In this document: positions 1 to 64,000 of the stretch, in pieces
Layout of the letters: each line of letters begins with the position of its first letter
Position numbering within the stretch: position 1 is the first letter of the stretch
Assembly (NCBI GenBank): GCA_050084985.1
Contig: JBITNC010000001.1
Span: 192,820,001 to 192,884,000, forward strand
Direction of reading: 5' to 3'
Origin: Nageia nagi
Taxonomy: Eukaryota; Plantae; Pinophyta
Length of the DNA stretch: 64,000 bases
Made by a program: the position numbers and the translations under genes
Notes under the pieces: model-generated
Databases searched by the model: none
Seen by the model: the letters and a program-made list of their open reading frames with translations, nothing else
Told to the model about the DNA's origin: nothing

Positions 1-382
1 CATTAGAAAATCTACAAGGGTTAGAAGACTATGACTTTGAGCTAGTGCAAGCAAGATTCAATCAGTTGATAAAGTTGGAATAATATAGAAACAAAGCATA
101 TCAATTCTTCTAGCATAAATAATAGATTGTTAAAAAAGTGGTTTGAAAATAAGAAGTCTTCTTGGATAAAGTTTGAAGTCAGAGACATCATCCTCAAATG
201 GGATGAAGAAAGAGCAAAGCTTGAGAAATATCAAAAATTTGATTTCTTATGGAGTGGGCCCTATATCATCATTCAAGCCTTATAGAATAATGTATTCAAA
301 CTTCAAGATATTATTAGGTCTCAAGAACTACCTATTCCAATGAAATAAATCTATTTGAAATATTACTAGGTGATCGAGTGAT
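1..382 (+). pseudogene. Integrase C-terminus of Tat-like element C (left part)
   Basis: Encodes LWSGPYII (GPY/F motif, ~247-270). Colinear with the pol end of copy B (~53385-53821). Resumes at 14720 after the inserted element A. Confidence 0.85.
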
Positions 383-2415
383 TGTTGATCGATATAATAT
401 AACCTTAAAGGGTTGGTCTAGTCATGTTCTACATCATCCATAATGGTAGAGTCCTTGAAAGAGTAGAAGGTGGTGGGGATGTGCTAATGTTGGTTTTTTG
501 CTTAATATTTGAGTTGTAGGTTGGTTCCTATCTATTATTAAGGTTAAAATTAAAAAAATATAGATAAAAAGATAAAGAGTAACATGAAATAAATGAACAC
601 ATTAAACTAGCTGTAAACAAGAACTATATAGCTTGGGCATTGCAACATAGATAACAATCCATAACCAAGATTAAGAATAGTAAACTATCTTACCCTTGGG
701 GTATCACAATCACAATCCATAGCCACAACTTAATATAGCTTCTCATATATAACATTCACAAAGTGTAATAGAGACCCACTTGTTCTAAAGAGCAAAGCAT
801 TATCATATATAGAAGCATCTTACAGAGTTGGGCAAATTTGTTAAAATGTTTGACCTCTTGGACTTGCAATACTCCACTATTTATAGATTTACATGCTCGA
901 TGGGATAGTTATATATCATTAATATATATAAATACTCTTATTGATTGAAAATAGTAAGAAAATCATTCACAATTAATATTACAACTATGTTAAATTACAT
1001 AGTAATCAAGTACCAATAGCGCCATAGTGTGGGAATTTGAGATTTTTGAACCATTGTAATATTTGAGCTGCAATCTTCTTGGCTTTTCATAGAATACTTT
1101 CTCTTGGATTTGTATTTGATTAAATATGCACTTATCTATAACTTGATTGGTATGATCTGCATTATGCTCTATCGATAGTTATCTACTTCTTTGTAACCAT
1201 TAATTATCAGTACTGTATTACTAGTTGCATGGAATAATGGGGGTAATGAATAATATATCATTTAATTCTAAGAAGAAACTATCACTATCATGTGGAAATG
1301 ATTCATAGTAAACACATTAATAGATCCTTAGGGGTCTAACACTTATGATCAAGTAGACCAAGGTGTTACTTCTTACCCATTATTCTTCTAATAGTCTTGT
1401 GAGTCTTGTTTCTCATTGTCAAGCTTTAACAATGATCAAGTTTCTCTTATCACCCATGAATTTTATGTAATAGGTGTGATGTCATCATTGGAAATTGATG
1501 GGTTTTGTTTTATTACTTTCATGTAGTATTTTCTATTGAATATGATAGTGCTTGCTAGTGTGGTACTTCCCACCATTCATTATTTCAAGACCTAGTAATT
1601 TCACACAAAAATGGTGACATCATTACTAAAAATTGGTGGGCTCTAATTGAGTTGTCTCTATGAAATATCTCTTGGTGAATGACTATCTCCTACTAAAATT
1701 AATACTTTCCATTGAATTAGAAAAAGATTTATGACATCACCCTACAAAATTGATGGGATTTATTGACTTATCTTTATGGAATATCTTCAATTGAATGAAA
1801 TAGTGCCACTATTGCTTATGCTGAGACCCACTGATTTCACACAAAAATGGTGACATCATAGCTTAAAATCATGGGGCTCTAATTGATCAACTTGCAACAT
1901 CTCTTAAAAATTCTCATTATTGGGTCAAGACTCCTAAAGAAGGGTGGGTTCTATGAGATCACCTACTAGAGATCTAGACATTACCTGAACTTATATTTAC
2001 AACAAATCCTAGTTTTATATTTACAACAAATATTGAAGTTATATTTACAACAACTCCTTCCCTTACATATTACAATACTACCCAAAAATGGTACATTGTT
2101 CTTGATCATAAATCAGAAAAAATTTTCATGAATGATGACTTTTTTATAAATAGTTTCCAAGAATTTTTACAATACTTGTTAGATAGTAACTAGACATTTT
2201 GGAATCAAATACCTAAGGTTAACATATATATAATTAATACCCAAATACTGATAATGCCCAAAATTTTTAGACTTGATACAATATTGATAAAAAGGCTAAA
2301 TACATGTGAAAGGGGAAAATGAAATGAGAATTAAGAAAGATTTATTGAAAAGAATGAAAGAATTAAAATACTAGAGTGTTACCCCATACTCAGAGTGTAA
2401 TTTTGAAAGAATACA
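383..2415 (-). repeat. 3' LTR of copy A
   Basis: Begins TGTTGATC and ends GAATACA on the + strand. Colinear with 12685-14714, differing mainly by C/T and G/A transitions. Confidence 0.93.
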
Positions 2416-2449
2416 ATCTTATGGTGGCTCTTGAGGTCTTCGCTTGCTA

Positions 2450-5400
2450 GATAATAGAACCCTTACTGCTTTTAGCTATTTTTTTGGATGCAACTTTTGT
2501 AGGAGTTTCAGCTGGTGAAATTAACCCCATAAGGAGGAGAGGATAAATTTTCTTATTTAGATCTTTTAGGTCTTGATAATCAACTTGTGACAAAATAGAG
2601 GGGCTTATATCTTCATATTATCTACTTTGAACCATGTTAAAACACTTTTTAGCCTCCCAACATGTAGGAGTCTTGTAATTACCTCCTAAAAAAGGTCATT
2701 TATTTATTGTAGATTTGAGATTTGCTTCTTAGAAAAAGATTATTCATGGAATTGAATAGTATTGGATACCCACCTAGAAGCACTACCTTGTACATTTTAC
2801 TTCTCCTATAATTTGGGAGCTTTCATTTCAATTAAAGAATTAAAGAATTTATTGATAAATCCCAACTCTATTTTGAGCTGGTGTTTATTAATCTCTATAT
2901 TGAACATCAAATTTTGGAGTACTCATATATCCTAGATTCTTCTCAAATATGATTGTCTTGGCCTAGGAGTAATGGCTGCTATATCTTTCTTGGTTAGGGC
3001 CCTCATCTAGCTCTGCATTTTTTCAACCATTGACCTTGGGATTTCTAGAGCCAACCAGTGAAGAGTAGTATGTGTGGTGAATTGCTTAATGGCTTGTTCT
3101 ATCTAATTTTTCAACAAATGTAAGTGTGATAAATTCACCATCCTATCTCTAATTTACTCCACCAAAGACTTCCTAAAACCTATTATGAGCACGAGTAGCT
3201 TTGAGTCATCATAATATAATACTTTTTTGGCTACTACAATTATTTGCAACTTGATCTTAACTTGTTTGACCTTTTGGCCATCCATAATTGTAGCTTGAGA
3301 TTTAAGGTATTGTATGCCTCAATTTTCATTATTTATCTCGACTTGTATTTCTATTAGGCTCTTCTCAAATTCTAACTTTTGCTTATCTAGATTTGCAAGC
3401 ATATCTTTGTTTTTATTCTAAAAATAGATGACTATTTTGTCTTTAAGGGAGAAGTATTTTTTATACTAATATGTATTCTTATTTAATCTATCTATCTTAG
3501 TCTCCATTTCTTAAAGATTTTTACCAGCCACTATTGAAGTATTTACAAGGAATCTAGATTGGTCTATTATCATAGCACTCTACATATTTACATTAATGAT
3601 AGCCATGGGAGTAGTGTATAGTCCTCCTTCTTTGAAGGGCATGTAGGAAATTTTAATATCTCTTATCTTTGTAATTTTACCCAAAATTTTGGAATCTTAT
3701 TCTAGGATCATAGGGGTTTATTTACAAAAGTTTCCTAATAAATGGGCTCCAAAATCTATGTCAAACAAAATACTTTTAATCTCCTCTTTTGAGGTTGTAG
3801 GAACCAAAGAATGTTGAGGTGTACATACACCTGAAGTTGATCCTATGATCTGTTGAGTAGGTTCTAGCTACTTTGAAGGTGTTGTTTCTATAATTTTTAT
3901 ATCTTCTTCTGCTTCCTCCATAACTTTTCCTTCTTCAATAGTCTTTTCCATAAGGTCATATTCTTCCTTTCTTCTAAACTCATCATCATCATTATCATCC
4001 AATGCACCTCCAAGTGTAGCTATTGTGGAACCATCTATTCCAACAACATTATCTTTGCCTTGCTGAATCTCAACCTCTATCTCTTATGACACTTCTTGAT
4101 GAATTTTAGTATTTGTATTCTATGGCCTTTGTGTGTCCTTTGCATCAAACATTTATGTTGGCCCTATAATAGCCATTGGCATTTCTTGAACTAGTTTTGG
4201 AGCTAGAGGTGGGGTCTTTGGTACCCATGATTGTGTGGTATTAGGCTTCTTAGTTGACTTATTTTCTTTCTCTAGGACTTGCTCAACTTGATCTTATTCC
4301 AAGGTTTGAATTCTTCTATTTTTCATTGGCTATTTCAAATTGGAGGGTCCTTTACACTCTTTTTTCTTTATTTTTTTCTTTTACTTACACTAAAAATTTG
4401 GCAGCAGAAGTTGGCTTACTTCTGGTAGAGGGTCTTAACTATATTGGGTCTCCCATAACTTTTCATAATTGAACTCACCAAATAGTTGTTTTTCAACTTG
4501 ATGAATTTTAGTAGTGTGGTCAAATCTAAATTTGGTAAAATAATAATTTTTTTTGGGTCACCAACCCAACTTATCTGTTAACTAGATCAACACCTCTAAG
4601 TTTAGGATGAAATCTTACCATATTTTTTCTTAGTTCCTATATCTTTTAATCCTCTCAAGGGTCATCTAGGCCTTATCTAGAGGTCCAAATTTTCATTCTA
4701 GGGATGCCTCAACTTCTTAGTTTGATTTATAAAATACTCTACATGAGGTCTATGCTCATGAGAAAAGGTCAGGCCTTTCTTGCCTGATTTTATCACTTTT
4801 TTCATTTCCCCTGAAGGATCATACATCCAAGGGGCTTCTACCATATCTAATTTAAAATTTTGTACAATAAAATTAGATATGTTATCTTTACACCCTAATT
4901 CTAATAAAGTGAAATTTTTAGTAGTAGTTGGTATATCTATAATGGATTTAAAACTATTCTTAGAGCCATTATTAGTCTCTATAGCACATATTTCTCTACC
5001 CATATCTATAGAATACAACTTTTTAGTCACATAATTAGGCAAGAAAATATGATTCATCAATTTTGTTAACCCCTTGTAGCTCTTGTATGATGCTCTAGTG
5101 CAGCCTACTAAGAAACTTCTTGATCATAATTTGCACCATTGGTGCATAGAATTTATCCATGAATTCATAATATGACCCATGTAATTTGGTCAATACTAGG
5201 ATTCTCAAATCAATTGAGGAAGGTCCAATGCTTAGGGTAGTAGACTAAATTTGGAGGCTTGCTTCCACCAACTTTTCAAGATTTTGATGGGCTAAGAGCC
5301 ACCAAATATATGAAGAATACCTAAAATCTAATTTTTCAATTTTAAAAAGACACCTTATTATCTCATTCGAGATGAAAGTGGGGAAGTTGTAGTAGATGTG

Positions 5401-6105
5401 TGCTTCTATAATATTATATTCCATCCTTACCATGGCTTCATCTACTTCAATTTGGGTCTTTTTACAAGGATTACTACTAATGCTTGCAGTACTTTTCTAT
5501 CACATGTCTTCTCAAACAAGGTAATTTCATAGCTCAACCAAAGCTTTGTAGTCCTAGTTCCCAAGTACCTCTCATCTATCTAGTTTAGTATTTCTTCATC
5601 ATTCTTATAAAAATCATCCTTTTCTCTTCTTAAGTCAATCTACTTCTTCACATGAAATGTCTAGTCAACTGGGATGGAAAATGTTTGAATGATGGATTTA
5701 GGGGAGTAGTGCAGTATTAATTCTACTTTTTGCTTGAATACATCCTTTTATTATTAGTATTTTAATACCACTATCTCATACCCCTTATTGTTTATTCCTA
5801 TGTGCCATTAAATACTACAACTTGAAGCAAGTGAATGACTCATAGGGCACATAATAAGCTAGGCCTTGGTTGATCATAACATCTCTTTTAGAGTGTGTTA
5901 GTGACATCCCTTTACCTATAACCTTAGGATTCATATGTTACAATAGTATTCATTTTGGATCAACCCTCCATGTATCAATGTGATTTATCATCCCTATTTT
6001 ATTCTAGTTCACTTTAGGAGCATTCTCGAGGTATTCATTCTAGATGGTAATTAGGATAGCATCTACTTGCTCAAATTTAGCTATAGTTGATGGTTTAGAT
6101 GCCAT
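2450..6105 (-). pseudogene. Extra sense ORF downstream of pol in copy A (~1200 codons, disrupted)
   Basis: ATG at 6105 (MASKPSTIAKFEQVD). ORF pieces 5245-5433 and 4698-5060 align at protein level with pieces in B and C. Later part is charged and coiled-coil-like. Confidence 0.8.
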
Positions 6106-6555
6106 AATGGTGTCTATGATCTTCTTAGAACCTAGGGTTTTCATTTAGAATTTGAATACTACACTCTATAAGGCTTAGCAATTCTTTTCCTCCTTGCTCA
6201 ATGCTATATTAACTCTAGACTTAGATTGCTCAAGAAACTTGTGCTTTGAAATGGGTAAGTGTTGAATAAGAAGATAAGGGATGCATTTTATTTGTTCAAG
6301 ATTGGTAATGGATATCTATTAATGGTATTTAATGTTATGGGATGTCAAATTTGAGATTTGTATGGGTTGGTAGGCAACAAGCAGGAATGAATTAATTTGG
6401 AGCATGCCAAATTGAAATAAAGTGTTAAATATGCACAATGCCTAGTTAATCTTTAGCATTAATGGATACCTACCTTTTCAAAGAACTTACCTGTATAGGA
6501 ATTTTTTTTTGAATAAACTATATACACTATACAGTTCCCAATGGGTGTTATGAAA

Positions 6556-9500
6556 TTACCCCATCACCTAATAGTGTTTCAAATAGATGTTGTTAATTAG
6601 GAATGGTAATTTCTAGGACTCAGTAATATTCTATAATTTGAATGCATTATTTTGCATTACTTTAGTGATGATATAATGCCTACTCCATAAAGAGTCAAAC
6701 TTTTGATGATTTTTAAGATTTGCTCTTTCCTCATCTAATTTGCAGACAATATCTCCCTTTTCAAACTTCACATAGGAAGACTTCTTCTTATCAAACCATT
6801 TTTTGACTATCTACTAGTGATGCTAGAAAGACTCATATGCTTTGTTTTGATCTTATTTCAACTAAATAAGTTGATTAAACCTTACTTGCAATGGTTCAAA
6901 GTCATAAGCTTCCATTCTTTGTAGAATTTTTAATGTTAGTAACTCAAGGTGAATTGGTAATACAGGTATTTTTCCATAAACTAACACATATTGAGATGTC
7001 TTGATAGTTGATTTAACATTGATCATGTCTACCCATAATGCATAGCCTAATTATGTATGCCATTATCTAGGATTCCCTTTGATTGTTCTTTTGATAATCC
7101 AATGTTGGATTCTTGTTAGTTGATTCAACTAACCCATTACCTTATGGGTAATAATTGGAAGAGAATAGCCAATAGATTCCATATTTAGCAATAAAGTTTG
7201 ACATATTACCTCCAATGAATGCAAAACCATTATCTAAGATAATTATCTATGGGATTCCAAAGAAAGTGATTATCCTTTTGATCATTTTTATCACTACTTC
7301 TTGATCTACATTTTTACATGTCATAGCTTCTAACTATCTATCAAAATAATCTATTGCAATCAAGATAAACTTATGAAATTTGGATTTATAGCACCAATTA
7401 AGTCTATACCCCATTGCTGGAAAGGTTTCTCAACCACCATAAGCTTAAGAGGCATAGTTGCTTGCCTTCTCTTTTCTATAAATTTGCTACATGTGTCACA
7501 TTATTGGGCTATCTTGAATGAATCCTAAAATAAAGTAGGCAAATAGTACCTAACTTGTAATTATTTTGCTATAGTAGTTGTTCCACTATAATGCCCTCCA
7601 AAAAATCCATAATGAAATTCATACAATATTCTTTGAGCTCCATCATGAGTTACACATCTTAATAAGGTTTGATCAATGTTTTTCCTATAAAAATGGTCAT
7701 CTAGCATCATGAATTTCAAAGCTTGTAGCCTAAATCTCCTTCTCTGAAACTTATCTAGAGATTCATGATGTTTACAAATTTGAAAATAAAAAATAATTTA
7801 TTTTATCCAATCACTCTCTTCATTAAGATGTTGTTCATCCTCTATGATAGCAATCATGTGTGAGGCTTTTGCTATATTTTTGCATAGAGCTTAGTTTCTG
7901 ATAAGTTTGGTTGGTTTAATTTCTATATCATATTCTATTATTTTAGTAATCCAACCAACCTTTCCTTCACCCAAGTCTTCTTTCATGATATAATTTCTCA
8001 CATCATGATGGATAGTGAATACAAGGATCTTGTTGTGGGACACATAAGGCTTAAACTTATTAAGCCCTTTCATTATGGAAAACACTTTCTTTTCAATAAA
8101 TGAATACCTTTTCTAGTATTGATGTACTATTTGACTATTAAAACATATTGGATGTTCCTCTTTCTTATCATCTTTTTGTGATAGGATTGCAATAATGCTT
8201 TTTTCTGCTCCATATTCATAATGAAATCTTTTGAAAAAATAAGATTTTTTAATATATAAGCTTCTATTATGGCCTTTTTTTATATCCTAAAAAGCTTATT
8301 TTTCTTATTTTGACCAAGAAAATATAGCATTATTTTTTAACACTGTAGTGATTGGAGATACTATTTTAGAAAAATCATTGATGAATTTTCTAACAAAATT
8401 GATCTAGCCAAGGAATGATTGTGAGGCCTTCTTATTGGAAGAGAGTGGTAATGCTTCAATAGCTTTCACTCTATCTGGGTCAATTGAAAATCCCTTTTTT
8501 GAGACAATATGTCCAAGTAATTTTTCTTGGTTAACCATTGAAACATTTTTTTTGGGATTGATTGAGATCTCAAAATTTGTATATTTTTCAAATACTTGTC
8601 TAAGATGTTGTAAATGATCTTCTTTACTCTTAGAAAATACTATGATATCATCCAAATAGATTAGGATAATCTTATTTATAAGATCACCAAATGCATGGTC
8701 CATGGCTCTTTAAAAGGTATCTCCTACATTAGAAAGACCAAAGGGCATTCTTTGAAAAGCAAAAATCCCCCATTTGGTTGTGAATGTAGTTTTGTATTAG
8801 TCCTCATCCTTTACCCATATATTATTGAATCTTAAGTAGCCATCAATCATTGAAAAGCAACAAGCTCCAACTACTGTATGCAAGATTCATTCCATAGGAG
8901 GAAGAGGATAATTATCCTTGAGAGATACTTGGTTTAGATTTCTAAAATCTACACATAGTTTGATCTCTCCACTTTAGTTTTTAACTAAGACTAGATTTTC
9001 AACCCAAGAAGAATGCTTAATGGGATAGATTATTCTTGAATAAAGAAATTTAATCAATTGATATTTCATGGCTCCTTCTATTTTTGGATTTATTGACCTT
9101 TATTTTTCCTTGTATGATTTAGCCTCTGGTTCAAGATCAATGGTGTGTTGGATGATGTTTTTATCATATGTCTTCAAGTGGTCATAAATCTAAGTAATTG
9201 CTTTTGAGAACTGATGATAAATCTGAAATAGGACATTTTTTTCTTCATCAAAGTAGTCTGGTCCAACATTTATATATCTTCTAGGTTCTACTTCCATGTT
9301 AATATGGCTCTCCATTTGAATAGCCAAAGATTTGGCCTTTTGAATATCTTCTTAATCAAACAATCTTTCAAAATAGAGTAGAACTTTTGGTATGATATTA
9401 TTTTTGAGTTGAGTCACATCTAACTCCTAAAGGAAGGCAAGAAATTGTTCAGTACCAAAGGTGTGAACTATTGCTTCATCCAATATAAAACTCATAATAT

Positions 9501-12298
9501 GTTCATCAAAGTTAAATACCTACCAAAAATTTACAACATTAGGCACTGATGGCATACATATAACTTTGACTCCAAGGCTTTCTCTTTTGTAATGAGCAAG
9601 ATTATAATGTGTCCCTTTACTAACAACTACATTAGCAATTTGGTTGTACCTTCTAGGAATAGATATAAAATTGAGATCCAAGAATGACTCTATTAAATCT
9701 CATACCATATTCACATAGGTCTTCAGATAGTGATGTTTTGCATTCATTTAGTTTCTAACTTGCTTTATGACTAATTCTAAATCACCATGCATAATTAGAC
9801 ATCTAATACACATACTGATTGATTTAGATAACCCTTAAAAAAAGGCTTTATATTTAGCAAGATTTTTTGTGCAAATCCATGTGAATTTGAATGATAATAT
9901 CCTCATATGTCCCTTTGAGGATTTAAGTATAACACTAGCTCCACATCTATGTTTACATCTAGCTCCATCAAAGAACATTATCCATACCTCATGCTCCCTT
10001 TCAGCTATGATTGATATTGGTTGCATATTTTCATATAAATAGTAATTTCTCATACCAACATATATGACTTGATAATTTAGATTATTAGTTGAAATAATTT
10101 CAATTGTTAGTAGTATTTCTCTAATTATATTTCTTTCAAGCACTTCTATGGGTTCAGGGCCATTCATACAATTCTATTTTATGATTTTAAAGAGATGAAC
10201 ACTTTTGGTGCCCTCATTTTGAATCTTAACTTGTTTATTTCATAAGGGAAGTAGAAGGTTTGTATAATCTAAAGTTAAGTAACCTCTTAATTTGGTAGTA
10301 AATTCTTTAGATAAGCATATTCCAAATAGAGGTGGAAGATCAATAATAATAATATCTTGAATGACACAAATATCAAGGAATGCATTCAAAGTTATTGGAA
10401 CTTCCTTAACACTACCAACAACATCTACAAAGGAAGAATCTAATTGTATTACACTATCAATGCATCTAGTGATATACAATTTTATTTCATTTGCAACTAC
10501 TTTTGAAATCATGGTAATAGCAGCTCTCGTATGTATCATGCAATTATTAACTACCCAATCTTCTAATCTTAGAGAGAGACAAAAATGTGGGGGTCTCCTT
10601 ATACCTATGAGAGCTAGAGGGACATCATCAGATATTACAAAGATAACATTATTCTTATTTACCATTTTCTTATTATTATTTAACTTCAAAGGTTCTTGCA
10701 AAAGATCCATCTGACTTGGAATCCTTAATGCATCAAACATGGTCATTTTTGAAGGTGTTTTCTTTAGATCTTTCACAATATTATATGGAGCATATGGAAT
10801 AAACTTACTTGTTTCAACTAGTTGATATGTTCTAAACTATTGAGTAACATTTTCTTTAATATGATCTATAATAAAAGGATATCTCATGAGATGAGGCCTC
10901 TCCTTATCTAGGACTTCTTTCTTGGTCACAATGGGGTGTGCAGCTATAGGGCCAATATTACTTGAGTTCTAAGAAATATGATCTAAATGTTTAGGAAATT
11001 TAATTAACTTGATTCTTAGGTTGGATAGTACAAGCCTTAGCTCTTTTTTGTTCAAACTACATTGGAATGGGCTATTGATTTTGCTAAATGACTTGGGGCT
11101 ATTATGGGGTTGTTAAAGAAGAAGCTCTAGTTTGAATATAGTTGGCTTGTTCTCCAACATATCCTAAAAGCCAAAAATTGACCATGGTAAGGTTAGCAAC
11201 AGGATTTGATGCAAGTTCCACCATTTGGTCTAAATATAAGCCCAAGTACTATGTTGATAAATGGCACATGAGTTTGGAACTGAGTAGCTGAACATGGAGG
11301 GCACCATTCTATAATTCTCAAAGCATCACTTTCTATAGAACATGCCATAACCACATTTTCAATCACTTTCGAAGCATTAGGCTATTCTAGTAGGTTATTT
11401 CTAGGCTGAAATCTAGGTTGATACTGATTATCATATCTTATATAGTTAAACCTTTGATTCTACCTCTCTTGTAGAGTGAGGTTATTGGTAAGATTTCTAA
11501 TAATTACCTCCAATTACCTTATCCTCTCCTTCTCTTAAGATTTAGAATCAACACTTGTACTTGTAGATGATAGGGTAGGTAGTTTCGGTACCTAATTTTG
11601 AATAATAAGTTTAGAAGGGGGTGGTAAGGCTAATACTTCTAGATGAGTAATTTGTGAGGTTTGTTTAGGATGCAAATTAGGAAATAAGGGCATAATAGTT
11701 CTTGGTTGCATCTTTCCAAAGGATACTAAAGTATGGTCAAAAGTTTTGGATGTTTGGTAAACATATGGGAAAGTATCTCTTGATATAATAATTAGCATAT
11801 TAAATCTAAGAGAAACATTTTCCTATAATATACCAGAGCTTGTGTATTAGTTAGTCTAATCCTTAGGGGAATATATTTCCATGTTTTCTTAAATTTGATA
11901 TTGAAATCATCAATAGACTCATAAGGGTATCTTTTGATACATGCTATAAGGATAAGGAAGGTACTATCATCACCATATATGGTAAATCTTTTGAATAAAA
12001 CTTAAAGGTAAAAGTAATCTTTTGAATATAGATTGAGAGGTAAAAGTTTTGAACTATTCAGCTACTTTGCCTTCAAAAGAGTGTGATAATAATTTAGTCA
12101 CATGATTTCATCAATGATATCAAAGCTTAAAGCTAATAGAAATATATCTTGATAATGTTCATATGGTGTTTTACCAGATCCATCATATTTGGAAAAAACT
12201 TTAAAAGTTACTTGGGGAATAGTTGGTGAATTAGCAGTAACTACCAAAGGATGGCCATTATTTCAAGCAAGAAAATCAGTAAGAGCAGGTTGAGCCAT
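6556..12298 (-). pseudogene. gag-pol polyprotein of copy A (many stops and frameshifts)
   Basis: Gag MAQPALTDF...KYDGSG; PR region in ORF 10240-10776; aRH WIMFFDGARC (9835-10167); RT YLDD (8404-8703); RH WITKIIEYDIEIKP (7891-8085); INT remnants down to a stop near 6556. Confidence 0.9.
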
Positions 12299-12649
12299 GC
12301 TTGGAGTAGTTGAATTAGGTGAAAGATTTTTTAGGGTAGAATTAAATACGATAGATAATAGGATAACCCTTAAGGAAATTTAATGAGATATAATCAAAGA
12401 AATCTTTCACCTAGTCCTCCTATGAGAAACTAATAGCCCTTGAAATCTAGGTTATCTAAGGGAATTTCTAGAACTACTCCTAGTAATTCTATATTCTGGA
12501 GGTGCCAAGGTTTAAAATATTAACTAGTTGATAGCAAAGTCACTAATAAGGTAATATAAACCTTATAATATTTGAAGGATCTAGTTGATAGCTTACTAGA
12601 CACAACTTTCTAGCCTATTTACTCTTGCTAAATTTGAGATTTAGCTTAC

Positions 12650-12667
12650 ATCCCATCAGGCATACCA
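12650..12667 (-). other. Primer-binding site of copy A (tRNA-Arg-like)
   Basis: TGGTATGCCTGATGGGAT on the minus strand, a deaminated form of the Tat/Ogre-type TGGCACGCC...GGGAC PBS. Lies 17 nt from the LTR end. Confidence 0.7.
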
Positions 12668-12684
12668 AAAATGGATACTTATAC

Positions 12685-14714
12685 TATTGATTGGTATAAT
12701 GTAATGTTAAGGGTTTAGTCTAGTCATGTTCTACATTGCCCATAATGGTAGAGTCCTTAAAAGAGTATAAGGTGGTGGGGATGTGCTCGTGTTGATTTTC
12801 TACTCAATCTACAAGTTGTAGGTTGGTTCCTATCTATTATAAAGGTTAAAAGTAACAAAAAAGAGATAAAAAGGTAAAGAGTAATGGGAAAGAAATGAAC
12901 ATATTAAACTAAACATAAACAAGAACTATATAGCTCAAGCATTGCAGCATAGGAAACAATCCATAACCAAGATAAAGAATAGCAAACTATCTTATCCTTG
13001 AGGTCTCGTAATCATAATACACAACCATAACTTAAGATAGCATCTCATATAACATTCAAAAGTGTAATAGACAACCACTTTTCCTAAAGGGTAAAGCATT
13101 ATCATATATAAAAGCATCTTATAAACTTGGGTAAGTTTGCTTAAATATTTGACCTCTTAGACTTACAATAGTCTATTATTTATACATTTACATACCCATT
13201 TGGATAGTTATCTATCATTAATATGTATAAATACTCCTCTTGATTGAAAATAGTAAACAAATCATTTACAATTAATATTGCAACTACGTTAAATTACACA
13301 GTAATCAAGTACCAATAGTACCATAGTCTAGGAATTTGAAATTTCTAAACCAATATACTCATTAAAATGCAATCTTCCTAGTTTTTCATTGACTATTTTC
13401 TCTTGGCTTTATAGCTAATTGAAGATGCACTTATCTGTAACTTGATTGGTATGATCCAACATTGTTCTCTATCGTAGCTATCTACTTCTCCTCAACCATT
13501 AATAATTAGTATTGTATTATTGGTTGCATGGAATAATGGGGCTAATGAATAATATATCATTTAATTCCAAGAAGAAACTACCACTGTCCTATGGAAATGA
13601 GTCATAGTCGACACATTGATAGAGCCCCAAGGTCTAACACTTATGATCAAGTGGATCTAGGTGTTACTTCTTACACATTATTCTTTTATTAGTTTGGTGG
13701 GTCTTATTTCTCATTATTGGGATCTAACGATGATCAAGTTTCTCTTAGCACCCATGAATTTTAGGTAACATGTGTGATGTCAATGTTGGAAATTGATAGG
13801 TTCTATTTGATTACCTTCATGCAATATTTTTTATTGAATATGATAGTGCTCGCTAGTGTGGTACTTCTTGCCATTCATTATTTTAGAACTCGTTGATTTC
13901 ACATAAAAATGGTGACATCATTACTAAAAATTGGTCGGCTCTAATTAAGTTATCTCTATGAAATATCTCCTAATGAATGACTATCTCTTGTTGAAATTAA
14001 TACTTCCCATTGAATTAGGCAAAAAGTTATGATATCACCCTTCAAAATCGATGGGCTTTATTGACTTTTCTTTATGGAATATCTCCCATTGAATGAAATA
14101 ATATTTATTATTGCTTATGTCAGAACCTACCAATTTCACACAAAAATGGTGATGTCATAATTGAAAATTTATAGGCTATAATTGATCAACTTGCAACATC
14201 TCCCACAAATTCTCATTATTGGATCAAGACCTCCAGAATAATGGCAAGTTCTACGATATCACACACTAGAGATATAGACATTACTTAGACTAATATTTAC
14301 AATAACTCCTGATATTATAATTACAACAACTCTTGGACTTATTTTTACAACAAATCCTTCCCTTACATATTACAATACTACCCAAAAATGGTACATTGTT
14401 CTTGTTCATGACTTAGATAGAATTTTCATGAATGATGACTTTTCTATACACATAGTTCCCAAAAATTTCCATAATACCTACTAGATAGTAACTAGACCTT
14501 TTGAAATAAAATACCTAAGGTTAACACATATATAATTGATACTGGGATATTGATAACACCTAGAACTTTTAAACTCAACACAATATTGAAAAAAAGCTAA
14601 ATACACATGAAAGGGGAAGATGTAGTAAGAGTTACAAAATATTTATTGAAAAGAATGAAAGAATTAGAATGTTATAGTGTTACTATACTCAGAGTGTAAT
14701 TTTGAAAGAATATA
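12685..14714 (-). repeat. 5' LTR of copy A
   Basis: Direct repeat of 383-2415. Terminal dinucleotides mutated (TA...TA). Followed by TSD GTGAT. Confidence 0.93.
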
Positions 14715-14719
14715 GTGAT

Positions 14720-17700
14720 TTCATAACACCTAATAATATTGTATAGTGTAAATACTCTAATGTTTCTTTTTATTGTTAAAAAATAAAAAATAAAAAATTC
14801 TTGTATATATTGGTTCACCAATGGTGCACTTTCCAAGGAGGTAGGTATTTGTTAATGCTTGCATTAACTAAGCATGGTGGAGGTTAAACTTGATGGATGT
14901 AAACCATATTATCAAAAGGATAGCATTTAAGAGTATATTTTCTCAAAAAAATCACCATTTGCACCTTATCTTCCAATTTAAATATGGTGTGCTTGAATTA
15001 AATATGATCATGCTTATCATCATTGACACTACACTTTGTGCAAGCCCCATTATTCCTTGTTCATTAATTTCCATTAATAAATGATAGTTGTAAACCCTAG
15101 GCAAATAAAATATACTCCTTGACCTCTTATTTCTTCACTTAGCAAATTTTAGAGCCTAAGCTTTCCAAAGTTGCAGAGCATATCATCTACTAAGTTGTTA
15201 ACGCAAGGTGTGGAAGAGTATCAAAGTTTGATCTTATAGAGGTTCTATGTACTTGATTACCTAAGCTACATAAAAGTTATTCAACACCATGGTTAGCACT
15301 AAATATACTATAGCAATTGAGTAAGAGGGGTAGATGCTAACCTAATAGCGATTCATGAGGAATACCTAAAGAATTCTTTTGATGTCAATTGGACAGAGGT
15401 AAGAATCATCAATCATTTGGATACCTAGAAAGAAAACCTTGAAAGAATCCTATTGTAGCACTAGATGCCAAAAATTACAAGTAAAAGAAATTCATTAGTA
15501 GAATAAGAAGAAATGTTATGCTAGACTAGGGCTTGGCATATTATATGCCCTATAAGTATTTCACTTATCCAAAACTTATTTATTCAATTGCACTTAGGCA
15601 TATCCAATAAGGCTATGAGGTTAAAGCTTATAAGGAGTATAATAAAGGAGAATCTAAGTCTAGGTATCAGCTTGATATATTTTTGGACTACTCTCCATAG
15701 GAAATTGTATACACATTTGCAATCTTGACTTATTGGAGCTTTCATATCAAGAAGTAAATTGATCTCAAGAGAGAAAAGGTTCATTTTTATTAGAATGAGA
15801 GTGAGATGTTGTATTGGATTCATAAGAGGTATGAAGGTAGATGCATTAGGCTCCTTCAAATATATGACATCACTTCATTTAAGAAATCATGAGACATGAA
15901 GGTCTTACATGCATTGATATTTTCTTGGTAAGAAGACCCAAATTTAGGTAGATGAAACCATAATAAGAATGGCATATAATATTATTGATGCACATATCTA
16001 TTATGATTTTCAAGAAAAATCTATTCAATATTGAAAATTTTGATTTTTAGCACTTGCCATACTTGTGGTGGCTCATAGTCCACCAAATTTGGAAGCTCTG
16101 GCAAAAGGAGGGCTTAAAATTGAATTGAAAACTTTGTCCATAGTACCTACACCAATTTATTTAAAAGTGTTAGTGCTTACAAAATTCCATGGCTCATACT
16201 ATGAGTTATGGAGAAATTGTATGCCCAAGTGATGTAGATTCTCATGGGAAGGGTTACTCACAGATTGCATCGGTCAACCATGGAGGAGTTGCAAGGATGC
16301 AACAACATTAGAGACTAGTATTTTTTGAAAAATCATACAACTATAAAAAGGTACGGGTATTTTGAAAATTCATTTTTGTTACCAAAATTTGTTACCCTAC
16401 AGTTGTAATCTTTAGAAATGGTTTGGTAAATGTGCACAATAGAAACTAATTATAGGTTCGAGGGTAATTTTAAACCCATTATCAAAATGCCTTCCACTAT
16501 TGCAAATTTTACTTTGATAGAAATAGGTTGTGAAGATGAGTTAGAAACTTTTATTGAATTTTAAATTGAATAGTGTATATGCCCCTTAAATATATGACCT
16601 AATGGGTAATATAATAAAATTAATAAAATCAAATAAAAAAATGCCTAACATTTTACCATGAAGCTCAATTGCATGTTAAATATTTTACAAATCAAATAGA
16701 ATAAGAGGTTGAGGCATCCCCAAAGTGGGAATTCAGGATCATTAACAAGGCATGGATGGCTCTTGAAGTGATGGAAAAGTATAGAATTTAGGAGGTTAGA
16801 TGCCAAGAGTTTGCCTTGAACCCAAAGTTTGTCACCTAGTTATGGTATGAGTTGGGTGGGGACCCCAACAAAATAGAGTATTTCACTAAATTTATATTTG
16901 AATATACTAACAAAGCAAATCATGTTGAAAAATAATGCTTTGGTTAGTTTCAATGTGATTAGTACTTAAATACCCAATACATGAAAGACCCACTATCAAA
17001 AATAGGAAAGCCACCACCAACCAATTTTTAAGGGAAAGTTGCAAAAGAGGATCAACCATTGGTGCAGTGGGTACTCAAGCTATAAAACCCAATGAAGAGA
17101 AGAGAAGAATAAGCTTCTAGTTGATGGTAGCTTCAATAAAAGAAAAAAAAAATAACTACTACTTCTTAGGAGTCTTATCTAAAGAGAAGAAGAATTAGAA
17201 CATTATCATAAGCATAATAAACCTCGAAGAAGAAATAGGTAGAAAAGAAGGCACATACCATTAAGTCATATGTGGCAAGAAGCACTTAGACCCCACCCCA
17301 TCTCCCCAAGAAATAATCCATGAATAGCCTAAACCAAGTATAGGGGAAACTAAACTGATGAATGTTGAAGAAACCCAAAGGTCACAAAGCACTAACACCA
17401 TTGTTTATCAAGATACTCAATAAGAAATGAGAGATGAAGTGCAATAAGGGGGGGAATGTACTAGGCATAGGTGGTACCATAACAATGAGAGGTGATGTAG
17501 GAAAAGATGGAGATGATGGTGATGACAAAGATCTAAGCAAAAAAAAGACTTTGGCACAAAGGACAATCCACCTAAAGAAAAGCCTATCATAGATGAAGAA
17601 GAAAGAGATGTACAGATTACAGCCTCTATAGAGAAAGCAACTCAAAAGCCTGGTCATGATACTCTAGCATCCACCTCATGAGCAGGTGAATATTTCCATT

Positions 17701-18770
17701 CATTAATTCCTTTTTCCACAACCTCATAAGAGAAAATAAAAAGTCATTTTTCTACTCAAGTAATAGAGCCCATATATTGGGAAACATTTGTTAATAAACC
17801 CCCTATGCTCTTGGAGCAATAGATGAAAATTTTGAGTAAAGTAATGAAAATGGTGGATATTATAATTGCTCAAATGTCTTTTAAAGAAGGGAAAATAGAC
17901 ACAACTCCCATAGTTGTGATAAATGTAAAAATGCAGAGTGCTCTAGCTATGGACCAATCCAGGTTTTTAATTAATACTTCCCTGATGGTAGGAAAGAATC
18001 TCCAATCTATGGATAACAAGATAGATAAGTTGAATAAAAAGATTAATCAATATAATAAATACTACCTCTATAAATATAAAATGTTATCCAAGTTATAGAA
18101 TCAAGAGTTAATAGATAAATTGTCCAAGCAAAAGTTTGATCATGAAAAGAGCCTTGAAGAGGCTAAAGCTGAGCTAGAAAGCATGAAGAAACAAATTAAA
18201 AACCTAAATTCTCAGGCCATAGTGATTGAAAAATAAAAGGCTTAGTATACTGAAGAGGAGTTGAAGAAGATAGTAGCAACAAATAAAGTGCTAAATGATG
18301 ATAAGGTCAGGTTGCTATAGATTTTTAAGAATTTTAGAAAAATACTAGTTGAGCAGATAGGAGACAAACTGGTCAACATATCCTAGCTCTATATATTATA
18401 GAATCAAATAGAATAAGATCTCTAGAAATAGTTTCTCAGACCATACTTCATAAACTAGTCTTAATAATCCCCATATCAATGATTGAAGGTATGCAAAGTT
18501 GGCTTAGGGCCTTAACCAAGAAATATTTGACCATAATTACTCCAAGGCCTAGATAAACCAATCTGAGAAGGACAAAGGATATCTATGATTTGCAATTTTT
18601 AGTGTTTGTTATGGATTTGGAGAAATATCAATTAAATATAGAGATCAAATTTGTAAATATATTCTTTCATTCTTTAGTCCAATTGAAAGCTCCCAAATTA
18701 TGAGAGGAACTAGATGTACAGGGTAGCATCGATCGATGGGTGGTGAATACCAAATAATTTTTGGAATAGT
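14720..18770 (+). mobile_element. Right part of element C: post-pol spacer and extra ORF (ATG 15289), truncated before the 3' LTR
   Basis: Colinear with B ~53822-57900 (e.g. YLWWLI-HQ; LKAPKL..E.DV..S.DRWVVNTK). Similarity ends abruptly near 18770. Confidence 0.85.
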
Positions 18771-18784
18771 TAAAAATTAATTTT

Positions 18785-18960
18785 TGTACACCTTCATAAT
18801 TAGTTCACCCCATGTGAGAAAATAATTGTACATATTTTTCACATTTGATGTACACCTTCATGGTTAGTTCATTTTGTGTGAAGAACTAGTTGTACATATT
18901 TTGCACATTTGATGTACACCTTTATGGTTAGTTTGTTCTGTGTGAGGAACTAGTGATACA
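18785..18960. repeat. 64-bp tandem repeat, ~3 copies
   Basis: TGTACACC units start at 18785, 18849 and 18913. Confidence 0.85.
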
Positions 18961-20423
18961 TCTTGGATTCTATCAACATTGTTTCCATTATCACTATGTG
19001 AGAAACTTGTATGTGCTTATGCATCATTTTCTATAGCAGGTGATTGCCTCTTTGATTAGTGAAATTTTCATCAAGGGGGAGAAATAAATATGATGTCAAC
19101 TTCAACCACTTAAACTACCATATATCCTATACAATTAAAGTTCCATACAATAAATCCTTTGGATAATTTAATTTTACATTTTTTTCATTCATGTTACATG
19201 CTTTATTAAGACCTATAGTATAAATATAAACTTATATTATTGCTTAAGATGTTAAAGCTAAACTTATTACTTAGGATGGAAAGTTTATTTGGTAACATGT
19301 GGTTGATAGTGCATTGGATATTATGAACCATTTGATATATATGTTATTGATATACATGCTCATGTATAATATATGTTGATTTAGTGTATTTGTATGCACA
19401 TGTGATATTTTTAGATATCATAGTTGATGATGGATATCATCTTTGATGTTGTGCATATATGTTTACTTGGCATCTTTGTATGCATCATTTGATCAATGTA
19501 TGGATTGTATTATTTGACTCATTTATTAATAAATGTATCATGCAACTAACTAATTTTGTTTATGAGATGCTAGTAGCATGCAAGGTTCTTCTTAATGCAA
19601 GCTACTTGCTTTAGGTGAGTAGGCTCATGGAGGTTTATCATGTTGACTTGTTGTTGAATGATTACTACTTGTATATTGAAACAATTTATGGTTAATAATT
19701 GTATTGTAAAACTATTTGGTAATATGGTTAAATAATTGGACCTTGTAAAACCATCTAAATTCTATTACTTTCTCACAAGTTCTCATCTATGATTGTATTC
19801 TTATGGAGGAGAACTATTTGGCTCTTTCTCTTTGTATTCTGGCCTCTTTACCCCAATATTGCATTAAGAGGGAGTGTTAGAAATTATAATGCACTATTGT
19901 GTAATACATCTCTTTAATGTAACCCACTTAATACTTAAAGGTATCTAGATACCTTAAGTACTAAGGGAATAAAATAGTAAAAAAATTTAACTTAAACCTT
20001 GGATAAAATAGTAGTTAAAGAGAGGGTTGTATGCTATAAATATAGGCTACCCCCCTCTCATAACACACACTTAGAGATGCATGAAAATGCTAGTCTTGTA
20101 GAATTATAGGAAAGCTCTTGTAGGAGTTTTGTAGAGGAACTCATAAAAGAATTCTTGAGAAATTATAAGAGAGTTATCTTGTAAGAATTAATAGAAAAGA
20201 TGGTTTAAAGTGGATGTACTCCCAAGAGATGTAGGAACCACTATACTTCTACATATCACTTTGTGTGATTCTTTTATTATTTAGTTCCTAATATAGATGA
20301 GTTAATTTTATTGAATATGTATGGAATCCTTCAAGGGGTTATTGTGTATGGAATCCTTAAATTCCATTAGCTTCAGCTATCTAATCCACTATGACTTGAT
20401 ATTTAATGTATTTCTAACTAACA
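18785..20423 (+). mobile_element. 3' end of a probable Ty1/copia element (3' region, PPT, LTR ~19875-20423)
   Basis: PPT AAGAGGGAG directly before TGTTAGAAAT (19875). Matching ATTTCTAAC(TAACA) near 20410-20423. Second PPT-like CAAGGGGGAG near 19072 and TATA-like TATAAATA in the LTR. No coding domain seen. Confidence 0.6.
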
Positions 20424-23400
20424 AACTTGAAGTTAAAATTCAATAAAAATATGATCCATTTACACATTTGAGAATTATGACAAGTCTTGTTCATCATATG
20501 TTGGAGGGGATTAGCATGAGAAATTACTTAATTCATGTGATTAATCATGTAATGACATAATTTATTAGCTACAAAGATAATGGCAAGGCAAAATACACTC
20601 TATGTAGATATACCTAACCTCATAATCAACAAGGGCATGATTAAGGTAATACATGGCTTGCTCCTTACCTTGATTGTTATTTTGAGCAAGCATGATACCC
20701 AAATAAAAATAAATCATTGAAAGGTAAAGATAAAAAGGTATACCATCCCTAGGAGGGATTAGGATAGGAGTAGTATTTAGATAATGCTTAATATCATCAA
20801 AATCTCATTAGCACTTCTCATTCCACTCAAAGATAATGCCCTTATTTAAGAGCTTGTTGAAAGGATGACACTTATCCGAAAGTTAAGCTATAAAGAAAAA
20901 AATAGCTTGAATCTTAATTTGAATACTTCTCAAGGTTTTAAGATTGTGAGGAGAAGCATATCGATAATAGCTTTTACCTTTTTAGGTTCAACCTCAATGC
21001 CTCACTTCAACATGATGAAACCTATAATCTTACTTGACATGACACCAAAAACACACTTCTTAGAGTTCAACCTAACATTACACTTAAGGAGATGATGAAA
21101 TACCTTATGAAGAACATCCCACTATCCTTAATGTGTCTTAGATTTGGCTAAGAGATCATCAACATAATCTTCTACAATATCATGCATCATGTCATGAAAG
21201 ATGTAGGTCATGGCTCTTCGATAGATGGCTCCAACATTCTTAAGAGTGAAATGCATGACTCTATAACAATAGGTCCCCTAAGGGATGGTGAAGGTTATTT
21301 TATGTTGATCATTAGGATTAACCTAAATTTGGTTATAGCCTGAAAAACCATCCATAAGGTATAACATATCATACCCTACAATATTGTCAACTAAGATATC
21401 GATGTTGGGTAGAGGGAAATCATCTTTAGGACAAACCTTGTTAAGATTATAGATATTTATGCAAATGCAAATATGACCATCGTACTTATTAATAGGAGCC
21501 ATATTGGAAACCCACTTTTGGTAATCAATAGATTCAATGAAGCAAGCTTTCAAAAGCTTTTGCAACTCATCCTTGATCAAAAGAGACTAGGCTAGATTGA
21601 ATTTCCTAGGTTTTTGCTTGATTGGTTTGGCATTGAGATAAGTTACAATGTTATGCACCACAAGGTTTGGATCTAATCTTGGTATATCATTATAACTAAA
21701 ACAAAAAGTTTATGACACTCAACTAAGATGGACTTAGCTAATTTGCACTCATACTCATTCAAAACATTGTTAATATAAATAATCTTAGGATTCTCGGGAT
21801 CATTGCTAATGTCAATCTCAACTAGGCCTCCAACATGCATGTGATACTACTCTTCAAGTTGCTTAAGGTAAATAATATATGAGTAATTATTTACAATGGG
21901 ATTAGAAATGGATGACACAAAACTTCATGAAGATGTCTCATCAAAGGACCAATGAGAGAGAATAAAAACATCGCATGGTGAAAAGATACATGATGGTGAT
22001 AAGGAGAAAATTATGGATTTAGGACCAACAATAGACAAAGAATCACCATCAATGGGGTGATGAAAAGGATCAAGCTCATTGATAGAAACCATATTGATAG
22101 AAATAATCATGTTTGAAAATAAGGGATCATCAAAGAAATCCAAAGGGATAGAGTAATTAGATGAGATAGGACTAGAAGGATGAAAATAAATACCAACATC
22201 ATCAACATCAAAAGATTGATCTTGAATGTCAAGGTTGGCAAACTCCTATTCACCCTTAAAACCAAGGCCCCATTTGTCATGACTAGCTTGAAAAGTAGTT
22301 TGGAAGGCATGTACCATACCTTGGTCATACTTACCTAATCCATAACCTTGCCATTTACAATACTCAAAATATCATCAAATAAAGTTAGGAAAGAAAAGTA
22401 ATCAAATTTAACATAAAATTTCTCCTTTAAAGTATGGTCAAAAGGTACATCATATGGAGAATCAACACCAATGTAAGTATAAAAAAACTACTTGGGACTT
22501 TTACCTAAAGGAATCATAGACCCAATAGTGATGGAGGCATCCTAAGGTCAACCAAAAGTCTTGAATGATTTTATGTTATATGATACATCCTCAATTCAAT
22601 ATTCCCCTACACCAAGATTGGCATATTGCACCAAAATAGGGTAAGTATTAGAATCATCATCCTTATCCTAGATGACATGATCAAATGAAGAGGTATGACA
22701 TTCTTCCTCTGGGGAAGATCGAAGTGGCATGTCTAATGATTGATAAAGGTCACAAGTTGGGGGAACTTGATTATAGGATTGAAGCTGAGTGGGCTTGGGT
22801 TGAGACTTCTTGACTTGAGACCTCGAACTCAATGACTACAATGATGGAGATGCGATGGGTGATTTACCATGTGGATGTATAGGGTGAGGTACATCCAATG
22901 GAGGTGACGATGATGAGGGTTCTGACATAAGAGACGGGTTAGGATGAGAATTTGATAATTGGAGACCTTGTGAACTATATGATTTTCGATTGGGATTATT
23001 GTTCATAAGGATAGTGATGGGAAACAAACTCGGCATAAAAAATAGATTAGGAGAATGAATAAGGCTGCAATGGCTAAAGGGGTTAGAATTCATCAAGATG
23101 TAATGGGTCTTTCCATCATACAAATACTTGAAGCAACCATGCATCAAAGAGGAAACACCCTCCATATCATCAATCCAAGGTCATACCAAAAGAATTTTAT
23201 ACTACATCTCACCCTCGATAACATAACAAGGTGTAGGAACTAATCTCACTCCAACCTTAATAGGAATCACAACAACACCCAAGGTGGTAGATAAAGTATT
23301 ATTGAAGGCCCTAATGGCCAAAGTGGGAGCACTTAAGTAAGACATAGGTATACCCAAATTTTTAATTACCACTATAGATACCACATTGATATCTAACCCT

Positions 23401-26400
23401 TTATCAATCATGACTCTCTTAACTCCTTTACCATCTATGTATGCAACAATGTAAATAGTTGGATGCTTCTTAGATGATCTTGGGGCATGATATACCTCAT
23501 CCATATAGAAAGTGATAGAAGGCCTCATATAATATTTAACAATTGCACAAAAATCCACAAAGGCATTAGGATATTCATTAGACAACTCAATGGTCTTAAG
23601 TATATCATTCAAGGCATCCTTATGAGCCTTGGATTGTTGCAACAAATCCCATAAGGATAGCTTAGTAGGAGTTAACCATAATTATTTCTCTAATTAATAT
23701 TGAACTATAATGGCTATTCTAGAAGGTTGTGATGAAACTTGGATATTGACTAGTTGTGTGTGTTGTTGTGCTCTTATGTATTTAGGGGGAGGTGCTCTCT
23801 CACCTCCCCTCCATATACGAGTGGCAACATGAATTGGCTCAATGCCCATCATACCAACAAACTTAGTGGGTAAGGGATCATCATGTGTTACTTGCCTTGA
23901 TGTGGAGGCCATGGTACTCACTTGGTTTACATTAGGACTATGCCCTGGTAAAGGATTTTGATATACCCCCAAATCCCTATTGGGTTAAGCTTGGGATGCT
24001 CCTATGGATATGTGACCATCATAAATTAAACTTTGAATTGTGGCCCTTAAGTGTTGACACTTTTTGGTTGCTTTTTCTTATTTTAAATGTAAGGAACAAA
24101 ACTCATCATCCCTATACCATTGTGGCCTTGCACCATTAGTGTCCTCTTACTTATCTCAGGAAGCGTAACTAGTCTAGCATCAAGAAGCTTCTTAAGTATA
24201 TCCTCAATAGGCTCTGCTAATGGTGTTTAATTCCTTTGTTGTTGTTGTGGTTTCCTTAGTGGTCTAGGAGGTCTTGGTTGATTATTAACATGATTACCTT
24301 TATTATATTTCCCTTGATCTTATTGTTGGTATTGGTTTCTTGGTTGGTTATTCCTTTTCCTAGGAGGTGCTAGTTGTAGAATAGGTTATGCTTGATTAAC
24401 CGCATAGTGACTTGGTTTGCTTTTGGCCTAGGTTAAGTTTGGTTGGGATTTCCACCATTGTTGCAATTCATTTGATTATTATTATTATCTTTTTTCCTAA
24501 GTTTTATTTCACCCTCTTGAATTTTTACTTATTAAATGATCTTTGCTAGAGCTAAGGCATATTCAAAGGTAAGGTTCTTTTGAATCTGTAGGATAGAAGA
24601 AATGTACTTGTTACAACTCCTAGAGAATAACTTGACCAACTTTTCTTGAGAAAAACTATAGGCCATATTGATCACAATCAATCTCCAATGACATACATAA
24701 TCTGATATTGACTCATCATCAAATTAGGATAGCTTACTCAAATTTGTGATGGAGGATCTCTTCTTTATGTTTATCTCAAAATGATCCAAAAATTGATTAA
24801 CCAATTACTCAAAAGAGAAGATACTATGTCAAGGAAAATTTTTATACCAATCCAAGGCTTGACCTACCAAAGTCAAAGGAAATATTCTTAACATAATAAC
24901 ATCATCATTAGTTATGATGTAACAAGAGTACTTTAATTGCCTTAAATGTTCTTTAGGATCCTTCTTTCACTTGAATTTATCCATTTTGGGAACCTCAAAC
25001 TTGTAAGGGAAATCCTTGATGGATATGGATAGATGGATTGGTTCATTGCAAATAGATCCATTAGATAGCTTGAACTTGCCTTGATCATTAAGCCTTTGCT
25101 CCATTTCTTGCAACTTCTTAAGAATCTCATCATGAGGAATGGATGGAGGAAAGGACCAAAAAACTTGATAACTTGGACCTTGATAAGAATTGGTTGCTTA
25201 AGGTTACCCTTGAAGTTGATACAATTTTTGTGTTGGGGAAATATTCACTTGTTATGTATGGTGGGGTTGAGATACAAACCCTTGAGCCATTTGGCTATGG
25301 AAACCTTAAGGAGGAAATTGAGTTTTTCCAAGAGATGGATCTTGAACATGTTGAAAAGATCAAAAATATTTTTGGGTAGGGGTAGTCCCCCATGGTTTAG
25401 AACCAACATATATTTGTGTTTGATTAGGATTTTGAGAATGAGCATATGTGGGTATAACAACTTAAGAAGAAGAAGGAGGAGCTTGAGACAAAACATTAAT
25501 GTACACCCTAGGATGAGGAACTTTGGGTGGCACATATGATAGAATTATTTCTTAAGGATTACGGTTTATCATGTTGCTAGGTGCTATAGGATCTTGTTGA
25601 TATGATAGATAATGTGGATCAATGCTAGTAACTTGGGGAGGAGTTGCAATCCTCAGTACTTGTGGGTTGATATTTACCTCTTGCTCTTGATGGGTGTCAA
25701 CTAAGTATGGAAATCTCTTGGATTTTTTAAGCCTATACCTTCTTCAAACATTTGGGATATATCCTCATCATCATGATGGGGAGCACTTGATGGTCTCAAA
25801 GTGAGGATTTTGATTTATGGGTGAGAGGATTGGACCAAAGGGTCCACTTGAGAAATCAATGGAGCTTGAGGCAAGATTGATAACACTTGTTGAACTTTTC
25901 TTAGAGGTAAGGGAGGAGGAATAAAATAAGATCACTCTCTTCCTTCTAACTCATCATTATGGGCACTCATTATACACAATATGGTAGTGGGAGACTCAAG
26001 AGGATCATGTGGTGGAGGATAAATGGAGGAAGATGGCATGTTAGAAGGTGGAGGATTGCCATAGGTAAGATCATAGTGATAAATGATATTATAAGGATCA
26101 AGAAGGACTGATGTGTTTATCTTATGGAGTGTAGTTACCATAGTGGAAATGTGGGGTAAGAAAGGAGGCAAAGGTTGTGATACCTTTGTTTCTTCTTCTA
26201 GGGGAGGTGGTGGATTGATCAAAGGTTGACTCTCTATGTTAGCAACATGGGGTGATGAAGGCCTAGGACCAAAGGTTATCTAGCCTTAAATTGGAAAAAG
26301 AGGTCTTAGATATGAAAATCACTCAATAAGAGTTGTTCCTAAGATGGAGGGTCATCATGGATGGCTTTGACATGATGTGGAGAACTAACATCACCATACA

Positions 26401-28033
26401 AGGGATTCCTACATATACTTGCTTGTAAGTCCTTGTAGAATTATGGATTCTCTTGATGGGATAGGATGGGAGTATCCCTAGGTGGAAAGGATGGGATATA
26501 GGGTGGTTGAGAGACATGAGGTGAAAGTGGTTGGTACACATGGGGTGAAGGTGGTTGAGATGGAGGGTTGTATTATGAAGATCTAGTTTATCTAGCCCTA
26601 AATTATTCTCTAGTCTCTATTGAACTATGGGACTTACTTTTCATACCATGAACACAAATGAGTACTTAACCAAATAATATTGCATTAAATAAATTATCCC
26701 AATTGTGCCAACCAATAGAAAGTAAATAAACACAAAGCCTAAGATTTTTGTTATGATCTTATTTAATGGATTCAAAACTAAAACACACAAACCTAGGATG
26801 ATTTTTTTTTCAAGATAGCAAGTGTGAAAGATAGAAATGTTGATTATCTTGTTTAGTTTTTTCTTGTTATATTAGGATAATTATTTTGTTAATGAGATTG
26901 ATTCTTAAGATTATTTGACCTCTTGATTAGTTTTCCTAGATGAACCTAGTCAAGCTTTTTTGGGTGAGGCTCGATCTCTAAGGGTGTGAATCATTTAATG
27001 GCTCAAGTCAGGTTGTCCACTCTGATCATGACCTCTAGATTAGGATACACCATGGTGATGAAATCCACATGCCTTGGCTCAATAGTAGGCTTGCATGAAA
27101 TTAAATGCAAATACAAAAGCAAATATAAGATGTAACTAAATATGTAAAAAAATGCAATTAATCCCTTCAATATTTGCCTTATTCTTTCAAAATAAAGAGC
27201 AAAATGATTTCAAAAATGAAACACTCCCACCCAAGGATGATTTCAATTTCACTAATGCAAGAAATAAAGTAAAATAAAAATTTCCTTTTTGATTTCTTTT
27301 CTATTCACTAGCAAAACAAAGCAAAAATAAGAAAAATAACAACCCTAGTATGCACACAACACACAAATCCTAGTCTAAAGAATAATAAAAAAAGGGATAC
27401 AATCCTATAAGGCTCATGATATGAGATCCCATCAACTATAATACTTGTAATACAAACTCTAATCCTAGCTGATGCAATGTAGATCGACTAGTAGTACCAA
27501 CCAGTAGGCTGATCAAACAATCGATCATAATGGTACCTAAAGATTTTTAAAATCTAAGTCTAGAAGGTGTGAAATGAAATATTAAGTGTACAACCTAGAA
27601 ATTTAAATGCTATAAGTGGAATGATGCCACCTAATTACAAGTCCAAATAGCTATGACACTTGCTAAAAATGAACTAAACTAGCTCAAAACCTAAAATAAC
27701 CCTAACCAGTGTAGACTAGATCGATTGAGAAAGAGAAGTGAAGAGGATCAGCTAACAGTTTAAATGTTTAATCCCTAACCAATGTGCTAAATATTGGCTA
27801 GACTTTATTAACCAATCTATAAGAAATAGAAAGCTATTTTGCTAACTTTGATACCTCAAGATTTTTAGGGTTTTTTCTTGAATTTATCAAGAATATTCTT
27901 TGAAAAAATTAAACTAGTTCAGTATGTAGAGGTACCCAAAAATATGAAAATAAAGGGTTAAAGGAAAAAAAATAAAAACAAGGAGAAAAGGATAGAAAAA
28001 TCCTCTATGATTATAAATTTTGGACCAAGGGAA

Positions 28034-28051
28034 GTCCCACCATGATCGCTA
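28034..28051 (-). other. PBS of element D (tRNA-Arg-like)
   Basis: TAGCGATCATGGTGGGAC, resembling TGGCGACCAC..TGGGA, 3 nt from the LTR end. Confidence 0.7.
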
Positions 28052-28054
28052 ATT

Positions 28055-29050
28055 TGTAATCTCCCAAAAAGGGGTAGCTAAGGAGATCCCATACCTGGGG
28101 CCTCTCCCTTTTGGAACACCTATGCTACAATATCTAGAATATTTCTTGGAACATGATTAGATAATTATGCTAAAATGAAATAGAGTTAATGTTTAAGTAT
28201 TTACCATTTTTTCCAATACCCAAGAATCCAAATAACCTACAAAATAAGAGACAAAAGGAGATTTCTAGGTTCTACATCCTTGAGACCCTAGCATTGAGCA
28301 AAAGTAGTTAGACAGCTAGTAAACCTCCAAAATTTGAATCAACAAGGTAATAGAAAATAGTATGATGCCTAAAATTCAAGATAACATGAGCTTGAAATGA
28401 TCTAGCTAGATACAAAGACAAAACAACCTATTATAGCCTAAGTCTATAAAAGACTAGCCTAGAAAAACTAATATGCAACCATGCACTAATGTATTTAGTA
28501 ATAAACCCAAAAGGATATATGATCAAGTACTCTTGAACATGCTCTCAAACCTATAAAAATACTATGATAGAGATTAATACCATAAAATCTAAATCCATAA
28601 GAGTTATCCCAATATTCCCTTGCAATGTGAAGATAAGAATTACCTTTTTATGCCTTGGAATGATGGAAGTACTTCAAAGTGGAAGGGATGTAGCTAAAAA
28701 GTTCTAGTACACATTCTAGAGTGTGGAGAAAAATAGGAGCTCACAAATATCCATTGGGTTAAGTGAGTGATTAGGTGAGAAAACTACTTTTAAATTGACT
28801 TTTATAAGCAACAACTAGCTGGTGGGCCGGTTATGGTTTTCACCTAAGCAATAGATCGGTCCCCTAACCGATGGGCTATTCAGGGTTCAGGTTGACCAAG
28901 TAGTAAAAAAATACCAAGTTACCAAAATTGACTATACAAACACTTTTGAAATAGAATAAAAGGATGATATGACCATGATAAGATGCAAGATGGACTAAAT
29001 CATCATGAATTGCCCAAGCTAGATGAATGAATGATTTTAACATGTCTACA
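28055..29050 (-). repeat. 5' LTR of element D (~1.0 kb)
   Basis: TGTAATC...GTCTACA termini adjacent to the PBS. No partner LTR in the window. Confidence 0.65.
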
Positions 29051-29087
29051 AATTTTAATTGGAAACTATCCTTAAAAAATATTTTTA

Positions 29088-29400
29088 GTTGTGTAATTTT
29101 TGCATTATATTGGGAATAATAGTGGAGAAGATCACCTCATATATATAATAAAATAAAATATAATTTATCTTAGGAATATCACCTTATATATCTAAGAAAA
29201 AAATAGATTGTATATCAAGGTGTGTAATACACATATTCTCTGGTTGTGTAAGTTTTACATTATATTGGGAATAATAGTGGAGAATATCACCTCGTATATA
29301 TAAGAAAATAAAATATATTTTATCTTAGGAATATCACCTTATATATCTAAGAAAAAAATAGATTGTATATCGAGGTGTGTAATACACATATTCTCTAGTT
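29088..29400. repeat. ~155-bp direct tandem duplication
   Basis: GTTGTGTAA...TATTGGGAATAATAGTGGAGAA units at 29088 and 29243, nearly identical. Confidence 0.9.
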
Positions 29401-29489
29401 AGTGCCCTCAAATATTGGTTAGGAGTATGCAAAAATAGGGGTTCTTTTAGTAATTGTAGGGTGTATAAATAAATCTTGATTTTCATTTC

Positions 29490-30300
29490 TATACCACATT
29501 AGGAGGGACCCAATAGAAGATAATAACAAAAAGGAATCAACAAAGAAGTATTATTTATGAGAAGCTCCCTAGGTGAATCAAGCAGTTATGAAAAATAGAT
29601 TTTTTTTATTTGATGAAAAAAACCTTCAAGGCTAGTTGATAAAAACATAATATTTTTTTGACTTCTACCAAGACTCCTATAGTAAAAAGATCTACATATT
29701 GGTAGTTTACTTGGACTATGAAGTGAACCAATGGTACCAATAGTTAGAAAAGATATATTTAATGTTATATTTGATATAATTTAAAAACTAAGTTCTTATG
29801 CATTTTGAACCTAGTGAATTGGAAGTCTTCATTGGTTCCTTGAAAAAATTATGCTAAATTGATATTATTATTTAACATATATCTACATCTAAGAAGTTAT
29901 CCACTAGGACCATAAATATTCATGATAGTTTATTCAAAAGTTGCTTCATTTCTAGTTTATGATAAGATATAAAATTTATGGCACAAATGTTCATCCTAGG
30001 CACTTGGATGATAGTTATGGTTTTTGGCCAAGTATTACTTGCTTGCTTTCCCCAACAAGCTAATTTTATCAAACAAGTTTTTTTTTGTTAAAGTAATACC
30101 TACAAGTAATTTGGTTTTCAATTATTACTTGTTGTTTTCCCCAACAAGTTGATTTTCATAAAGATTTTAATTTTATCAAATACATGGGAGAAAAGGGCAT
30201 AAATGATGTGGGTGCAAAACAAGAAGGATATAGATGTTGTAAAATTGCTAAAAAATATAAATAAAATGAAAAATAATATGAACTTTACATGTACCTCATT
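29490..30300 (+). pseudogene. Degenerate gag remnant, probably of the chromoviral element whose pol lies at 36335-39130
   Basis: YLDYEVNQWYQ resembles the gag motif LxGxAxxWY. Same strand as the downstream chromoviral PR/RT. Confidence 0.45.
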
Positions 30301-30324
30301 AAGATGCATCATGAATAAACTAGG

Positions 30325-31100
30325 CACAAAGGTGATCTTTTAAGCATAAAAGGTTTGAGATGTTTAAAGATGAAGGTATTTTGTTCTTCTTTACCATCCA
30401 TGGTGGAATTTCTATAAGCGCTTATATTTTTAAGGCCAAATGGTATCACTATCCAACAAAAATTGCCCCATGGATTGGTAAAGGTTGTCTTGTGCTAAGC
30501 TACCAGATTGATGAAAGTTTGGATGCAACTAGAAACATTATTCATAAAAGACAATGTATCATATCTAGCTATGCTATCTATAATCATGTCAATGGTAGGC
30601 AATGTAAAATCATCTTTTGGATATGCATTGTTGATATCCTTGGAATTAATAAAAGTCTCTACCTCCCCATTAGGTTATGTAGCAAGAACAATGTTAGATA
30701 TTCATTCTGAATAATCAATGGGTTTTATAAAACCAACATTCAAGTATTTCTCTATTCCTTTATTCACCAACAAAGTCTTAGATAGATGCATTTTTCTAAT
30801 TTTTTGTTTTATTGGTTTCACTTCTCTCTTGAGTGGTAAACTATGCATGAAAAGTGTAAGATATAAGTAGGGCATATTAGAATAATATCAAGCAAAACTA
30901 TTACTACATTTAAGAAATATTTATGTATATCTTTCTTGTTATTCCTTGTTAAAAGTTCCTCCAATTTTAATTAGTTTCATTAATTGAACACAGTTCCAAT
31001 ATTGATATCAACTATTTCTTTAATTGGAAATGTCAACTCTCCCTTTTGCAGTAAAGAGGGGAGTTCTTCCAATCATGGGACATTAGAAATCTCCTCCTCA
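30325..31100 (-). pseudogene. Tat/Ogre-type RT fragment
   Basis: Remnants of INIGT..., FA*.Y.NMP and a PFGLKN-like motif on the minus strand. Confidence 0.65.
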
Positions 31101-31269
31101 TCTTCAGTTGGCTATGTAAAATACTTCACTAAAACTCTACTCTAGCCCAAAATATCTATGTTGGCCAAGAATATAACTTGGATTCCTTTTGTTGTTAGAT
31201 TTAGGCAACTTAGAATGTGCCCCTATGTACTCAAGAAGTGCATTATCAATAGCAAAGAAATCAAATTAT

Positions 31270-33000
31270 TGAAAATAATTGATTGTACATAAAATATTAT
31301 TGTATTACTACATATAAATAGGGATATACATGTACAAATATAGCATAACAACTTGTCCATGTTGTTATAACAAATACAATAACTAAAGCTCAAGTATATT
31401 ACATAACCACACTAAACAAAAAACTAACAATAATATCTTTGAAACTAATTTCTCTAACATCCCCCATTGATGTTTAATCTTTATATATTTTTCATTACAT
31501 CAATATCATTATTTATCAATTGGTAAGGGGATCATTGATCTTCAAAGTTCATGTGGCAATATCTAGGCAATTGTCATCCTTCATTCTTTTGACTTGGAAA
31601 TTTACCACTCTTTAATTCTTCATGTGGTACTAACTTAGACATCTATAATCACATCATGTGTGGTACTTTATAGGAATCTACCATCATATCCAATCAACAA
31701 CATCCATCAAAACCATTACTACAAGCTTTTAGCAACCTGCAAAATTTCACCATACATGTTTCTAGCAACTTACACTTCATGTGTGAATATGGAAAACACA
31801 TCCATTCACATTGATTAAAAAAAATTTGAGCTTACTTTTTTCTTCATGAGTATCCTTATGGTAATCTCCTCATCTTACTGGATTGCATGGATCACCAATC
31901 ACTGCAACCATCAAGTGTAGTAGAGAAAATTACTGCATGTACGATTCACTCCATCGATTGTAAGTAATGCGTCATTTTCATTTGTGAATAAAATTTTCAA
32001 GCCAAATGAATGTCACTTGATCTTCCATTTAGTAGTGTCATAATGTTTGAACCTTTTGTCAAACCACCACAAGCTCTCAAGGTTGCCTTAAGATTGGATT
32101 GGAGCCTACAGGTTGCCTCTCCTTTCATACTAGGTCAAAGCCTTTGGGTTACCTTTTTCTCTTTGATCAATCATTCTAACATCCATTACAACATCACAAT
32201 TTCTCCACTTTTTTGAACCAAACGTTCTAAAAATAGACCTCATCACTCCAAAATATAATAATCATAACAATTTAATAAACACCATTTTTTTAATAGTAAA
32301 TAAAAATTTGTTATTTAAATTGACTTATATAAAACTAATACTAATTTAAAAATAAAAAATAAATGCTTAATAAAGAATAAATCTCAAATATCTAACCCTA
32401 TTCAAACCAATAATATTTAAATCCTAATAAACAAACAAACATCGTATAGTGGGTGGATCTATAACTAAATGTGACCATTGACTATAACCACTCCAATTCC
32501 ATATGGCACATCATCTCCATCTCAAAGCTTTAGATTGTCATCATAGTGCATATGTCTTTGTCTGCCAACAACATGGACAACCAAATGCAATTATGTTTGG
32601 ATGGAAAGTTTTAGCTCTCAAGTGATGGATGACCATCAAATATCATTTCCTAATAGACTCCATGTGAATGTATACCATAATGCTAAATATGAGTAATGTC
32701 CTTCATGATGCATCATCTAACACATAATCTCCCAACTACTTTGCATCTTTCATTTTAATAGACTTCACTTTCAAACAATATTAAGATTTGTAAAAATCAT
32801 TCACAGTGGACGTTCACCTCTCTATGTAATCTTGAAATCCTTCACACTACATGTCATCTTCCTCTCATGAGCTAATAGTACATTGATTCTTCAAAAATCA
32901 TTACCATAGACTTTGGAGGTCACCATTTAAGCTCACATCATGTTTTAGTTGAGTTGTTCATGTGTTCACCTTGTTGCAACCTGTGTCTCGTGTTCCATTC
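31270..33000 (-). mobile_element. Degenerate copia-like fragment with PPT and short 3' LTR
   Basis: Minus-strand AATGGGGGA followed by TGTTAGAGAA (LTR start at 31459). Upstream sequence has only weak gag/integrase-like traces. Confidence 0.4.
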
Positions 33001-35450
33001 CCATTACAAGACATACATGTTATGTAATGGCCTATTATTGATGTTCGTCCCATAGATCCAACTTTCATTGACCATGATTCTTAAAACAAGTTCTTCATGC
33101 CAAAGTTTTATCCATAAATCTTCATCAATATCATCATCCAATTCAATCAAATTAACTTGTGGAATAAATTGTATGCTACTTGAAGGTTTTGCTACTAAAT
33201 GAGTAAATCCCAAGCCTTTTTTATCTATCTAAGTGCCCAAATTTGTTGTAAAAGAAGGCATACCTCATTCATTTTTGCATAGGCCTCCCTCCATAAATGC
33301 ATTTCTCTTTCATGTATTTTTATATGGAGAATGAAATGACTCAGTACGAAGATTACCCAATTCTATAGGTGCATCTCTTGGTAACTATAATCTAGATCTT
33401 ATGTTAAAATAGTGGTATAATAGGAACCATTAAATTAGTTATTACACCCATGATGTGTGCTCCCTTCTAGATAGCACACACATCATTCATAGTGTACAAT
33501 CTTTGATCATCCAAGATCCTTAACAGACGTCATGAGATCCAATTCTAAATACTATATGTGCCAAACTCAATCTCCATAATTTTGATCTCCTTGTCTGATT
33601 CAACCAAAGCTAACTATTTTTCTTCTTCTAGAACTCCAAATAGGTTAATGTGCAGAATATCCACTCCATCAAGCTCTAAGTTTGCTAGATTGCATAATGC
33701 ATATGGATCAGGATCTGTTGGTGTTATGTGGACCTTTCCATGATACTCAAACTTGAGATAATCATAAAGGGCACTGGAAGGGACTGCCTTCCTTTCTTAA
33801 TCCAAGGTATCCTTAAGAGAAGTTATAAGTGAGCTTCCCATTCATGATATGGAAATAAGAATGTATTGCTTTTGGACCAAGTTGTACTGGTAATGAAATA
33901 ATGATAAGGGCTCTCTTTATCAAAACCTCTAATGTGAAGAGTAGGATTATATATGGGAAGAATAATGATACCTTTACCCTCTAGATCTTGTAAGAATTTA
34001 AATGAGAAAATGTTCACTCATAATACTAGATCTACCATGGATATTTTGACTTCCTGATCATCAATATAAGGTCTAATGAAAAGAGTCAAATACTCATCAA
34101 TTATTACCTTCTTAGGTAATTCCTTATTATCAAAAGTAATTAAATTACAAACCTTATTAGAGTATGTTTTATCAAAAAATGTGGTATAAAAAATAACACT
34201 AGGGACTTTCTCATTTTTGAAGAAATCATACAATATATCCCTATATGGTTTGAAAATTTGGATAAGTTCAAACAAACTAATTTTGTTCTAAGTATTCTTT
34301 AATTGTTCTAGCATGTTATATGACCTTGGATCTTGTGGGATACTTACTTGTTCATCTATGACTAGATTGTGAATTGCCTTTAGATGGACTCTTCTAATGG
34401 CTACACATATGTCTTCCTCCACAAAAATAATGTTGGCAACTTGATATGTATGAGTTTCGATTGGTTGTGTCTCATTCACCTCATATTTTCCTTGAGCAAT
34501 CAGATCTAGGATGGAAGCTTCTAATGGTTTGCATCAATTTGGTGTGTGGCATCTCTTTTGATGATAAGAACAATATTGATCTTGATTTTCAATATCCATG
34601 TTATCATAGTGAGCTCTTATATCTAGTGGTTTCAACAACCCTTTTTTTATCAGGTCTTGAAGGATGGCCCTTGGTGGAATGGGGAAGGTGAATTTTTCCT
34701 CCCTTTGAGTGGTTGATCTTTTCAATGTATGTGCTTCAGCCATATTGATAATTGTCTATTCCTTTTTATCATATGGCTTTCATGACTCTTTGTTGTAGGT
34801 TGCAAATCCATAAATTAATGTACCAAGCTCAAGCAAGAATTTTCTTTAGCTAAAAATTTCTTAGTCATTATTCCAAAATCCATATCTACATAATCTATTA
34901 CATATTGATTTAGAACTAGAAGAATGGAATATGCAAAAATACCATTTATTTCATCTTTAGGTAATTTACTTTTAGTGTACTCCCATACCTTTTTGAAATG
35001 AGGGATGTACTTCTCCACAAGTTCATTTGGCCCTTAGCATAGTGAGCATAGATTTGTAACTTTTACTTTTTGATATTATGTTTGTATTGGTCCATAAAAT
35101 CTTTTACAAGCTCTTTGAAATAATCAATGGATCTAAGTAGCAAGTTGTAAAACCATTGGTTGGCATCTCTCTTGAGACTCTTTAGAAAGAATTTGGCCAT
35201 CAACTTTTCTTCATCTCATAATGTCAACAAGCAATCCTTCTCAAAGCTAATGAGATGTTGTTTTGGATCTTTTTCTCCATTGAACAACTCAAACTTGGGG
35301 ATCTTGAGATCAAGTGGTAGGACAAAGTTGAGGATTTCCTCTTATAATGGGGAAGTGAACATGCCATCATAGTCTTCATGTTTCTATTATGTTTATTTTT
35401 TTATTACAGATCTTTGTTTCTTATGTCCATATTAGTTGTTGAGAACTGAG
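33000..35450 (-). pseudogene. Tat-type gag-protease fragment
   Basis: Gag LKIPKFELFNGEKDPKQHL...DANQWFYNL (~35140-35320); PR region IDDQEVKISMVD (34018-34275); GLGF G-patch-like end near 33210. Confidence 0.75.
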
Positions 35451-36334
35451 TTGGTGCTTGAGTTGCACTTGTGGAGGTTTGTGGTGCTCCTTGTTTGCAA
35501 CTAAGGAAAGATTCCATGAATGATTTGATTTATCCCATGAACTCTGGAGCATCAAGGAGATATCTTACTATGGAAGTAGCATCCATATTTTATGTCATTT
35601 GGACATGTATGTTGTGCTATCAAACACTGAAGATTATTAATGTTGTCCATTACATTGCAAATTTATGCAAGATTTTTGTTCATGAGGATACAATCCTTCG
35701 ATCAATCATGTTTACTATAAGGTAGTTGCAAAATAATGAATTACGATGAAGAAATACGCTATTAAACTACTTAATACAAAGTGTGGTATCATGAAGACAA
35801 TTGAAGAAGATTATGGGTAACCTTTCAAACTGGATTAGATGTCTTCTTGTTGGATCTGGTACCTTAGTCTTTTATTGAGTCTCCGCCAAGATATAAAGCT
35901 CTAATGGTGGAAGTAGCACAATGCACATGCTATGAATACAACATCCTACTGCATGGGCATCATCCATTCTGAAGAAAATGCAAACAAAGTCATCTAATAT
36001 TGTGTTAAGGCAAATCGTAGATAATAGATTCTTAGATAAATGGTATCAAGAGACACCATAGTTATTCATAATATGGATCAATCATGATTGACCTATTTGA
36101 TAATTGATTATTCAATAAGGAATGTTATTCTTGTATTCTTATTTTGTAGCTAAAAATCCTTGATGCTTGTGCTTCTTGAGATCTACATGTATTACATAGT
36201 TTATAGTGTTTTTCTTGATATTAACACCAATCACATTGTTTATGATACCTTTATTGATATTTGCATCAATTTTACAACATATCTCTTTTGTTAACTAAAA
36301 TATGATTTTATATTAAATAGAAACCATATTTAGG

Positions 36335-39130
36335 TAGCTACATATGTCTTGGTAGGGCTCACTATCCCTCAAACAATGTAAGTGATTAGATATATAAAGA
36401 AGCACAAGATACAATTTTTAGACTTGATAAGTACTCATAAGTTCATTATCATAAGTTCATTAATCCTTTGATGAGTAAGAAAAATATTTTTTATATAGAT
36501 ATAATAATTACTAAGTGATAGTAACCAATGGACGAGGTGGGAAATAACTTAAGAAGGAAAATATATCAATGTTCACTTGAATATAAATGATTATATATGT
36601 AGTCTATGAATTTTGCAAAATATAAATATATACAATAAATAAAAAGATCTACAATATAAGAAGAATATATATGTACACTATATCAAATACAACAAATATA
36701 CATGAACACATGAACCTGATATGAAGTGTATGTACAATCCTTAAAAGTAAATAGCGATGAATCTCCAGAGGATTGGGATCGAATTCATGGTGAGTTCGTA
36801 ATGAATCTTCGTGTACATGAATCAACAGCTCAACCGTTGAAATTTGGAACCCTCGATCTAGAAGACGTACGTCGTTAGTAGCATGGAATCAGTAGAATTA
36901 TAATGTGCGCCAAAGATAAAAAGTTTCAAAGTTCAAAATGTAACAATTTCTCATAATAGGTGGCATTGAAAGACATCATAGCTTGACGAAGATTATGATA
37001 GACAACCACCTATCAGATATCTTGTCATATCAAAGAGTTCCAATTTGTGGAGGTCAACCTATTCCACTAGCATATATAGCCTACAAGGACATTAGAAAGG
37101 AGTGAAGGTCGACCTCTAGCAATAATATAATCATTGTTATATTCAAGACACTTCAAAATATAAACCATAGTAAAGAATATAGCATTTAATATAATACATG
37201 GCATTGCATTGTAATATCAACTTTATCTTGACATATGTAATACTGCAATAAGTTATTTATAAAGTCTAACTATGATTTATTAAATAAATAATAAATCATT
37301 TTTAGACATCTACAATATATTATAGGCTTATATATATAGCCTTTAGTTAAGTGGATGTGATAAGGTGTTAGGATGTCAATGGTCAAAGACTTTAGAGCTA
37401 GTATTATGGTTTTCTTTTGAGTCATGAATGACATGCATTATGGAAGAAAGGTCTCATACATTAAAGGGGTTACTAACAAGTCCTACACAATTTATTGACT
37501 AACATAGTATAAAGAAGATACTTAAACTACACTCCTATGAAGTAATTACTTAGTTATATCATTTAAATTTATTTTTAGTGTTGATAAAGGAATTCTCTAT
37601 AGATATACAACCCATTTTGACCTTAAATACTAGGTCATTCAAGAAACCATCTTCCCCCTATAAAATAATAAGATCATAAAATTCACATGCTTCTAAGAAG
37701 CTATCCATCAAACATTTATACACAAATAACATTACCAATAAAAGAATGAGATTAAGAATATGATTAAAGAATTGTTGGACATAAGATTCATCTATTCTAG
37801 TGTCAACCCCTTCTTATGTCATATATTACTATTTTTAAAAAAATATGGATCTTCGAAATAATGGATGAATTTTACACAATTGAATCATATCACTATCAAA
37901 GATAAATTCTATATACCTATATTTGATGATTTTGTAGAAGAACTATAAAAGGTAAAAGTCTTTATCAAGTTGGACCTTTTGGTTAGGATACCACCAAACC
38001 AAAATAAGCATAGACAACATTCAAAATACATAATGATCATTATAAGTTCCTTGTAATTCCTTTTAGAGTTAGCTATATACCTTCTACTTTCCAAAGTTTG
38101 ATGAACTACATGTTGGAATCATATCTTTGGAAGTTTTATACTAATATTCTTTGATGACTCTTTCATCTACAATCAATTTCGGGTAGATCATCTTCATCAC
38201 ATCACAATGGTATTCCAGTTGATTCTAGAAGTGGAATATTTTGTACATATATTTTTCAAGGAAGAAGTTTGGGTTGATCCCAAAAAAATAAAATACATGA
38301 TAAATTAGCCAAAGTCCACTAATTTAAAGATTCCAAGGAATCTATGCATGTTTGCAAATGATTATGCAAAAATAACATCTCTCACTATCATGCTATGAAA
38401 TCTTTTTAATATTAGACTAAGGTTGTTGAAAAGGCTTTCGACTATCTAAAGCATTCTATATGTACCATCCCAATATTAGTCATGGCATATTCTAATAAGA
38501 TGTTTTTTTATAAAAAGTGATGCTTTGGGGATAAGTATTAGATTACTTCTCATACAAGAAATACACAATATTATCGAAATTTTAAAAGCCTTAAATACGA
38601 AAAATATTACCCAAATCTACATATGATAAGGAAATATTATTAATTATTAGAGGTGTAACACCTTAGGAGATAATTTCAATTCAAGATAGATCAACATAGC
38701 TTAAATTGCTTCCTAGAATAAGGGATCTCCTCCCTTGATCAATAGAAATGGGTTACCATATTTTTGGGGTATGATTATAATACAAAAAGAGAAAGAAAGA
38801 GTAATAAAAAATGGTGTCAAGGATTTTGTGAACACATGTGATACTTATTAACATAAAAAATGGGAAACTATTAGAACTAGTAGTCATCACTAACCACTTC
38901 TTATTCCTACCACTCTTGGGAATGATATCTCAATGGATTTCATAAGGGGATTCTAATATGAAGAGGGAAACCAATGATTCTTATACCAAATATTCTCATT
39001 TTTACATATTAACCACCTATTCATAATAACTATTATAGTACAACTCTTCTTGGACTAGATATTTAAATTAAATATTATACTTTAAGCAATTAACAATAAT
39101 TGACGTCCCATATTTATTAGTACTTATTTG
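36335..39130 (+). pseudogene. Degenerate chromoviral Ty3/gypsy pol (PR-RT-RH-INT), interrupted by a solo LTR
   Basis: PQTM...FLDLISTHKFI (cf. LIDSGSTHNFI); GCDKVLGCQW; LNHITIKDKFYIP...FIKLDL; DQHSL..FLE; NDISMDFI. Confidence 0.8.
36598..37314. repeat. Solo LTR inserted in the chromoviral protease
   Basis: TGTAG...CTACA termini flanked by ATATA/ATATA. Protease reading resumes after it. An alternative left end at 36672 is also preceded by ATATA. Confidence 0.65.
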
Positions 39131-39599
39131 TAAAAAACACTACACCAAAATCAAGCTTTAACAACAAGTGATTTACAATGTTTCTTTGACGATGATTTAT
39201 AACTATTGTTATATATAACAATAAATAATAATTTTAGCAAATGGTTTAAAATCATCATTTTACATGAGTATATAAGGTGATTTTTTAGGGCGGTAATAAA
39301 CTACCCTAATATTTCATAAAATGATGATTATAATGCATCGTAAAATTGAACTATCTTTAAAAAAAAAAAAGTTTAGGCAAGCACGCACATTTCAAAATCT
39401 TGGTGGCTCATCCAAATTTTAGCTATCTTTACCTCCCACTCCCACTCGTGACAAAGCAATGTGAGAAAGGACTCCACCAGGTGACAAGGCATGAAAGGAA
39501 CCATCACCATTTCTTGCAAAATGGTCAAGGTACTAAGCAAACATCTATAAGTTCTTCGTTTTGGTGTTATTTCTATGTTATTTATATAATTTTTTTTAC

Positions 39600-40560
39600 T
39601 CTAAACTACTAGCACAACCAAGGTCAACCATACATGTATTATGTAATTTTGTGGGTGTAATCATTCATGCATTGGCAACAAACCTTGCAAGTACAAGGAA
39701 AGGCAAGGAAGGAGAGAAGCGTAAGGCAAACAACTCCATCATCATAGCCTGTAAATTGGTCAAGGTATGAAGAAAACCACTCCCATTGCAACAATTGGTT
39801 TATTATAATGTTATTTATGAAGTCTTTTACTTCATCTAAACATCCAACATAGCCAAGAAGCAATGACCTTGCTCTAATAGATGCCATTGTCTTCCATTTA
39901 TATTAATGAATATCATCTTCTAAAGCAGCTATGATAACCAACCCTTAGCAATATTGGCATGTTATTTTTAATTTTTTTTGTTTCATCTAAATGCCCAAAA
40001 CGATCAAGAAGCTCAACCATACATGTATATAGTATTCCATTGTGGGTCATGGAATTATTGATAACTCTCCTTCACTAGACCTCCATGGCTACAAGTAGAT
40101 AATATACTAACTATGATAACCAACCCTAAACAATAGGGTTTATTGGAAATGATATTTATAAATTCCTTTTCTTCATCTAAACACCCAACACAACTAAGAA
40201 GCTTAACCATACATGCATATAGTGTTACATTGTGGGTATTGATAACTCTCATTTACTAGGCCCGAATGGTTATAGGTAGATAATACATTAACTAATTTTG
40301 TTTGTGGCACACATATTCCATTTATTCAAATAGTTTGATGGCTTGCTACAACCATTCCTTGCATATCCTACAATCATTGCATTCCATGAAATTGGTTTTT
40401 CATAACACATCTTATCAAACAAACTCTTGCATTTTCCGGAAACATTTGAAGAATCCAAAACCATATCCATTATATGCATATCCTGTGATCATTGAAGTCC
40501 ATGAATTTCTCTTTACTGCATTTCCCTATAAAGATACAAGTTTGTTATCTCCAATCTATT
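39600..40560 (-). pseudogene. Tandem degenerate PLS-class PPR fragments
   Basis: LFDKMCYEKPISWNAMIVGYARNG; ILSTCSHGGLV; YACMVKLLSCVGCLDE occurring in several partial copies, with stops and frameshifts. Confidence 0.85.
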
Positions 40561-42464
40561 TCATTTAAATCACTTTCACCATGTCATCTAAAGGGGCATA
40601 TTTGTTACACCTAACCTTTTAAAATTTACATCTACTATATGTACAACATCTAATGTTCAGGTTTAAAAAATAAATTTTTTATTGATTATAATTTTTCAAG
40701 TGATAATTCTACCAAGAGAATTTACTTAAGAATCATTTTTCTTTGTCTATATCCTTTATGACATCGGCTTTACGGAAAGTTCACTATTGTCATCCACTTC
40801 GCATGTGATATTATAATTCATCTAGGATGTTTATGTGTCTCATCAATTCGATTTTCATGCCAAATGTAGAAAAGAATCAATGCCTTTCAACACCCATGTA
40901 CAGCAGGTCGCAATTTACCACCTTAATTATTTTTTAACAGAAAATTGATGCAATGAAATACAAAATTTAATCTATATTTGGGTGTTCTGAAAATTTTAGG
41001 GATTGTAACCTTGTAGAAAAATATTCTATTAGCTACAATTGAGTAATATTTGAAAACATGAAACTTATTGTAAGAAGTTTGGAAGTATAGTAACCTTTTG
41101 CATGCATTCTGCACTTTAACATCCTGTTTATACGTAATCTAAAACAACTTCATATCATTGTACTACTTTTCACAGATTTCTTGCTCTGAAATTTGTCATA
41201 GTCTATATAAGCATTCGACCAAAAAAATAACCATGAATCTTTGCAAAGTACAGTAATGTTAAAATATTTATTGTAACTAACTCAACAGAATCAACCATCG
41301 CTTCATAATTAAAAAAATCACAAAAGCACACCAAATGGTAAACTAGATTTTATTATATTATTTTTTCCTGCATAATTGTTTAACTTTTTGTACTTGCTCC
41401 GTGCAATTACCGAATTAGATTTTCTTTTAACATTTAAAAACCTTTCTAAATAAACTCTTAACTAAAAATAAAATAAGTAATAATTAGGCTCAAAACCTTT
41501 ACAGATGAGCCGGCATTCTTTTGGGGAAAAGAGTTCTTAAATAGGTTCAACAGCTAGAGATGAGTTACTCATATTACACTTTCTAATAGCAGGGTGCCAT
41601 GAAAGGCCTGTGGTTTTTTTTTAGCTCTGTAAGGAGGCCTCCTATGGAACCTTACTGGGAAAAAAGTAGAAAAGGCATCCTAACAGTCTTATTAGTTATT
41701 ACTACATGAAAGCAATCTAAGATAGATGACAACAAATGACTAAAATAGTGCTGCACAGTTGAAATAGGATCATGACAACACTTTAAAAATGGACTATCAG
41801 TTAATCCATGTGTTGAAGCTATAAATGTGTCTAGTACAGTAACTCACATATAGGACCTTTAGACATAAATGAATGAAAAAATAACAGCAGTACAGGTATA
41901 TGCATACTTTCTATTATAATCAGAAAGCAGGAGAATAGCAGATATTAATAAAGATAAAATATACACAGGAACAGGCCACAGTACTTGTGGACTATAAACA
42001 ATATAATCATGCAAAGAACATATCAGCAAACAAGACAATCACTACACTGTCAAAAAATAAGAGAGCTACTACACTCTAAAAATCACATAACGCTAATAAC
42101 AGGTAACAAAATTGAAGCTCTAAACCTACTAATACATTGATGAAGGATGTAAATGGGTAATGGATTCACAAACTACTCCAATCACAAGAATAATAGATCT
42201 ATAGAAAACATAAAAAACTAATTCCAAAGTTTGTAGAGCATCTATTTGCTTATCCTTGCATTTACATGTTAACAGATTTCAACTGAGAATGAAATTCTTG
42301 GTATTAATAACAAGTACAGAGAGCCCCAGTCATAATCATGTGAGGAATTGGAACTTAAAGGCCAAATAACAAATGCTGATTTTCTTCACATGAGCACCAA
42401 AAAATGAGATGTGTAGAAATTCATATTTCCAACATAAATACAAAACGCTGAGGTGAATGGTAAA

Positions 42465-43058
42465 TCAATTTACCTCGATCTTTGGCCTCTTATTCTGGTG
42501 AGGATTATCATCGGACACTTTCTTCATCCCACCAGCAAAAAGCCTATCAAAGGCACTTCTATCAAACTTAACCTCAGTCTTCTTGCTCTTGCTCTTGCCC
42601 TTAGTGGGCTGAGCTGTTTTCTTCTGATCCTTTTTGCCACCCTCCTTTTCGGAAAGATTCGAATCCGAATTCTCCTTGGGGACTTGAGAACCCATATTCG
42701 ATGCCTTGGGCATTTGAGGATAGTTTTCCTTCTTGGGTTCGTTCTGCTTTTTGGGAACCTCTGAACCCCTACTTTGCTCGTTATTGCTCTTGTCCTCTGT
42801 GTGCTGAGCTGCTTTCTTCTGATTCTTTTTGTCCTCCTTTTCCGTGTGATTCGAACCCGAATTCTCCTTGGGAACTTGAGAACCCTTATTAGATGCCTTT
42901 GGCATTTGAGAGGACTTTTCCTTCTTGGGTTCGCTCTGTTTTTTGGGAACCTCAGAACCCTTGCTTTGGTTGGGCATTTGAGGGGCCTTTTCCTTATTGG
43001 GTTCGCTCTGTTTCTTTGGAAGCTCAGAACCCTTACTTTGGTCGGGCATTTGCGGGGA
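42465..43058 (-). CDS. Probable true C-terminal frame of the J-protein (K/S/E/P/Q-rich repeats), reached by restoring 1 nt at 43059-43062
   Basis: ORF 42465-43049. Repeat units read GAA AAG TCC TCT CAA ATG, whereas the first unit reads GAA AA- TCC CCG CAA ATG. Possible splice donor GAG|GTAAAT at 42473. Confidence 0.7.
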
Positions 43059-43765
43059 TTTTCATTCTCTTTTCCCTCCGGTCCAGAATTATTTCTCTGA
43101 CGCGGGGGAGCTCTGGAAGTACGATCATGAGGAATCACAGAGGCCGTGAATGGCTTCTTGCATGAAGGGCAAATAATGAAAAGGCCCATGTATTCTAAGG
43201 CGAACTCAAAATGTATTCTACAGCTACTACATTGTGTCCAGAAAGATAGCTCACCACCAGCTCTATTAGAAAACCCATCACAATTGACGCTATTACTTAC
43301 ATTGGTGTTGTCCTTCTTTGGCGGCTTGCGCTTCCTGGTCTTTGGCTGCTTCTTCTGAGAGGGGGCAGTGGATTTCCTCGTTAGGTCGTAAGAAGCCCTA
43401 GTTGTGGAGTCAGATAACACGCGCGACGCCTCTCCGATGAACTTGAATGCCTCTTCAGCTCCAGGGGACTTGTTTTTATCGGGGTGTAAAACAAGGGCTA
43501 GTTTTCTATACTGTTTTTTGATGAGGGTTTCTTCGACAGTCGAATCCACCTGCAAAACGGCATACCAGTCGGGGACGCCATTGATTTTGATCTGGGTGGC
43601 AATGTGGACGTCGAGAACAGCTATGAATTGGGCGAGACCTTCAAGGGAAGGGTACATTTGCTGGGCCTTGAGGGCTAATTTCTTGGCCCCGGCCATATCC
43701 TGCGCGTGGAATTTCTTCTCTGCAAATTCCTTGGCTCTGTATGCTTCTTCTTTGTTGGATTCCAT
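42524..43765 (-). CDS. Plant J-domain (DnaJ/Hsp40 class C) protein with zinc-ribbon; family that often carries DUF3444
   Basis: [20 protein letters not shown]-terminus; DWYAVLQV...[15 protein letters not shown]-domain; FWTQCSSC...CPSCKKPF zinc ribbon. GC- and CpG-rich. The C-terminal ~178 aa are probably out of frame. Confidence 0.9.
42590..43062 (-). repeat. Coding tandem repeats: 72-nt units plus a ~190-nt higher-order duplication
   Basis: MPxQSKGSExPKKQSEPxKEKxxQ twice, then GSEVPKKQ...[16 protein letters not shown]...KKxQKKxAQ twice. Confidence 0.9.
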
Positions 43766-44688
43766 CTTCCCTTGAATTGAAATCGGAGCCAGAGCGAAAG
43801 AAGATCAAGCGAAGAAGCTACTCCACATCGTATCCGAATTTGGATTTGGTTGAAAATGGAGGAGAGGACAGGGCATGCTGCCTCTGCCGCCAAGTACTAC
43901 TGAAATTCGTGTGGGGCAAATTTTCAATTTTCGCGGGGAGTATTTTGAAAGAAGATTCAAATTATTCATGTTCAAAAACAAGGGACCACCACACATTCAA
44001 ATGTTTTAGGGCAAATGTCACCTTTCCACAACAACCAAGGTTTGAGTTAGAAATTTTGATGGGAACTAGGGCTATCAATAAGAAGATAAAGTCCATTCCT
44101 CTTCAAGATATTCACTTGAAGGGAGAGCTTATAAAAATGAAATGTGTAACAAGTATTTTTCAAATTTCATTACCTTTTATAGTTTAAATTATTTATTTAG
44201 TATAGAGAGTTGTATTTTATATTTTGTAATAAAAATGTCTCATTCCTCCTGTTAATCTAAGGAGACAGCACACACCTTAAGCTACAACAACTTGCATGGT
44301 AGGTTGAGTGATCACTATTGGTTGTGACAAACTTGAGGGTTGTAGAAGGACCAACATTCTTCTTGTTCTTTGTAATAACTATAGTCTACTCATTAGAGGG
44401 AGAAGCTTAAGCAATGGACACAGAAGCCATAAGGGTTTACCCTTTAAGCTTAACTTTTTCCTCCATTAGAAGATAATTATTAATCTAGTTGAAGGCTAAT
44501 TGACAATTGTAACAAGTATTTAGAAGGTTGATATAAGTTATAACCCTTTGATTGATTATCAAATCATCAACATGAATGTTAATATACTCTTTAAGATCTT
44601 TAGACCAAGATTGAAACAATAGGAAGAAGTTATGAACATACTAAGGTTTGTGGTACAAACTCAAATTCACTTAAGAAGGGTTAGCAAA

Positions 44689-45518
44689 GGGGGGGGGGGA
44701 ATTGTAAGGTTCTAAATACCATCCACTTTCACACTAATAAGAATCAATGTTTGTTGAATCCACCATCAAATGAGAGTATCATTCAAAATACAACTCAAAA
44801 AGCATCCAATCAATGTATGAGATTCTAACCAAGAATAAGTAGAGTTTATAAACTCAATGGGATAACAACATTTGGAATGGAAATATTATCTTATGATAAA
44901 CCTCAAGGATGAATTTACGAGGTTGCTTGTTCTCTACCAATGACATTTCTCCCTCCTACAACTTCAACAAAATATGAATGCGTATAGTGAGTTATAACTA
45001 TATTAAAAGGAAAGAAGCTCGCTTGGGGTGGAAAAACAATGAAGCATACAATAATAAATAGCAACTAATGATTCCCTCACATACTCCAAGGAGGAAAGAC
45101 AATGTGACAAACCAAACAAGTTTCAAATGTCAATGCATGAACTTCATATCTCTAAGCATTTTTTGTTGAAAAAATATAATAAATTATATTAACTTGAAAA
45201 ATATATTACAATTGTTGAATATTTTTAGTGACCCCTAAGATTAACCTAGGTAGAAACTATACTAAATATTCACATTTAATGAATAACAGGAATAGCAACA
45301 ATAAGATGAAGTATAATAAAATATAAATGAATAAAGCAATACTTAGACTATTGGATCAAGATAACATCATTCCACTAATGAGAAAGGAATCCAAAGATAG
45401 CTAAATATTTATTAACATTACCTGGGATGACGAAGATTATATGAAGAAAGGAGCTTGCCAAAGATAATGATCTTGATATGTGAATTCCTACACAAACAAA
45501 CCATATTAGAACCCTAGT
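44689..45518 (+). mobile_element. PPT and LTR-like remnant
   Basis: G11 tract followed by TGTAAGGTTCTAA (44703). Imperfect inverted end TTAGAACCCTAG near 45506-45517. NKYLEG integrase-like trace upstream. Confidence 0.4.
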
Positions 45519-45649
45519 GTGGACACCCAAAGGGAGCATAGACATGAAGCCCTAAATAGTAGCACTAATATGTATGGTAGCGTAGAGGTTGAGTGTCTCA
45601 AGAGTAGAGTTCGCAACCAAGATCCAATAGATAGAAAAGTATCGATAAG

Positions 45650-45760
45650 TCAAGCCAAACATAAGGATTTGTTTAACAAGATGCATTACACAAACATAGT
45701 TTCATTGCAACATACGAAATGGGTTTTTCAAAAAAATATAGAAAAATACAAGGTATAAGT
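45650..45760 (+). pseudogene. Small PPR fragment
   Basis: DLFNKMHYTNIVS, the same motif as at 63530-63570. Confidence 0.6.
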
Positions 45761-45859
45761 ATATATACAAAATGTAGAGCATATTTAAATCATTTGAGCA
45801 TATTTGTAGAGCATATTTAAATCTAATTGTTCTTATATGTGAATTATGATATATGATAT

Positions 45860-47680
45860 TGTTATTCTTACATAATCACACTCTAAAAGGTGTAATATTT
45901 TTTCAATTCATTATTCTATCATTCATTTATTCTTTATTCTCAATAAAGTCTCTTCTATAAATCTCGTTCCTTATATCCTTTTCTTTCACAATTGTAAATG
46001 ATGTACAAAGTGTAAAGTATCTATACTTAGTCTCTTTTTCACATTCTAGTTAGGATTTGTATTTGATCAAGGCATGTCCAAGCCATGTTCATGCTACCAG
46101 GTCTTGGTCAAGTAAAGGGCCCTTAAAACCTTACCATTTTGTTATGAGGTAGGTATTGTTTGTATATACTCATTTGTCTCATGTTTGGGAGATGTGAGTA
46201 AGTTAAAATTTGAAGGGTTCCCATTTTTGTAGAATCGGCTAAGCCATTTTTGAGAAGTGTTTTATAAGGTCTATGTGTGTGTCTAAGTCTAATTCGAGTT
46301 TTATCGAAAGTATAGTTACTTAGGTTTGAGTATTATATAGTACAAGAGTTATTTCTAGGTATTGTTGTATATAACTATCAATCTAAAGTCAAGTCGCTCA
46401 GAAGGTGATATTTTAGAACCCATGGAATTCCAAAGGAGGAGTTTTACCTTTTGATAGAAATTAACAGGCTCTAACTTCAATACATCATTGGGTAGTCCAT
46501 AAGATCTTAGCGGTAGGATATGTTACAATGCTTACATTCAACAAAACCCATCAATTTTCAGTAATGATGTTATTCTTTTTAAAGAAAATTGATGGGTGAT
46601 AAGGCTTCTCAAATATTCAACAAACCCCTCTAAGGAAAATAAGATCCATCAAGCATGAATAAAGACTATAAGAGGAAGGAAATACCTAGGTCCACTTAAT
46701 CAAGAGTGTGTAACCCCTGGGACTCTACCAACGTGTTGACTATAGCTCATTTCCATGTGGTAGTTGTAGTTCACCTTTAGGTTTGAATAATAGATCTATC
46801 TTCACCCTTACAGTGATCGTAACCTACAACAACAATGCAAAATATTTAATGGTTGAAAAAAGTTAAGTAGTTGCCAACTGTTGATAGAGGTTTATCATAC
46901 CAATCAAGACGATAGGCCATACCTCCTAAATTCAAAAACTATCCTAGAAGATCATAGTCAAGGATAAATACAATGGATTATGGTTGGGTAGATACAAATA
47001 TTGAAGGTTTATAGATTTCCAAGCATTAGTGTTGAGTTAAGAAAATTAGTTACAGTTGTACATTATTTTGTACATCTTGTAATTGTTTAATTCATATTGT
47101 TCTTAGTCAAAGAGTAGTTAAGAGCATTAACGGTGGACAACCACTTGTTGTAAATAAGATTCTATAAATAGTGAACTGTTAGAGGTCCAAAAGGTCGAAT
47201 ATTTTAGCAAGGTTGCCCAGTGTGAGAACTATTTTCATATATGATAATAAATATAATGGTATTTTTCCCTTTGCAATTTGTGGTTGTTATCTTATTTTAT
47301 AATTGTTATGTATGAAGCATTATCCTAAATTGTGGCTATGTAGTGCAATTGTGAGACCCTAATAATAAGTTAGTTATTCTATTCTTAATCTTGGTAATGG
47401 ATTACTACTTGTGCGGTGATGCCCAAGCTAATTAGTTTTGTTTTACTTTCTATAATGTAGATTTTTATCTCTTTCCTGTTACTCTTTACTTCTTTCATCT
47501 CTTTCCAGTTACTTTTGACCTCTTTCATAGATAAGAATCATCCTATAACTTGGATATTGATTAGAAAACCCCCATGAGCTTATTGTCTCACCACCTTTTG
47601 CTTTTTCAAGAACCCTACTATTGCAAGCAACAGAGAACTATACTAGATCAAACCTTTAGATTACATTATATTGATCAACA
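45860..47680 (+). repeat. 5' LTR of copy B
   Basis: TGTTATTC...TGATCAACA; direct repeat of 58237-60041; TATAAATA near 47163. Confidence 0.93.
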
Positions 47681-47697
47681 ATAGACACATTCATTTT

Positions 47698-47715
47698 TGG
47701 CAAGCTTGATGGAAC
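47698..47715 (+). other. PBS of copy B (tRNA-Arg-like)
   Basis: TGGCAAGCTTGATGGAAC, 17 nt after the LTR end; homologous to the PBS of A. Confidence 0.65.
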
Positions 47716-50349
47716 CTGAGCAAAAATCCATATCATTTGGGTGTGAATAAGCTAGATAGCTCTGTTTGGTGAGCTATCACTCTTGCTATTCAAATATTAT
47801 AACATTTCTTAAACCTTATTAGCGAATCTATTTTCATATTGGTAATATTTTTGAACCTTGACACCTCTAATTTATACATTTACCAAAAGTAGTACCAGAA
47901 ATTCTTCCCAACAACCTAAATTTCTAGAGCTATCAATTCCTCGAAGGAGGTCTACGTGAAAGGTTTGTTGGACTCTCTCTCCTCAAATCCCTTGATATCC
48001 ATTCCTTTAACAACTGTATTTGATTAAATCTAACAAAATCCTTCACCTCATACAATTAGTCCAAATATGGCTCAAATTACCCTTGCAAACTTTCCTGCTT
48101 GAAATAATAGTCATCCATTGGTAGTTCCTGCCAATTCTTTGACTACTCCTTAGGTAGCTTTTAAAGTTTTACCTAAATATGATGGGTCGAGAAAAATGCC
48201 TTATAAACATTATCAATATGTATCTCTTTTGGCATATAGATTTGATATCAATGATGAAACTATAATGACTAGATTGTTGTCACATTCTTTTGACTCCTCA
48301 ATCTATAAATACATGGGGAGAATTGTGTCAATCTCTAATCAAGATATTTGTTGAATATTGTGATGATAGTACATTCTTGATCCTTATTACATGTATTAAA
48401 AGACATTCCCATGAGTATGTGGATGATTTTAACATCAAATTTGAGAAAACTTGGAAATCCATTCCAACAAGGATCAAACCAACTAAAGATCAAGCCTTGG
48501 TATGCTATAGGAAAGCCTTCCACCCAGATTTAAATGTGTTGATTGTTATGTCAGAGTACACTCTCCCATAAATCTACCAAACAACAAAAATTATTGAACA
48601 CACGTTGGTCTTCTCAAGAACAATGCAACCAAGATCCATTATGCCCTTATTTCCTAATCTACCTCTAATGAAATCTCCATTACATATTCCTCATCCAGGA
48701 GTGCTAGATTTACCACCTCCTCCTCCTAACCATATAGCTCAGAACTAAGAACCAACACTACCATCTCTAGCATATATAAGTACAAGTACTAGTTTAAACA
48801 CACAAGAGGAAGATAGGATAAGACAACTGGAGATAATCATTAGGAATCTTACAAATAAGCTCACTTTGCAAGAGAGGGAGAATTAAGGCTTAAATTATAG
48901 GAGATATGATAATCAATATCAACCAAGATTCTAACCCAGAAACAACCATCCATAATAGCCTCCTACTCCTAAAGCTGTAGATAATGCAATCATGGTTATT
49001 TCTCCAAAAAAGTGATGCTTTAGGTATTACAAAATAATGTCCTCCTTGTTCACTTCCACATTTTCCATACTCTTGTGCAATATATCAACATCAACATTTG
49101 GGCTTACATTCTGACCAAATGGTAGAAACTTCATCATATCCTATTGAAGATCTTACCATGATTAATTTTTGGGTTTTAGGTTATGCTCATGAACAAGCCA
49201 ACTATGTTCAAACTAGAGCTTACACTTCAATAACCCTGCAATAAGCCCAATTCACTCAACAAAATTAGCAAACCACTCCAGCTCAACCTGATCTAAAGAG
49301 AGCTAAGGATCCTATGTATCAACCATAAAATCAAGTAAATCAACTTCCAAACCATCTAAGTCAAGTTTCATAAGGCCTGGGTAATGTTGCTCCTATTGCA
49401 AGAAACCCTGCTCAAACTAGAAATGATATCCCAGGAAAAGAGAGACTTGCTCCATTAAGATATCCTTTCATAATTAGCATCATAAGGATAAGGATACTTA
49501 GAAGTTCAAATATTACCAACCTACTTAAATAGGTGATTCAACCTCTTATGTTCCATACAATATTATGGAAGAATTGAAAAGAACACCTTCTAAAATGATA
49601 ATGTTTGATGCATTAAGGATTCTAGGTCAAACTAACCTTTTGCAAGAATCTTTGAAGATTAAGAACAGTAAGAAAAAGCTAAATGAGGATAATGTAGTAT
49701 TTTCAAATATTGATGATGTTCCTCCAGCTCCTATAGGTATAAGAAGATCACCTTTTTATCTATCTCTTATATTAGAAGGTCGAATAGTTCAAATTTGTAT
49801 GATTGATACTAGAGCTGCCATTATCGTTATTCCCAAATTTATTGCAAAAAGATGAAATTGTATAGAACTTGATGTATATATGGATTCATTCAATTAGATT
49901 CTTCCCCTATAGATCTTATTAGTAGTGTTAAAGGAGTTTTCATAACCTTGAATGCATTCCTTGATATTTGCATCATTCAGGATATTATAGTAGTTAATCT
50001 TCCACCTCTATATGGGATCTATTTGTCCAAAGAATCCATTGCAACATTGGGAGGGTATTTAGCCTTAGATTATACACACCTCCTACTTCCTTTCTAGAAC
50101 AAGCATGTAAAAATCCCAAATGAGGGTACCAAGAATATCCATGTTAAGAAGATCACTGAGCAAAATTGCATGAATGGCCATGAGCAAGCATAAACATTTG
50201 AAAGGGATACACTCATGGAATCATTGCTAACCACAAAAACTCTTTCAAAAAATGACCTCAATTATTAGGTCACTGATATTGGTATGGGAAACTGCTACTT
50301 ATTTGAAAATATTCAGCCAATCTCAGTCATAACTAAAAGAGAACATGAA

Positions 50350-50730
50350 GTATGGATGATGTTATTTAATGGAGCTAGATGTAAACATAGATGTGGAGTT
50401 GGTATTATTTTTAAGTCACCTGAGGGACACATGAGAAGATTCTTATTTAGATTTAGATGGATTTGCACCAATAATGTTGCTAAGTATGAACCCCTTTATT
50501 TGGGGCTATCTAAAGCTATCAGCATAGGTATCAAATGCTTAGATTTCCATGGTGATTCTCAGCTAGTTATTAATCAAGTCAAAGACAAGATTAGTGCAAG
50601 ACATCACTACCTCAAAACTTATAGTAATAGGATATGGGACCTATTAGAATCTTTCTTGAATATCAATTTTATCTCTATTCTTAGAAAGTATAATCAAATT
50701 GTTGATGCACTTGTGAACAAAGGAGCATGC
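50350..50730 (+). pseudogene. Additional archaeal-type RNase H (aRH) between protease and RT
   Basis: WMMLFNGA (FFDGA in A); TNNVAKYE.L..GL..A; HGDSQLVINQV; RKYNQIVDAL. Confidence 0.9.
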
Positions 50731-53682
50731 TTCAACCTTGGTCATCATAAGAGAGGTAGCTATGGAGTCAAAGTTTTATGTAGGTCATATGTACCTAACA
50801 TTGCAAATTTTTGGTAGATATTTGAATCTGATGAGCATATTATGAATTTTCTTATAGATGAAGCAGTAGCTCACACCTTTGGTGTTATAGAACTACCTTA
50901 TTATTTTTAAGAATCAAATGTTATACAACTAAGAAACAATATTGTACCTAAAGGTTTGATTTCCTTTGAACAATTATTTGATTCTAAATATGTTCAAAGA
51001 GCTAAAATGTTAGCTATTCAAAAGGAAAGCAAAAAATGCATAAAAATTAGATCAAAATGCACTAAAGAAGAAAATCATATGCTACTTTAGATTTACCATG
51101 AATTTGCTATGGTACTTGCTTGGACTTATGATGATATGAAGATATATGACAAGAATGTGATCCAAAACACCATTGAACTTAAGCCAGAAGTGAAACCATA
51201 TAGGTAGAAGTAGAGGCCAGTAAACCCAAGAATACAAGAAGCCATGAAACAGGAGTTGCTTAAACTCCTAGATGGTAAAATTATTTATTCTATCAAGCAT
51301 TCATATTGGGTAGCTAATTTAGTCCTAGTAAGGAAAAAGAATGGAGAAATCAAGATATGTGTATATTTCATAAATATGAACCAAGTGTCCCTAAAAGATA
51401 ACTATCCTCTTCCTCCCATGGAATAAATCCTGCAAACAATAGCGGAGGATGTTGCTTTTATATTATTGATGACTTTTTGAGATTTAATCAAATTTGGGTA
51501 AAGGATGAGGATTAATATAAAATTGCATTCACTACTAAGTGGAGAACATTTGCATTTCAGAGAATGCCTTTTGGTCTCTCCAATGCTGGGGCTACTTTTC
51601 ATATAGCAATGGACCATGTCTTTGGTGAGTTGATAAACAAGATAATCCTTGTCTACTTGGATGACATTACTATGTTTTCAAAGAGCAAAAATGATAACTT
51701 AGACAACCTCAAGCAAGTTTTTGAAAAATATATGCAATTTGGGATTTCTATCAATCTCAAAAAAACTATTTGTATGGTTAACCAAGGAAAACTACTTGGC
51801 AACATTGTTTTAGAAGAAGGATTGGCAATTGATCCTGATAGAGTCAAAGATATTGATGCATTACCTCTACCCACCAATAAGAAAGCCCTGAAATCCTTCC
51901 TTTGTCAAATCAATTTTGTTAGAAAATATATTAGTGATTTTTCTCGTATTGTTTCTCAAATCATAGCAATACTGAAAATATATGCTTAGTTCTCTTAGTT
52001 AGATGAAGCAAAGCAAGCTTTTCATGATATCAAAAAAATAATAATTGAAGATCCTATTTTGAAAATCTAGATATTTCAAAGGATTTTATTATATATGCAT
52101 ATGGAGTAGAGAAAAGCATTGTAACTATTTTAGCATAGAAACATGACCAAAAGGAAGAACATCCCATTGCCTTTCATAGTTAAAAACTGCACCAACACAA
52201 AAAAGGTACTCATTTATTGAAAAGTAAATGTTTCCATAATGAGAGGGCTAAAAAAATTTAAGCACACGTGTTCCATAATAAGATCCTTGTATATACCATT
52301 TACCTAAATGTGAGAAATTATGTTATCAAATGGGAATTGGTTGAAGGAAAAGCTGGTTGGATCATAAGAATAATGGAGTATGATGTTGAAATCAAACCAA
52401 CCAAGCTTATCAGGGGAAGAGCCCTCTTTGAAAACATAGCAGAGGTTGCACACATAATTGCTATTATTGAGGATGAAGAGCATCTTAACCAAGAGAGTGA
52501 TTGGATAAAGCAATTTATATTTTATTTTAAAATTGAAAAATATCCTAAATTTTTCTATAGGTTTCAAAGAAGGGGATTTAGGTTACAAGCATTTAAGTCT
52601 GTGATGATAGATGATCATCTCTATAGGAAGAATTTTGATCAAACCCTATTGAGATGTGTGACTCAAGATGAAGCCTAGAGAATTTTACATGAATTTAATT
52701 ATGGATTCTCTAGAGGACACTATAATGGTCCAACTACATCAGCAAAAATATTGCAATTGGACTATTATTGGCCTACTATGCTTCAAGATTCATTTAAGAT
52801 AGTCCAAGAATATGATAAATGCAATATATATGTGCGAAAAAGGAGATAAGATGCAATTCCTTTCAAACCTATGGTTATTGAAGAACCTTTCCAACAATAG
52901 GATCTAGACTTATTAGTGTTATTAACCCAAATTCTTTAGTAGGCCATAAGTTTATTATGACTACAATATACTACTTAACAAGATGGTCAAAAGCCATGCC
53001 ATGTAAAAGTGCAGATCAAGAGGCAGTAATAGAGATGATCAAAAGATTAATCAATCGCTTTGGAATCCCACACACTATTATATCAAATAATGGTTTTGCA
53101 TTCATCAAGGCTAATTTATTAGAGTTTGTTATTTAGTACAAAATTTATTGGTTATTCTCTTCAAACTATTACTCATAAGGGAATGGGTTGGATAAGTCAA
53201 CGAATAAAAACTTAACTTGGATCATCAAGAGAACCATTGAAGGGAATCCCAAGAAGTTGCACACAAAGTTGGACAATGCATTATGGGTTGATAGAATTAG
53301 TATCAAATATGCTATCAAAACATCAACCTATACATTAGTTTATGGTAAAAGACTAGTGTTGCCAATTTATCATAGTTACCTGCATTGAAAATCCTATAGG
53401 AGTTAGAAGACTATGAATTTGAGCCATTAAAAGTAAGGTTCAATCAATTGATTAAGTTGGAGGAAGATAGGAACAAAGCTTATCAAGCCTTCCAAAATAG
53501 ATAAAAGATTATCAAAAAGTGGTTTAACAAGAAGAAATCTTCCCAGGTGAAGTTTAAAATAGGAGACATCATCCTGAAATAGGATAAGAAAAGAGCAAAT
53601 CCTAGGAAATATCAAAAATTTGACTCCTTATGGAGTGGGCCCTATATCATCATTAAGGTCTTATAGAATAATGAATTAAAAC

Positions 53683-53792
53683 TTCAAGATATTTTTGGAT
53701 CTCGAGAACTACCGATACTAGTGAATGAGATCTTGCTTGATTTCAAGATATTTTTGGATCTTGAGAACTATCGATACTAGTGAATGAGATCT
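53683..53792. repeat. ~50-bp tandem duplication with 9-bp filler near the end of INT in B
   Basis: TTCAAGATATTTTTGGATC...GAATGAGATCT at 53683 and 53742. Single copy in A and C. Confidence 0.9.
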
Positions 53793-54409
53793 ATCTCAAG
53801 CATTATCGAGCATTAGGGTGATTTTCTAATATCGTTGAAGTCTATACAATGTAAATAGTTGATCCATTTAATGCTATGATTATTTCCTTTAATGCATTTA
53901 TTTTTGTATATATTATTATATATATGGTGTTTACCATAAATGTGCTTCCAAAGGCATTAGCTAGCTATTAATGGTAGCATTTACTAGGCATGGTGGTAGT
54001 TAAGTTTGACGACCACAAAATATCACATTAGAGGATTGGCCTCACAACACAAGATTGGCTTGAAAAATTGCCCATCTCACGCGTCACCTACAATTTTAAA
54101 ATTTGGCATAGCTTAAATAAATACTATCCCACCTATCATCTTTACACTGCACTCTACGTGAACCCTAATATTCCTAATTCATTAATTACCATTAATAGTA
54201 AAGAGTCACAAAACCTAGGTAAATAAAATATAGTCCTCAACTTGTTATTTCCTCACTTAGCAAATTTCAAAGCCTAAGTTTTTGGGAGTTGTAGAGCATA
54301 TTATCTATAGAGATTTTGGCATTGAGTATGGGGGAGTTTCAAAGCTTTATTTTATAGAGGTTGTAAGAATTTGATGATTACCCCAACTACATAGAGATTA
54401 TTGAACATC

Positions 54410-57400
54410 ATGGCAAGTGCTAAGAATACTATGGTGGCTATAGAAGAGGGACTGGACTCTGACTTGGTAAGAATCCATGTGGAGTATCTGGATAATTCTC
54501 TTAGGACAAACTAGATGGAGGGGGGAGTCATGAATCACATGGATACCTGATGTGTTGATCCTTATAGGCTACTATTGTAGCACTAGAGGCCAAAGGTTAT
54601 AGGAAAAGGGAAGTTGCAAGCTAGAGGAAACAATGTTATGCTAAACTAGGGCCTGATATACTTTGTGCCCTACAAATGTTTCACCTATACAGAGCTCCTT
54701 ATTTCCATTAAATTAAGACACAACCCATAGGGATATATTATCAGATATTATGAGTAGAATAAGGGGAATAAGAATCCAAGTACCAATTAGATATCTTTTT
54801 GGACTACTCCCCAGGTGCAATTATCAATGCTTTCATAGTGTCGACTGATTAGAGTGTGCACAGGCTCAAGAAATAAATCGATCTTAAAAAGGAAAATATG
54901 GATTTTTATTAGAATGAAGATGATATGATTGATTGGATTAAAAAAAGGTATAATAGGAACACCACCAAGCTCCTTCAGAGCTACAACATCACCTCCTTTG
55001 AGAAATATTGGGACAAACAAGTCCTACAAGCGTTAACAGACATTCTAGGGTGGGTAACCCAAATTAAGGTAGATGAAGCCATGATAAGGATGACATATAA
55101 TATTATTGAGGCACACATCTACTACAATTTTCCTACCTTCATCATAAATGAGGTTAGGAAAAATCTATTTAATATTGAAAAATCTAATTTCTAGCACTCA
55201 TCCTATTTGTGGTGGCTCATAATCCACCAAAATTTGTAAGCTTTGGTGGAAAAAGGACTCCAAATTATGTTGGCTAATTCATCTATAGCACCCACACCAA
55301 TTGATTTACGAGTGTTAGTACTCACAAAGGTCCATGGCTCATATTATGAGGATTCTCACTGGGAGGGTCTCTCATAAACTACATCAATTTTTCTTGGATG
55401 AGATTCAAGGAGGTAATAAGATAGGAGATTGGTATTTTTTGAGGAATCATATAATAATAATGAGGTATGGCTATTTATAAACCCCATTTTTTCTACCTAA
55501 ATTTATCACCCAATAATTATATTATTTAAAAATGGGTAGACAAATGTGTGCTATAGAGACTAAATATGTGTTAGGGGGTAATTTCAAACCCATTATAAAA
55601 ATACTTACCACATCGATAAATTTTACCTTATTAGAAGTAAGTTGTAAAGATGAGCTAGTGGACTTCATTGAACAAAATTTTAAGTTAGATAGTGTAGACA
55701 ACCCCTTGGATGTACAACCTAGTGGGTAAGATAATAGAAATAATAAAGTCAAATAAGAAATGCCCAACATTTGGTCATGAAGCTCGACCCCGTATATAGT
55801 ATTTTGTAAATTAGATAGAAGAGGATATCAAGGTATCCCTGAAGTGGGAATTCAATATTTTGGATAAGGCATGGATGGCCCTTGAGGGATTAAAAATGTA
55901 TAGGATTTGGGAGACTAGACAATAGGGATTTACCTTGAACTCGGAGGTCATCACTCAGTTATGGCATGAGTTGGGTTGGGGCTATAACAAAATTGAATAT
56001 TTTACTAAATATAGGTTTGAATATACCACCAAAGTGGCTCATGTTGAAAAATAATGCTATGGTGGATTCACTTATGATCAATATTGGAATGCTTAATGCA
56101 TGAAAGACCCACTCTCAGAGAAGGGACAACCACTCCTAGCCATTTTTCAAGGAAAATCCATGGGAGAAGATCAACCATCGATGCAATAATCATAGGAGCT
56201 ATAGAAACCAAAGAAAAGAAAGGTAGAAGAAGGCTCTCATTCTCAACAACCTTAGAAAAAGAACAAAAAAAGACATAAGTTGCAACAACTATTGCTTTCA
56301 AGGAATCTCCCCAAAAGAAACCAAGAAGAATCATTCTGGTGTCAAAGGAATAATAACCCCCAGAAAAGAAACATGTACTAAAAAACAAGAATCCTATTAA
56401 CAAGCCACTTGTATCAAGAAAGGTCAAGACCCCATCTCCATGGGCAATAAGTGAAGAATAACCAAAGCCAAGCATAAGAGATACTGAGATAGTAGATGCT
56501 AACACCTAAAAACCCTAAAGCATAGACATGGTAGGATTTCAAGATGCACAACAAGAAGCCAAGGATGAAGTGCAATAAGGGGGAGGTAATGTTCTTAGAA
56601 TGGTTCCAATAGCAACAGCAAGAGGATAAGCATGTAAAGATGAAGATGATGATGATGATGATCCAAACAACAAGAAATACTTTAACCTAATGGACAAGGT
56701 TGAAGAGAAATATGCAACTATTGCAAAAGAAGAAGAATATAAGCAAGAAGAACTCATTTTGGAAACAATGAAGTAGATGCTTACCCTGGATACTCTAGCA
56801 TCAACTTTAAGGGATGGTACATCTCAACATTCTTTGATTCCTTATTCTACTACCTCAATCGATTAAATAAAAAGAATTTTTCTACTCAAGTAGTAGATCC
56901 TTTTGATTAGACATCATTCATTAATAAACCCCTTTCATTCCTAGAGCAAAAGGAAAGATTGTTAAGCAAAGTGACTGATACGAGGGATGTTAAAATAGTA
57001 TAGGTTCCCTTTAAAGATGGGAAATTAGATAAAACACCTATGATAATTGTAGATATAAAGATGCAAAGTGTCCCAATGGTAGATTAGTCTAGGTTTTTGG
57101 TCAATACTTCCTTGGATGCTAGATAGAGTCTCTAAGATATGAAGAATAAAATAGAAAAATTAAATAAAAAGGTAGAGCAACTCAAAGGTGATTGCTCCTA
57201 GAAAGATAAAATAATGGTCAAACTATAGAACCAAAATAATGAATTAAGTTAGAAAATAGCCAAATCGAAATTTGAGCATGAGAAGAGCCTACAAGATGCC
57301 AAAGCAAAGCTAAAGAAAATGAAGAAAGAAATTGAAGAGCTAAAGGATCAATCCAACATAATTGATAGGAAAAAGCCTCAAAAGACATAAGAAGAGTTGA

Positions 57401-58200
57401 TGAAAACTCTAGTAGACAATAAAATTTTGAATAATGATAAGATGAAGCTGCTAGATATTAGAAAGAATTTTAGAAAAAAATGGTAGAATAGATTAGAGAG
57501 CAGATGGTTAGCATGTTGAAGTTGTATTACTTGAAGAATCAAGTAGAGCAAGCTATCCAACAATGTGATTCCTAGACCACACTCTAGTTGTTGGCCTTAA
57601 AATCCCCAAGAGCAAAAATTGAGAAAATGCAATATTAGCTTCGACAAATATCAAAAAAATATCTAGCCACTATGACTCCAAGGCTGAAGTAAATAATTTT
57701 GAGGAGAATCAAAGATATTTGTGATCTATAGGATCTGATATTTGCCTTAAACTTGGAGAAAAGTTAATTAAAAGTTGAAGTAAGTTTTATGAATATCTAT
57801 TTTCATTCTTTAATTCAATTGAAGGCTCCTAAATTACGGGAGGAATCAGATGTAAAGAGTAGCTTCGATCGTTGGGTGGTGAATACTAAGTAATTCTTAG
57901 AGTAGATTGTGTCTAAGAAACAACTCTCATACCTACAAGAGATCAATGATCTAGATCAGGAGGCTATATTAAGAATTTTGAATGCTTGTAGGCTGGAGAA
58001 TGTGTTAACAATATTTAGATCAAATATTGTAAAATTCTAAGTATGCCCCATTTTATCACAAGTATACAATCAAGATCTCAACCATCTATATAAGAAACTT
58101 TAGTCTCTTCTTCCTTTAGATTTGATTCCATTGCTAGAGGCCCCACTAAAAGACACAATTGGATAGCCAAGTGGAAGTGACTAGTGAAAGTTATTTTTAT
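54410..58200 (+). pseudogene. Extra sense ORF downstream of pol in copy B
   Basis: ATG at 54410. ORF pieces 54925-55194 and 55532-55729 align with A 5245-5433 and 4698-5060. Confidence 0.8.
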
Positions 58201-58236
58201 TCAATAGAATGAATACCTTAAGATCCACCAGAAGAC

Positions 58237-60041
58237 TATTATTATTACAAAATCACACTCTAAAAGGGGTAATATTCTTTCAATTCATTATACCATTCAT
58301 TATTATTTATTCTTAATAAAGTCCCTCCTATAAATATTGCTCATTATATCCTTTTCTTTCATAATTGTAAATGATGTATAGAGTTTAAAGTATCTATACT
58401 TAGTCTCTTTTTTCACATTCTAGTTAGGATTGGTATTTGATCAAGGCATATCCATGCCATGTTCATGTTACTAGGTCTTAGTTAAGTAAAGGGCCCTTAA
58501 AATCTTGCCATTTTGTTATGAGGTAGGTATTGTTTGTATATACTTATTTGGCTCATGTCTAGGAGATGTGAGTAAGTTAAAGGTTGAAGGGTTTCCATTT
58601 TTTTAGAATTGGCTAAGCCATTTTCAAGAAGTGTTTTATAAGGTCTATGTGTGTGTCTAAGTCTAATTCATGTTTTGTCAAAAGTATAGTTACTTAGGTT
58701 TGAGTCTTGTATAGTTCGAAAGTTTTTTCTAGGTATTGTTGTATATAACTATCAATCTAAAGTCAAGTCACTCAAAAGGCAATATGAATTCTAGAGGAGG
58801 AGTTGTACCTTTTGATAGAAATTAGTAAGCTCTAACTTCAATATGTCATCAAGTAGTCCATAAGGTCTTAGTAGCAGGATATGTTACAATACTTACATTC
58901 AACAAACCCCATCAATTGTAAGCAATGATGTCATACTTTTTGAAGAAACTTGATGGGTGATAAGGCTTCTCAAATATTCAACAAACCCCTCCAAGGAAAA
59001 TAAGATCTGTTGAGCATGAATGAAGACTATAAGAGGAAGGAAATACCTAGGTCCACTTAATAAAGAGTGTATGACCCCTAGGACTCTACCAATGTGTGAA
59101 CTATAGCTCATTTCCATGTGGCAATAGTAGTTCACCTTTAGGTTTTAATAATAGATCTATCTTCACCTTTATAATGATCATAACCTAGAGCAACAATGCA
59201 AAATATGTAATGGTTGTAGAAAGTTAGGTAGCTTCCAAATGCTAACAAAGGTTGATCATACCAATCAAGATTGTAGGCCATACCTTTTAAATTTAGAAAC
59301 TATCCTGTAAGATCATAGTAAAAGAAAAATATCGTGGATTACAGCTAGATAGGTACAAACATTGAAGGTCTATGGATTCCCAAGCATTAGCATTGAGTTA
59401 AGAAAATCAATTACACTTGCAGATTATGTTGTACATATTATAATTTTTTAATTCATATTATTCTTAGTTAAAGAGTAGTTAAGAGCATTAATGGTGGACA
59501 ACCACCTATTGTAAATAAGATTATATAAATAGTGGACTGTTAGAGGTCCAAAAGGTCGAACATTTTACAAAGTTACCTAATGTGAGAAGTGTTTTCATAT
59601 ATGAAAATGCAATATAATGGTATTTTTCCCTCTATAATTTGTAGTTGTTATCTTATTTTGTAATCATTATGTATGAAGAATTATCCTAAATTATGGCTGT
59701 GTATTGCAATTGCAAGATCCCAAGAATAAGTTAGTTATTCTATTCTTAATCTTAATAATGGATTACTACCTATGAGGTGATGCTTGGGTTGATTAGTTTT
59801 ATTTTACTTTTTGTAGTGTAGATTTTTATCTCTTTCATATTACTCTTTACCTCTTTCATCTCTTTCCAGTTACTTTTGACCTCTTTCATATATAGGAACC
59901 GACCTATAACCTAAATATTGAGCAAAAAACCCCCAAAAATGTATTATCCCATGACCTTCTGCTCTTTCAAGAACCCTACCATTGCAAGCAATGGAGAACT
60001 ATACCAAACCAAACCTTTAGGTTACATTATATTTATCAACA
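58237..60041 (+). repeat. 3' LTR of copy B
   Basis: Colinear with 45860-47680; ends TATCAACA. Confidence 0.93.
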
Positions 60042-61910
60042 AATATGAAATGACTTAAATACACCATATGATGTGACACGAAATGATTTAAATACACATA
60101 TGATCCAAAAGCTAACTTGGAGAAGGAAAATAACTATTTAGCCCAAAAAATTTTAAAGTGTCAAAAATTGATCCAAAAGTGGTAAGCAATTATTCAGCCC
60201 AAAACATTTCTAAGTATTAAAAACTAGTCCAAAAGTGGTAAGCAATTGTTTAATCCATAAATTTTATAAATGTCCAAAAGCACTCCAAAAATGGTAAGTT
60301 GGCAAAAACATACCTATAATACTTAGCCAAACATAGAAAAAATATGTGATTCCTAAGTGGATGTCATGTTGTATATACAACATGATGAGATGAAAATAAT
60401 GGAACATGTTGTGGCTTCTTCAAATATTCTAAAATGATTCAATTATACCTTATGATATGAAATTATCTAAATATAATTATTTCAAATTGAAGAATGCTTT
60501 GATCCTATGTCATCCTCAGTTACTTAAGGCACATAAGATCAATCATAATGAGCCTAATTATAGTGTTGGCTATGGGATCTCGAAGAATGGCCCAATGGAT
60601 TTGACTATTAACAATGAAACTATATTTGCATAATACATCTTCCACAATGCAGTCCATGAAACTTTGTTTGCATCATACATCTTCCATATTTTTCATACAT
60701 GTGCATCTTGTTAAACAATTCTTGGGATTTCTATATTCTTCCACATTTTGCATACATGCCTATCAAGGTATTCAAAAATACAACATTCAATGAAATGGTC
60801 TAAATGCACCAACATATGATATGAAACCTCATGAAGTGATAAAAGCATAAAATATGTTATCTAAAACCTAGTCAAAGAGTAATACACAAGGCCCACAAAA
60901 TTATTTCTGCATAATGCACCTTCCAAATTATAATCCATAAAATTATGTTTGCATCATGCATCTTCCATATTTTGCATACATGTATATCATGTTTTATGTT
61001 CTATTTCAATTTTTCAAAAAAGTGCATATATATTGGGTGCGTGGATTTGTAGACTACTTAGTGCTTGTATCATGACATAATCTTCTAAGTGTAAAAAACC
61101 AGTTCAAAAGTGATAAGTTAGCCTCATTCACCATGTGTTATAAAATAATGCAAATGTACATCATTTATATGCACAAAATGAACTAAGTACACCATATGAT
61201 ATGTTATAAATTATTTAAATACACCATATGATATTAATTGATCTAAAAACCAATCCAAAAGTCATAAGTTGCCGAAAACAACATAAAATTGTGGGCTACA
61301 TCATTGCTTGAAAAATGACATAATTGGTGCTATCCTTTATTAGCAGTTATTTGCTAATTGTGTCATCACATAATTTTGTAATTGTCAAAAACTAGTACAA
61401 AAGTTAATAATATGGCCTTATCCATCATATGTTGTAAAATAATTCAATTGTACATCATTTAAATGCTCAAAATTGTTGATCTTCTTGGTTATGCAGGCTA
61501 TCCTAATAAATAATTCAAACCTCCCACTAAAATATATAAATAGATCATGTGATATGAAATGATTTAAATACACCATATGATATGAACTATTGCAATTGTA
61601 CCATATGATATGAAATGATCTAAGTACGCCATATGATTTGAAACAATGTAATTGTACATGAGATGAAAACAATGGAACATGTTGTGAGCTCCTTCATTAA
61701 TTAGACTATATCAGAAAAATTATGACATGTGCTATTAAATTATTTAAATACACCATATGATCCAAAAAATAGCTTGGAGATGGAAAGCAACTGTTAAACC
61801 TAGAAATTTTCATGTGTTAAAAACTAATCCAAAAATGATATGTTCTGAAATGGTTTAATTGTACCATGTGATATTAAATGATCTAAATACATTACATGAT
61901 ATGAAATTGA
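60042..61910. repeat. Mosaic of 28-bp minisatellite (CACCATATGATATGAAATGATTTAAATA) and 56-bp repeats
   Basis: 28-bp units near 60045-60105, 61180-61245, 61545-61650 and 61840-61910. CCAAAA(G)TGGTAAG at 60173, 60229 and 60285. Confidence 0.85.
60600..60990 (-). pseudogene. Chimeric PPR fragments
   Basis: NTLIGMYAKCGRI*KSQELFNKMH on the minus strand (~60700-60790), with duplicated sub-pieces. Confidence 0.75.
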
Positions 61911-63454
61911 AACTTAAGCAAAGAATAATTTATTATGTCAAATTCATCACCATTATGTTGATTTTACTTGATTCAAACCATGTGCCAACCATTCTATTGT
62001 GTAAAAGTCATCATAATTATATTGATTTTCATCTCTCCAAAATTGAAACAAAGAATAGTAGTTATAAGATTAATGCAAAACATTACATATAATCAATATA
62101 AATATCAAATATTATATTAATATAAGCATAACAACCTGATCTTGTATCCAAAGGATGAATTTCTAAATATGATTTTTTTGTAACCATGTTACATCTCTCG
62201 TTGCATGAGGGTTGGCTCAATCCATTTTAAACCAATAGTATTTTCTCTCTTTATCCTAACAACCAACTTCCTTGTGTTATTCCTTATTAATTACTTATAC
62301 CCACTTATCAATATTACATCTCATTTCTTTTATCTTTCTCTAGTGTATGATCTTCTAGTTGGCACAACTTTTGTATGTAATCTTCACAAGCAAATAAGGT
62401 AGCAAACGAGTATCATACTCCTTTGATACCTTTTTTCAAAGGAGTATCATTAAATACTCTATTTTCTAGTGAAGGTTACATTTGAAATTATCACTAAATG
62501 AAAGAACATATGGTAGAGAAAGATAACATAAGTGAAATATCATATTGAAGAGTGGGTATGAGTAATATGCTTAAATGATTAATTCAATGGAATTGTTAAC
62601 CCTATGGACATAGTCCTTATTTTTTATAGGTATGTATTGCAAAGGTTTTTCCATAATGTTTAACAAAAAATCTTCTTAAAATTGTCCACATCATAGATAA
62701 GGTGAAATTTAACTTTGATCCATGTTAAGACAAATAATATTTTTTTATATAAAAGACATGTCTCTATGAGGTATTATATCATATGATGCATCTAAATGAT
62801 TCAAATATGTTTTACAATATTTCTACCACAACATTCAATTTATAAGCACCAAGTAGACACATCCATGCACCTAAAGAAGCACATCTTGAAAAATTGAAAT
62901 GGAACATAAAACTTGATAGATATATATGCAAAATATGGAAGATCCATGATGTAGACATAGTTTCATGGACTATAATGTGGAGTATGCATTATGCAGATAC
63001 AATTTCATGGGTCTTGTGTGTTATTCTTCCACATTTTATGATGATCTTAGGTAGGCACTATGAATGTTTTTGGTATTTTAAGTTTTTTTATTTTTTTGGT
63101 CGAGGGGTTAGAGGAGAGAAAGGTGCATTTTGCAAGGTGAGACAAGGTGAGATGAAAATTTAAATCATTTCATATCTTATTATATATTAAGATATTTTAA
63201 TTTGAGTTCTAAATTAAATTATTTATTAGGAAAACCTACACAACCAAGAAGGTCAACAATATTATGGTCTACAATACTGCTACAACATGTCATAATTTAT
63301 GCAAACATAATTACATATTGCAATGTGGAAGATGCATTATTTAGACATAGTTTCATGGGCCTTGTGTATTATTCTTGGAGATTTCATATAACATATTTGA
63401 TGCTTCTATCACTTCATGAAGTTTTATTTCATATGATGGTGCATTTATATCATT

Positions 63455-64000
63455 TCCTTGAATGGTGTGGTTGTGAATGCCCTGATAGGCATGTATGAAA
63501 AATGTGTAAGAATACACAAAGCTTGAGAATTATTTAACAAGATGCATTATACAAACAAAATTTCACTTAATGCAATGATTACATGATATGCAAAAAATAA
63601 TTTTCTGGAAAGGCTCTAGAGACTTTTAAGTAAATGCAATTGTTAGATGTAAAGCTAAACTCTATAACCTTTTCCAACATATGCCACTACGGGATCTCTA
63701 TAAGAAGGCATGGAAATCCATAAAATAGTATTTGAAAATGGTTTTTCATTGAATATTGTTATTGTGACTTCCCTAATATACATGTATGCAAAATGTGAAA
63801 CAATACACAAGGCTTGAGAATTATTTGACAAGATGCATGATGCAAATACAGTTTCATGGAATGCAATGATTATAGAATATGCAATTCATGGCTACAACAA
63901 GGATACATTTAAACTCTTTTATATGATGAATCACTTGGGAACCAAATAAAATAACATAACCTTTGTATGTGTTCTACTTGCATGCAATGATGCAGGTCTA
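63455..64000 (+). pseudogene. PLS-class PPR pseudogene running off the window
   Basis: NALIGMYEKC; TSLIYMYAKCETIHKA*ELFDKMHDANTVSWNAMIIEYAIHG; ITFVCVLLACNDAGL; in-frame stops. Confidence 0.9.

What the first reader, a model, noticed from the sequence alone, without database searches (positions are those of the whole stretch)
54410..58200. Large conserved sense-strand extra gene in the env position of a Tat-like retrotransposon
Seen: three diverged copies (A 6105-2450, B, C 15289-18770) share an ATG at the homologous position ~450-590 nt after pol, and in A and B the frame runs almost to the 3' LTR. Protein-level conservation is clear: A EAMVRMEYNIIEAHIYYNFPTFISNEI...FRYSSYIWWLLAHQN versus B EAMIRMTYNIIEAHIYYNFPTFIINEV...SSYLWWLIIHQN; A MGREICAIET...NFTLLELGCKD versus B MGRQMCAIET...NFTLLEVSCKD. 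The layout is a globular N-terminal half, a variable basic/acidic linker, a coiled-coil-like region and a conserved C-terminal block. No signal peptide or clear TM helix was seen. Established: 3' extra ORFs of Retand/Tat are often antisense, and Athila has sense env-like ORFs. Inference: a selected accessory protein (anti-silencing, nuclear or particle function) that, with the pre-RT aRH, 17-nt PBS gap and missing PPT, defines a poorly described retroelement system. This is the best candidate in the window.
Basis: partly seen in the sequence, partly recalled or inferred. Interest (0 to 1): 0.78.

Follow-up and report, generated by a model that had tools for sequence, protein, structure and literature searches.

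The report
Giant extra gene in plant retrotransposon
A family of long-dead jumping genes, likely from a gymnosperm, carries after its enzyme gene the broken remains of a large extra gene that selection once preserved and that matched no family in the protein libraries searched; it likely made a nuclear protein that helped the element stay active.

Summary
The extra gene is real but dead in every copy seen. Copy B (54410-58187, about 1,255 codons) lies in a 14.2-kb Ty3/gypsy element ordered gag-PR-aRH-RT-RH-INT, the order that defines TatI/TatII; it holds 52 stops and 6 frameshifts. DNA-only alignments show codon periodicity as strong as in pol and none in LTRs or spacer. Across 15 copies pN<pS in 431 of 432 region-pairs, median dN/dS 0.21-0.31, linker 0.43. 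Start and stop positions are shared, single copies keep 594-935 codons in one frame, and gene distances track integrase distances (rho 0.86). There is no conserved membrane helix or signal peptide, so it is not Env. Pfam and PDB sequence searches gave no family; both folds were too weak to search with. REXdb already counts 3' sense extra ORFs in 26% of TatII elements, without a domain name, so position and aRH are known; the protein is not described in the papers I searched. Best reading: a soluble nuclear coiled-coil chromatin/DNA-binding accessory factor of the PMD/VANC/Athila-ORF type. That function is inferred from architecture only.

The parts
54410..58187 (+). Extra sense-strand gene, copy B: about 1,255 codons from ATG to the terminal stop; broken by 52 stops, 6 frameshifts and a short deletion
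54410..56150 (+). N-terminal half (about 590 codons), predicted mostly helical; no family match
   Evidence: median dN/dS 0.21-0.31
56153..56860 (+). Variable linker: basic first part with two NLS-like basic clusters, then an acidic run
   Evidence: median dN/dS 0.43
56860..57480 (+). Conserved block followed by a likely coiled coil
   Evidence: only sub-threshold hits to many unrelated coiled-coil Pfam families; dN/dS 0.23-0.25
57471..58187 (+). Conserved C-terminal block ending at a stop shared with other copies, 49 nt before the 3' LTR
54181..54275 (+). Conserved non-coding blocks in the spacer between pol and the gene; likely an internal promoter or a splice acceptor (not tested)
   Evidence: identity 0.89 at 54181-54198 and 0.70 at 54217-54236 and 54257-54275; most other 20-column windows 0.44-0.68, one 0.76
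45860..47680 (+). 5' LTR of element B
47681..47715 (+). 17-nt gap followed by a PBS-like site starting with TGG at 47698; tRNA type not determined
48269..48700 (+). gag fragment
   Evidence: weak Ty3_capsid hit, E 0.004, below cut-off
49529..50000 (+). Protease region (degenerate aspartic-protease motif read by eye; no Pfam hit)
50269..50817 (+). Additional RNase H (aRH) upstream of RT
   Evidence: RVT_3 PF13456, E 7e-14
51516..51989 (+). Reverse transcriptase (C-terminal part)
   Evidence: RVT_1, E 2e-16
52040..52400 (+). Native gypsy RNase H
   Evidence: RT_RNaseH, E 3e-6
52600..53819 (+). Integrase
   Evidence: Integrase_H2C2 E 0.0015 and rve E 8e-5, both below cut-off
58237..60041 (+). 3' LTR of element B (K2P distance to the 5' LTR 0.143); no purine tract abuts it
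2450..6105 (-). Extra gene, copy A, in a complete element (about 380-14712) with a perfect 5-bp target-site duplication; one frame from 4350 to 2500 (617 codons, stops only)
15289..18770 (+). Extra gene, copy C, cut off before its end; element A is inserted near the end of this element's integrase (window 1-352 is the upstream part)

Best explanation
This is a dead copy of a roughly 1,250-codon sense-strand accessory gene of a TatII-type Ty3/gypsy retrotransposon family, kept under purifying selection while the family was active, which likely encoded a soluble nuclear protein that oligomerised through a coiled coil and bound the element's own chromatin or DNA to keep it transcribed. Shown: the gene, its single frame, its selection, its fixed place between integrase and 3' LTR, its joint descent with integrase, its decay after insertion, and the lack of a conserved membrane segment. 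Inferred: (1) expression from a separate subgenomic RNA, using the conserved non-coding blocks 135-230 nt upstream of the ATG as internal promoter or splice acceptor; (2) nuclear import through the basic linker clusters; (3) oligomerisation through the coiled coil; (4) a helical N-terminal domain working like the PMD, VANC, Transposase_28/32 and Athila-ORF domains of related elements, as a self-promoting chromatin or anti-silencing factor. Step 4 rests on architecture and on a resemblance of helix-hairpin-helix spacing recalled from memory; no search here confirmed homology.
For: Coding signal: (mismatch by codon position 0.36/0.23/0.51 for A-B; the sense frame has the fewest stops, 74 against 193-223 in the other sense frames and 100-162 in antisense frames; pol behaves the same; 3 LTR and 2 spacer controls p 0.29-0.73). 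Selection. Decay after insertion: of 325 stop cells none lies in an all-stop column, and 207 lie in columns where other copies mostly have Gln, Trp or Arg. One frame: L004 935 codons, L005 594 codons, copy A 617 codons. A terminal stop in one column, in frame in 5 of 6 copies, using all three stop codons. Fixed position: 7 of 14 metagenome loci show pol upstream on the same strand and 6 of 14 an LTR downstream. Distances track integrase (8 elements, rho 0.86, Mantel p 0.0002). High copy: 1,502 contigs of one DNA run cover all 30 bins. No conserved hydrophobic helix; basic clusters and an acidic run in the linker. [quoted passage not shown]
Against: No Pfam family reached its cut-off for any segment or relative; PF10536, PF20167, PF03078 and PF04195 were not listed even at E<=1 or E<=0.1. 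The basic clusters matched my pattern in B but only weakly in other copies: one in L004, none in the A C-terminal read. At about 1,250 aa the protein is much longer than the 487-aa Athila ORF of PMC11728184, so it may do more or other things. The only language-model lead points elsewhere, to HUH Rep proteins, though weakly. No function has been shown for any Tat extra ORF in the papers read; PMD proteins of the host act in silencing as well as against it (PMC5418596, passages).
Confidence: 0.5

Rival explanations
1. The gene encoded a particle- or RNA-level helper (RNA export or packaging chaperone, particle scaffold, or cell-to-cell movement factor): an Env-position gene with a non-membrane role in the particle stage.
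For: Env position and sense orientation. The conserved pyrimidine-rich block ending in AG upstream of the ATG could be a splice acceptor, as reported for Bagy2; chaperone and plasmodesmata roles have been proposed for plant env-like ORFs (PMC7264820, first third read). A long coiled coil fits a scaffold.
Against: No conserved transmembrane or signal segment (windows above 1.6 occur in only 2 of 9 reads, at different places). A basic/acidic linker fits a nuclear protein better (inference).
Confidence: 0.22
2. The gene encoded a DNA-processing enzyme, possibly HUH/Rep-derived, that makes or trims the unusual ends of this family (PBS set back by 17 nt, no purine tract at the 3' LTR).
For: ESM Atlas features of one natural fragment (P0006) gave HUH Rep clusters at 0.88-0.93, with 165-183 of 256 features shared. 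The PBS gap is seen in 3 of 3 copies with a 5' LTR, and no purine tract abuts the 3' LTR in the 5 of 6 copies whose stretch reached the LTR.
Against: Recognition was 2283, under the tool's 2300 mark, so the lead is weak; a second fragment gave no hit. No His-x-His motif is conserved in that region, Rep_OBD was not among the Pfam hits at E<=1, and the region is predicted helical, whereas HUH domains are beta-sheet folds (own knowledge). The element already has two RNase H domains and an integrase for end processing.
Confidence: 0.07
3. The stretch held two separate genes (N-terminal half and coiled-coil half) and only looks like one.
For: No copy is open end to end, and the linker is the least conserved part.
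Against: L004 stays in one frame from the ATG through the linker into the C-terminal block (935 codons) and copy A from the linker to near the end. The linker still has pN<pS in 45 of 45 pairs. The all-stop test covered the two conserved halves and only part of the linker.
Confidence: 0.05
4. The region is non-coding repeat DNA whose translated similarity merely reflects DNA similarity.
For: All six frames align between copies; every copy is full of stops.
Against: Triplet periodicity, stop depletion in one sense frame and dN/dS of 0.2-0.4, with negative controls.
Confidence: 0.01

Closest known systems
TatII (REXdb; lineage II of Ustyantsev 2015; 'copia-like' aRH structure, Tat E) Ty3/gypsy elements of gymnosperms
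   Same: aRH between PR and RT; length 14.2 kb, within 8.3-18.1 kb; 5-bp target-site duplication; forward 3' extra ORF, listed for 26% of 27 TatII elements (PMC6317226 text passages and Additional file 5).
   Different: [quoted passage not shown] Here the gene is shown to be about 1,250 codons and under selection. Whether it is the same ORF family as REXdb's could not be checked: Additional files 1 and 3 were too large to read.
PMD(-coiled coil) extra ORFs of TatIII, Ogre and Tat V; TRP28 (+SMC-like) ORFs of Retand; ATLANTYS globular + long-helix protein
   Same: Accessory gene of the same clade; globular domain plus coiled coil; no membrane segment; function not shown.
   Different: Those are mostly antisense at the 3' end or sense at the 5' end. 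This one is sense at the 3' end and has no Pfam match to PF10536 or PF04195.
Athila sense 3' ORFs (ATHILA PF03078 / Transposase_32 PF20167; Bagy2 env-like)
   Same: Same position and strand; the Athila domain is modelled as a coiled-coil oligomer (PMC13547354); a possible splice acceptor upstream.
   Different: No Pfam match; no conserved transmembrane helix; more than twice as long as the 487-aa sunflower Athila ORF (PMC11728184); the host element has an aRH, which Athila lacks.
VANC anti-silencing proteins of VANDAL (MuDR) transposons
   Same: Functional model only: a TE-encoded accessory protein with a globular domain and a coiled coil.
   Different: DNA transposons of dicots; no sequence or fold link was obtained here.

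Membership tests
TatII (OTA/Tat) | aRH between PROT and RT, native RH after RT | tested here: met
   RVT_3 at 50269-50817 upstream of RVT_1; RT_RNaseH and rve downstream; same order in A, L003, L004
TatII (OTA/Tat) | RT-RH-INT phylogeny groups with TatII references | not testable with these tools
   No reference set at hand; REXdb files too large to read
TatII (OTA/Tat) | Gymnosperm host (separates TatII from club-moss TatI) | tested here: inconclusive
   No genome held; organism coded. Element size, 5-bp TSD and extra ORF fit TatII, not TatI
TatII (OTA/Tat) | TSD of 4 or 5 bp; length 8.3-18.1 kb | tested here: met
   A has a perfect 5-bp duplication, B one with a mismatch; B is 14,182 bp
TatII (OTA/Tat) | PBS mostly tRNA-Asp or tRNA-Asn | not tested
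   A PBS-like site was found 17 nt from the LTR; its tRNA was not identified
Plant mobile domain (PF10536) | Match to the Pfam model | tested here: not met
   Not listed at E<=1 for 53 members of A11, 27 fragments or 11 window segments
Transposase_32 (PF20167) / ATHILA (PF03078) / Transposase_28 (PF04195) | Match to the Pfam model | tested here: not met
   Same scans
PMD/VANC/Athila-type fold | Structural similarity of the N-terminal domain | tested here: inconclusive
   Models had pTM 0.31 and 0.26; searches with them carry no weight
Env / env-like membrane protein | Signal peptide and transmembrane helix | tested here: not met
   Hydropathy scan of 9 single-frame reads: no hydrophobic window shared between copies; a simple Kyte-Doolittle scan, not a dedicated predictor
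HUH Rep (PF01719) | HUH motif and catalytic Tyr in a beta-sheet domain | tested here: inconclusive
   Weak Atlas lead; no His-x-His column seen; no Pfam or PDB sequence hit; model too weak to exclude it

The most novel reading that the evidence does not exclude
The gene founds an unnamed family of large retrotransposon accessory proteins unrelated to PMD, TRP28 or Athila ORFs, with a captured DNA-processing (possibly HUH-derived) domain that explains why this family reverse-transcribes with a primer site set back by 17 nt and without a purine tract at the 3' LTR.
Probability: 0.07. Interest if true: 0.8.

Novelty: new variant of a known kind. Interest (0 to 1): 0.42.

Why it matters
Tat elements with aRH before RT are reported from all gymnosperm groups (PMC13468544, passages), and this family is high-copy in at least one genome. 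A gene about as long as pol, conserved nearly as well as gag-pol and kept by the whole family, must have paid its way, yet it has no name. It fills a gap in the published history of Tat extra ORFs, which had them first appear antisense in lineage III (PMC4408406). If it proves to be a PMD/VANC-like chromatin factor, it would push transposon-encoded anti-silencing back to gymnosperms and bear on the open question whether host PMD genes came from gypsy elements (PMC5418596). As it stands it is a well-supported orphan gene in dead copies, in a position where extra genes are common.

Tried and rejected
Searches without result. Long-protein searches (343-2000 and 351-2000 aa) found no relative (word-based, weak evidence). 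The third search covered only 30-41 aa proteins and is uninformative. PDB sequence searches with two profiles gave 0 hits at E<=10; PHROGs gave 0 (one of its three reads was in the wrong frame); phage DNA gave 0; viral contigs gave no locus. Two AlphaFold2 models had low confidence, and four fold searches with them gave nothing above background; this neither shows nor excludes a known fold. The Atlas gave no hit for P0023. No RNA holder was listed among sequencing runs, which says nothing about expression. None of 20 of the 59 profile hits looked up has a name; P0057 is a repeat-protein false hit. No whole genome was held and the loci could not be searched by Pfam family. A staggered alignment of fragments failed. 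Several integrase and RT queries were out of frame and matched only through DNA likeness; in-frame reads are. The bacterial promoter scan does not apply to a plant. Protein-guided dN/dS favours alike codons and is inflated by neutral decay, so one search is the independent test; saturated pairs were dropped from the medians; one A-B segment gave 0.63 and one was saturated. L009 (short, interrupted) and L010 (near-duplicate of L002) were left out. Literature searches found no description of this protein; most subscription papers, including Steinbauerova 2011, are not in the library. Earlier-finding look-ups by sequence and place were empty.

Full report
Observation. A self-comparison of the window shows two complete LTR elements and part of a third. 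B spans 45860-60041 with 1.8-kb LTRs; A spans about 380-14712 on the minus strand with 2.0-kb LTRs; C runs on the plus strand and is interrupted by A, which sits near the end of C's integrase (window 1-352 matches B's integrase, 14797 onwards B's spacer). Boundaries are supported by TG...CA-type ends and 5-bp target-site duplications, perfect for A and with one mismatch for B. LTR pairs differ by K2P 0.143 (B) and 0.185 (A), which would be tens of millions of years at a gymnosperm rate of about 2e-9 per site and year (rate recalled, not looked up).

Is it a gene? Translations align in all six frames, so I tested DNA alignments without assuming a frame. Mismatches are periodic in the extra region for A-B, A-C and B-C (statistic 125, 116, 82; null 21-25, sd about 5.5; none of 2,000 permutations reached it), as in pol (99 against 10) and gag-PR-aRH (50 against 13), and not in three LTR and two spacer comparisons (p 0.29-0.73). 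The order third > first > second position and the stop counts point to the sense strand. A short degenerate pattern found 14 further loci in metagenome contigs, which by G+C (31-35%) and content look like plant host DNA. With 12 of the 14 and the 3 window copies, pN was below pS in 431 of 432 region-pairs; median dN/dS was 0.21, 0.22 and 0.31 in the N-terminal thirds, 0.43 in the linker and 0.23-0.25 in the C-terminal blocks (protein-guided mapping, saturated pairs dropped). None of the 325 stop cells lies in a column where all copies have a stop, and 207 lie in Gln, Trp or Arg columns, the pattern expected from cytosine deamination after insertion. L004 keeps one frame for 935 codons from the ATG, L005 for 594, and copy A for 617 codons from linker to near the end. 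The ATG column is shared by 7 of 10 sequences. A terminal stop falls in one column, in frame in B, L001, L002, L003 and L007, shifted in A, and uses all three stop codons. The simplest reading is one gene of 1,220-1,280 codons. No locus holds a stop-free stretch of 200 codons in it.

Context. Pfam gives gag (weak), RVT_3 (aRH, E 7e-14), RVT_1, RT_RNaseH and integrase in that order. Of the 14 loci, 7 show pol upstream on the same strand (two of them, L002 and L010, are near-duplicates), 6 show an LTR downstream, and L003 and L004 show aRH before RT; L008 has 4.1 kb upstream without a pol match and the rest are short or rearranged. DNA distances of the gene and of integrase correlate over 8 elements (rho 0.86, Mantel p 0.0002) and the two trees differ only at one weakly supported node. 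This shows joint descent, not functional coupling. In one coded DNA run 1,502 contigs lie on the region at 80% likeness or more and cover all 30 bins. A profile search of 1.84 billion proteins gave 59 hits, 58 of them short fragments of this family at roughly 30-70% identity and one a repeat protein; the 20 looked up are unnamed singletons.

The protein. The N-terminal 590 residues are predicted mostly helical, but both models are weak (pTM 0.31 and 0.26). The linker is basic then acidic, with NLS-like clusters in B that are less clear in other copies. A conserved block, a likely coiled coil (only scattered sub-threshold hits to coiled-coil families) and a conserved C-terminal block follow. 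No hydrophobic window is shared between copies. No Pfam family reached its cut-off. The Atlas gave nothing for one fragment and a weak HUH Rep lead for another, not backed by motif, Pfam or predicted secondary structure. The spacer has conserved non-coding blocks 135-230 nt upstream of the ATG: an AT-rich element, an AATAAAA-type box and, about 34 nt on, a pyrimidine-rich stretch ending in AG. By my own knowledge of plant promoters and introns this fits either an internal promoter or a splice acceptor; neither was tested.

Mechanism. I commit to a soluble nuclear accessory factor: made from a subgenomic RNA, imported through the basic linker, oligomerised by the coiled coil, and acting on the element's own chromatin or DNA to sustain transcription (confidence 0.5). 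The gene and its selection are shown. Each functional step is inferred from architecture and from analogues: PMD plus coiled-coil and Tr28 ORFs in other Tat lineages (PMC4408406, passages), predicted DNA binding of TRP28 and nuclear location of the Grande protein (PMC11963269, passages), and the structural link of VANC with MAIN and modelled coiled-coil pentamers of VANC and the Athila domain (PMC13547354, passages and section 10). A likeness of helix and hairpin spacing to Transposase_32/PMD is recalled from memory and is a lead only.

Comparison with what is known. Neumann 2019 (PMC6317226; passages; Additional files 4 and 5 in full; files 1 and 3 not readable) defines TatI/TatII by an aRH between PROT and RT, gives TatII as gymnosperm elements of 8.3-18.1 kb, and lists forward 3' extra ORFs in 26% of 27 elements with no CDD domain in its table. 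Ustyantsev 2015 saw none in lineage II. Biryukov 2023 (PMC10508981, first third) and the 2026 Tat paper (PMC13468544, passages) deal with aRH position, not with this gene, in the parts read. Vicient and Casacuberta 2020 (PMC7264820, first third) review sense 3' ORFs as env-like. PMC11728184 and PMC5418596 were seen as passages. Eight searches found no description of this protein; the unread REXdb files may contain it.

Verdict. The finding is real and well supported as a gene. Its host element fits a known lineage, and extra genes in this position are common, also among other findings of this scan (unchecked notes). What is new is the size, the demonstrated selection and the lack of any family match, along with the set-back PBS and missing PPT. 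Novelty: new variant of a known kind; interest 0.42.

Noticed in passing
   Followed up: partly
window 58188-58236 and the matching places in A, L002, L003, L007: No purine tract abuts the 3' LTR (8-9 purines in the last 15 nt); the best purine-rich 15-mers (11-13 of 15) lie 66-78 nt upstream, at the very end of the extra gene.
   Followed up: partly
window 1-14720: Element A is nested in a related element (C) of the same family, near the end of its integrase.
   Followed up: yes
window 53680-53800: A tandem duplication of about 50 nt at the end of B's integrase.
   Followed up: no
window 42465-43804, minus strand: An apparently intact, intron-free host-like gene with a DnaJ domain (E 1e-21) and a zinc ribbon, followed by a repetitive K/S/Q-rich region that continues in another frame; a frameshift within repeats, an assembly slip or a retrocopy.
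   Followed up: no
window about 20100-26300, minus strand: Another decayed gypsy element (Retrotrans_gag and RVT_1 hits); further decayed RT-like sequence near 29900-30800.
   Followed up: partly
window about 18770-18950: Copy C breaks off before the end of the gene and is followed by a short tandem repeat (visible).
   Followed up: no
L008:4144-6624; P0006, P0011, P0023, P0026, P0051: A more distant subgroup of the same gene (about 30-45% identity to the others), showing that the family is deep; its link to pol was not seen in L008.
   Followed up: partly
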